A DNA stretch of 64,000 bases from Octopus sinensis (lineage: Eukaryota), in assembly GCF_006345805.1 (NCBI RefSeq), contig NC_043004.1, positions 92,876,001-92,940,000 of the forward strand, read 5' to 3'. Shown here one piece after another: positions 1-64,000 of the stretch. The notes beneath the pieces were generated by a model. The model saw only the letters and a list, made by a program, of their open reading frames with translations, ran no database searches and had not been told where the DNA came from. Numbering within the stretch: the first letter of the stretch is position 1; each line of letters begins with the position of its first letter. A program made the position numbers and the translations under genes.

Positions 1-829
1 CATCAATGGAATTTGTATCTTTGTGGTACCAGTGCCGGTGGCACACAAGAAAACCATCCGAACGTGGCCGTAGCCAGTACCGCGTCGACTGGCCTCCGTG
101 CTGTGGGCACGCAACAAACACCATCCGATCGTGGCCGTTCGCCAGCCTCATCTGGCACCTGTGTCGGTGGCACATAAAAACACCATCCGAAGACCCGGCA
201 AGACTTGTCAGGCCATAACCCGTGGCCCCTACCTGGGACGTAGTCAGTCCACTTGTGCATACCTTCCTTCTTGTGACACTTGTGAAGACCTGTTGAGGCA
301 AGTGAAAATCAAATCAAAATCAAAACAAATCAAAATAGATGAACATCAATGGAATTTGTATCTTTGTGGTACCAGTGCCGGTGGTACCAGTGCCGGTGGC
401 ACACAAGAAAATCATCCGAACGTGGCCGTAGCCAGTACCGCATAGACTGGCCTCCGTGCTTGGGGACGTAACAAACACCATCCGATCGTGGCCGTCCGCC
501 AGCCTCATCTGGCACCTGTGTCGGTGGCACATAAAAACACCATCCGAGCGTGGCCGTCTGCCAGCCTCGTCTGGCACCTGTGTCGGTGGCACATAAAAAC
601 ACCATCCGAGCGTGGCCGTTCGCCAGCCTCGTCTGGCACCTGTGTCGGTGGCACATAAAATCACCCACTACACTCTCGGAGTGGTTGGCGTTAGGAAGGG
701 CATCCAGCTGTAGAAACACTGCCAGATCTGACTGGCCTGGTGCAGCCTTCGGGCTCCCCAGACCCCAGTTGAACCATCCAACCCATGCTAGCATGGAAAA
801 CGGACGCTAAATGATGATGATGATGATGA

Positions 830-830
<1 letters not shown>
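1..830 (+). mobile_element. RTE LINE 3' UTR copy with internal duplications and (ATG)n tail
   Basis: Same 3' UTR family as 39310-39910; several ~50-bp internal units; poly(ATG) at 810-830. Confidence 0.85.
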
Positions 831-898
<68 letters not shown>

Positions 899-952
899 AT
901 ATGTATATATATATGTATATATATATGTATATATATATACACATATATTATA

Positions 953-1506
953 CAGAGTCCATCAAAGAAATGTGTACACACTTCAGGAAAAGAAAAACTT
1001 AAAATAAACAGTTAGATGCAATATAATAAAATAGAGGAAAAATTTTATCATCACTGATGACTGATTGTGCCAAAGCACCTATATTGCAAGAAATAAGAGT
1101 TAAAAGCTATTACTGCTGTACAAGACATGCAATATATATATATATATACACACATATATATACACACTGACAGCGGAGATAACTACCCCATGAGCATCTC
1201 TAGGATCACTAGGCTTGACTACTTCCAACTACCTGTAGTAGGCTTGTCAATAGTGACTATTCAAACATTTGATGGTTGACTGAACATGGATGTCAATATA
1301 TATATATTTTACTATCAAAATTTATGGTTGATTTAGCAAAATGCTAATGCATATATTAAAAATTAATTCAAACAGCTAGGCACAATATAATACTACAAAG
1401 GGAAAATTTTATTGTTACTAATTGTGACTAACGCACCGGTGTTGCAAGAAATAAGAGTATTGTGATGTAGATAGATTATGTTTGTGTGAGCAAACAAGCA
1501 TGTGCA

Positions 1507-1538
<32 letters not shown>

Positions 1539-1789
1539 CAATTATCAGTTCGTTTTTTTAGGGAATTCTCATAAATTTTCCAAACTGACAGCAAAGGAAA
1601 ACATACTTAGACAGAATGAAACATTACAATTTCACCTTAGCTAGGGCTGATTATACTGAGAAAATTCAATGTAATCCTAATAGGGATTAAAAAAAGGTAC
1701 ATAAAGAAGTGAAAATTGGCTGGGGTGTTCAAATATTTCTACAAAATTTCTTTTCCTGAAGTGTGTAAACATTTCTTTGATGGACTCTG
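953..1789. mobile_element. Tc1/mariner-type MITE or non-autonomous element
   Basis: 43-bp terminal inverted repeats (CAGAGTCCATCAAAGAAATGT.TACACACTTCAGGAAAAGAAA, 1 mismatch) at 953-995 and 1747-1789, flanked by TA on both sides. No transposase seen inside. Confidence 0.8.
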
Positions 1790-1800
1790 TATAACGTATG

Positions 1801-1845
<45 letters not shown>

Positions 1846-2040
1846 AGTGAATTGAAGAAATGGAGTTGAACGAAGATTGAACAGAAATCGTTTTATTGCA
1901 TTCTACACGTGTTTCGAAAGGCACAATTTACCAAATTCTGATTGAATAAGGAGATTAATAAGGAGATTAATCTGCAACAAGATTATTCATCTTTCTATTT
2001 CACAATATATATATATATATATATATATATTGTATACATT

Positions 2041-2071
<31 letters not shown>

Positions 2072-3099
2072 TTTCATGTATGTATTTATATATATATATA
2101 TATCTTAATATATAAAACTGAGAATGTGTGTCTGTGTGTGTGTCTATCTGTTTGTGTGAATCCTTAAAACTCGAGACCTTCACAACCGATTTCATTCAAA
2201 TTTTACTCATGCCTTACTTAGGGCCCATACAGTGTCATGGGCCAAACAATTTTCAATTTCTTGCCTAATGCAAGCCCAGACCAATCTCTTATCTCTTACA
2301 CTATTTCAGTATTATGTGTCAAAAGTGAAACCATAACATCTCTATTATAAGGTTAGATACTTTCAATTTAATAGTTTCACTATTAATAATGAAACTATTA
2401 AAGTGAAACTATTATCTTACATTTATATCCCACATATATTGAGACCCCCTTCGGTCATGACACAAACCATGGGATTGCACCTAGAAAGTTACCCTCCCAG
2501 GCACAAGTCCGGGCAAGGTTGTTTATGGAAGACCAGTAGTCACCCATGCATACCGACCTCCCCTCCCCACGCCACCAGTGTTATCCAAGGGAAAGGCAAC
2601 AGCAGATACAGCTTGGCACCTGTGACATCGCAACTCATTTCTACAGCTGAGTGAACTGGAGCAACGTGAAATAAAGTGTCTTGCTCAAGAACACAACATG
2701 CAGAACAGTCCGGGATTCAAGCTCACAACCTCATGATCATAAGCTCGATGCTCTAACCACTGAGCCATGCACCTTCACTCCCACACACATATATATACAT
2801 GCATTCATATATATATATATATATATATATATACATGCATTCATATATATATAGCTAGATTTATGATTTCATTAGGTTATTTCTATTCATAAACATTTAA
2901 ATTAGGAGTATTTCTAAACCATTAGCTTCATATTTCAACAACTTAACTGAAATCTTGCCCATGTAGCAGGAACTGAGAGGGACATCATGGAACCGAGAAA
3001 CTGTGGGTGATACAGATAATTTGACATTATTTTTCAGTTCTGCATGCAAAAACATATAAGATACAGGTATTCTTTTTCTTGAGACAAATTCTTTGTTTA

Positions 3100-3560
3100 C
3101 CAGTGTTATCTGATGACCAAGGTCTGTGAGTGAGTCTCTGACATGACCTTTGGGAACTATCATCTTACCAACCTGGAGTATTCACCAACTCAATCAACCT
3201 GTTCAAGGATGCACTGACCATATACCAAGAGAAATCAGTAAAACTTGACCTTCAGGTGAGTTGGGTGAAGACAAAGCTGATGCATGACGGTGATGGTCCG
3301 AACAACCTGCTTCTCCATATTGGCCCCAATATTGTGGAGTTTGTTGGCTCCTTTATCTACCTGGGCTTCACAAATCACCATCAGTGGAGACCTGATGTCA
3401 GAGGTCAACCACAGATATAGTCTGGCTGCTGAGGTCATATACTTCCTATGAAATCCCCTTTGATACCACAACTCTATCTTCCAGAAGATGAAGCTCCACA
3501 TCTACAATGTGTCAGTTCTCTCCATTCTCCTCTATGGAGCGGAAATGTGGCTCCACATGA
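3100..3560 (+). mobile_element. LINE reverse-transcriptase C-terminal fragment
   Basis: KLHIYNVSVLSILLYGAEMW motif; frameshifted. Confidence 0.7.
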
Positions 3561-3574
3561 AGACCATACCAAAG

Positions 3575-3835
3575 ATGCATATGTATGTGTGTGTGTATGT
3601 ATGTGTGTGTGTACATATGTATGTATGTACGTATGTATGTATGTATGTACGTATGTATGTATGTATGTACGTATGTATGTGTGTATGTATGCATGTATGT
3701 ATGTATGTATGTATGTATGTATGTATGTATCTACGTATGTATGTATGTGTGTATATATGTATGTGTGTATGTATGTATGTATGTATGTATGTGTGTGTGT
3801 ATGTATGCATGCTTACATGCATGCATATATGTATA
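3575..3835. repeat. Long compound (TATG)n/(TG)n microsatellite
   Basis: Direct inspection; source of several spurious Y/V/C/M ORFs. Confidence 0.95.
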
Positions 3836-4529
3836 ATTTATAAATATTGCATGAATGATAGTATTTTGAAAAGAGTTTAATATTTAATTTCATATGTATA
3901 TATGTGTGAAATTAATTAATATAATTTACAATAAAACTTTCCAGTTTCATTTTAATAAAAAAAAATACCAGCTGCATCAGAGTAAAACATCTCACTATGG
4001 TTCACCTGCATTTAGCATCTCTGACCATCACTCACTCTCACTCCATTTGTTGTCTTTATTTTTCTCTATTCGCATGACTGGACTGTGAAAAAATTTGTGT
4101 TTTATTAAATGTAAGTTATTTATAGCAAACTAAGCAAATACTTAGAAACTTCTTTGTTCGACAATATGTCAAGGATATTAGATGCTTGCCTAACATGTAA
4201 CATGAGTATAGTATGCACAATATCTATTGTATATGAAAACTTGTACATTTACATGATATATTCTTGTATATACACCCACCCACACATACATATAAAACAG
4301 AAAGGTAGAGGGTTGTTATGTTTAGATTGATTGAATGGAGCCATGATCAAAGGTGTGTTAGTCATTACTTGTTTTCTCTTAATCTTGATTTCAGTCTGTT
4401 TTGTTTGTTTTTAAAATAACAAGCATATTTTGAAGGCAATTTGGTCATTATAACTAGTGGGTCAATTCAAATCATCTAAGACTCTATGTGACTAGCTGTG
4501 ATCTGATTTCATTAAAAATCAATACGGAC

Positions 4530-4930
4530 GCAGGAGTGGCTGTGTGGTAAGTAGCTTACTAACCAACCACATGGTTCCGGGTTCAGTCCCACTGCGTGGC
4601 ACCTTGGGCAAGTGTCTTCTGCTATAGCCCCGAGCCGACCAATACCTTGTGAGTGGATTTGGGAGACGGAAACTGAAAGAAGCCTGTCGTATATATGTAT
4701 ATATATATGTGTGTGTGTGTGTTTGTGTTTGTCCCCCTAGCATTGTTTGACAACCAATGCTGGTGTGTTTACGTCCCCGTCACTTAGCAGTTCGGCAAAA
4801 GAGACCGATAGAATAAGTACTGGGCTTACAAAGAATAAGTCCCGGGGTCGATTTGCTCGACTAAAGGCGGTGCTCCAGCATAGCCGCAGTCAAATGACTG
4901 AAACAAGTAAAAGAGTAAAAGAGTAAAGAG
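4530..4930 (+). mobile_element. tRNA-derived SINE family A (~400 bp, internal microsatellite, (GAGTAAAA)n tail)
   Basis: A/B-box-like head (TGGCTGTGTGGTAAG ... GGTTCAGTCCC); many near-identical copies in the window; resembles octopus OK-type SINEs (from memory). Confidence 0.85.
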
Positions 4931-5329
4931 AGTTGCTTAAAACCAATGTAAGTGGTGTGGGGAAAGGTGATACATTTGTGAGTACTCAATGCTGAAGGCA
5001 AAAATTGTAGTGTTCCTCTTTTTACTTCAATGGTAATGTAAGTGACTGAAGTTTTGTTTAGCTAACTATACTAAGTATGTTACTTTTCACAGAAGCATTG
5101 TAATTCAAATGACGAGGCATTTCAAGACAACTTCATTTCAGTCATGTAGAAATAATTAGTTTACTATTTAGATATGAAAAAATATATATATATAATGTAA
5201 CCTACTTAGAATAATGACAGATTTTGCCTGTGTATGGACACGTATGCTACATGGCCGTGAGGCATGAGCTGTAACTGCAAAGGACATATGAAAACTTGAA
5301 AGAAGTGAAGCCAGCATGCTCAGCTGGAT

Positions 5330-5744
5330 ACTCTCTTTACTCTTTTACTTGTTTCAGTCATTTGACTGCAGCCATGCTGGAGCACCACCTTTAGTCGAGC
5401 AAATCGACCCCAGGACTTATTCTTTGTAAGCCCAGTACTTATTCTATCAGTCTCTTTTGCCAAACCGCTAAGTGATGGGGACGTAAACACACCAGCATCA
5501 GTTGTCAAGCAATGCTAGGGGGACAAACACAGACACACAAACGCACACACACAAATACATATACATATATATACATATATACGACAGGCTTCTTTCAGTT
5601 TCCGTCTACCAAATCTACTCACAAGGCATTGGTCGGCCTGGGGATATAGCAGAAGTCATTTGCCCAAGATGCCACGCAGTAGGACTGAACCCGGAACTTT
5701 GTGGTTGGTTAGCAAGCTACTTACCACACAGCCACTCCTGCGCC
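5330..5744 (-). mobile_element. SINE family A copy
   Basis: Reverse complement of 4530-4930. Confidence 0.85.
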
Positions 5745-6351
5745 TGTTAGTGTGCACATACAACAAAATGTAAATGTTTTGAGAGAGAAATTGTGTGTAA
5801 GAAGCATCAGTTGTAGTGTGCAAGGGAGAAGTCTGCACTTATATGGTCATATGAAGTGTATGGATGAGGACAGCTGCATAAAGAAATGCCAATTTCTAAC
5901 TGCCAAAGAAACCTGTGGAAGCAGTAGACCTAGAAAGACATGGAAGGATGTGGTGAGAAAAGATCTTCAGTTATTAAGGAAATGAGAAAAGGTCAAGACA
6001 ACTGGTAATATGCTGTACTTAAGGAGACTTCCCCAGCAAAGTAAAATCCATGTTCATGACCCTACTCCCTCCCTCACAACTCACCAATGCTCACCACTGA
6101 TGTTTCTCCCCTCAGTTCTCCCTCACTTGTTCACCTGCCTACTTGTACACAATATGTCCGAGTTAAATCCCTTCCCACAATGTGTAACTCCCACTTTCCT
6201 TTCAAAATCTTGTGAACTCACCCACCTGCCCACTATATATGCCACCCTGTAACTTGAGTGTACGGTGTCTGCCTCCCTCTCTGTCACATCTTCACCATCT
6301 TCCTCACTTCCTTCTCTCCTCCATCTGCTACTCCCCTAGCTAAATATACCT

Positions 6352-6584
6352 ATTTCTTTAATACCCACAAGGCTAAACATAGAGGGGACAAACAAGGACA
6401 GAGATAGGTATTAAGTCGATTACATCGACCCCAGTACGTAACTGGTACTTAATTTATCGACCCCAAAAGGATGAAAGGCAAAGTCAACCTTGCCGGAATT
6501 TGAACTCAGAACGTAACGGCAGACGAAATACCGCTAAGCATTTCGCCCGGCGTGCTAATGTTTCTGCCAGCTCACCACCATTAG
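6352..6584 (-). mobile_element. SINE family C copy with 21-bp target-site duplication
   Basis: CTCCCCTAGCTAAATATACCT at 6331-6351 and 6585-6605. Central GCCTTTCATCCT..GGGGTCGATAAATTAAGTACCAG block resembles the Meta/MESC domain (from memory). Confidence 0.85.
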
Positions 6585-6619
6585 CTCCCCTAGCTAAATA
6601 TACCTGTCTCCTAGCTTCC

Positions 6620-6840
6620 TCTGTGTGTGTGTGTGCATGCATGTGTGTGTGTGTGCATGCGTGTGTCTGCGTGCACGTGTATGTGTGCGTGCACGTGTAT
6701 GTGTGCGTGCATGCGTGTGTCTGCATGCATGTGTGTGTGTGTGTGTGCATGTGTGTGCGTGCATGCGAGTGTGTGCGTGCATGCGTGTGTGTGCATATGT
6801 ATGTATACACATACACACAAATGTGTGTGTGGTGTGTGTG
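6620..6840. repeat. Compound (TG)n/(TGCA) microsatellite
   Basis: Direct inspection. Confidence 0.95.
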
Positions 6841-7129
6841 TAATTGTTTTTATACCACTATGAAATATGAATCAACCAATCACGTCAGAGCTAAGATCAA
6901 ATGAGTGAGAACTGTCTAGAGAGAGTATATCAACTTTTCTATCTGGCAGTGTGTCATTCATAGTTAAAACAGCAATTAACCCCATGGAGGATAAGAACTT
7001 TATGAAACAACATATTTCCCATTGCTTAGTGTATGAGTTTTGAAAGAAAAGTACTGCTACAGAAGCAATGAAAAGCATTTTCTGAAGTTTATCCAGATGC
7101 TGTGAAGACTCGTACATAACAACTGCAGT

Positions 7130-7420
7130 TCAGAAGGTTTAAAGATGGTGATTGTGACATATCTGACAAGCCTCTTTCTGAAAGGTGACTCACTCTTAAT
7201 GACGACCTTTTGAATGAGACTATTGTATTGGATTCGTGTCAAAGCACTTGAGATTTGGTGCAAAAATTTAATGTCATATTCAACTATCCACGAATATCTC
7301 AAGCAAATTGGGAAAACATGCAAAGAGGAAATTTGGGTTCCACATAAGATTATAATTGAGAACCAAACACAATGTTCCACCATCTGTAGCAGTCTTCTAA
7401 CAAACCATGACTAACAGCCT
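7130..7420 (+). mobile_element. Mariner transposase fragment
   Basis: ORF 7214-7414 contains STIHEYLKQIGKTCKEEIWVPH, matching the mariner WVPHEL region. Confidence 0.7.
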
Positions 7421-8419
7421 GTGATTTCTGCAGTGCATTGTTATAGTTCGTCCAAGATGATATACAGTGGGACTGAAGTCAAAACTATATGGATGGGAAG
7501 TAAGCTTCTTTCTGGACAGAACAGTTACAGGACAACTTACAGTGGAAAGACAGCACATAGCATAGGAGAACGTATAGGTGGACACTGGTGAGAGCTCAAA
7601 GAGGAGAAATGCTCATCAGTGCTCTACCAACATGCTCAGTTAAAACATGGAGGCATGGATAATAATATAGATGTTAATATATTACCAACACATAGAACTG
7701 ACATAACACTTAGATTACATAGTAATAGACAAACCAAGCCACACACACACACATACACACACAGATGCAAGCACATTCACAAATAAAGATACACACTACA
7801 AATAGGCACAGTGGACTAAATAGAACAGGAGGAGACACATAGGATGGAGAGTCGCTGAAGAAGTCATTGAATGTGTAATGAAAGATTACACTAAAATAAC
7901 ACAAAGGACACTAAAATAAGAATAATAATAAAGCTTAGGTGAAGAATGAGTACATAGTGTGTGTGGGTAATTAGCAAAATCTATGACCATCCCCATATAT
8001 AATAAATGTTTCAACACAAGATTTCACATCAGGAATCTTGCAAAACAAATACATAAATGTGTGTGCATATATATATATATATTATATAAGAATTAAGATA
8101 TAAACTCTAATTAGGAAATCATACTCATATATTTATACATTTGACTTAAAATGCCAATACATATATTAATACATATCAACACATATGAATATTTTTTTTA
8201 ATATTTATAAAATATAAATATGCATAAAAAATATGTGTAAATAAAACCCATGTAGGATACGTATAGATCTGAAAAATGCTCTCTCCATCTATTCAGTGTT
8301 TCAGGAGGATTTAATAACCTCATTTCCATCTTTTGACTTCAAGGGAACATATGATGAAGATTGCAGTCCAAAGCTTTCCCCCAATAAACTATAAAACCTT
8401 TTCATGTCTTTCATGCCAT

Positions 8420-10130
8420 AAGCCACCTATACTTCCTCAGACAAATTTCTTCACCAAGTGTCTTTAAGCTTTCTGAGACTTGTACAACTTTTCTAGTTGC
8501 ACTTTGTTCTTAACGTTTGGGTCAAGAAACTTTTCATGAGTGGACCTTTTTGTTGCTAAAAAGCACATTTATCACTAAATTGGAATCAAACCTGTCTCGG
8601 TGTTGTCTCCTCCTAAAACCTAACACCTCTGATCCCATTTTATATATTCCATCCTAAAAAGATTGCCATGAACCTTCATAATGAACATTGCTGCATCTCT
8701 CCTGAAATAACTGCAAAATTTGTTGTTTTAGCTGCTCTACATCAATTCTCTTTGGTACTCGTACACCTGCACTATAAATTTTCTTGCAGACCCTGAACTT
8801 GAACTTGGCCCTAACCATCTTATAATCAGTATCATAATCAGCACTTCACAATACTCTGAGACTGCACAAATCTTGTAAGTCTGCTTTCTCAGTTAATACA
8901 AAGTCAATCATGCGACCTTGCTTTGATCTTGGGTAAATCCAGGTAACTTTATGTTTCAGCTTTTGATGAAAGAAAGTATTCCCAACAACCAACCCTAGCT
9001 CAGAGCACATTTGTAGCAGATGCAACGTATTATTGTTCACTTTTTCTATTCTGTAATGCCCAAGCACATTCCAAGCACCATAGTCTCTACCAACACGTAC
9101 ATTAAAGTTACCAAGCACAGCCAATTTCTCATTCAAAGGGACTAACAGAATACTTTCTCTAAGCTCCACACAAAATGCATGGATATTTTTCTCACTAGCT
9201 GAAAGTGTCGGAACATAATGGAGAAAACAGTTACAAAATATCCACAAGAAACAGGGATTCAGAGTTTCCTTATGTGTTTATTTATGCTTTGTGGTTGTTC
9301 TAGGTCTTTTAGCAAATCACTTCTAATTGCAAACCCAACACCACCTTCCCTTTTCTCTCCCTTCAGCTTCCCAACCCAGAATAATGTGAAATTTGCTGCT
9401 CTTTCAACAACATCTTGTTTCAGAAAGAGCTGCAATATCAACATTAATATGCCTTAGTTCCTTAGGTATTAGAGCTGTTCTTCTTTCAGGTTTATCTGCT
9501 CGATCTAAAAGGTTTCTCACATTCCAACAGGCCAGGTTAAGAGAAACTTTATTCCTTGCATACTTGTTATCATCATTTATATCAACTCTTTGTTCATTCC
9601 TGCTAAATTGAACCACCATTAGCTGCAGTAAACTAACTAGCAGAGAAAGGACAGTCAATTTTTAGTGTACCTTTTCTAGCACCTTCACAGTATATCCAGA
9701 TGAACAGTGTTCTCTTTAAAGAGACTGCTCAGATTCTCCACCGAAAACAGTTCCTATCCCTGAAAACATGTTAGCAATGTTAAGATAAGAGCCCTGCCGC
9801 CTTATGTGCAAATTTGTAATTGTATGCTTCCAATTGGTCAAGTCTGCTTACATTGCCATGCCTCTATTTCCATAGGACTTTTGAAAAATGATGATTGTAC
9901 AATGATGGTGTTTTGTCAGGGACATCTGTACTTCATTGGATTTCAGTGACAAATGCTTGTGCAACACTTTTGCTACTCTCTCGGTCAAAATAGTAGATTC
10001 TAGAGACAAACAAAGCAAGATGACTAGAACTAAGTTGACTGCAGGTTTTATATTGGGATACCTTCTCCTAGGCTTTTCCTCAAACGGAGACTGCAAGCAA
10101 GCAGTGGTAAGTCAATTTGAATTCAGAGTT
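8420..10130 (-). mobile_element. RTE-clade LINE, 5' part (UTR and AP endonuclease), decayed
   Basis: ORF pieces LNLACWNVRNLLD...RRTALI.KEL...VDIAALSETR, GVGFAI, LGNFNVRVG and MIDFVL are typical RTE APE motifs. Confidence 0.85.
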
Positions 10131-10347
10131 TTATTCTCCAATACAAATCATGGCTTTATTTCAAAACAGGAGCCCAGTCTGCCTCCATCAAGTGTCATGG
10201 CTTTGATAGTGCAACCAATTAAGAGACTATCATTATTATGACCTGGCTTTAGGTCAGAGTGTCCTTCTCCTAGAAGAGTTGCCTTCACCACAGCTAATCA
10301 GCCTCATCTACCCACCGACACACACACACAGAAAAAATATATACATA

Positions 10348-11609
10348 CAGGGGTTGGACAAAATAATGGAAACACTTTAAAATTTCAAACAAATATATTT
10401 TAATATGGGATAGGACAGCTTTTGGCAGTAATTACAGCTTGAATTCAACAAGGTATGGACTCGTACAAAGTTTGAAATGTTTCCAAAGGAATTTTTGTCC
10501 ATTCTTCAGCTAAAACAGTCTCCAGTTCTTGTAGCGATGATGGTGGAGGATATTGACTCCTTACTTTTTTTTTTCTAAAATGCACCATAAATGTTCAGTA
10601 ATATTGAGATCTGGGGACTGTGTTGGCCAAATAGGATGTTCAACTTCACTAGAATGTTCCTCATGCTATGCAGCAACAACTTGAGGTATGTGAATTGGTG
10701 CATTATCATCTTGAAAGATTGTGTTTCCCTCTGGAAACAGGTCCACAACCATAGGATGAATTTGATCAAATAAAATGCTTAAATAGTCTTGACTATTAAT
10801 TCTGCCATGAAGGGAAACCATTGGGCCGGTGGATTTCCAAGATATAGCCCCCTAGATCATTACAGATCCTCCTCCATGTTTAACAGTTGGAAGAAGGCAA
10901 TCTGGGTCAAATGCTTCTTTTGGCTGTCTCCACACATATACTTGGCCGGTGGTTGGAAATAGGGTAAAGGATGACTTATCTGAGAAAATAACATTCTTCC
11001 ACTGCTCTAGGGACCAATTCTGTAGAATTTTACTCCACTCTAAACACTTTGCAAAGTTTGTTTTTGAAAGTAGTGGTTTTCTGATTGCAACCCTCAAATG
11101 AAATCCGGCTTTGTGCAGCTCCCAGCAAACAGTTTTCATGGAACTGGGTTCTCAATGTGGTCATTAGGCTCTACAGCAATTTTTGGAGCTGTACTTTTCT
11201 GATCCATTCTAACAATTTGTGTAAGAGTCCGACAGTCCCTATCTGCCTTCCAGAGTTTTGTTTCACCGAAGAAGTTTTTCCCTCTTTTTCAAAGTGTGTC
11301 ATTACTTTTGTGACAGTATTTCTTGATACACAAAACATTTCGACTGCTTTTGTTATGCTAGCGCCTGCCATACGAGCACCAACAATTTAACCTCTTTGAA
11401 AGTTCAATAGATCTGTCATTTTAATGAATTTTAATTACCGTTTTCTGATGATATCTGCAAAGAAACAGCAATTTTAGCAAAACATATTAAGCAACACTAA
11501 TAATAAATCAAAAAATATAAAAAATAAACAAGCTTTTGATGGTTTTATAGATATTTCAAAATTATGATGCTATGTTGTTAGGTGTTTCCATTATTTTGTC
11601 CAACTCCTG
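10348..11609 (-). mobile_element. Tc1 (DD34E-type) DNA transposon with disrupted transposase
   Basis: 28-bp TIRs CAGG(G/A)GTTGGACAAAATAATGGAAACAC with TA flanks. ORF pieces include the HTH (SRNTVTKV...NSGR), WKNVIFSDKS and TVKHGGGSVMI, broken by stops and frameshifts. Confidence 0.92.
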
Positions 11610-12467
11610 TATCTATACATAAAAAAAAAGATATAAAATTTGAAATTTTTACAATTCAAAAGGTTTGTTTTAACTAAAAAATAAATAAACTCAAAATTAA
11701 GAATGTAAATAAAATAAAAATGATATATAAATATATATATGTAAATATATAGAAAGATATATAAAAAAAGATATATAAAAATATATATAAATATATAACG
11801 CATATGTACAAATACATACACAACTATTTATACTTAATGTTGGCTGACTGTTGATTACACATGAGTTCTTCCACCCTTTAACAGGCCTTACATTTCATCT
11901 TGCAAGATATCCAACAATCACCCTCCTCACCAAGTAAGCTTGGTGGGGTTACCAATTTAGTCGCCAATGACCTGACCATGCAACAGGTTGTACTGGGTTA
12001 CGTGTTAGCTGTAGCGCTCAAGATATATATATATATATATCACCTTCCCGAGTGTCAAACTAATACACCTGCTTGTTGTTTAGTCACCTGTCTTCGTCTT
12101 TTCTTTTACTATATATTTCAACTATATATATATATATATATGCTTGCATTGGATGGTACAGTCGTGGTTATTATTATTATTATTAATATTAATATTAATA
12201 TTCATTTTATTGACATTTTGTGTAATGACACATTTTAATAGATTGGACTGTTCAATATATATGCCTGCTTTAAATGTGAATGTACAAGTTGTGGTTCCTT
12301 GATGTTGGTTATAGAACTGTGGAGTTCAATATGGAACATTATTGTGTTTGTTAATGTATATTGATCTATATTGTATTATTGTGTATATATATATATGTAA
12401 GAATATGAGTGTGTATGCACACATATTTATATTTATATGTAAATTTTTTTCATATTTGCATTAAATT

Positions 12468-12576
12468 CTCTGAAGAGGCCGTGAGACATTCTTGTTAATG
12501 TCTCATTTATACCTGCTTTATATGGCTAATAGGTTAAATGGGACATACCTGTCTTCACGGCCGAAACAGCTGTCAG
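12468..12576 (+). ncRNA. Type-I hammerhead ribozyme motif with extended stem II
   Basis: CTGAAGA (12470), GGCCG...CGGCC, GAAA, palindrome CAGCTG, TC (GUC site). Stem I is only 2 bp plus a distal TTGCA/TGCAA pairing. Confidence 0.6.
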
Positions 12577-13822
12577 CTGCAATGTAAATGTATTTCTATT
12601 TCTATGTCTTGTTATATTTTTACTATATTAATGTATAATACCATTGCTATTGTGTAATGGTTTAATAAAGTATTGATTGAGTATTATCTGATGGTTGATG
12701 ATTGATTTAGATATATTTCTCCATTTTCTCATTTTGTATATATATATATATATGTGAATGGAAGAAATGAAGAGAAAGCTGCAATAAGGTATCCTTATTC
12801 AATCAGAATTTGGAAATTTGTGGCCTTTGAAACATGTGTAGAATGTAATAAAAGGAATTCTGTAGAATCTTCGTTCAGCTCCATTTCTTCCATTCACTAA
12901 TTATATTAAACTTCAATTATCCGCGCCAACGCACGGTTGCAACACCCTATGGTCATAACTCCAACCGTGTTTTTTCTGCTGTGATTTTTGCTACCCAGGT
13001 ATCGGTTAAACTTTTGAATAATCCGTAACAAGATAATTCATCTTTCCATTTCAACAAACATATATATATATATGTATATATTTGTATGTATGTATATAAA
13101 GTTAATCCAAACATGAAAGCACAAAAAAACACAACAACGCGAGGACATGGAACAAATATAGTATTATTGGATGCTCAGGAAAGAAGGAGGGTTTAACGTT
13201 TCAAGCAGAGCTCTTCGGCGGAAACATAGGAGAAGGAAAGATCCAGAGAAGAGAAGACAGAGTAAAAAAAATCGCCAACGGTACACATGCGGTTACGTTT
13301 TGAGTGTATCTCTTATTATAAAAGGCAGATTTTATCTGCCTCCCTTTGGGAGTTATACAAATCTACAATATAGGATTTCTTCAATTACAATTTACCTAGC
13401 ATTTTCAAGAGTACAATGCATCGCGTCATGCCAGGTCCAGTTTTTAAAATTTAAACTCCAATTAAGCAAAATTTACAGAAAACTCACATTCTGGTGTGTG
13501 TGTCAAATGCTTTTCTTAGTCTGGTTTATACCACACGCAAACGCACACACACAGTGGGCAACGAATAAAATGAAAGTAATTCACTTACTGTAGTGAGTGA
13601 TTCTTTCACTCTGCCTCCCACTTCCTCTTTCCACACATAGACACGCAAATATATAAATAAAATTGTAAGCTAACATGCGTGTGTGTGAGTGTGTGTGTGT
13701 GTGTGTGTGCACGCGTGTGTGTGTGTGAGGGTGCGTGTGTGTGTGTGTGTGTGTGCGTGTGCGTGAGTGTGTGACAGGAAAGTTTTTTACGACGAATATA
13801 AGACCTATATCCAAGTAGCAGA

Positions 13823-14100
13823 AAGATAAGACAGTAAGGTGTGATTTGAGGGAGATTTGGCTGCTATTTCTACCATGTCTAGCTGCCATGTAGGGGTCTC
13901 CCTCATAGGCTCATACATACATATATACATAGATAAGACAGTAAGGTGTGATTTGGGGGAAATTTGGCTGCTATTTCTACCAGGTCTAGCTACCATGTAG
14001 AGGTCCCCCTCATTGGCTCATATATATATACATACATAAGACAGTAAGGTGTGATTTGAGGGAGATTTGGCTGCTGTTTCTACCAGGTCTGTTAGGCCTT
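13823..14100 (+). repeat. Three tandem ~105-bp units (GATAAGACAGTAAGGTGTGATTTG.GGG..ATTTGGCTGCT.TTTCTACC..GTCT..)
   Basis: Direct inspection; related single copies near 26670 and 60500 (-). Confidence 0.85.
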
Positions 14101-14449
14101 CTCATGTAAACTCAAGCTTTCTCATGCCTTGAACATAAGACCAAAGCAGAGAATGTATTCTTTTATTCTTCTGCTTTTTCCAGCCATTGGTCTGTGGCCA
14201 TGCTGGGGCAATGCCTTGAAGAATTGTAGTTTAATGAATCGACTCCAGTTTTATTTTTGTAAGCATTGTACTTATTCTATCTGTTTCCTTTGTCAAACCA
14301 CTAGGTGACAGGGATGTAAACAAACCAACATTCGTTGTCAAGCAGTGGTGGAGGACAATCACAAGCACAGACACGCACACACACACATACATGCATACAC
14401 ATATATACACATACATACATACATACATATATATGTGTGTATATATATA

Positions 14450-14708
14450 TTGCAGCGTGGAAGGTGTTTGTAAGCCATTTAAGAAACACACAAAAACCGT
14501 TACATTCACTTCAACATTTAAATTTAATTTGCCAAAATATTTTCGTCGCTTTGAGATCGCCACCTGTTCACTGACAAAAATATCGTGCTAACAGGTCGCG
14601 GTCTCAAAGCGACGAAAATATTTTGACAAATTAAATTTAAATGTTGAAGTGAATCTAACGGTTTTTGTGTGTTTCTTAAATGGCTTATAAACACCTTCAA
14701 CGCTGCAA
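14450..14708. repeat. Near-perfect palindrome, ~115-bp arms and ~21-nt loop
   Basis: TTGCAGCG...CACCTGTT / AACAGGT...CGCTGCAA with a few mismatches. Confidence 0.9.
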
Positions 14709-14785
14709 CTGTTTTCGTTCCAGCACACGATCTCAGATCAAGTCACTTGCTATGCAAGTACATCTCTGTAACTATATATATATTA

Positions 14786-14817
<32 letters not shown>

Positions 14818-14984
14818 TTGTATGTATGTATGTATATAAAGTTAATCCAAACATGAAAGCACAAAAAAACACAACAACGCGAGGACATGGAACAAATATA
14901 GTATTATTGGATGCTCAGGAAAGAAGGAGGGTTTAACATTTCAAGCAGAGCTCTTCGGCGGAAACATAGGAGAAGGAAAGATCC

Positions 14985-15015
<31 letters not shown>

Positions 15016-15025
15016 TGTATGTATG

Positions 15026-15084
<59 letters not shown>

Positions 15085-15259
15085 AAATTAGAGACAAAAC
15101 CACTATTATGCAAATCAAACAAAGAAAGACTTAAGCCAATACATAAAATAATTTATATAAATTAAAATTTAACAAATGTATAACCACTACGATCGTTTCA
15201 TGTCAGCACATCTATGAAGTTATGACTTCATAGTTTATAACTCGCTAAGAAGGTTTAGA

Positions 15260-15311
15260 AACCACCTGAAGAATGTCTAAGATGTGCTGACATGAAACGA
15301 TCGTAGTGGTT
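15260..15311 (+). ncRNA. Minimal type-I hammerhead ribozyme, copy 1
   Basis: AACCAC-CTGAAGA-ATGTC(11 nt)GACAT-GAAA-CGATCG-TA-GTGGTT: stems I and II pair perfectly, palindromic stem III, GUA site. Confidence 0.88.
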
Positions 15312-15525
15312 ATACATTTGTTAAATTTTAATTTATATAAATTATTTTATGTATTGGCTTAAGTCTTTCTTTGTTTGATTTGCATAATAGTGGTTTTGTC
15401 TCTAATTTATTATAATATAATATTTTACTATAAATTGGATTCAATCTTAAATCTGATTTTTCCTTGTAAATTTGGATTTATTCCCTAATATTTATTATTA
15501 TATATATATATATATAATGTGTGTG

Positions 15526-15605
<80 letters not shown>

Positions 15606-15780
15606 AAATTAGAGACAAAACCACTATTATGCAAATCAAACAAAGAAAGACTTAAGCCAATACATAAAATAATTTATATAAATTAAAATTTAACAAATGT
15701 ATAACCACTACGATCGTTTCATGTCAGCACATCTATGAAGTTATGACTTCATAGTTTATAACTCGCTAAGAAGGTTTAGA

Positions 15781-15832
15781 AACCACCTGAAGAATGTCTA
15801 AGATGTGCTGACATGAAACGATCGTAGTGGTT
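15781..15832 (+). ncRNA. Minimal type-I hammerhead ribozyme, copy 2
   Basis: Identical to copy 1, 521 nt downstream. Confidence 0.85.
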
Positions 15833-16044
15833 ATACATTTGTTAAATTTTAATTTATATAAATTATTTTATGTATTGGCTTAAGTCTTTCTTTGTTTGAT
15901 TTGCATAATAGTGGTTTTGTCTAATTTATTATAATATAATATTTTACTATAAATTGGATTCAATCTTAAATCTGATTTTTCCTTGTAAATTTGGATTTAT
16001 TCCCTAATATTTATTATTATATATATATATATATAATGTGTGTG

Positions 16045-16093
<49 letters not shown>

Positions 16094-16137
16094 ATATATA
16101 TATATATATAGATAGATAGATAGATAGTAGATAGGTA

Positions 16138-16552
16138 CAGGCGTGGCTGTGGGGTAAGAAGCTTGCTTCCCAACCACATGGTTCCAGGTTCAGTTCCACT
16201 GCATAGCACCTTGAGCAAGTGTCTTCTAGTACAGCCTCGAGCAAACCAAAGCCTTGTGAGTGGATTTGGTAGAGAGAAACTGAAAGACGCCTGTTGTGTA
16301 TATATATATGTGTGTGTATGTATATATTTGTGTGTGTACATGTGTGTGTCTTTGTCTGTGTTTGTCCCCACCACCATTGCTTGACAACTGATGTTGGTGT
16401 GTTTACATCCCCGTAACTTAGCAATTTGGCAAAAATGACCAATAAAATAAGAACTAGGCTTACAAAGAATAAGTCCTGGGGTTTATTTCTTTAAGGTGGT
16501 GCTCCAGCATAGCCACAGTTAAATGAATGAAACAAATGAAAGAATAAAAGAA
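16138..16552 (+). mobile_element. SINE family A copy (older)
   Basis: Diverged full-length match. Confidence 0.8.
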
Positions 16553-16833
16553 CAGACTACACACACACACACACACACATTTTTGCCATCTGAGTAGACT
16601 GGAGTTATATCAAAGGAAGTGTTTTGCTCAACAACACAACAAATTGCCTGGTCCAAGAATTGAAACCATAATCTTGAAATCATAAGTGCAACTCACTAAG
16701 CCACACACCTTCACTGTATGAATATAAGTATCTATATTTATATGTCAGCATATATAGACATATCGTCATGCACCTGTTGGAGTTTGGTGTCAAAAACTTA
16801 AGGTCTACCAAAAAGAAAAAATATTTCTCTTAC

Positions 16834-17358
16834 CGTTTCAGGAGTTTCCTTAGGGATAAAATCCAGCATTTCATGTCCAGGTTCTTCTATAGGTGTTACT
16901 TGGAATCTATTCTGTGGTTTTGCTATTTGACCTTGAGAATTTGCACCCAGCTGAGGTGGCACCTTACTCAAGTTACCTAATACGGAACTTGAGAGAGCCA
17001 TTGTTTTATTGTTATCCTGACCTTTAATGTCCAAACCACTGATTTTGATTTGCATGTCAACATCATCGTTTCCTGTCAATCTGCTGTACTCCTGATCCAA
17101 AACATCAATATTGTTAGAAACCAGAGTTGTAATAGTGTTGTCATTGCTTGATTTTGGAGAGCCAATTTTGGGTGTTTCACAAAGCTTTGTGGAAGAAACA
17201 TTATTATTAAAAGAACGAGTGGTGTTATCCCCTAATAATAAATCAGAGTTAGGTGTGGTTTCTAACAACAGCTCAGAACTTGATGAAGTGCTCCGTTCAA
17301 GTTTTGACAAACATGATTCTTGCTTTGGCAATTTAATAACGAAAAATGTAGCTGCCAT
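16834..17358 (-). CDS. 175-codon Ser/Thr/Asn-rich exon with RFQV motif; candidate N-terminal exon of an SLC12 (KCC/NKCC) transporter or another SPAK/OSR1 partner
   Basis: Longest non-repeat, non-microsatellite ORF (16798-17358). Ends in a canonical ACG|GTAAGAG donor and contains NRFQVTPIEEP. Family assignment rests on the motif alone. Confidence 0.65.
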
Positions 17359-18209
17359 TATGAGAAAATCACAGCTTAAAAAGCTAAAAACTGAGTACTG
17401 TTGTTTGTAAATATATTCTAAAAAGTCAAAACGATAGACTGGTCAAGTATCATATAATAGTGTTACAAGAAGTTGGCCTGTGTACAATTCATCTATGAAC
17501 AAACTAAAGCGTTACTAACACACTGTTACACCTTTCTACCTCTTTCATTTTCTCTCTTCCATTGTTCTGCCCCACCTCTCTGTCTTTCTCTCTCATCCAT
17601 TCTGTCCTGCCCACTCTCTCTCACTCTCTTATTCATTCTGTTCCACCCACTTTCTCTCTCATTTATTCTGTCCCACCCACTTACTCATCCACTTTATCTC
17701 ACCTACTTGATCACACATATACATTCTCTCTTTCTCTTTTATATTGGTTTTACATAGAATGAATTCAATATGTGTCCTACCAGACATGCTCAGAGAGTGA
17801 TACTAAAACAACCAATGGAGTGAGAGTGAGTGGTGGTCAGAGGTGTTAAAAGTAGGTGAACTGTTAAGAGCTCTGGAGTCACCAGTCTTTTAACTTGAAT
17901 GTAAAATATTTTTCGTAAACTATATCAGCTTTACATACATAGACACCACACACAGACACATTTAACCTGACATACAATAAAATGCATTGCGTTTCTTGTG
18001 GGTCATGCCCATAGAGGGAAAATAAAGGACAAAGGTAATGAGAGAGAGAAGGTGCAAGGAGAAGTATAAAAAAAAAAGAGAGTGAATGAGTGAGTGAGTG
18101 AGCAGCATATCAACAACTGGAGCAGAAAGTTATTATGATAACAATAAAACTGCAAGTTTTTGTCATTTACAAACAAAATAAAAAAAAAATGTATATGATA
18201 ACAAGTCCT

Positions 18210-18612
18210 CCTATATGATAACAAGTCCTCGCAAGTAACCGAACCATCCAATCGTGGCCGTTGCCAGCGCCGCCCCGACTGGCCTCTGTGTCGGTGGCAC
18301 GTAAAAAGTACCATCCGTTCGTGGCCGTTGCCAGCCTCGCCTGGCCCCCGTGCAGGTGGCACATAAACAGCACCATCCGTCCGTGGCCGTTTGCCAGCTC
18401 TGTCTGGCACCTGTGTGGGTGGCACGTAAAAAGCACCCACTACACTCACGGAGTGGTTGGCGTTAGGAAGTGCATCCAGCCGTAGTAACACTGCCAGATC
18501 AGACTGGGCCTGGTGCAGCCTTCTGGCTTCACAGACCCCAGTTGAACCATCCAACCCATGCTACCATGGAAAGCGGACGCTAAACGATGATGATGATGAT
18601 GATGATGATGAT
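18210..18612 (+). mobile_element. Truncated RTE 3' UTR copy
   Basis: Matches the family through the CCATGCTA.CATGG hairpin and (ATG)n tail. Confidence 0.85.
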
Positions 18613-18689
18613 GAATTTGTTTTGCAAAATTCCTGATGTGGAATTGTGTGTTGAAACAGGTATTGCGATGGTCATTTTTTTCTTGTTAA

Positions 18690-18882
18690 ATAAGTATATG
18701 CACTATATATTCATTCTTCACTTGTTTATTGTTCTTATTCTATGTCCATTGTCTGAAATCTTTTGTCACACACCTGTGACCTCATCAGCAACTCTCCATC
18801 CCACATGTCTCCTCCTGTTCTGTTTAGCTCATTTTCTCTTCCTATGGTGTATATCCTTAGCTGCACATTCATTTGCTCTATA

Positions 18883-18919
<37 letters not shown>

Positions 18920-20840
18920 ATATGTATGTACATGTTTCTATGTCTTTTGTATGTACTCTCAATATATGGATGATTTGAACATAGTGGCTAAAGCACCCCC
19001 ACAAGACAGTGTCTCTGAACTATAAGCTAGCACTATGGAGAGCATCCACCAAATAGCTAACTCCATTAAGGTAACAGCAGATTATGTTAGCAAGCAACCT
19101 AACTACAGGCTTCTGATCTTAGACACGAAACTCTGGCAGGAAGCTAAGAATGATAAGGTCCAGATCCTTCATTCCCTCTATGCCAAAGCCATGGCCTCTA
19201 AATACCTGGCTCACAAGAACACAACTATTGCAGACAATGCCAAGTTCAATATCCTAAGAGCAGACTTGGTAAGAGTGATGAGAAATGTGTCCTGTCATGT
19301 AACCCAACAGAATTGGAAAGACACATACAACACTTCAACCACTGCATGCAGTTCTCTGGCTGCAGCCAAATGGACAGCATTAAAGTGAACAAAGGAGCCT
19401 GGGTTAAGTACAATGTCATTTTAGAGAATGATGCAAATGGAATCTGTTTGCTATACAGCAGTAAATGCTCTGGAACAGCATAGAAAGAACCAAAAGGAAG
19501 ATAGGTAAAGCCTACTCATGGTATGACAACCAAAAATACCAGAGTGTCATGTTCGTTGATGTTATCCCTGGTGGCAAACTAGTGTGTCTTTTTAGGAAAG
19601 CACTAGATAGAGTAAATCTATGGATTAAAGTAGCAGAAAGGTCAGGAACTCCCATAAAATCCTTGATCTGTAAAACATAACCATTCAATAGGTCCCCATG
19701 TACAGAGAATAACTGTATAGTATGTAGGATGAACCCACAAATTAACTGTAAGATTAGGAATGTAGTCTATAGAACATTCCTTCTATGTAGTTATAGAAGG
19801 ACGGTGTTCGTATTTATTGCCATTGTAGTAGTAGGATTCATAGAAGTTTTGTGGGAATATTGAATTCACAAGCGGTCCCTGACATCCTGCATGCATATCC
19901 CAAGTAGTGGGATGCCCTGTTTGCCGTGGAGTCTCCACAGACGCAGGGACAGAACAACCTCGAAGCCGCCAGTTGCTGATCAGACGCCTCTTGGAATTTT
20001 CACTAGAACCCCGTTGGCAAGGCTGCGGCCCTAATACCGTTCGGTGCTAGACCAATCCGCCTTGGGTGGCCCTACCAGGAACCGAAGTTCCCGACGGCAT
20101 AGCTCTGACACTGCCCGTTTACACCACCCTACTGCTTTGAGGAGGGGTTGGACTTTAGAGTAGCCGGCTCAACCCACCCTGGGTGAATGCCATCACAAGT
20201 ACAAGTAAATATAGAAGGACGGTGCAGAACAAGACAACTTACAATGGGGAGAGGGCATGTAGCAAGCAAACAGCAAAATATATAAACCTATACACACATA
20301 CTTAAGATGACAAGGAGAAAAAAGAGAGAGAGATTAATAAGAACATAAATAAATGAATAAAAGATATGGATGCAAACAGTATAGTGAGCAAACCCATATG
20401 CATACATTGCCAGTGGCACGTAAAAACCACCCGCTACTCTCACAGAGTGGTTGGCATTAGGAAGGGCATCCAGCTGTAGAAACACTGCCAGATCAGACTG
20501 GAGCCTGGTGCAGCCTCCTGGCTTCCCAGACCCCAGTCGAACCGTCCAACCCATGCTAACATGGAAAGCGGACATTAAATGATGATGATGATGATACACA
20601 TACAAAAGACATAGTGATGCGTACGTGCACATATGCATGCACAAACACACAGATACAGACACAAATGCATGTGCAAGGGTATACACCATAGATAGACAGA
20701 ATGGATTGACCAGAACAGGAAACACTTGTGATGGAGAGTCACTGAAGAGGTCACAAGTGTGTGACTAAGATTTCAGACAATGGACATAGAATAAGAACAA
20801 TAGACAAGTGAAGAATATATTGTGCACATACATTTATGCA
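18690..20840 (+). mobile_element. Penelope-like element: RT thumb and endonuclease remnants between ~270-bp inverted ends, with two nested insertions
   Basis: ORF 19035-19388 (IANSIKVTADY...LLILD...LYAKAMASK) and 19465-19680 (VAERSGTPIKSL) resemble PLE proteins. 18690-18960 is the reverse complement of about 20590-20840. Confidence 0.75.
19807..20209 (+). mobile_element. 403-bp non-coding retroposed insert with 15-bp target-site duplication
   Basis: TATAGAAGGACGGTG at 19792-19806 and 20210-20224; insert ends in (ACAAGT)2AAA. Confidence 0.8.
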
Positions 20841-22119
20841 GACACACAAACACACACACACACACCTACACATGCAAACACAACACATTTTACCCTTTAA
20901 AACATCAAATTTGTTATTCACTGATGCAACTCAACCTACATATTTCTTGGTTAACTCTAGTTCATTTCTCATCAATGTTTACAAAAGCCATTAATATATA
21001 TATATTACTGGTATCAGTCATTCCACTTTGATTATGCTAGAGTTTTGTCTTCAACTGTTTCAGACTGAGTTATTTTATTGATCTCTGTTTATTGAAAGGT
21101 TAGGTTATTGTTTTTGGACAAAAAGAGGACATAACTTGACATAGCAATTTACACTGGTAGACATAATCACAGTATATATAAACCCACAATTGGTCAGTTA
21201 AAGTTTAGACAGTGTTACATGACAACTTGCTGGGGCTGCTTGCTGGAGCCTAGCAGCAGGTATTTAAAGGGAAATTTGACAAGACAGTCAGTCGCCCGCT
21301 GACACTCGTTGATGCTACATCGAAGAGGCCAGGGAACAGAAGAAAAAAGGAGAAAGAAGGAGAAAGAAGACATGCACTCAACACCAGAGCTGAAGACACC
21401 TCCGAAAGGATGGGGCCCCGTCAGTCAAAATGGTAGAGGAGTAGGGGCCAAAACCGGATATGGTTCGTCCTGATGATGTCTAGAGCTAACTGGATCCTAT
21501 AAAGGAGCTGTTGTGGTAGCAGACCACGAAACATGGTTGAAATTCCGACAATAGGCTTCAATACTAATAAGGCATTGGTCAATCCAGTGCAGACAGGTGA
21601 CACTTGTGCAATGTGCTGCACAGTAGGAGCAAATTCATCACCAGGTAATTGTAAAGTAAACTTCTTAACCAGACTGCAATGCCTGCATATATAATACATT
21701 TGTGAATCAATTCAACATTGGACTGATCGGTTGTAATGACTGGTACCAGTTAACATAAATACCCTTATACCCCATCACCTACTCATATTCACAGTTTTCA
21801 TTTCATCATAATAAACTAACAACGAAATGTTGCTTGTAAATTGCACTTCTCACATTTGAAGGATGTGGGAAATGCTAATAAAATAACATTCCAAAATAAA
21901 ATGAATTTTTGTTTTTATTCCAAAAAGCCTGTTATTTCTCTTCTTCACAAAGAAATTCACATTTTATCTTTACTCTTTGTTGTTATTGATGTTTAATGCC
22001 AGGGTCAGCCTTGATCTACAAGGCTTTCTATGTACATATATATGTGTGTGTGCATATATATATTATATATAATATATAATACATATGCATATATGTGTGT
22101 ATGTATATATATATATGGC

Positions 22120-23130
22120 AAAAATTTAGATTCGAATGAAAACGTAATTTATAAATACACGATAATAACTTCTAACAATAGCTTTCTTTATTTCGGATGT
22201 TCGGTGGATCTTAAAAGACGTCTTAAGAATCATTTTTCCTCTTTTAGACTCAAACATAAGGCAGGTTGCACAACACAATCTAGCAAAATTTGGGAACTAA
22301 AAACAAAAAATATAGTATTCAACCTAAAATGGGATATAGTTAGAAGGGCAAAACCTTATAGAAATAGTAGGGAAGGTTGTCAACTTTGTTCTATGGAAAC
22401 TTATGAAATTTTAAAACATCAGAGTAATATAAATCTGCTGAATAATCGTCTGGAGTTGGGAGAATCTTGTATACATTCCACAACCCAAACATTTAAATAA
22501 TTTATATAAAAATTGTGAGTATTCCTATATTTTTAAACTTTTAACTTTTTATAATAATAATAAGAAATATACTATACTAGCTTTCAATTTAACTTTCATA
22601 GGTGACTAAAAAAATTTCACTGCAAACTTGAAATTGGAATTTCTTCTAAATCTAATCTAGCTTTAAAATTAATAAGGCTTTCCCCCAGTTATAAAATACT
22701 ATGCCTACTCATAATAATAAGTGATAGGTTTTTTTCCCTTTTTTTCTCTAATTTACACTCTCTGTAAATGGGATTAATGACCATTTGACATTGACCAAGT
22801 TTCTCTCACCAAATAGTAGTAATTGGCATTTTGTTACTTCTAACCTTATAGCAGTTAGGTACAGCCATAGCTTGGTCAGTCACTGGTTGGACTTCACTAC
22901 CTCATATGTTCTTAAAATTTAAATCTACATCTTTGTCTGTATATCTACCTTCTCTATAATGTTGCCACTTGATTTGAAAACTTTTGTATTAATGGAAAAC
23001 CTCTATAATTGGCTGATGAGTACTCTGCATCTTAAATCTGTTGTAATACTTACAACATTTAATAAAATGATGTAGTGCGAAACAATTGTACCAAATTACC
23101 AGAGTCATTCTTGTTGTTTATTTTGAGTAT
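22120..23130 (+). mobile_element. Penelope-like element 3' end: GIY-YIG endonuclease plus 3' region with hammerhead
   Basis: ORF 22030-22500: VIYKY...LYFGC...LKRRLKNHFSSF...SKIWELK...LKWDIVRRAKPY...CQLC..E...LLNNRLEL..CIH, the typical PLE GIY-YIG layout. Confidence 0.88.
23009..23094 (+). ncRNA. Type-I hammerhead ribozyme in PLE 3' region
   Basis: TTGG-CTGATGA-GTACT...AGTGC-GAAA-CAATTG-TA-CCAA, about 510 nt downstream of the GIY-YIG ORF stop. Confidence 0.85.
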
Positions 23131-23160
23131 ATATATATATATACATGTATTCATGTATAT

Positions 23161-23940
23161 GTGGAGGTACAATGGCCCAGTAGTTAGGGCAGTGGACTCG
23201 CAGTTGTAGGATCATGGTTTTGATTTCCAGACAAGGCGTTGTGAGTGTTTATTGAGCAAAATCACCTAAAGCGCCACGAGGCTCCGGCAGGGATGGTGGC
23301 AATCACTGCTGTACTTTTTCGCCACAACTTTCTCTCACTCTTTTTTCTGTTGGCCAGCTCACTTAGCCAGCGGGGTGGCGTCATTTGAAGGCTAAAACAA
23401 TGCGAAGCACGTTGTGACCAGCGATGTGTAACAAAATCTGATAGCCTGGTCGGTCACGGTCATTACGGTGATATATATATATAAAAATAGTAATGCAATA
23501 CTAGAGTATTGCTTTCCAGTTCGCTATACATTAGCGTCGTATTTATTACGTTCGCTATTTTCCAGTAAATACCAGTACTTCGTTGTGCCATATATTTACT
23601 TCTATATATATACATATATATGTAAATATATATATGTGGAAGTGCAATGGCCCAGTGGTTAGGGCAGCGGACTCGCGGTCGTAGGATCGTGGTTTCGATT
23701 CCCAGACCGGGTGTTGTGAGTGCTTATTGAGCAAAAACACCTAAAGCTCCACGAGGCTCCGGCAGGGGGTGGTGGCGATCACTGCTGTACTTTTTCGCCA
23801 CAACTTTCTCTCGCTCTTTCTTCTGTTGGCCAGCTCACTTAGCCAGCGGGGTGGCGTCATTTGAAGGCTAAAACAATGTGAAACGCATTGTGACCAGCGA
23901 TGTGTAACAAAATCTGATAGCCTGGTCGGTCACGGTGATA
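23161..23940 (+). mobile_element. Two tandem copies of tRNA-derived SINE family B (23161-23473, 23636-23940)
   Basis: tRNA-like head GGCCCAGTGGTTAGGGCAGCGGACTCGCGGTC...GGTTTCGATTCCC; resembles octopus OR-type SINEs (from memory). Confidence 0.8.
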
Positions 23941-25671
23941 TATACATATATATTTTATAACAAAATTTTATATCTTGGACGTAGAGTTACCCAAGGTTTT
24001 GTAAGCACAAAGCTAAAACCTTCAGGACAGCTTATCAGACTCTATATAAAAGAGCAAAAATTTTTTAATTTCTACATCACAGAATTAAGGAAACACTTGG
24101 ATGAGAAATACATCTTGATTAAAAACCGGTAATTTCCCCTGAACCAGAGATAAAAAACAACTCTTATAGACCCAAGAAGGCCTAACTAACAAATGGGGAG
24201 ATCCAATTTTCCAGTAAGTAGTGGACACGTTTAGAAAACACTTCTTTCCGACTATTTAACATGCCAGGTTTTTGTACAGTCCTTAAGAATTTAGGATCTC
24301 TCTGCAATGCAGATCTTGCAACAACCACTTCCTTTAATATATGGGCCCAGATGATCAATTAATTTTCACATGATGTCACATGGAGTCCCTTGACCTTTGA
24401 AGTGACGCACATGGTGGGCCATCTTTCTGGGACTCTGAAGGATGACTGGGGGTCAAGAAAATGTCGCTTGAAGGAAGTACTCGCAGATCCAATATATTTA
24501 CAGTCATGGCCGATGCCAGACGCCCCTGGCACCTGTGCAGGTGGCATGTAAAAAGCACCCACTACACTCGCGGAGTGGTTGGCATTAGGAAGGGCATCCA
24601 GCTGTAGAAACACTGCCAGATCAGACTGGAGCCTGGTGCAGCCCTGGCTTCCCAGACCCCAGTCGAACTGTCCAACCCGTGCTAGCGCGGAAAACGGACG
24701 TTAAACGATGATGATGGGCTGTGGCCCTAATCGCACCCCTGGTAACATATGGTTTGGGGCTGGTCATCCCATTGGTGTCAAAAATAAGTAGTTGGTCATC
24801 ATCCATGGTGGTGATAGTACTGGGAACAGCAAATACTTCCTCCTCCATGTTGTTGGTCCTGGATTGGTCATCATTTCTAGATGCAGTGATTATACTGGTG
24901 GTAACATACATTGCAAGCCTGGTCATTTTATCTGTGTCTATGTTCATTATCTGCGGTGGTGGTATAGGGCTCAATGGTGACGCGCTCTGTGATGCTGGTC
25001 CCGGACTGGTTATTATCTCTGGGTGTAGCAATTGTATTGGTGTGAGTCTGGTTAATCTGCTGTTGGATGCTACAATACTGTTACTGCTGATAGCAGGTCT
25101 AGGTATCACATGAGCCTCATAGATTACTCCTTCAACATTTTATCCGCCTCCTACTGGACAATTATTATATACCCTGAAAGAGCAACCTGCCTCCTCCCCT
25201 GTACTCTAGGTACTTGTTAAAATGTTTTCATGTTAGGTGCACAACTAAAGGAGACTCTTAGGTTGTGTCTGTTAAATAAATGCCTGTATGTTTGTGTATC
25301 AATCTAAGGAAAATCTTGACATTGAGCAAGAATGGCAGAGCAAACCAAATGACATTTTTTCAATGCCTCCTCGTCCAGGTGCTAGGGCCAGGCATGTGGG
25401 AGATACAGTCCTTAAATCCACTCAATGCCAGTGCATCATTGAAGTAGGGGGCAGCAGCATCAAAGATATCTTGTCTCAAGGATAGATTCAAGATCCTCTT
25501 GCTTACACCTTTCACAAGGTTCTTAAAAACAGTAGGGTGGTGACAAGAGAATTGTTTTTTTTTTACCTCTGGCTCAGGGGAAATAACCCGTCCTCATTAC
25601 CCTTTTTTCTTTTGTTAAGATGTATTTCTTCACATCCGCAATGTAGAAATTTTTAAAAATTTGTCTTTTTA

Positions 25672-25734
25672 TATAGTCTGACGAGCTGTCCACAAGGCTT
25701 TGGCTTTATGGATGTGAAACTTTGGGTAACTCTA
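25672..25734 (+). ncRNA. Type-I hammerhead motif with partly degenerate stems
   Basis: TAGT-CTGACGA-GC..GTCCA...TGGAT.GT-GAAA-C(TTTGG)G-TA-ACT. The related copy at 23982-24044 (-) shows a perfect TAGAGT/ACTCTA stem I. Confidence 0.6.
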
Positions 25735-25997
25735 TGCTATGGTCAAGATATAAAATTTTGTTGTAACAATTACTGTTCTTTTCTTTAAAGTGTGCTTTCT
25801 GATTTATGTTTTTTTATAAACTATATATATATATATAAGTAAAACGTTTATAATTATGAACAAGTTATAATTATAACTAAGAGGCATTTGAATTCAAAAC
25901 TTGATTGTGTAGATAGAGGTGAAAACATTTCTATTGCTGGTCAGGATTCATGCTAGCCCCAAAGTAAAGTCTTGTTTTGATTTCTATCTATAGGAAT

Positions 25998-26062
25998 ATT
26001 TCCCCTGACGAGGCAAATGGGTCCCTTAAGTGGTCCCTAATGCCGAAATTGCAATAAGAAAT
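25998..26062 (+). ncRNA. Type-I hammerhead motif, stem I imperfect
   Basis: CTGACGA (26005)-GGCA...TGCC-GAAA-TTGCAA-TA-AGAAAT; stem I needs a bulge or mismatch. Confidence 0.6.
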
Positions 26063-27465
26063 TAACCAATTATTTTCAAGTTGTGGATTCTATTTGCCAT
26101 GTCGCCTGAAGACAGTTTTTATCATGGGGAGAAATAATATGAGTGATATAATGGCTTTATAGTGGTCTCTCATGATATTCCCATCAGTGTACAACTGTGC
26201 TAATAGTGCTCACAACAAATTACAGAGTGGCAGCACTAAGCAGTGATATGTATAAATACAAGGTTTTGTATCTATAATACATTGCTTGCTTGCTTGCTTG
26301 CAATGTTACACAACCAAACTGGCACTAATGGGAAAATACTTTGAAAGTAAAGTTCCCCTGAAATCTGAATACAAACAGAATAAAACAAGTTTCACATAAA
26401 TCAGACAAGTAGCTGAAATATTCAGGGTTTTGGGGTATGAATGCCCAAAACGGTGCATAACAGGAAAATACTCCAAAAATATCTTAACCCTGAAAGAGAA
26501 GAAACTCTAACCTTTCCATTAGACACATTAGGATGTGCAAAATATTTTTTCAGCGAAACTGATTTTTAAAAATACAATAAATATTTTGTAAAAGACAAGT
26601 TTGTAATCTCAGCGTGAAAAAGTTTTTTTCCATAGGTTTCTTTTGAGTGCATTCAACATATCTCGCCTCCAAAGATTTGGCTGCTATTTCTAACACGCCC
26701 TGCCACAATGTAACAGCTATTTGCGATAAAGGACCCGAAATACCTGTTACGTGCAAGAAATAGCAGTCAAATCTTCCCTTTACTAGGAAAAGGAGCAGTT
26801 TACGCATGATTTTGATGTCACATTCATTAAAAGCATGCAAAATAACATGGAAAAGAAAAAAAACCCAAAGAACAAAAGTCCATTGCTGGGAAACTCAGAC
26901 TTCCCCAGTGACCCAATAGGTCATGAGTAGTCTAGTCTAGTGTGTGTGTATACATATATATATATGAGAAAATTGATAGTTTTGTTAACCTCAATATTTC
27001 ACAGGTACTTGATTTATAAACCCCAAAAGAATGAAAGTTGGCTATAACAGTGATGCTCCAGCATGGCCACAGTCAAATATCTGAAACAAATAAAAGAATA
27101 AAAGAACAGCAGGATTTGAACTGAGGACAAAGAATGGATTTAAGTAATTGCTGTTAGGATTTAATCCAATGTTGCACCAATTCTAATAACTTGAAATTTT
27201 GGCATGAACAATTATCATCATTTTTACATCAACCTTTCCATGCTGACATGGTTCAGACAGAATTCTGTTTAGATAGATTTTCTTACAACCCGATGCCTTT
27301 CCTGTCACCAACCTTCACCTACTTCCAAGGTAATATTTCCCTGTAATCAGACATGTTTTCACAGAGGATCTGGAACAAAGCACATCACTTGCATGACAGT
27401 GATATTCATTCACAGCAATCATTGGATGTTGAGGCAAAAACAAAGTGGATGGAAACACTCCATCG

Positions 27466-27834
27466 GTTACGACGATGAGGGTTCCGGTTGATCCGAATCA
27501 ACGGAACAGCCTGCTCGTGAAATTAACGTGTAAGTGGCTGAGCACTCCACAGACACGTGCACCCTTAACGTAGTTCTCAGGGATATTCAGCGTGACACAG
27601 AGAGTGACAAGGCCGGCCCCTTGAAATACAGGTACAACAGAAACAGGAAGTAAGAGTGAGAGAAAGTTGTGGTGAAAGAGTACAGCAGGGATCACCACCA
27701 TCCCTTGCCGGAGCCTCGTGGAGCTTTTAGGTGTTTTCGCTCAATAAACACTCACAACGCCGGTCTGGGAATCGAAACCGCGATCCTATGACCGCGAGTC
27801 CGCTGCCCTAACCACTGGGCCATTGCGCCTCCAC
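27466..27834 (-). mobile_element. SINE family B variant (same head, different 3' body)
   Basis: First ~190 nt match the 23161/23636 copies; the 3' half is unrelated. Confidence 0.8.
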
Positions 27835-28508
27835 AAAAACAAAGTAACACACACAACTTTGGTGCTTTCAGTTTACATCTTCCAAATCCACTAACAAGGC
27901 TTTGGTCAACCTGGAGCTGTAATAAAAGCTATTTGCACAAGGAGCCATGCAGTGGGATTGAACCAAGAACCATGCAGTTGGGAAGCAAATGTCTTACCAC
28001 AGAGCCATACCTGTGCCTACAAGTGGTTGAAATCAACTCAGAAAGGTAAAGAGCAAACATTTTTGTCTAGTGTTTAACCAATTCAACAATCAGCTTTCCT
28101 ATCAATAATTTTTTAAATAAGCATCTTTTTGTGTGTGGTAAATTTATTTGCATCAAGTCATCAAAATGATACCTTGTGAAAAAAAAAAAATACCCAAAGG
28201 AAAGTAACAGAAAACAACCATATTTTTCCTACAAAAATTCCAAGGCAAGAACATAGTGCTAATCAGAGAATTTACTCGGTTGTATTCATTGACCTGATGG
28301 CACAGAGAGAGAGAGAAAAAAACCATCAGCACAAGTCCACAATATTTGCAGAGCAATCAATTTATTGATCCTAGTACTTAGTGTTTACTTTTGTCAATAT
28401 TGGGGAAAGACAAAAGGAAGTCAACTGAGTTAAAAAGTTGTGTGAAAAAGGGGACACAACCGAAAACCATCAAAGACATTTATTTCGTCAAATAGTTTCT
28501 GGGCATTT

Positions 28509-28890
28509 TACTCTCTTTTACTCTTTTACTTGTTTCAGTCATTTGACTGCGGCCATGCTGGAGCACCACCAGTAATCGAGCAACTCGACCCCGGGACTTA
28601 TTCTTTGTAAGCCCAGTACTTATTCTATCGGTCTCTTTTGCCGAACTGCTAAGTAACGGGGACATAAACACACCAGCATCGGTTGTCAAGCAATGCTAAG
28701 GGGACAAACACAGACACACAAACATACATGCCCAAAATATATATATATACATATATACGACGGGCTTCTTTCAGTTTCCGTCTACCAAATCCACTCACAA
28801 GGCTTTGGTCGGCCCGGAGCTATAGCAGAAGACACTTGCCCAAGGTGCCACGCAGTGGGACTGAACCCGGAACCATGTGGTTGGTAAGCA
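28509..28890 (-). mobile_element. SINE family A copy
   Basis: Near-consensus match lacking the extreme head. Confidence 0.85.
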
Positions 28891-29459
28891 TATTGATCAT
28901 TTTTGTATTTTCCCCAATGATGCAAAATAAAAGACAAAGAAAAGGGTTTTTTTATACAACTGAAACTAAATGTTTATTGAGCCAAAGGAAACAAAAAAAA
29001 AAAAGCAGTAAAATTTTGAACGAAAAGTAAAAAGAGAGAGAGAGAGTATTCATGTAAATGTTTTTGTTTTGACAAAGAATTTTCTCAAACTGCATCACTA
29101 GTACCATTCATTGCCAATATTTGGTTGTATTTTAAATAGAGAGTTTCCTAGCAAATGAATGACAGGACATTAGAATTTTAAAGTGTTCATATTGAAATTA
29201 AAGCTTCCCATCACATTTGTGTCCCAAACAACAGTTACAAAATGAAATGGAAAATTGTTTTACTAAATACCTCCAAATCCTTCTTGTCAGTGCTTAATTA
29301 CAAATATGGTCAAGCCCCAGCATGGCCACGGCCTTCAGGCTAAAACATTTTTAAGGATTTTTAAGGAAGGAGGGTTATTCCATTTACAGAATATTAACAG
29401 GCATGTTTAGACAACTCTAACCATTAGTAGATACTTTAACACAGACACGCATGTGTGTA

Positions 29460-29524
<65 letters not shown>

Positions 29525-30032
29525 ACACACACACACACACAAATACAGATCTATAAAACACATGCATTCTGCATGTAAAGTAGCTCAGTAGAGTATCAAG
29601 TCCACATTAACAGTGTCAGTAGTAATCTGCAATAAGCACCAAATAGAGATTATGGTCTAATTAAACTATATGACACTTAAGATATCACCTTACCTCAAGC
29701 TATCGTCAAGATTATCAAGCTATCATTAAGATATTAATCTATCCTTAATATACATCAAGCTATCCTCACATTATCAAGCAGTTATACTCATCAAAATATC
29801 TTACCACTATAGAAACAATATCCAAACGGTGTCAGCAAATATCTTATCACCTCATTTACTCAGAATATCAAATATCAGCAATGAAAGCAATAATATTAAT
29901 AATCCTTAATAGCAGTACTTGTCTTCTTTATGTTTTAGAGATTTTTCTTTGTTTTTTTGATGTGATAAAAGTTCATTTTGAAAATGTCTTATTTTTGGAT
30001 GTTTGTTGTTGTTTTTTTTGTTTTTCATTCAC

Positions 30033-30210
30033 TTATGTAGACATCTTCTCTTCATCAACTACCATGGCAACATCAGATGTCCCTGGTTTTGCTTGGTCAA
30101 TAGCTAGTGTGGCCGACTCGTTCCTATCTCCAACATGTACATGGTTAAACAGCCAGTCTTTAATCACTTGAGACATCAATCCATGGATAGCTTCAATGGT
30201 AGTTTTACAC
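30033..30210 (-). CDS. COPS5: CSN5 terminal coding exon 7 ([26 protein letters not shown]...EEKMST*)
   Basis: ORF track 30033-30257 contains [24 protein letters not shown] acceptor; TAA stop ends at 30033. The seven exons sum to 1089 nt, an intact frame. Confidence 0.95.
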
Positions 30211-30551
30211 CTGATAACATATAGATAGAGAGAGGAGTGATACAAGAGAGAAATCAAGAATTTATAGTGTAATGAGACAAAGACTTAAATATTAACAACA
30301 ATTGCTGCATTGTCTGACAGATGTTCCGATAGTATCAATCTCACCAGCCTTAGAGACTAAAGATCACAGCCAGTATTCCTTAAAACAAAAGTATAATTAA
30401 TAAGACATGAATTAACTATTAAAATCTTAATGATTAGGTTAATCTTACCAACACAATTTGATATTCATCATTATGAGCACAAATTTGAAACAGAAAAGAA
30501 TAGCAGGCTCACTAACAGGACTCCTTTTATTTCTCTATAATATGCCAGAAT

Positions 30552-30903
30552 CGAAATCTATCAAAATCGATCAATGGAAATTGCAGCTGAGTTACCAGTG
30601 CACGTAAGAGAACCATCCGAACGTGGCCGTTGCCAGCGCTGCCCCGACTGGCCTCGTGCCGGTGGCACGTAAAAAGCGCCATCCATTCGTGGCCGTTGCC
30701 AGCCTCGCCTGGCCCCCGTGCTGGTGACACGTAAAAAGCACCCACTACACTCATGGAGTGGTTGGCATTAGGAAGGGCATCCAGTTGTAGAAACACTGCC
30801 AGATCAGACTGGGCCTGGTGCACCCTTTTGGCTTCCCAGACCCCAGTTGAACTGTCCAAACCATGCTAGCATGGAAAGCGGACGCTAAACGATGATGATG
30901 ATG
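30552..30903 (+). mobile_element. Truncated RTE 3' UTR copy in the last COPS5 intron
   Basis: Family match with (ATG)n tail. Confidence 0.85.
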
Positions 30904-31497
30904 CCAGGGGACTACTTTACCAGTTTCCCTAAAGAGTGTTTGTGACTGTGTTCTCAAAGTAGGTATTATAAATTGTTACTGCCATTTTAACTGTGCTATT
31001 CTATCTTTAATGCTTGTCAGTCGTTGTCGACAATGGCAGGACCTCACACAGGAAAAGGAGACGGGTCAAAGAGCATCCAGCTGTGGCTGATCAGACTGAT
31101 GCATGTCAGATGGTTCTGCTGCAGGTCAGGCACCAGTCTGCTGGGAATGAAAGCAAGGGGTTGGCTCTGGACTTGCACAGCCCATGTTCTCTCTCTGCTC
31201 CTACAATCCTATTCTATTCATAGGAGGTGGCACTTCTGCTATGCCAGGCAGGGCAGTCCTGTGCCTGTATTTCTCTAGTAGATAATTAATCACTCAGTGA
31301 CTTAGTAGTAGCAGGATAGGTTATTCTACTAATATCCAAAACAATATTAATCAGAGAAGATTGAATGGCAGGCATTCTGTTATGTAATCATCTGGATAGT
31401 AGGCATAGTGCATAATTTGACATTACATGGAATATGATAAGTAAAATGTGACATACACTAGTACAATTAGTTGTTGAAAACGAACAGATTCTCTTAC

Positions 31498-31646
31498 CCA
31501 TCTTTAGTAGCTTTGGATAATTTGTCTTCTGATTTTTTCTCAAAGGCATCCATGCCAAGCATGAAACCACAGCGCCCCAGTTGTGCTTCAGACTGCTCAA
31601 GTTTTTCTGATAAATCAAAGATCTGGCCAGTTGTATATTCGGCATT
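31498..31646 (-). CDS. COPS5: CSN5 coding exon 6 ([50 protein letters not shown])
   Basis: Manual translation; CTTACAG acceptor, GTAAG donor, 149 nt. Confidence 0.97.
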
Positions 31647-32696
31647 CTGTAAGAAAACAATGCGAAAAAATCAGACAATACATTTCGTAAATATTGCTGA
31701 TGAGACAGAGTTTCATTTTTGTTCAATGATGCACAATGGTTTCAATGCCAGTGAAATACTAGTTGTGTGATAGATACAACACAGAATTGATAGAGCATTG
31801 AACAAAAACCTTGTCATGTTTGAAAAAAAAAAAAAAAAATAAGTACTAGCGTCAACATAAACAATTGTATGTTAGAAAGCAGTGCTACAGCATGACTGAA
31901 ACTAGTAAAAAAAAATGTTTATCTTCCTCTTTATCCTCATCATATTTTAGTCTCCATAAGAATTTATATAAAAAAGTTGTTTTTGAATTCAGAATGTAAA
32001 GGTACATAAATAAATACTGTAAGATATTATATCAACTTCACAACTCATTCTGATATATTACTACTACCATTGCAATCAGCACTGTAACAACAACTGCTTA
32101 GGATATTTTAATAATAGTAGCTTCTAAGATAATAATAATAATAAAACATTGTGTACAGTGCTCAGGTGCACTACAACTCATCTAAAGTGTATGTATAGTA
32201 CATAGGGTAATGTACAAGCGTCAGGAAAAGAACAGTGCATGAGTCTGCATAGTAATAAAAATAATCCTAGTTTTGGCACAAGGCCTGCAATTTGAGGGGA
32301 AGGTGTCAGTAGATTACAACAACTCCAACACTTGATAACACTGAAAGATGATAGGTAAAAAAGAGCTGGAAGAAATGTTGCAAAGTATTTTGTCCGATGC
32401 ACCAATGATTCTGCCAGTTCACTGCCTTAATGATAATTTCTGATGTAAGCACAAGCCCATAAACCTTCAAGAGGAGTACAGCCGATTACATTAACAGCAG
32501 TATTTGACTTATATTTACTTTTACCAATCCTGGAAGAATAAATCAGCAAGGTTGCAGGAAAGAGGGTTAAAACTCAGAAAATAAACAGATGCTACCTAAT
32601 ATCAAGATATTTCTTATCCTGCTCCACCATCGTAATAAAAATAGTAGTAAAGGGGAACAAATGAAGAGAAAAAGATTTTTAAAAAAAGTAACTTAC

Positions 32697-32894
32697 AGCC
32701 AGAAAACTTGATGAACTTAATGTATTGACCCAGTATTTGTTCCAGAGGGACTCCAATAACTTACGATCCAACGATGACTTGAAATAGGATACATCGAGAG
32801 AATAGTACTGCTTGCAGTGCACACCAAAATCTTCAATCTTGTTTAGTGGAATGGACTGATACTCAGATGGTCCCTCGTCTGCAGGTCGATAACC
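32697..32894 (-). CDS. COPS5: CSN5 coding exon 5 ([66 protein letters not shown])
   Basis: Manual translation; TTCACAG acceptor, GTAAGT donor, 198 nt. Confidence 0.97.
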
Positions 32895-34684
32895 CTGTGA
32901 AAAAAGATTGAGTTTTGTTTCAAATACTATTCATTTTATCACATTTCTGTCAAGTTTCAATATCAATCAAAACTTTTCACAGCCTCTACAAATGCTGGAC
33001 TGCATTATCTCCAGGTATTTTAATTTGTGATGTTGTTCTCATTTACCAGACCTATAATCAAAGGTATTCATTATGTATAATCATCTTATTTATGTGCTCT
33101 TCTTTTTTCAGACAGAAGCATGTGATCTGAAGGACATTTGGCAGTTATTTCTGGTAAGTTGAGGATCCAAAGAGAGGTTCTTTCATTGGTTCATTTATCT
33201 AATATTCTTTCTCTCTCCCTTTGTATATAAATATATAATCTTTTTGGCCATGAAAAATATTACCTTGTCTTCAAACAAATGAAGATAGGAAACAGGAAAG
33301 GCATCCAACCATAGAAAATCTGCCTCGTATGTGTGTGTGTGTTAAAGGGTATCATACAATTCATATGCAGGCCACCACTAGTTTCATGGTCTGAAAAGAA
33401 ATCCTACATTTGTCAGACCTAGTAAATAAAATTCCTAAACTACAAACTGAACATTTAATCATGCTAATTTCATCAATATACTCCAAGATCTTCCCCATTC
33501 AGAGAATCTAAGACAGACTTTAGGAACAAGTGCTTCTCAGTAACATCATGTACTTTCCTTCTTGCTTGCTTCCATTTTTCCATACTTATATAGAGTAAAA
33601 AGTTGACTTGTTTCCTAAAGTTGTGTGAGGTTCCTCTGCATCTCTTGCCTAACTACTCAGAAGTGGTATTTGTTTCAAGACTTAGTCACACAGAAAAGGA
33701 TATTATCGTTGACCTTTTGCAGGGCCTCCAAGACAGATGATGAAGCAGCACAACATATAGTAAAACAGGCGCGGGCATGGCTGTGTGGTTAGGGAGCTTG
33801 CTTCCTGGCTACATGGTTTCAGGTTCAGTCCCACTGCGTGGCACTTTGGGCAGGTGTCTTCTACTATAGCCCCGAGCCGACCGGAGCTTTGTGATTGAAT
33901 TCGGTAGGCGGAAGTTACTGCTGTGTGTGTATGTGTTCGTATAGCTGCTCAGTGGAAAGAAAGAGAGGGAAATGCAGCAAATTTTTTTATGATCGTTTCT
34001 TTTGTTATTCGTTTTCATTAGCTTCTTCATACATTATTGCTGCCATTCATCGCTAGATTTTTCTCATTAGACTTTCTTTTATACACAGTCATAGAGATTG
34101 GCTCACATATGCTTTGGTACAGTGAAGCAATAGGACCACTACACATAAACACAAAACTTACAGTGAAACCACATTTATCGAAACATGAGTACTTGATTCA
34201 ATGAACACAGTAGATCAATTTTCAACATCTTTATCACTGTTTTTAATGCCCACTTTTCCATGCCTGAGCTGAATTTGTTGAGGCAGATTTTCCTGCTGCT
34301 AACCATCTCCAATAACTAAACAAGTCTCAGAACACTGGAAACAAAGGACACCATTTGCATGATAGTGACACGTGCTTACGACTATCACACAAAGTTAAGG
34401 CAAGGAAACAGTAACACACACATATGACAGGCTCCTTTTCGGCTTCTTAACTACCATATCCACTCATAATACTTTAATTAACCTGGAACTATAAATGAAG
34501 AGACTAACCCAGTTTGCCATGCAGGGAGACTGAACTTGAAACCATGTTGTTGGAAAGCGGACTGCTTACCACACAGTCACACCTGTATCTATAAACATGA
34601 TATTGAAAAATACTACTGTGCTCTTCAAGGCTACACCATGTTCTTTGGCATTTGGTGACAATAATTTGTGAGATTTATTATGTC

Positions 34685-35120
34685 TGGCCCCCGTGTCAGT
34701 GGCACGTAAAAGCACCATCCGTTCGTGTCCGTTGCCAGCCTCGCCTGGCCCCCGTGCCGGTGACACGTAAAAGCACCTTCCATTCGTGGTCGTTTGCCAG
34801 CTCTGTCTAGCCCCCGTGTCGGTGGCATGTAAAAGCACCATCCATTCGTGTCCATTGCCAGCATCGCCTGGCCCCGTGCCGGTGACACGTAAAAGCACCA
34901 TCCGTTCGTGGCCGTTTGCCAGCTCTGTCTGGCACCTGTGCGGGTGGCACGTAAAAAGCACCCACTACACTCACGGAGTGGTTGGCATTAGGAAGGGCAT
35001 CCAGCCGTAGAAACACTGCCAGATCTGACTGGGCCTGACAAAGCCTTCCAGCTTCACAGACCCCAGTTGAACCATCCAACCCATGCTAGCATGGAAAGCG
35101 GACGCTAAATGATGATGATG
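34685..35120 (+). mobile_element. Truncated RTE 3' UTR copy with about 4 internal units
   Basis: Family match with (ATG)n tail. Confidence 0.88.
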
Positions 35121-35285
35121 ATTATCAATATATAAGACATTGTCATTCCTTTCCCTGTTAACTGAGGGTTTGTTGTGTATCAAACAAAATAGATATTTCA
35201 AGATAGTTACCAAAATCATGTCATACAAAACAAAAGAAGTCATTCACTTTACGGTAGAAATTCTGTATAAAGTCAAGCAACTTAC

Positions 35286-35351
35286 CTTTGGGTAGGTACG
35301 AAAAGCTCCCATATTCACCTTGCCAGCTGATATAGTTCTGACAGGATCAAC
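35286..35351 (-). CDS. COPS5: CSN5 coding exon 4 ([22 protein letters not shown])
   Basis: Manual translation; TTGTTAG acceptor, GTAAG donor, 66 nt, phase 0-0. Confidence 0.97.
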
Positions 35352-35809
35352 CTAACAAAAAAATCATACAGTGGAATGAGTGCTAAATAAATCTATTATT
35401 TCAATAACCAGAATAACTGTGATATCAGCATTAGTAGATATTTTAGTAACAGATAACACACTGTATATTGGTGATGGTTGTAGTAGTTGAAACCAAAGGC
35501 AGGCTTGAAGAAAAAGGTTTTCAACATAGATGGTACTACCCTTAAGGAAACACGGGGCATATTGGAGGGGGTAATGAGGCAATATACTTATCATGCTAAA
35601 TTTTACCTATAGTAGTAATTATATTATATAGAGGATTCAGAGTGGTGCTGCAATTTATGACTAAGCAATGAAATAAATTTGCAGTAAGTCTAAGAGAAAA
35701 CTTATGACGTCTTTTGACTTGATATAGAAAATTTAGCTAGATCACACAAGGCAGGGAGAAGTCATTAACTTGCAATGTATGAAGTAAATTTATATCTTTT
35801 GTCTTTATT

Positions 35810-36140
35810 ATCATCATCATCATCATCATCATTTAGCGTCCGTTTTCCATGCTAGCATGGGTTGGACGGTTCAACTGGGGTCTGTGAAGCTGGAAGGCTT
35901 CATCAGGCCCAGTCTGATCTGGCAGTGTTTCTACGGCTGGATGCCCTTCCTAACGCCAACCACTCATTGAGTGTAGTGGGTGCTTTTTACATGCCACCCG
36001 CACAGGTGCCAGACAGAGCTGGCAAACGGCCACGAACGGATGGTGCTTTTACGTGTCACCGGCACAGGGGCCAAGCGAGGCTGGCAATGGACACGAATGG
36101 ATGGTGCTTTTACGTGCCACCGACACGGGGGCCAGACAGC
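35810..36140 (-). mobile_element. Truncated RTE 3' UTR copy, inverted relative to 34685-35120
   Basis: Begins with (CAT)n; reverse complement of the family. Confidence 0.88.
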
Positions 36141-36224
36141 ATCGTTGAACATAGCTAGTCATAATTTCACTGTTAAAAGCTTATACAATCCGTTTGAGTA
36201 AAATTTATAAACTATCATACTTTA

Positions 36225-37464
36225 TGGAGTCTTGCAGATAAATTGTGACCAATTTTAAGCAGTTGACTTAGTGAGTTTAACATTTCATTTTTTGACAAAA
36301 CTTTGCTTGCTTGAAAATCTAATTCTCCTCTTTATTTTTCAGGTAAATAGCAAAAAGTCATGGAACAACTGAATCATTTCACCATTGTTGCTTTGGCATG
36401 CAATGGGCACACTGCCAATAAAATTGTTAAGATGATGAAACTTCCAAATGCAACAGTTTATTGTGTGTATAAACAATTTAAAGAAGAGGGAAAGACTGAT
36501 AGAAAAGAACACAAGACTTGAAGTGATTCCAACTGTAATCGAAAGTTTCTCGCTGGCTTCAAATGCTCAGTTGAAGCCGACCCATTCACATCTATGACAC
36601 CTCTTGCAAAGAAACACGTGTCACTTTCCACAGTGTCCAGAGCTGTGAACAGGAACCCTGGCATGACTTAGCTATGTTCGACGATGCTGTCACTTCCTAA
36701 CAGCCAAGGCCAAAGCATTCAGAGTCGAGAGATGATCAAAGCTTCTGTTATTCATCAAGCATCAAGGTGCAAGAAAAACATATGTTTGTGAATGAGAAGT
36801 TCACCTTGGACGATGAGGCAAATTAGAAATTCTTGAATCGCAGAAATTCTCAAGTGATTGCATACAACTTTTCTGACGTCCCTACTGTGTTTGAGACTAA
36901 GAATTCTACCTCTGTAATGGAAGTGTCATGAATCCACACTTCATTGAGTCTGGATTAAAGATTGGCACAAAGGAGTATCTGGACACTCTGAAGAACTCCC
37001 TATTATGGAGCAGAAGTTTGGGCTTGACAATGTGGTGCTTATCCAGGATTCTGCACCATGCCATGAGTCAAAAGCAACACAGGCCTTCCTTAGTGAGAAG
37101 GTGCCACTTTTTGAGAAGGCCAACATCTGGCCCAGTAATAGCCGAGATCTCAACCTTCTTGATTACTTTTTATAGGGCATACTTCAAGCATGGACCAGTG
37201 CCTCATCACACTTGAGTGTCAACAGCCTGAAGACTTGCATCATGCATGTGACATACAAAATCAAAAAGGCAGAGGTTGTGGCAGCTGCGAACAAAATTTC
37301 ATTCTCGTATGGAGGCAGGAATTGCCCAAAAGGGTGGTCATACTGAGTAATAAACATTTACATTGTAATAAATGTTACATTAAAATTATATCAAATATTA
37401 TTTTAGTATTTATAACCAGTTTTATGCATCGTAAGAATTGTTTCAATTTATCTGCAAGACCCTG
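36225..37464 (+). mobile_element. Degenerate Tc1/mariner-superfamily transposon in COPS5 intron 3
   Basis: Imperfect TIRs (..GTCTTGCAGATAAATTG) with TA flanks; frameshifted transposase remnants (QDSAPCH, WPSNSRDLNLLDY). Confidence 0.75.
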
Positions 37465-37514
37465 TACATAACATGCATCAAAGAACATCGAGAACAAAAA
37501 AGAAAGTGAATTTA

Positions 37515-37658
<144 letters not shown>

Positions 37659-38595
37659 CTAAATAGAAAACATTTCGAAAGGTAATCAGTTCATATTTGA
37701 CAGATTTATTAAGAAACCTTTACTGTAATGGAAAAGGGAAACAAATTTCTGAATTGAGGTTAGAATTTTGTTTCATCTCTGTGCTTCAGTGTAATTTTCA
37801 GTGAACAAATTCAGCAACTGTCTGCAGCTGCTATATTTTCCAACATACAAGACGAGTTTTTCAGACCAAAATCTGCAGCCAAAGAAAAAAAAAAAAAAGT
37901 GACCAAAAGTTCCACGTGAAATGCAGCAGGATTTGGTAAGAGAGTGATGATATTTGAACGTTTGCAATATATGTCAACTTATATGCTGCAAAATACAGTA
38001 CTCTCAAGTAAATGCAAAGTGTACATAACATGAATAGACTTAAGTCTTCATAGATGCTGAGGGTGGCACATTGAAAATGTTTTGGAATCATCATTGTTAC
38101 ACCATGCTTTAGCATCCATTATGGTAACCTGGAAGCGTTAAAGCCAAGGTATTTAAGAGAATCATATTCAAAATCTCAATCTATAAGATAAGGTGATGAC
38201 TAATCAAACTCCAAAGTAAACCAATACATTTCTGTTTATAAACAGTAAACAATAAGGAAATATAAGAGGTAAAAACTCATCTGAAAGAAACACTAAATAT
38301 TATCAAAATTATAAATGCAAACAAATAATGAACCACACACTAGTCCCCTAGTGAATAAGGAAGTTATTACTCTTAGTTTAGAAACAAAGGTACTTATTCG
38401 GAAGTTAGTCAAGAACTTTGTACACCTTTATAAAAAAGACACCTCATGATAGAAATATTATTATTTCTAAGTCTCTCTAAAGGACACTACGGCAGTGGTA
38501 CTGGATATTAATAGTTATTACCAAGCTAATATGGCAGTCCAAAAATATAGGACGAATGCTGCCGTTGATTAGCTCCAAGAGGCCATTGCTCCTAG

Positions 38596-39910
38596 CTATG
38601 GACACATAAGTGTAAGCTATGGACACATAAGAGATGCAGCAATGTCAAAGGAAGGCTAACTAGGAAGATGGTTTTTGTATGTGGCAGATGCTCAGGAACA
38701 ATAAACACTGAAAATGCTCTGAGACCAACTTCCATCACTTTCCAGGGAGAAAAACTAGAAATAGTTGATAGTTTCCGTTACCTAGGTGACCAAGTCAGCA
38801 GCGGGGGCGGGTGTGCTGAAAGTGTAACTGCTAGAGTAAGAATAGCTTGGGCAAAGTTCAGAGAGCTCTTACCTCTGCTGGTGACAAAAGGCCTCTCGCA
38901 CAGAGTGAAAGGCAGACTGTATGATGCGTGTGTACGAACAGCCATGCTACATGGCAGTGAAACATGGGCCGTGACTGCTGAGGATATGCGTAAGCTCGCT
39001 AGAAATGAAGCCAGTATGCTCCGATGGATGTGTAAGTACCTTGAGAGAAAAGCTGGACCTAAGAAGCATCAGTTGTGGTGTGCAAGAGAGACGTTTGCGC
39101 TGGTATGGTCATGTGGCGAGAATGGATGAAGATAGTTGTGTGAAAAAGTGCCACACCCTAGCGGTTGAGGGAACCTGTGGAAGAGGCAGACCCAGGAAAA
39201 CCTGGGACGAGGTGGTGAAGCACGACCTTCGAACTTTAGGTCTCACTGAGGAAATGACTAGAGACCGAGACCTCTGGAAGTGTGCTGTGCGCGAGAAGAC
39301 CCGGCAGGACAAGTGAGTCCATAACCCGTGGCCTTCTACATGGGATGGAGCCAGCCTACGTATGCATACCTTCCCTTCTTGGGACACAAAACTCTACTTG
39401 TGAAGACGTGTTGAGGCAAGTGAGGATCAGAATCGAAATCGATCAATGGAAATTGCGGATGTGTTACCAGTGCCGGTGGCATGTCGAAACTCTACTTGTG
39501 AAGACCCGTTGAGGCAAGTGAGGATCAGAATCGAAATCGATCAATGGAAATCGATCAATGGAAATTGCAGATGTGATACCAGTGCCGGTGGCATGTAAGA
39601 GAACTTTCCGTTTCGCGACCGTTGCCAGCACCGCCCCGTTTCGTGTCCGTTGCCAGCCTCGCCTGGCACATAAAAAGCACCATCCGTTCGTGGCCGTAGC
39701 CAGCTCTGTCTGGCACCAGTGCGGGTGGCACGTAAAAAGCACCCACTACACTCACGGAGTGGTTGGCGTTAGGAAGGGCATCCAGCCGTAGAAACACTGC
39801 CAGATTTGACTGGGCCTGATGAAGCCTTCTGGCTTCACAGACCCCAGTAGAACCGTCCAACCCATGCTAGCATGGAAAACGGACGCTAAACGATGATGAT
39901 GATGATGATG
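38596..39910 (+). mobile_element. 5'-truncated RTE LINE (RT C-terminus plus full 3' UTR and (ATG)n tail) in COPS5 intron 2
   Basis: ORFs 38668-39129 and 39005-39316 (FRYLGD, LYDACVRTAMLHGSETW, RRLRWYGHV, GRGRPRKTW) run directly into the repeat that ends CCATGCTAGCATGG...AAACGATGATGATG. Confidence 0.92.
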
Positions 39911-40231
39911 ATATACATACAGACAGAAGACTGAGTGGGAGAGAGAGAATTTATTAACTGAATACAATTGGCATAAACACTTTCCCTCTCTTCATACACA
40001 TAAAGAAAAATATGCTCGCACAGAGAGAGAGAGAGAGAAAACAAGAGAAACATTAAAATGTCTGACATCAAATAAGTCAGCATTGAAACAACAATGCCAA
40101 AAGAGTAGGTGCCAAAATATCTTAAACCCAACAGGCACACCTCAGTGCAGCAGTTGCCCCTTGCATTAAAAGGAACAACAAGTGGTGGGACTATCATGGA
40201 ATGACAGAAATAATAATACAATTTGACTTAC

Positions 40232-40466
40232 TTGTTTTGATGATTCAGTATAGGCGGCCATGTACTCGTATGCCTGAGCCTGTGCATTTACTCGGGTCTC
40301 AGTTCCTTCCACAGGGGCAGCAAAACTGTCCATAACTAACATGGTGTTGCCATCAACTTTACCTAGCAAGAGACCCATTACTTCAAGGTTTCCACCTGAT
40401 CGAGCGTGCATGACCATTTTGAGGAGAGCTAGAGCTGAGATTTTTATATACTTGAAGTAATGCGGA
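40232..40466 (-). CDS. COPS5: CSN5 coding exon 2 ([32 protein letters not shown]...[25 protein letters not shown])
   Basis: ORF track 40166-40417 contains the CSN5 MPN N-terminal half. TTTTCAG acceptor, GTAAGT donor, 235 nt. Confidence 0.98.
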
Positions 40467-40554
40467 CTGAAAATAAAAAGAAACAGGGAACCCTATTTTA
40501 GCAATGTAAATACATAAAACAGTTATGCATTTCTTCACAATTACATATATACTT

Positions 40555-40749
40555 ACTTTTACTTGTTTCAGTCATTTGACTGTGGCCATGCTGGAGCACC
40601 GCCTTTAATCAAGCAACTCAACTCCGGGACTTATTCTTTGTAAGCCCAGTACTTATTCTATCGGTCTCTTTTGCTGAACTGCTAAGTAACGGGGACATAA
40701 ACACACCAGCATCGGTTGTCAAGCAATGCTAGGGGAACAAACACACACA

Positions 40750-40797
<48 letters not shown>

Positions 40798-40968
40798 CAT
40801 ATATACGATGAGCTTCTTTCAGTTTCCGTCTACCAAATCCACTCAAAAGGCTTTGGTCGGCCCGAGGCTATAGTAGAAGACACTTGCCCAAGGTGCCACA
40901 CAGTGGGACTGAACCCGGAACCATATGGTTGGTAAACAAGCTACTTACCACACAGCCACTCCTGCGCC
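40555..40968 (-). mobile_element. SINE family A copy, ~90 nt from the COPS5 exon 2 acceptor
   Basis: Full-length match. Confidence 0.85.
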
Positions 40969-41680
40969 TATATATACATATACACATGCATAGACATGTA
41001 TATGGGTACAAACAAAAAGCTTCCAAAACATATTAATGCTTCAAATTTATAAGATAACTGTGATTCACTCTATTGTTGCTCAGAGTTTCCATGTCTTGTG
41101 AATGAGGATAGGTAATAGGGTTTCTGCAGAGCTTCTAATATAAGGCTGATTTTTCTAGTTAAGGCAGATTACATGATTGAAATGGTGACAATAAAACTGT
41201 CACTCAGCAACTATGGAGACCAATTGAATAATCCTTTTCATCTGTCTTTACGTTCTGAGTTCAAATTCCGCCAAGGTTGACTTTGTCTTTCATCCTTTTG
41301 GAGTCGATAAATTAAGTACCAGTTACATACTGGGGTTGATCTAATCAACTATCCCCTCCCCAAACATTTCAAGCCTCGTGCCTAGAGTAGAAAAGAATAC
41401 ATAATCCTTTACTTGGAAAACAGGTATGGGTTGGTGACAGGAATGGTATCCAGCTGCAAATTGCCACCTTACAATAAGTCTGTTTAACTCATGCTAGCAT
41501 AGAAGAACCGATGTAAACGGAACAAGCAATATACATGATATGTGTATGTGTGCATATAAACATCATCATCATCAATATTTTCTACTTTCCAAGCTGACAT
41601 AGGTTGAATGGCTCAGCATAGCCCAAGTCATATTCATAGTTACTGCCCTTCTGGATGGATTGCCCATGTGCATATCATTG

Positions 41681-42935
41681 TAATACTTACAATAAAATGA
41701 GCTTTGACTTTTGCAGTCTATTGATTTATTTATTTTTTTTGCAGATAGTGGTTATATTTGTATTAATTTTTACCCTTTTAAAATGAGTTTAGACTCATAT
41801 CAAACACAGCTATGTGAATTCAAAAGAGGCTTTTCAGCAATGGAATTAACAAGAAATATTTGTTCTGTGACAGGATATGCTTCTCAACACCAACTACTTT
41901 ACAGCTTTTAATGAGTGTATATTATACTGTGGTTCCAGCTTTTGTCAAGTTACAATCTACTCAGCACTACTTTACAGTTTGTCCATTCACCCACTTATTT
42001 GACAAGCAAAAAAATTCTTTGGGTTTTAAAACATCTGAAAAGATGACAGTTGGATGTTGCTAGGTGAGGAAAAGAAGGCAAACACGGAAAACTTCTATAT
42101 TCAATGTCACAATCTTTTCCTGAGTGACTTGGCAATATATGGTCATGCATCATCATGTAAGAACAACAACTCCTTTATGATTGACCAATGATGAATGCTT
42201 TTGCTACAAATTATTGTGCAATGCTTCTAACAACAATATTTGTCTGCAACGACTGTTTTGCTCTGGTTTAACACTTCATGATAGACAACACTCTTCATAC
42301 CTCACTAAACAGAGAATAACTTCTTTCTAGTGCAGTCCTGGTTGGAGGATGGATTCTTCCTTTTCACTGAGTGCTAAACAATGTTGGATTTGTTGAATAT
42401 GATCATAGGGAACCCACTTTTCTGAGAAGCAGTCAGATGTTGCGGGAGACCCACTGACCAACTTTAGACACGTTTCCTAGTTCATGAAGGTGTTTTATGA
42501 TCAAAATGCGACTTGTATCGGACTATTTTGTTAATTCTTGTTCAAGTATGCTTTGGATCATTGTCAACTACGGTTTTCAAAAGTTCAATATTGAAAGAAC
42601 TTGGTCGTCCAGATTGAGAGGAAACTGCTAGAGAAAAACAAGCCAAACTATTGCTGGCATGTCCAAACACTTTAAGCTTCATTACCATTCACAGAACAAA
42701 TCATCATCATCATCATCATCATCGTTTATCGTCCGTTCTCCATGCTAGCATGGGTTAATTCCATTGCTGAAAAGCTTCTTTTGAATTCACATAGCTGTGT
42801 TTGATATGAGTCTAAACTCATTTTAAAAGGGTAAAAATCAATACAAATATAACCTCTATGGTATAAAATAATCTGCAAAGAAAAAAATAAATCAATAGAC
42901 TGCAAAAGTCAAAGCTCATTTTATTGTAAGTATTA
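41681..42935 (-). mobile_element. Mariner derivative with ~190-bp inverted ends in COPS5 intron 1
   Basis: 41681-41870 is the reverse complement of 42689-42935 apart from a short LINE-tail insert. The minus strand retains eroded mariner motifs (SGRP, WVP, HDNARPH-like, SPDLAPSD-like). Confidence 0.8.
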
Positions 42936-43089
42936 TAAAAGACCCCTCAAAGTGATCATGTCAAAAATGCCACAGGACTTTTTCCAACCTTATATATGTG
43001 TATGTATATAATTATTAGTGTATATGTGTGTGTGTATGGAGACAACGACTAGTGGGCAGACCTTTGACAATATGCTGTGTTTGAGCAAG

Positions 43090-44680
43090 TGAAAATGTGG
43101 TCATGGCCGATGCTGGTGTCACGTAACTGGCATAGAAAAGGTACCTTTCAAGCCTCATAGAGGCAAGGTGGCCAATGCTGGTGGCATGTAAAAAGCACCT
43201 TTTGAGTGTGTTGGGCCTCAGGGAGGCAATGACAAATGACCAAGGCCATTGGGCCATGCTTGAGAAGACCCATCAAGCCAAGTGAAATTGTAGTCATGGA
43301 AGATACTGGTGTCATGCAAATGCCGGTGGCACATAAAAAGCACCCATAACACTCTTGGAGTGGTTGGTGTTGAGAAGGGCATCCAGCCATAGAAACCATA
43401 CCAAATCAGACTAGAGTCCGGTACAGCCTTCCAGCTTGCCAGCCCTGGTCAAAATGTCCAACCCATGCCAGCATGGACAATGGATGTTAAATGATGATGA
43501 TGATGATATATATATTAATGTATATGTGTGTATGTGTTTGTGTGTGTTTATATGTATACCATCATTATTGTTTAACATCCGTTTTCCATGCTGGCATGGG
43601 TTGGATGGTTTGACTGAGGTCTAGAAAGCCAGTGACTGCACCAGGCTCCAATCTGATCTGGCAATGTTTCTACAGTTGGATGCCCTTCCTACACTCTGAG
43701 AGTGTAGTAGGTGCTTTTTACGTGCCACTGGCACAGGAGCCAGTCAGGTGGGTCTGGCATCGATCACGTTTGGATAGTGCTTTTTATGTGCCACCAGCAC
43801 AGAGACCAGTCAGAGAATACTGGCATCGGCCATGTTTGGATGGTGCTATGTCAAACTGACATGAAAGCCAGTCAGGCGCACCTGGAATCAACCATATTCG
43901 GATGATGCTTTTAACATGCCACCAGCACAGGAGCCAGTCAGGTGCACCTGGCATCGACCACATCCAGATGATGCTTTTTACATTCGACCGACACAGGAAC
44001 CAGTCAGGGGGTACTGGCCACCGCTATGATATTGGTTTTATTTGACTCGACAGGTCTTCTCAAGTATATCATATCACCCGATGCATCAGGGGTACTCTTA
44101 ACTGGGCCGGACATGCGTGGCTGTGATCTCACTTATATATATATGTGTGTGTGTGTGTATATATATACACACACACACATATATAAATATATATATTATA
44201 TGATCTTCAAGTGTTGGGCCTCACTGAGGCAATGATGAGTGACTGAGACCTTTGGCGATATGCTGTGCTTGAGAAGACTTGTAAAGCCAAATGAAATCGT
44301 AGTTGTGGCCATTGCCAGTGTCATGTGAATGGCACCCATGAAATCATAATGATTGTTGCTGGTAGAATGCCAGGCCTCACAGAGGCAATAATAAGTGACT
44401 GAGGCCTTTGGTGATATGCTGTGCTTGAGAAGACTTGTCAAGCCAAGTGAAATCATAGTCATGGCCTTGGCAGTGTCATGTAAAATCATACTTATGCCAG
44501 TGGCACATAAAAAGCACCCATTACACACTCAGAGTGGTTGGCATTACAAAGGGCATCCAGCCAAAGAAACCATGCCAAATCAGACTGGAGTCTGGTGCAG
44601 CTCTCCAGTTTACTAGTTCTAGTCAAACCATCTAACTCATGCCAGCATAGAAAGCGGACGTTAAATGATGATGATGATAA
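43090..44680. mobile_element. Three older RTE 3' copies in +/-/+ orientation
   Basis: Diverged family matches with (ATG)n tails near 43500 and 44670 and a reverse copy at about 43570-44070. Confidence 0.7.
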
Positions 44681-45564
44681 ATATATATAAGTAAATACAT
44701 ATATCATCACCATTTAACAGCATCCGTGTTCGATGCAGGCATGAGCTGGACAGTTTAATATAGGATCCAATGGATTTAATGTCTACTTTTGCTCTTTTTA
44801 TCAACAACTGCTTTGCAGTGTATTCTTATGTGGCACCAGCATTAGTGAGATCATGCAGCTTGCCTAACTACAAACCCCAAGAGAGGTGACTTCATGCTAT
44901 GAGAGAAGGAGCCAAAGCACAACAGCTATATAGCTCCTCTTGCTGTGGAAGAGCTACATAGCAACTCACATTTTACAAAAGAGGGTGTGGTGATCGGGGT
45001 GGTATTGAGAAGACATAAAAATAGTGGTGATGAGGTGTCTAGGTGAACCCTCAAGACATGAGGTGTGTAGCAGTGAAAGGAGATAGTAGAACAGGGAATG
45101 TGGATAGGTAGAATTTGATAGTGTATGGGAGAATGAGAGATATGAAGTGGGTGAGGAAGTAAATATAATGAATGAAGGACAAGTATTGAGGGATAAGTAG
45201 AAGAGACAGGGAAGAGGAGGAGACAGCTATGGAGATTGGACAGGGCTGAAGGATGGACGTAATGAGTGGCAGATAAGGAATGACCAATAATGCATGTGGG
45301 TGAAGAGCTGCAAAATAATAATGATGATATAGCAGAGAGGAGAAAGATGGAAAAGAGAGAGATGACGTGATTGGGTAAGTTGCAAGAGTGTGAGAAGTAG
45401 AGAGAGGCAGGTGTAATGCATAGGGAGATGAGACATGTGGTGGTAGAGGAAAGATAATCTGATGGTTCAGATAGGTGTTCAATGTAAAATGAGGGAGGGG
45501 AGGACAGTATTAAAAACAAAGAATCAATAACAAGAGGTCGTGGCAGTATCTTGAAAAGAAAATT

Positions 45565-46560
45565 GGACAAAGGGCTAGTGCCGCCTTGGCTGGCTTCCGT
45601 GCTGGTGGCCCGTTAAAAGCACCAACCAATCGTGGCTGATGCCAGATCGCCCCTGGCACCAGTGCAGGTGGCACGTAAAAAGCACCCACTACACTCACGG
45701 AGTGGTTGGAGTTAGGAAGGGCATCCAGCCGTAGAAACACTGCCAGATCAGACTGGAGCCTGGTGCTGCCCCGGGCTTCCCAGACCCCGGTCGAACCGTG
45801 CTAGCGCGGAAAACAGACGTTAAACAATGATGATGATGACAGCACTTTTAGAACTGTGTTTCACCAAGGTGGGCAGGTCATCTCAAGAACCACATATCAC
45901 AAGTCATCATCTGACACCTTGTCATCTGTTCCATGAACTTCAAGGTCTTCAAATCAGCCTGCACATTTTGTGCCATATCTCCCTGGGTCTCCCTCTTGTA
46001 TAAGCTCCATTCACATATGTATGGCACTTTTTCATACAGCTCTTTTCATCAATAACCATTACACATCCATACCAGTCCAGTCTTCCTTCTTGCACACTAT
46101 AACTCTGACTCCTCTTACACTCAGATTTTCTCTCAGCACATTTATGCAACATTCATGCACACTTACATTGCACATTCAATGGAGCATGCTTTCTTCATTT
46201 TCTTTCCAGTCTTCTCAAGTCCCATTACCAAGCATCGTTGCAGTTCCAACATAAGCATCATACAATCTAACCTTTGTTACCAGAAACAGTAGTAGCTCCC
46301 TGAACTTTCCTCAACCCATTCTTACCCTGACTGCAATACTTCCAGAGCTACCACCTAATTATATCTCTTAGGTAACAAAAGCTATTGACTACTTCAAGTG
46401 AGCCATCAAGGCATTTAAAAGTATCTATTTCTTGTGTGCATACAGAATACACTGCTCCATTGCATCTATCACATGCAAAGTTTGTTCTCTGCTAGTCTGC
46501 TTGTGATTTCACTCCACCTTTTGTTCGTCCATACCTTACTATCAGTATAGCATAGAGAGT
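45565..46560. mobile_element. RTE 3' UTR copy (+, 45565-45840) followed by a decayed RTE RT fragment (-)
   Basis: Family match; ORF 45949-46152 has GRLDWYGCV and GRPREIW. Confidence 0.7.
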
Positions 46561-47074
46561 TTATCGCATATTGTGCAAGACCATTTCCTTCAAGATACAA
46601 GAGTTATGTCTTCTTTCCTACAAATTAAGACATTCATGTTTATTAACTTTACCATTAAGATCTCACAGTTCAAGGCTTAGAAATTTTCTAATTCGACCCA
46701 AAGATTCCGCAATGAGAACAAGATCGTTGGCATATACAAATCTAAAACTCCTCTGTGATGGTCATATGTACACATACACACATACATTTATAAACACATC
46801 AACATATATGTGCACACAGACACATGACTACTTTTCCAGGTTTGCATGGGTTAGACGGAATTTGTTGAGACAGAATTTTCTCTGGCCAGATGCAATACAT
46901 CGTTGTACACGTGTGTGCGAGTATACATAAGGACATGTGTATATTAGAGGTATACATAACTGTATACAAAGATGTATTGCATCTGGTCATAGAAAAATCT
47001 GTCTGAACAAATTCCGTCTGATCCATGTAAGCATGAAAAAGTGGCTATGTGTATGTACACATACATGCAATGAT

Positions 47075-47420
47075 GCGTAGCTGTGTGGTAAGAAGCTTGC
47101 TTCCCAACCACATGATTCCGGGTTCAGTACCACTGCGTGACACCTTGAGCAAGTGTCTTCTACTTGTGTCGAGCCGACCAAAGACTTGTGAGTGAATTTG
47201 GTTGACGGAAACTGAAAGAAGCCTGTCGTGTATGTGTCTCCTTCTCCCCGCCATCGCTTGACAATTGATGCTGATATGTTTACGTTCCCGAAACTTAGCA
47301 GTTTGGCAAAAGAGACCGATAGAATAAATACTATGTTTACAAAGAATAAGTCCTGGAGTCGATGTCTTCGACTAAAGGCGGTGCTCCAGCATGGCTGCAG
47401 TCAAATGACTAAAACAAGTA
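47075..47420 (+). mobile_element. SINE family A copy
   Basis: Diverged match. Confidence 0.8.
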
Positions 47421-47847
47421 TATATATACATATATATTGCCATATAATTTTATTTAACTCATATTACTTATACGTCGTATACATATAATACATTTTATAT
47501 ACATATAAACGCAAGATAATGGAATTTTTACACCAAAACAACAAAATACCCCCAAAGAATTTTATCTACTGTTCTAGCCATTTTAAACACGTAAATCTAT
47601 AATATTAATTCTAACAAAGACACAAAGCCACAATTGCAGAGAACGATAAAATGAAAGAAATCCAATCTAATACTTAATTAGTACTCTATTATTCGTTTCA
47701 AGATAAATAAAACACAAAGTTGACAACGGTAATACATTGAATACAGAAGACAACGATTGCCAGGTTTCTTCTGTTGTTCTTCTTTACTGCTTTGGCAGAG
47801 ATTTTTTTTGTTTTTATTCACGTTTAATATCAGTTAAAATGACTTAC

Positions 47848-47981
47848 TTTTTCTCCCATGGTTTCGCTGTGAGTATATCCTGCTGTTGTTTCTTGTCGTA
47901 CCGATATATTTCGTCCACACTGCTCACCGTTTCCACACTATTCTGCAGACACCAAGTCTTGTGCGAGGTTTCGGCATCCAT
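47848..47981 (-). CDS. COPS5: COP9 signalosome subunit 5, coding exon 1 ([44 protein letters not shown])
   Basis: Manual translation matches the CSN5 N-terminus (DEIYxYDKKQQQxILxAKPW). ATG at 47981-47979, GTAAGT donor after 47848, phase 2 matching exon 2. Confidence 0.95.
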
Positions 47982-48070
47982 GTTTACTTCTCCTAGCGGT
48001 GGTCGTCTCACATCCAATTACTTCCGCTGACAAGAGAAGACAACCGAGTAGAAACCGAGTCTACAAAAAA
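47982..48070 (-). promoter_or_regulatory. COPS5 5' UTR / core promoter region
   Basis: CpG-containing stretch just upstream of the ATG, with an ETS-type CGGAAGT (plus-strand ACTTCCG, 48020-48026) and a CCAAT (48014-48018). TSS cannot be determined from sequence. Confidence 0.45.
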
Positions 48071-48103
48071 TTGCCAAATCATGTAATAGGTGTTACATGC
48101 TTA

Positions 48104-48710
48104 GCGGTGGCGAGCTGGCAGAATCGTTAGCACGCCGGGCGAAATGCTTTGCGGTATTTCGTCTGCATTACGTTGTGAGTTCAAATTCCGCCGAGGTCGA
48201 CTTTGCCTTTCATCCTTTCGGGGTCGATAAATTAAGTACCAGTTACGCACTGGGGTCGATGTAATCGACTTAATACCTTTGTCTGTCCTTGTTTGTCCCC
48301 TCTGTGTTTAGCCCCTTGTGGGTAATAAAGAAATAGGTATTTCGTCTGCCGTTACGTTCTGAGTTCAAATTCCGCCCAGGTCGACTTTGCCTTTCATCCT
48401 TTCGGGGTCGATAAATTAAGTACCAGTTACGCACTGGGGGCGATATAATCGACTTAATACCTATGTCTGTCCTCCTTTGTCCCCTCTCTGGTTAGCCCCT
48501 TGTGGGTAGTAAAGAAATAGGTATTTCGTCTGTCGTTACGATCCGAGTTCAAATTCCGCCGAGGTCGACTTTGCCTTTCATCCTTTCGGGGTCGATAAAT
48601 TAAGTACCAGTTACGCACTGGGATCGATGTAATCGACTCAATCCCTTTGTCTGTCCTTGTTTGTCCCCTCTATGTTTAACCCCTTGTGGGTAGTAAAGAA
48701 ATAGTTATTT
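48104..48710 (+). repeat. SINE family C head followed by three tandem ~184-bp body units
   Basis: GGTATTTCGTCTG recurs at 48153, 48336 and 48520. Confidence 0.9.
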
Positions 48711-50379
48711 TATTCGTAGTCGCCAAACCTCTTTCTGAAATTACACCTTTCTGTCTTATAAAAATAAATCCTTTCTACTTACTATAAGCAGAAGGCCTGA
48801 AACTTTGTGGGGGAAGATTCTAGTCGATTTCCTCGACTCCGGTGCTCAACTGGTATTTATTTTATTGAACATTAAAGGATAAAAAACCAAAGTCGACTTC
48901 GGCCGAATTTGAACTCAGAACATAAAGACAGACAAAATGCCGCTAACTATTTTGTCCAGCATACAAAAGATTCTTCCATCTCACCGCCTTTATTTTACAA
49001 AAATAACACATATTATAATGTTTTTCTAAATATCCCTCCTTAAAAATACATGATCATTATTGGAAGAATTTTAATCATAAATGAAAGATAAACACTGACT
49101 TGGAACTAAAACATAACATAGATGAGGGAGCCGTTATGTCGGAGTGCTGGAAATAACACTCAAATCGTACCTTACCGTTGTAACTGGAAGGACACGGTTA
49201 ATATTGTAGTCTTTGACAAATCTCTAAAGAAGGATCCGTAATCAGTGCTGGATTACATTTTATTATAAATCTATTCAATCAGGCCTGACAACACTGATTG
49301 ACAAAATGACAGAAAGTAGATACATTTTGATATTAAGAAGGATGGATAGAGTGACTGGTATTAATTTTATTGATCCTGGACTGAGTGGTGAATAGTTAAT
49401 TCGATCTCAGAGGTATTGGAATACAGAATGTAAAGGGACGTAACTAAATACATGATATTTTGACAAGCAGATGCGCTGACAAACACACAGACTATTAAAT
49501 ATATTGATTTTAATAAATGATAATTTCTATTGTGGTTATAAACCTTTATTTATAGAAATCCATCTCTACGTTTGTTATTTTATCAGAGTTATTTTATTAT
49601 CTGGATTTACTAATTTTTCATAGATGAGTTCTTCTCTGCAAGTGGTACCAACCTAACGTAGAAAGAAAAAAAACACACAAAAGGTGGTAGTGAACATTAG
49701 CGTACCAAATTAATTTTAATGTTAAAAGAAAGCAATTTAGTTATTTTTTTGGCTTGTCTCCTCTTTGATCTTAATACTTTTTCGTAGTTGATCTCTTCAC
49801 AAGTAGCATTCTAACGTAGGAAAAAAAGAAAAGTAGCACAAAGGGTGATAGTAAATATTAGGGTATGAAGTTAATTACAATATTAGAAAAGAGTAGCCTG
49901 GATGTTGGTGTATATGTTTTCTCATTGGATCCCAGTCGTCAACCCAGAAATATATGAATCTGTTGTGGGATTAGACGAAAGTAACTGTTTACCCAGAAAG
50001 CATGTAAGAAGTCAGAAGGCCACTGGTTTTTGAAGAAACTGGTTGAAAGGTCTTAAAGAAATTGTATATGTTGTTGAAAATTAAGTTCTCATTAACCAAT
50101 ATGCTCTGATTATTGGTGACATTCTTTTGATGAAATACAGTTCTTACTACATGCATTTAATCCATTATCTTGTGAATCACATTAGATTTTTGATAATCAT
50201 CATCTTCAGACAAACTGTTGAGTCCTTTTGATCTCATACTGAGAAAAACTTGAAACAAATGAACAGTACATCAGAAGATTATTTGATAAATTACTTGAAT
50301 GCTAGTACATACTGATATGCAATGAAATGATAGTAACTGAACATTTGAAAAACAATTCTTATTGTTAAAAATGAACAAT

Positions 50380-51550
50380 CATCATCATCGTTTAACGTCC
50401 GTTCTCCATGCTAGCATGGGTTGGATGGTTCGACCGGGGATCTGGGAAGCCAGAAGGCTGCACCAGGCTCCAGTCTTATCTGACAATGTTTCTACAGCTG
50501 GATGCCCTTCCTAACGCCAACCACTCTGTGAGTGTAGTGGGTGCTTTTTACGTGCCACCTGCACAGGTGCCAGGTGAGGCTGGCAATGGCCACAGTCGAT
50601 TGGTGCATTTTACGTGCCAATGGCATGGAAGCCAGTCGAGGCAGCACTGGCATCGGCCACGATTTGGATGGTGCTTTTTACGTACCACCAGTCCAGGGGT
50701 CCTGGCACCTGCCGGGTGCCAGTCATAGGATTGGTTCAATTAGCTATATCATTGATTTGCTTTTGTTCGTTAAACATATAATCTTAGGATCTTTTTAAAA
50801 TATACACCTATTTTAATAAACTAATTTCTTGTATCATGCTATAAAGTTTGAGAGAAGATGCAGTTGATTAGTCCTGTATTTTATTGGTATTTATTTCATT
50901 GACCATAAAAGGAAACGATGCAAAATTACCTAGCCAGGATTTTAACTCAGAAGGTAAAAAGATGTAATAGCTCTGTGAAGACGTGTCACACCCTAACAGT
51001 GGAGGGAACCTGTAGTAGAGGTACACCCTGGAAGACCTGGGATGAGGTAGTGAGGCATGACCTTCGAACATTGGGTCACACAAAGGCAATGACAAGCAAC
51101 CAAGACCTTTGGAGATATGCTGTACTTGAGAAGACCCAGCAAGCCAAGTGAAATTGTAGTCATGTCCGATACTAGTGTCACATAACTGGCCCATTTAAAA
51201 GTACCTTTCAGTCGTCGAGCAATATGCTGTGCTTGAGAAGACCTGTTGAGTCAAGTGAAATCATTGTCATGGCCAATACCAGTGCCACCTAACTGGCTCC
51301 TGTGCCAGTAGCACGTAAAAAGCACCATTTGAGTGTGGTTGATGTCAGTACTGCTTGACTGGCCCCCACGCCAGTGGCACATAAAAAGCACTCACTACAT
51401 TCCCTGAGTGGTTGGCATTAGGAAATCTCCCTGTGGAAACCTTACCAGAACAGATTGGAGCCTGGTGCAGCTTCCTGGCTTGCCAGTCTTCAGTCAAACT
51501 GTCCAACCCATGCCAGCATGGAAAGTGGACGTTAAATGATGATGATGATG
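50380..51550. mobile_element. Back-to-back RTE 3' copies (- at 50380-50740; + with RT end at 50960-51550)
   Basis: Family matches; ORF 50918-51151 contains KTCHTLTVEGTCSRGTPWKTWDEVV. Confidence 0.75.
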
Positions 51551-53734
51551 CAGCCATTAAGGTCTGACAAGACAATGTAAAGCTAAGTGCTTTATGGACA
51601 CGAAACCCTGGGTAACCCTATAATCTGGCTATAACTATCTTTATCTAAATTCTCTACTGCTCTATAATTTATATAGTGGGCTATATACACACACATAAAC
51701 ACAAACACACATACATAGGGTCAAGGGGATTGATTGAATGATTAAACAATTGATCAGTTAATTGGTTAAGTAGTCAACCAATAGACAAATAGAAAATAAA
51801 GAAGCGAAATACAATCAGTGCATGAGTTTATTATTGACATAATGACCCACCCAAATACAACAAAGTACATACATATATAAATATATATGTATGTGTGTAT
51901 GTATGTACATATATAAATATGTGTGTGTGTGTTGCAAGAAACAGCTAGATTTCTTTCCTTGGCATTTTGCATAGTTCAGCCTACACAAGTGAATGTGTGA
52001 TAAACAAAATAGAAAATTTGAAAGAAGTCTCTCTCTGAAATTAGTTTTTAAGCATAAAGTGGCAAATGGAGGTCCACCAGAATAGAATTGTAATCAAAAG
52101 GGTCCCTAAGTTGATTGTATTGAACACAGTTGAACATAAATTCATGTACAAACACAGGCACACGCAAAACACTTGTGTGTGTGTATGATAAGCTTGTAAT
52201 CAGTTTCTGCCAACCAAATTTTACTCAAAAGTCAGCTGTAGCTATATAGTAGAAGACACCTGTCCAGGTATCATACAGGTACACTGAAACCAGGTAAGAT
52301 GATTGAGATCTTGACTGATGCTTTCATCTAATTTTTAAAGGCACAGGTTGCTATAAAAGATTGATGGATTTGATGTAGACAAACAGAAAGGCAAGATCAA
52401 CATCTTTAATTAATTAGAAATCAAACTAGGTGAGGTCTTGCAGGCATTGACTGTGGTGCTTACATGTGCACTAATGTCTCCAAACAGCTGTAGGAGATTT
52501 TATTTCCACTTCATATCAGAGCACTTACTGTGAGAAATTAAAAGAATTTTTCACATACATCCATTCATGTGACACAGCTAGAGGAATTTTGCAACTTTGA
52601 GCATTATGAAATGGTAATGCTAGACTTTCGTCAATGTTACAAGCAGTTGGGTAAAAATTATTTACATTTTTTCGGCTTGAAATCTTACATTTGTTCTCAA
52701 ATTTTTTTCGAAAATTGTATTCATCTGCTGGTACTATGTAAAAAGCACTGAATTTGTTCTATAAAGTGGTTGGTGTTAGGAAGGAAAACAGCTATAAAAG
52801 TCATACCAGAGCAAACAGTGGAGCTTGACACAATATATATATATATATTTTTTTTTTTGCAATTATGCTGACTTTTGACCTCTGGAATGCAGGAATCTGT
52901 TACGGTCATTTGATCAGTAGGTCACTAAAGAATAAATACTCCAGGGTCAGCAGAGACGGATTATCTCCCTTAGACCAGTTCATCTGGGCTAAATGATGGT
53001 GGTGGAACAGGGATCTTCTGGATCTAATTGGAGAATAAGGAACCTCATGCTTGCAGCAGGTAGTGTTTGAAATGGAGTTGTAAATCTCCTGCTGAGTATT
53101 CAGTGATACAAGCTTTAGGTAGTTTCTGAGTATCCTTGTTCACTCGGCTATGTAAAGCTTGCAGTATTTGCTCCTGTTAATGTAGGATCCTGGCCACATT
53201 ATCCTTCACATGATATACAATATTATACAATATCCTTCATGTGATATTGTATGGGGTCCCTTCGTCTCTGAGGTGCCACACATGATTGGCTGGGGATGTG
53301 ACAAATCATCGTTCCAGAATTCTGAAAGAATAACTGTGCTTGTACAGGTGCAATTTGAAGGCCTATCAAACTGTGCAATCCATGCTACCATGGAAGATGG
53401 ACAATAAATGATGAGGATGGTATATATAAGATATATAATATATTTCCAAGCCGGGAAATATATCAGGTCAGCCTTATTTGATGACTTACTGACCAAATGA
53501 CCATAACGAATTCCTGCCTCCCAATGGTGAAGAGTTACATTTGTCTTTGGCTTTGGAGTCTGATGAGATGTTCATGGGAGCTAAGCCTTTTGTGGATGCA
53601 AAACCATTGGTCATGCTATCACTGGGCATAGACATAATTACATATAAATGCACATACACACACATATAGATATATGTATATCCATGACATATATATATAA
53701 ATAATGCATATAATATGCATTATTTATATATAGG

Positions 53735-53895
53735 TATAGGAGTGACTGTGTGGTAAGTAGCTTGCTTACCAACCACATGGTTCCGGGCTCAGTCCCACTG
53801 CATTGCACCTTGGGAAAGTGTCTTCTACTATAGCCTCAGGCCAACTAAAGCCTTGTGAGTGGATTTGGTAGACAGAAACTGAAAGAAGCCCATCG

Positions 53896-53929
<34 letters not shown>

Positions 53930-54150
53930 TGTGTGTGTGTGTATGTTTGTGTATCTGTGTTTGTCCACCCAACATCGCTTGACAACCGATGCTGGTGTGT
54001 TTACATCCCCATAACTTAGCGGTTCAGCAGAAGAGACCGATAGAATAAGTTCTAAACTTACAAACAATAAGTCCTGGGGTCGATTTGCTCGACTAAAGGT
54101 GGTGCTCCAGCATGGCCACAGTAAAATTACTGAAACAAGTAAAAGAGTAA
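53735..54150 (+). mobile_element. SINE family A copy
   Basis: Full-length match. Confidence 0.85.
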
Positions 54151-54251
54151 TATATATATATTATAACGTTGGATGTAATCAATTGAACCACACGTGTATT
54201 TATCGTTATGGTAAAATCTGGCGTGTGATTGAGTGGATTTCATCCAGATAG

Positions 54252-54332
54252 TTTTGGCTGAGGAGCTACAAGTGGGTTTTTTGTAAGTAAAATTACATTT
54301 AATTCATTAATAGCGAAACAATTGTCCCAAAA
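54252..54332 (+). ncRNA. Type-I hammerhead ribozyme
   Basis: TTTTGG-CTGAGGA-GCTA...TAGC-GAAA-CAATTG-TC-CCAAAA: perfect 6-bp stem I, palindromic stem III, GUC site. Confidence 0.88.
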
Positions 54333-55129
54333 TAATCTGTATTTTTGTTATTTTTTATTTGCCCTGTTCGTGTGAGCTAACAATCGTACTGACTTTCATG
54401 GGAAACATGTATTTTTGTGGTTGAAACCTTTTGGATTTTCTAGTGCTAGAATGAGCCACATAGTGACCATTCTCTTATATTTATTTATATATATATATAT
54501 ATATACATACATTGCATAAGACACCTGCTCCTAGTTTCTTATCTTTCCATTCTGCACCCTACTCAGTTGAGGAGTCTTATCTTGCAGGTACTTGGCAACC
54601 TCACTGGTACTGATACCACGTAAAAAGCATCCAGTACACTATGTTAAGTGGTTGGCATTAGAAAGGGTATCTATCTGTAGAAACCATGTTGAAACAGACA
54701 TAGAATCTGGCCCAATGCTCTGGCTTATTTGTTCTTGTTGAAGGGTCCAACTCATGCAAGTGTAGAAAAGAGGACATTAAATGATGAGGATGATCACACA
54801 CACACGTATTAAGTGGTTGGCGTTAAGAAAGACATACAACTATAGAAACCATTTCAAAACAGATGTTGGATCTCAATGAAGTCCTCTGGTTTAATGGATC
54901 CTGTCAAACTGTCCGGTCCATACTACCATGGAAGATGGACATTAAATGATGATGATGATGATGGTACATATAACCTAAATAATATATATAATAAACCAAA
55001 TGAATTATATATATATACACATTCATATATAATGCATAACACACACACACATATAAATACATATTTATATATTTATGTATATACATATATGTGTGTGTGT
55101 GTGTGTGCTTGCGTGTGTGTATTTTATTT

Positions 55130-55274
55130 CCTTCCCAACCACATGGTTCTGGGTTCAGACCCACTGCTTGGCACCTTGGGCAAATGTCTTCTACTACAGC
55201 TTTGGGCCAACAGGATTTGGTAGACAGAAATTGAAAGAATCCCGTTGTACACACACACGCATATGTATGAATAT

Positions 55275-55307
<33 letters not shown>

Positions 55308-55540
55308 GCATTCATGTATGTGTGAATGTGTGTATATGTCTTTGTATCTGTGTTTGTCCACCACCACTTGAAAACAGGTGTTAGCGTGTTTACGTCACTT
55401 ATAAGGTAGCGGTTCGACGATAAAGACCGATAGAATAAGTATCAGTCTTCAAAAAATATAATAAGTACTGGAGTCGATTTGTTCGACTAAGATTGTTCAA
55501 GGCATGGCCGCAATCTAATGACAGAAAGAAGTAAAAGATT
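55130..55540 (+). mobile_element. SINE family A copy (older), next to the candidate ARFGEF promoter
   Basis: Diverged match. Confidence 0.7.
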
Positions 55541-55559
55541 AAAGAGAGAGAGAGAGAGA

Positions 55560-55760
55560 GAGAGAGAGATACACACTGGTCGAATGGTTGTTGTTCGGCT
55601 GAAGTTCCTAATGCGTGTTTGAAATGTGAACGTGAGGGGCCGGCCGAGTCAAGCTAGACGTCATATGCTATCTCGGTGATCACGTGTCAGTGTTTATGAT
55701 GGCGGCGGAGGGTAGCAGCAGAAGAATCAGCTAGCCGGAGCTGGAGTCGGTGGGAGATAT
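55560..55760 (+). promoter_or_regulatory. Candidate ARFGEF promoter/TSS region
   Basis: Unique GC/CpG-rich island among microsatellites, with a CRE-like GACGTCA, an E-box TCACGTG and a YY1-like ATGGCGGC about 1.5 kb upstream of the ATG. Confidence 0.5.
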
Positions 55761-56193
55761 ATATACACACACACACACAGGGAAAAAAAGCCTAAAGAAA
55801 CCCCCCAAAACAATCTGCAGACACCCAACAAACATTATATAATTTATCGATATTCTGCTTAGCTTATAAATATACATATATACGCATAAATATATCCAGA
55901 TATACTGAAATATATATCACACCTACCTTTAATCTCTCTGACTCAGTTTCTTACTTTTTACCTGAACTGGATATTGTGAGTTACACGAATATATATTTCT
56001 TCTGTTAACTTTCTACCACCTACGGAAAACACCTCAGCCAGGAAGAAGACGACTGTTATTAACTATTATTGTTGTTGTCATTATTATTATCATTATCATT
56101 ATTATTATTACTACCTCTCCCACTTAGAAGCGGATATATCACATATCTATACACATATACACACATATATATACCTATATATATCTATCTATC

Positions 56194-56225
<32 letters not shown>

Positions 56226-56584
56226 ATATATATATATTTGTGTGTATGTGTAAATAGGGAGAGTGTGAAGAAGAAAACAGATAAACCGAAATTAAAAGAA
56301 AAAATTCAACTGCTGCTACTACTACTACATATTAGATTAGGGAAGAGAGGGCAAAGAGAAACGGCATATAGTTATATCTATATATTTTTATAATTCTGAG
56401 TACCTACATTAAACACGTACGTGAGTATACACATATGTACCTATTTCCTGTCCATACGCACCCGTATATAACATCTACATACGCATACCTGTAACTATCT
56501 TTCCGTACACACACACATTACATATCTATATTCTACATACCCGCATGACTGTAGATACTATATTTCTACAGAATCCCTCCGTCC

Positions 56585-56616
<32 letters not shown>

Positions 56617-56723
56617 ATATATATATATATATATATTCTACACAGGCTATACGTATATGCATTCAGTATATCAAAGCAATCACATAAGCGTATGCAAATA
56701 CAAGTAACACACCTGTATGTCTT

Positions 56724-56770
<47 letters not shown>

Positions 56771-56870
56771 TCTGTATTACCCATTCATTTTATATATACA
56801 CACCTTTTGTTCATATGTTCAACTCATTTGAACAAATTCGCATACTTAACACACCCATTCGTAAGCATAT

Positions 56871-56944
<74 letters not shown>

Positions 56945-57233
56945 CTTCTACATACAGGTTTGCAGTCTGCTGCATGTCGTCTACGTACGCAACAAGAACT
57001 ATAGGAACAAAAATACTAAATCTATCCATCCACACATTTTCCGATCGGGATCTTCCTCTTTCGTCATCATCATCATTATTCCCTTCACCACCACCACCAC
57101 CAGCAAGCCAGTTCAATGTCATAACGGCCAACACCGATGCCCAACATCTTTACACCACCAAGTACCTAGTAAGACCATTACTATTTTCATCGATGTCGTA
57201 TCTTCCCAAATATCGGCCAGCTTCTTCTGAATT

Positions 57234-57357
57234 ATGCATGATACAGAAAAAGTAAAAGCCATGTTTTTAACCCGAGCTCTTGAGAAAATCTTGGCTGACA
57301 AGGAAATCAAAAAGACATATCACACCCAGTTGAAGAAGGCCTGCGAAGTAGCACTCG
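57234..57357 (+). CDS. ARFGEF1: Brefeldin A-inhibited Arf guanine exchange factor (BIG1/BIG2, Sec71 orthologue), first coding exon ([41 protein letters not shown])
   Basis: Manual translation matches the BIG1 N-terminus ([26 protein letters not shown]). In-frame TGA at 57228 precedes the ATG; phase-1 GT donor at 57358. No later exon identified in the window. Invertebrates usually have one BIG1/2 gene, so the paralog label is nominal. Confidence 0.93.
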
Positions 57358-58281
57358 GTACGTATTGATTATTTGTTTTATTTGCGGTGCCCTTGTGGTA
57401 AATAAAGAAATCGCTATCATCATCATTATTATTATTACTCTTATTGTTGTTGTTTTACCTTTTTTACATTCTGGATTCCTATTTACCGGAGTTGATTTTT
57501 TGCCTTTCTTCCTTCCGGCGTCGATAACATCTGTGCGAGTCTATGCCCCACCCCTCAAAATTTGTGGCCTTATGCTTAATTTAGAAATAATTGTTATTAT
57601 TATCATCGTCTTTGTGGCAAATAAAGAAACGATAATGGTTTTCCTTCAGGTATTTTTTGTTCAAATTTCATCGGACCCAACTTAGCAGCTTTTCATTCTT
57701 CCGGTATTGGTAAAACACAAACACCAGACAAATACTAGTTCGATTTGCTCGACTATACCCACTCCCATAAAATGCTGTGTCTTGTTCCTGTTAAAAAGCA
57801 ACCACCACCACCACATCATCATTATTGCAATTATTAATCTCCTATATTCTAGGTTCAAATTCTGCCAGGTTCGACTTAGCCCCCTCCACTCGTCTAATCA
57901 CTGAGATAAGCCATTGAAGTGTACTGAAGTCTAACTCAGTCGATTATAAACCTCCCTCTGTAAAAGTCGTCCTTGAAATCTCCGACTCGAGTTGTAAAGC
58001 ACCGGACTAAATCCCTTACTATATTTCGTTCACGTCCCGACTGGTACGATTTCGTCTTTACTGTTGTTTAACCCCAGGTTAGCTTTTAATCGAGCAGACG
58101 TATGCTTTGAAGCATTCCATCTTATCACACCGTTATATATATATATATGTATATAATTGTGGGAATTTGGCTGTTATTTCAGCAGACCAATCGACACGTT
58201 TAAGGCTTTCTCTCCGACTCGTTTTCGTTTCTTATTTTATCTGGCTGTCATTCATTGGTACCAGTAACATTTAAATAGCTA

Positions 58282-58341
<60 letters not shown>

Positions 58342-59502
58342 CGATCCTTCGGTTTAATATATATATATATATATATATATCATTATAAACGAAGAAAAGC
58401 TGTGTGGCTCTGTAATAAATTATTGCTGGGATCGCAGACTCAGAGAGAGAGAGAGAGAGAGAGAATTATCGGAGTATTGCAGTGAAATCGACTTTACTTT
58501 TTATCCCTCGGGGGATGGTTATTAAGTCAAGTACAACGTCTGTCCCGATATTTCTGGCCTTGAAGCTATTAATATTATCGGCGGCAGTGAACTGACAAAT
58601 CAGTAGAGAGGCGGACAAAATGACTTTCGAAATTTTAACTTGGTGACTACACGTCACATAAACAATATCTTGCCTTTAATCCGACCCGGAGTCGGTGAAT
58701 TAATTCTCAGTCGTGTCAGTTTAATTGACTACACACCTTGTGTCCACTTTAGGAAATCGTTAATTACCTTTATTGTTACTTATTGCGCTTTCGTGTCAAT
58801 AAGGGTGTGAGGTCTCGATAAAAGGACCCGTGATATACCGGATCCGATGGAAGCGTTTAAACAACACGCCCCCTTTTTCTTGACGGTAAACAACCACTGT
58901 TGCAGGTGAAGAGTTGATTGGCTGAGTCACTAACGTACCTTTGCACTGTACAGTTAAGTCCCTTTACGGTCAGAGTTCGAATTCAGCTGGGTTCAATGTT
59001 TACTTTATATCCATTAGTACGATGATGGGGGAAGGGTGATAATTGTAGACGTGTAATGTGGGGTGGGCCTTCATACAAGATTGAAAGCTGTCACCTGCAT
59101 AGTTGAGGGGATTTGTGCCTATGTAAGTCATCAAAACAATTTTTATTTGGAGGCCATTTGGGGCAGTGGATGGCGGAACAGGTATCTAGTTATGGCCTTA
59201 CATTCTGAGTTCAAATCATGCAGAGGCCTATTACTTTAGGGGCTGATCACATAAGTTACAAATCGAGTAGTGGTGTTGATTTGTATAAATATTTGTGGTC
59301 TTGTTCTATATAAGAAATGATTATCATCACTTTTTTGTGAGTTTAAATCTGTAGGTTTATGGCTTGCAAAGTATTCTGAAAAATTTTATCCCCTTAGTGA
59401 AACTATGAAGCAGTTTCACTTCTGTTTGCAGACAGGCATGAATATTCCAGATTCCTTGTATCTTTCATCTTACAAAAATATCGCTTTAAATATGTATGTA
59501 GA

Positions 59503-60100
59503 CATGGCTCTGTGGTTAAGAAGCTCACTTTGCCACCATGTAATTTTGGGTTCAGTCTCACTGCACATCTTCAAGTGTTTTTCTACTATAACCTCAGGGT
59601 GACCAATGCCTTGTGAGTAAATTTGATTGCTGGCAACCTCTGCAGAAGCCCATTGTATGTATGTATGAACCGTTTGCCAGCTCCGTCTGGCACCTGTGTC
59701 GGTGGCATGTAAAAAGCACTCACTACACTCGCGGAGTGGTTGGCGTTAGGAAGGGCATCCAGCCGTAGAAACACTGCCAGATCAGACTGGGCCTGATGCA
59801 GCCTTCTGGCTTCACAGACCCCAGTTGAACCATCCAACCCATGCTAGCATGGAAAGCGGACGCTAAATGATGATGATATATATATATATGTGTGTGTATG
59901 TACATGTGTGTTTATCCCTATCCACTGTTTGACAACCAGTATTGTTTACATCCCTGTAACCTAGTGCTTTGGCAAAAGAGACCAATATAATGTATGAGAC
60001 TTAAAATAAATAACTATTGGTGTTGATGAGTTTGACTAAAATCCATCAAGGTGGTGCTCCAGCATGGCTGCAATCCAATGGCTGAAACAAGTAAAAGATA
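59503..60100 (+). mobile_element. Old SINE family A copy interrupted by a younger RTE 3' tail (59668-59876)
   Basis: SINE head and body resume on either side of the insert, which sits in the SINE's internal microsatellite. Confidence 0.75.
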
Positions 60101-60977
60101 GACGGTATATAGTGATACACATAGAGAAGTTATATTTGTATTTTTAGATGCACAACATGCTCCAGATGGACTGGCAGTTGTCTATGCCAAAGTTTTCATT
60201 ATCAACAGAGTTTCATGAAACCAAGAAAGTTACTAATGTTTTAGATAAATTACACCAAATCAAAAGTAAATTTTAATGTCTTATACAATACTTGATAAAG
60301 TTCTTTATTTGAAATATTTCTGTGTGGTGACCATCATGGCAAAGAATAGACCTAATGTGGTCAAAGGCACATGTTCCATGTGCTTCACAATGGGACTGAA
60401 CTTGAAACCATGTGGTTGGGAAGTGAACTTCTTAACCACACAACTATTATGGACATACATACTTATTAGTGACATCGCAAAGGTAGTGTCTTTACGTGGT
60501 CACTAGACCTGTTAGAAAAAGCAGCTAAATTTCCCTCGAATATCACCTTATAGAAAATGGGAACATTGGATAATATAGCCCCAGAAAAACTCTGAATAAA
60601 AATAATAGGGTGGTCATAGGTTGGAACATCTTGCATCATAAATACTGCTGACTTGGCTCTAAACATCATTATCGTCATGATCATCAGTTGTGTGTTGATG
60701 AAACAACATAGGAATCTCTACATGGTCATTTGATCTACTGTTAGGTCACCTTCAAATCGCATTCCTATCATCTTGAGAAAGCAAAGGGCATGTTGAATTA
60801 TGTAGTCTTACATACTTCCGAAAAGATGGGATTTTCATGGTGAAATTGCCTTCAGTAATAGGTCTGCTGGATCAAGTTGACCAAGAGTAAATGATAATTA
60901 CGAGTTGTGTACGTGATGGTGTGTAAATCAAATTTGGATAGATGCCCTCTTGTGCAAATCAAAGCATGCATATATCT

Positions 60978-61356
60978 TTTTTACTCTTTTACTTGTTTCA
61001 GTCAGTTGACTGCGGCCATGCTGGAGCACCGCCTTTAGTCGAGCAACTCGACCCCGGGACTTATTCTTTGTAAGCCCAGTACTTATTCTATCGGTCTCTT
61101 TTGCCGAACCGCTAAGTCACGGGGACATAAACACAGCAGCATCGGTTGTCAAGCAATGCTAGGGAGACAAACACAGACACACAAACATACATGCACATAT
61201 ACATATATATGACCGGCTTCTTTCAGTTTCTGTCTACCAAATCCACTCACAAGGCTTTGGTCGGCCAGAGGCTATAGTAGAAGACACTTGTCCAAGGTGC
61301 CACGCAGTGGGACTGAACCTGGAACCATGTGGTTGGTAAGCAAGCTACTCACCACG
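60978..61356 (-). mobile_element. SINE family A copy
   Basis: Near-consensus match. Confidence 0.85.
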
Positions 61357-62949
61357 TAGTTTTTTTTTCTTTCTCAGAATATTTTTTTTTAATGTTCACA
61401 AAAAGAGTCTGTGCTTATTTTCTTTGCAGGCCTTTTGGGATTTGCAAGACTGAAATGATATAGCTAATCCTCATTGTGCTGATTAATTACATTCCACATG
61501 CTAATCATACATAAATCAGTTCTTTTAACCTCTTTATATTGGCCAATAAAAATAAAATGTGCGTCCTGTGTCACATGATATATGGAGAATTCCTGAAAGT
61601 ACCCCATGATCAAAAATGAATTAACTTGGTTTCCAGCCACTGAACTTCAGTATATTCAGTTCCTGTGCAGTGAGGGTCAATCTAATCCTTGATTATTGTG
61701 GGGAGGAATTCTAAAGGGCTGACATTCTAGAATTTAGTGTTTAGTGTTAGTTTTGGTTGGGGGATGCAGTATGAGTGATGAGAAGTGAGCGAATCAGAAG
61801 TGTGAGTAGAATGGCATAGGACTAGTCAGCTCCAAGGATCAGAGCTCACAGTAGTAGTGCTAGGAAAAAGTAGGGAAAAGAAGCAGTTTATCTGTGATCC
61901 AGAGGAGCAATTTCATACTGAATTGATTTGGTGACCTTAAAAAAAGGAGGTAGATGATCTGTGATCCAAAGGAGTAATTTCATACCAATTAATTTGGTGA
62001 CCTTAAAAATATTTATGTAGTTAGGATGCCTGTCTCTATGTTGCAGGTGTGGGAGAAGCACTTTGTGGGTCTCACATGGGCTTCCTAGAGGCTTAGTAAT
62101 TGTTGTTGAAGTATTTTCTGTCTGTGAAGAGCAAGGCCAGTCTTTGTGGGGTAGTTTTTGCTATGTTGTGCTTGTGTTTTCAAAGGAGAGATCCTTGATC
62201 TTGGTGAGGTCAAGCATTTATAGCAACCTTTAGTGTTCTAGTTGCATGTTGTTTTGAGGTTGGGATTTTCTTGATATGTATAGAACCAATTTGTTGGGTA
62301 CTGATTGTTTAATCTCATTCAGCCTGAATAGATTTATCATTAAAGGTGTTCTAGCTATGCCCATGTTTTATCTTTTTTCCTCTATTAGTTAACATTTATA
62401 GTGTATTTTGTGTGTTCTTCCTTATTAAAGACCTTGTGAAGGTGGGTGATTTAGCTGCTGTTTGTAGCAGCTTGAGTGATTGCATAGTGGTTGCTTCATT
62501 GGCTCATAGGGTTTATTTCAACCGTTAACACCCTGAAAGGTGAGCATTAACTCTGAAGGTCTCTTCTGTACCAATGCTAAAAATTCTTACTCTATACTTA
62601 ACCTGTATTGATTTCTCTGTATGTTAGGGGGTTCAGGTTGTCCTCCCCTCTCTATTCTTTCTATACATTATTGACCTAGTTGCTGCTACAACCAACACAG
62701 TCTTATGCAGATGGCATGACTCTTCATTCCTCCTAAGTTTTGCTGATCATGCTTCATCCATATGCAACCTGTATTGATTTCATAACAAACATCTTGAGAG
62801 CGCTCTCTGTACCAGCTTTGTCTCTTTTAGCAGTAAAAATACTCTAGCACCACTCATAGAAAGAAAATACCACTGCACCCTTCTCCTCTAGACATGTGCA
62901 GCACTCAGCTAGAGCCCCCCTCTCTCCTGGTAGAAGCACTTTCTTAGCC

Positions 62950-63260
62950 TAGCTAGGACTACATCCCAAAGACTAGCCTTTCTCCGCGGAGCCAAAAGTT
63001 ATTTCAGTCCCCAATAGTCACTCACTCTACAAGGCTCAGGTGAGGTTCACAATGAAGTACTGCATCCACATGTTGGACAGTGCTGCCATATATACTGTAA
63101 ATATACAGATATCCTGCACTGCAACCAAGGAAGGACCACTCGAGTGAGTGGCATTCAATCATAAAAGGACACACTCCAGCTTCTGGATTACTAGCATGCT
63201 GTTTCCTCTTTCTGCCCTTATATTGCTGCTATAAGAGCCTCTACTGTGACTGGTATCACA
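62950..63260 (+). mobile_element. Decayed LINE RT C-terminal fragment (non-RTE clade)
   Basis: Manual reading gives YFSPQ*SLTLYKAQVRFTMKYC, resembling the LYKAQVRP.MEYC motif of LINE RTs. Confidence 0.55.
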
Positions 63261-63729
63261 TCTCCACCACTCAGGTACTGTTGACCCCATCCATCTCTCC
63301 TCCTTTTACCACACTTATTGTGTCCACTCCCACCCCACATCACCTTACATTAGCCACTCTGACCAGTCATTTCGCCCCAGAACATCACCACTTTGAAATC
63401 TCCTCCTTGCTCCTGCCTTTCCTACTGGTGTTGACCTACAGCAGTTGAAATGGTCAGCCTTACTGGTTTCAGAATACCTACGGGTGTCACAGACATTGCT
63501 TTTTCCTTTAGACTCAGCTGGTAAAAAGAAGAGAAAAAAGCCACATTACAAGAGGCATATTTGATTATCTCTTGTTTTTCTGAAGTCTATAATATCGAAC
63601 ACTTTATCAATTATCTCCAAAGAACTTTTAAAGCTAGTAAAACTTGGATCAAGCTCTGTAAAAAGGACTGTAGTAGCCCTATATTTCTGCAAAACATGAC
63701 TATCTACAGCACAATAGCAAAATTGTTTT

Positions 63730-64000
63730 GTGATACCAGTGCCAGTGGCACATTAGAGAATCATCTGAATGTGGCCGTTGCCAGCGCCGCCATGACTGGC
63801 CTCCGTGTCGGTGGCACGTAAAAAGCACCATCCGACCGTGGTCGTTTGCCAGCCCTGTCTGGCACGTAAAAATCACCCACTACACTCACGGAATGGTTGA
63901 CGTTAGGAAGGGCATCCAGCTGTAGAAACACTGCCAGATCAGACTGGGCCTGGTGCAGCCTCCTGGCTTCCCAGACCCCAGTTGAACCGTCCAACCCATG
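63730..64000 (+). mobile_element. RTE 3' UTR copy running off the window end
   Basis: Family match. Confidence 0.8.

Follow-up and report, generated by a model that had tools for sequence, protein, structure and literature searches.

Two Young LINE 3' UTR Copies in Opposite Orientation Flank the Short, In-Frame Exon 4 of COPS5 in Octopus sinensis

Introns 3 and 4 of the Octopus sinensis gene for COP9 signalosome subunit 5 (COPS5/CSN5) each carry a copy, truncated at its 5' end, of one LINE 3' untranslated region (UTR); the two copies are in opposite orientation and lie on either side of a very small coding exon. Alignment to O. bimaculoides shows that the copies entered by two independent insertions after the split from that species, and folding of the pre-mRNA predicts that they can pair across the exon. 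We consider it likely that a dense, young LINE family gave rise to this pair as a neutral by-product, with the duplex being edited and exon 4 remaining constitutive.

Results and Discussion

COPS5 and the Inverted Pair

The window, a 64-kb stretch of O. sinensis DNA, contains COPS5 on its minus strand (Table 1). The exon model was obtained by tblastn with human CSN5 (used as a probe only), after which the splice junctions were read; the spliced product of 362 aa is an exact match to XP_029640121.1, the O. sinensis COP9 signalosome subunit 5. The locus is CM016866.1 92,903,033-92,926,981 (GCA_006345805.1), which corresponds to positions 50981 down to 27033 of the window as an exact reverse complement. 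Pfam assigns JAB to residues 49-160 (3.7e-37) and CSN5_C to residues 248-326 (9.8e-24) of the product, and the JAMM motif (H-x-H-x7-S-x2-D) is present. The octopus protein aligns to the solved human CSN5 (chain 9e5z_E) with E = 1.6e-189; this alignment was used for structural placement, and an AlphaFold model of octopus CSN5 was set aside (mean pLDDT 36.6).

Table 1. Coding exons of COPS5 and LINE copies within the gene (window coordinates)
Feature	Position	Strand	Basis or remark
COPS5/CSN5 coding region	30033..47981	-	7 coding exons; product identical to XP_029640121.1
Coding exon 1	47981-47848	-	tblastn and splice-junction reading
Coding exon 2	40466-40232	-	tblastn and splice-junction reading
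Coding exon 3	37658-37530	-	129 nt, phase 0-0; encodes JAMM motif
Coding exon 4	35351-35286	-	66 nt, phase 0-0; residues 167-188
Coding exon 5	32894-32697	-	tblastn and splice-junction reading
Coding exon 6	31646-31498	-	tblastn and splice-junction reading
Coding exon 7	30210-30033	-	tblastn and splice-junction reading
LINE copy, intron 2	38451..39910	+	longest copy, 1.46 kb, 5'-truncated; ORF remnants; O. sinensis lineage only
LINE 3' UTR copy, intron 3	35811..36160 (element 35811-36139)	-	5'-truncated, sense to COPS5; repeat search, blastn, empty site
LINE 3' UTR copy, intron 4	34682..35120	+	5'-truncated, antisense to COPS5; repeat search, blastn, O. bimaculoides empty site
LINE-tail copy, intron 6	30549..30952	+	lineage-specific; weaker partner of intron-3 copy

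Both focal copies are confined to the 3' UTR of the element. In the intron-4 copy, a 61-nt minisatellite is repeated ~4.5 times, the unique 3' end spans ~190 nt and the tail is (GAT)n. In the intron-3 copy the minisatellite is repeated ~2.5 times, the unique end and a (GAT)n tail are likewise present, and the 5' junction carries ~21 nt of filler that do not belong to the element. A repeat search recovers inverted arms at 34872-35132 and 35809-36069 (261 nt, 95% complementary, spaced by 676 nt) together with a register-shifted second arm at 34681-34834 and 35985-36138 (154 nt, 92%), the shift in register being due to the internal 61-nt tandem repeat. By blastn the two copies are 95.4% identical over 324 nt (309/324 identities, one gap, E = 7.6e-148), or 95.6% over 319 nt when the tails are trimmed. 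The spacers that separate them from exon 4 measure 165 nt (35121-35285) and 459 nt (35352-35810), and at these distances the arms leave the splice sites of the exon unmasked. Introns 3 and 4 hold one LINE-tail copy apiece; thus, neither focal copy has a partner within its own intron.

An earlier, sequence-only reading of this DNA had located the copies at 34685-35120 (+) and 35810-36140 (-), with ~95% identity by eye over the terminal ~170 nt, ~330 nt in common and distances of ~165 and ~460 nt to the exon. The identity and distances agree with our measurements, and comparison with O. bimaculoides moves the limits only slightly, to 34682-35120 and 35811-36160 with the element ending at 36139; the observation is confirmed in all details checked. 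The copies differ by ~14 substitutions and one indel. Transitions predominate among these, with many at CpG sites; the A-to-G differences between the genomic copies belong to these ordinary transitions, and we rejected them as evidence of editing.

Exon 4 and Its Conservation

Exon 4 comprises 22 codons, reading GTT GAT ... CCA AAG, and its size, frame and 0-0 phase in the spliced gene model are as previously described. Its acceptor (...TTTTTTTGTTAG/G) is T-rich and its donor (AAG/GTAAGT) matches the consensus. A comparison with species lacking the insertions had been proposed as a check, and O. bimaculoides provides one: its orthologue has neither copy, and the exon 4 nucleotides and both splice sites are identical. 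The encoded peptide is invariant except for one M/L position among 11 aligned COPS5 sequences, molluscan and other, and corresponds to residues 170-191 of human CSN5 in the alignment to the solved structure, directly C-terminal of the JAMM motif. The assignment of this segment to the MPN core is reasonable insofar as the segment falls within the region that can be aligned to the paralogue RPN11, but the Pfam JAB model stops just short of it.

A Predicted Duplex Across Exon 4

Folding of a 1481-nt segment of the pre-mRNA yields a minimum free energy of -861 kcal/mol and one near-uninterrupted stem of ~320 bp, which closes a 676-nt loop with exon 4 inside it. Relative to the arms folded alone, pairing of the intron-3 and intron-4 copies is favored by a ddG of -441 kcal/mol and involves 320 intermolecular pairs. 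The proposal that the pre-mRNA can form a loop holding exon 4 is thus borne out in silico, as a near-perfect predicted duplex. Such a stem would be the stable pairing across an exon on which loop-out or circularization by inverted repeats depends; being long (>100 bp), near-perfect and contained in one transcript, it would also, as modeled, qualify as a substrate for ADAR.

Two other LINE copies in the gene are predicted to compete for the intron-3 arm. The intron-2 copy pairs with it over 215 nt (35809-36023) at 95% (ddG -335 kcal/mol, 283 pairs), an arrangement that brackets exon 3; the intron-6 copy pairs over 208 nt at 88% (ddG -277 kcal/mol) and would bracket exons 4-6.

Consequences for the COPS5 Transcript

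In the account that we favor, two 5'-truncated retrotranspositions of one young, APE-type, RTE-like LINE subfamily entered introns 3 and 4 in opposite orientation; the copies would pair in the pre-mRNA as modeled above, ADAR would hyper-edit the intronic duplex, and the duplex would leave with the introns, while exon 4 would still be spliced constitutively, with trace skipping at most. Intronic hyper-editing together with normal splicing is, we infer, the most likely consequence of the pair. Constitutive inclusion is expected from the consensus splice sites of exon 4 and from the essential, highly conserved nature of the gene. Most octopus editing is found at hairpins in introns and 3' UTRs, according to a study in which O. 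vulgaris reads were mapped on this same assembly; exon-skipping rates in O. vulgaris were unremarkable (PMC9699675). The earlier statement that inverted repeats are ADAR targets holds for the class, as across metazoans, O. bimaculoides included, ADAR acts mainly on young inverted repeats that lie near one another (Zhang et al. 2023, PMC9989829). The pair described here (~4.5% diverged, 676 nt apart and with ~320 bp of predicted pairing) resembles those substrates with no structural difference, as judged from its sequence and predicted fold.

Against this ordinary outcome may be set the observation that no other inverted pair within 5 kb in the window is as long as the focal one, which lies close to a very short exon. 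Very short exons are generally more sensitive to their context.

A precedent exists in Alu retroposons: inverted Alu pairs undergo A-to-I editing and can render a nearby constitutive exon alternatively spliced (Lev-Maor et al. 2008, PMC2533698), and an effect on the splicing of exon 4 is therefore possible. Both systems consist of lineage-specific retroposon copies in opposite orientation, intronic and near an exon, with a long, near-perfect duplex that in the octopus is predicted. They differ in that the octopus copies are 5'-truncated LINE 3' UTRs rather than SINEs, in that the arms lie in different introns, and in that the octopus case is known from DNA.

The sequence-only reading took such an effect further, proposing that the duplex loops out exon 4 and so generates a meaningful amount of exon 3-exon 5 mRNA, which would encode CSN5 minus 22 residues, probably inactive, with ADAR possibly tuning the ratio of the two forms. 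As a hypothesis this starts from a low prior, and we think it unlikely. It draws on the strength of the predicted stem and the position of exon 4 in the loop, on the Alu precedent, and on the exon itself: with 66 nt and phase 0-0, its skipping would preserve the frame and escape nonsense-mediated decay (NMD), and the residues lost would be near-invariant ones directly after the JAMM motif. However, the splice sites are those of the consensus and the same as in the insertion-free orthologue, selection should act against appreciable loss of function in so essential and conserved a gene, the intron-3 arm has competing partners in introns 2 and 6, and the high ADAR activity of coleoids is expected to melt stems of this kind (PMC9699675). 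RefSeq holds one COPS5 product, whose name carries no isoform number, a faint hint that the product is single; no skipped isoform is recorded, by a look-up of little weight. Exact look-up in a collection of 15 billion proteins returned neither an exon-4-less nor an exon-3-less product, and these isoform look-ups are uninformative, since truncated forms of the canonical protein are missing from the collection as well, the canonical form being present from genome annotation only. No COPS5 entry and no circRNA table entry occurs in the part of the supplements to PMC9699675 that was covered.

Still less probable, in our judgment, is a fully developed switch, in which exon 4 (or exon 3, by way of the intron-2 copy) would be a tissue-regulated cassette in O. 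sinensis/vulgaris and ADAR editing would set the level of an in-frame, catalytically dead CSN5. If it existed, the dead variant could enter the signalosome and damp cullin deneddylation, and an essential gene would possess a species-specific splicing switch tuned by editing.

The duplex might instead loop out exon 3, an in-frame exon that holds the JAMM motif, if the intron-3 copy prefers the intron-2 copy as its partner. The intron-2 copy is transcribed first, exon 3 is likewise of phase 0-0, and the 283 predicted pairs at 95% complementarity over 215 nt (ddG -335 kcal/mol) are substantial; but the duplex is weaker than that around exon 4 and its arms lie 3.4-3.7 kb apart, as opposed to 676 nt, and intron 2 may already have been removed by splicing when the intron-3 copy comes to be transcribed. 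The arguments from splice sites and selection apply as for exon 4, and no exon-3-less product is recorded, subject to the same uninformative look-up. We regard this outcome as highly improbable.

Flanking reverse-complementary repeats are also the classic driver of circularization, bringing splice sites together from both flanking introns (Liang and Wilusz 2014, PMC4201285), and the architecture around exon 4 is alike in this respect; the lack of a family competitor within introns 3 and 4 would further favor a 66-nt circle formed from exon 4 by back-splicing. In the same work, however, exons up to 400 nt long in the ZKSCAN1 reporter gave little or no circular RNA, exon 4 being far smaller than those that did circularize, stronger hairpins sometimes inhibited the reaction, and flanking repeats alone failed to predict circularization (PMC4201285). 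Octopus circular RNAs are also few: in 18 tissues of O. vulgaris, just 296 of high confidence were reported, a low count that its authors credit to the melting of intronic duplexes by ADAR (PMC9699675). Back-splicing of exon 4 is accordingly unlikely, and we would give it only a very slim chance.

With an edited duplex and constitutive exon 4 as the favored outcome, the locus is one well-documented case of a common situation, in which young inverted retroposon copies occupy the introns flanking an exon. Its main value lies in the natural comparison with and without the insertions that O. sinensis/vulgaris and O. bimaculoides offer, the latter having the same exon and splice sites and neither copy; this comparison would gauge how a 320-bp intronic duplex affects a short, constitutively spliced exon in an animal that edits its RNA heavily. 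Were skipping found to be substantial, a transposon burst would have given an essential and deeply conserved enzyme a new isoform; the absence of skipping, which is what we expect, would be further evidence that octopus splicing tolerates such duplexes.

Two Independent Insertions in a Dense Repeat Family

The orthologous O. bimaculoides locus (L001) was compared with O. sinensis by means of a scored colinear chain. It aligns colinearly at 88-92% across introns 3 and 4, and both copies are absent from it, leaving clean empty sites. The empty site in intron 4 (L001 9474-9478) reads TTGATAAT/AAATCTC and contains ATAAT once; in O. sinensis, ATAAT flanks the intron-4 copy on both sides, a 5-bp target-site duplication. 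At the intron-3 empty site, the flanks at L001 8762 and 8769 abut, with 6 nt replaced. As each copy has an empty site of its own, the pair represents two separate insertions rather than one inverted duplication. The mutual divergence of the copies (~4.5%), compared with 8-12% between the introns of the two species, suggests that they were inserted roughly in the later half of the lineage.

Other young copies of the family elsewhere in the window are 93-96% alike. The 95% identity of the focal copies is therefore no sign of local duplication and simply reflects how old the subfamily is. The separate empty sites and this subfamily-typical identity exclude gene conversion or a local inverted duplication as the source of the pair. 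An origin of the pair as an artefact of assembly, or by local inverted duplication, is scarcely conceivable, for although long-read assemblies occasionally produce inverted duplicates, the copies have ~15 differences and distinct 5' ends, their similarity ends at element boundaries, and each has its own empty site within colinear flanks 88-90% identical to O. bimaculoides.

The family is present at ~19 copies in 64 kb. Within 5 kb, the window contains 16 inverted pairs that are 100 nt or longer, the focal pair being the longest, and copies in opposite orientation bracket three of the five internal COPS5 exons; the inverted arrangement around exon 4 is a natural outcome of so dense a repeat family. 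All family copies within COPS5 are specific to the O. sinensis lineage with respect to O. bimaculoides. These copies, with other insertions, account for the larger coding span of the gene in O. sinensis (17.95 kb, vs 10.45 kb in O. bimaculoides), and their lineage-specific insertion agrees with the recent LINE/SINE burst reported in O. vulgaris (PMC13282606).

The LINE Behind the Tails

The repeat is a LINE 3' UTR of ~573 nt, composed of the 61-nt minisatellite, the unique end and the (GAT)n tail. Copies in the window have a common 3' end, ...CCATGCTAGCATGGAAARCGGACGYTAAAYGAT(GAT)n, with (GAT)n on every copy, and variable 5' starts, a pattern that marks a non-LTR retrotransposon subject to 5' truncation. 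The intron-2 copy connects this tail to coding sequence: it retains remnants of the C-terminal part of a reverse transcriptase (RT) and of a PHD finger, with frameshifts, followed by a stop at 39314, the ~573-nt UTR and (GAT)n, in keeping with the description of the focal copies as LINE 3' UTR tails. Pfam detects no RT or endonuclease in ten long ORFs of the window; the RT remnants were recovered by frame-by-frame translation upstream of the copy at 39579 and not by the Pfam ORF scan.

Relatives in the databases fill in more of the element. Those of the intron-2 ORF fragment carry RVT_1 and PHD, and in an O. vulgaris genome copy (L003), which is truncated before the endonuclease, the same tail is directly preceded by RVT_1 (4.3e-19) and PHD; no complete element of the family was recovered. 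More distant relatives (P0270 and P0346, 56-59% identity) combine Exo_endo_phos (PF03372) with RVT_1 (PF00078). This pairing is the reason for reading the family as an APE-type LINE, and the APE-type endonuclease of the present element is inferred from these more distant relatives alone.

Membership of the RTE clade is plausible. It is suggested by the microsatellite tail, by the ~600-nt repeat-rich UTR, as in RTE-2_OV, and by similarity of the C-terminal part of the ORF fragment to lepidopteran RT proteins and to one from a plant, which serves as a lead only. Microsatellite tails are typical of RTE elements, and in O. vulgaris the ~600-nt 3' UTR of RTE-2_OV consists largely of microsatellite (Petrosino et al. 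2022, PMC9115989). The element described here shares with RTE-2_OV its repeat-dominated 3' UTR and microsatellite tail, and it resembles the Octopus RTE LINEs in general in that its copies are often 5'-truncated and that it has recently been active in the O. vulgaris/sinensis lineage (PMC9115989). Its PHD finger, between the RT and the C-terminal domain, has no mention in the published description of RTE-2_OV, on which the comparison was based.

Scans of the window for tRNAs and against Rfam gave no match, and the element thus has no tRNA-derived head. A separate tRNA-like SINE is located at 33768-33970.

LINE Copies within COPS5

In the young LINE family of the window, whose copies are 5′-truncated, a PHD finger separates the reverse-transcriptase core from the C-terminal domain, as seen both here and in a genomic copy from O. 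vulgaris (positions 5977-6879 of L003). The RVT_1 plus PHD architecture is common to many metagenomic relatives. The published description of the octopus element RTE-2_OV mentions no PHD finger (PMC9115989).

COPS5 intron 1 contains a 5.2-kb block that is missing from O. bimaculoides and holds five LINE tail copies in both orientations, two of which form an adjacent inverted pair; the coding span of the gene is 17.95 kb in O. sinensis vs. 10.45 kb in O. bimaculoides. Read antisense in the COPS5 pre-mRNA, the LINE tail presents a donor-like CUCC/GUGAGU 3′ of a CAG. This motif recurs in each of the six antisense copies in COPS5, and exonization of the tail might occur through it.

Other Mobile Elements, Possible Remnants, and Inverted Repeats

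Intron 4 carries a 203-nt SINE whose A and B box motifs are tRNA-like; in a two-species comparison, it is an insertion specific to O. sinensis, the site being empty in O. bimaculoides. The same intron has, at a distance of 619 nt, an older relative in inverted orientation (73% over 70 nt). The degenerate Tc1/mariner-like transposase frame of intron 3 matches Pfam HTH_23 (4e-06) and, weakly, DDE_3 (0.0024); the region can be aligned to O. bimaculoides, and the transposon therefore predates the species split. A GIY-YIG nuclease domain (Pfam 1.2e-05) is present in an ORF that may be left over from a Penelope-like element.

Outside COPS5, a (TA)n/(TG)n microsatellite harbors two tandem copies, spaced ∼521 nt apart, of a perfect hairpin whose 140-nt arms are 100% complementary and enclose a 66-nt spacer. 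Candidate identities for this unit are a foldback or MITE-like element and a hairpin-RNA locus. A further strong inverted pair (arms of 204 to 228 nt, 90 to 92% complementary, separated by 416 to 816 nt) is part of a different repeat.

Positions of these features in the window
Feature	Position (strand)	Gap
Inverted pair	4524-5747	
Hairpin copies	15074-15940	
GIY-YIG ORF	22030-22500 (+)	
SINE, intron 4	33768-33970	
Inverted SINE relative	34489-34558	
Donor-like motif	∼34960-34975 (gene strand)	
Tc1/mariner-like frame	∼36340-37450 (+)	
PHD finger region	38451-39314	
Intron 1 block	41422-46644	
Adjacent inverted LINE-tail pair, intron 1	43321-43514 (+) / 43560-44006 (-)	just 45 nt
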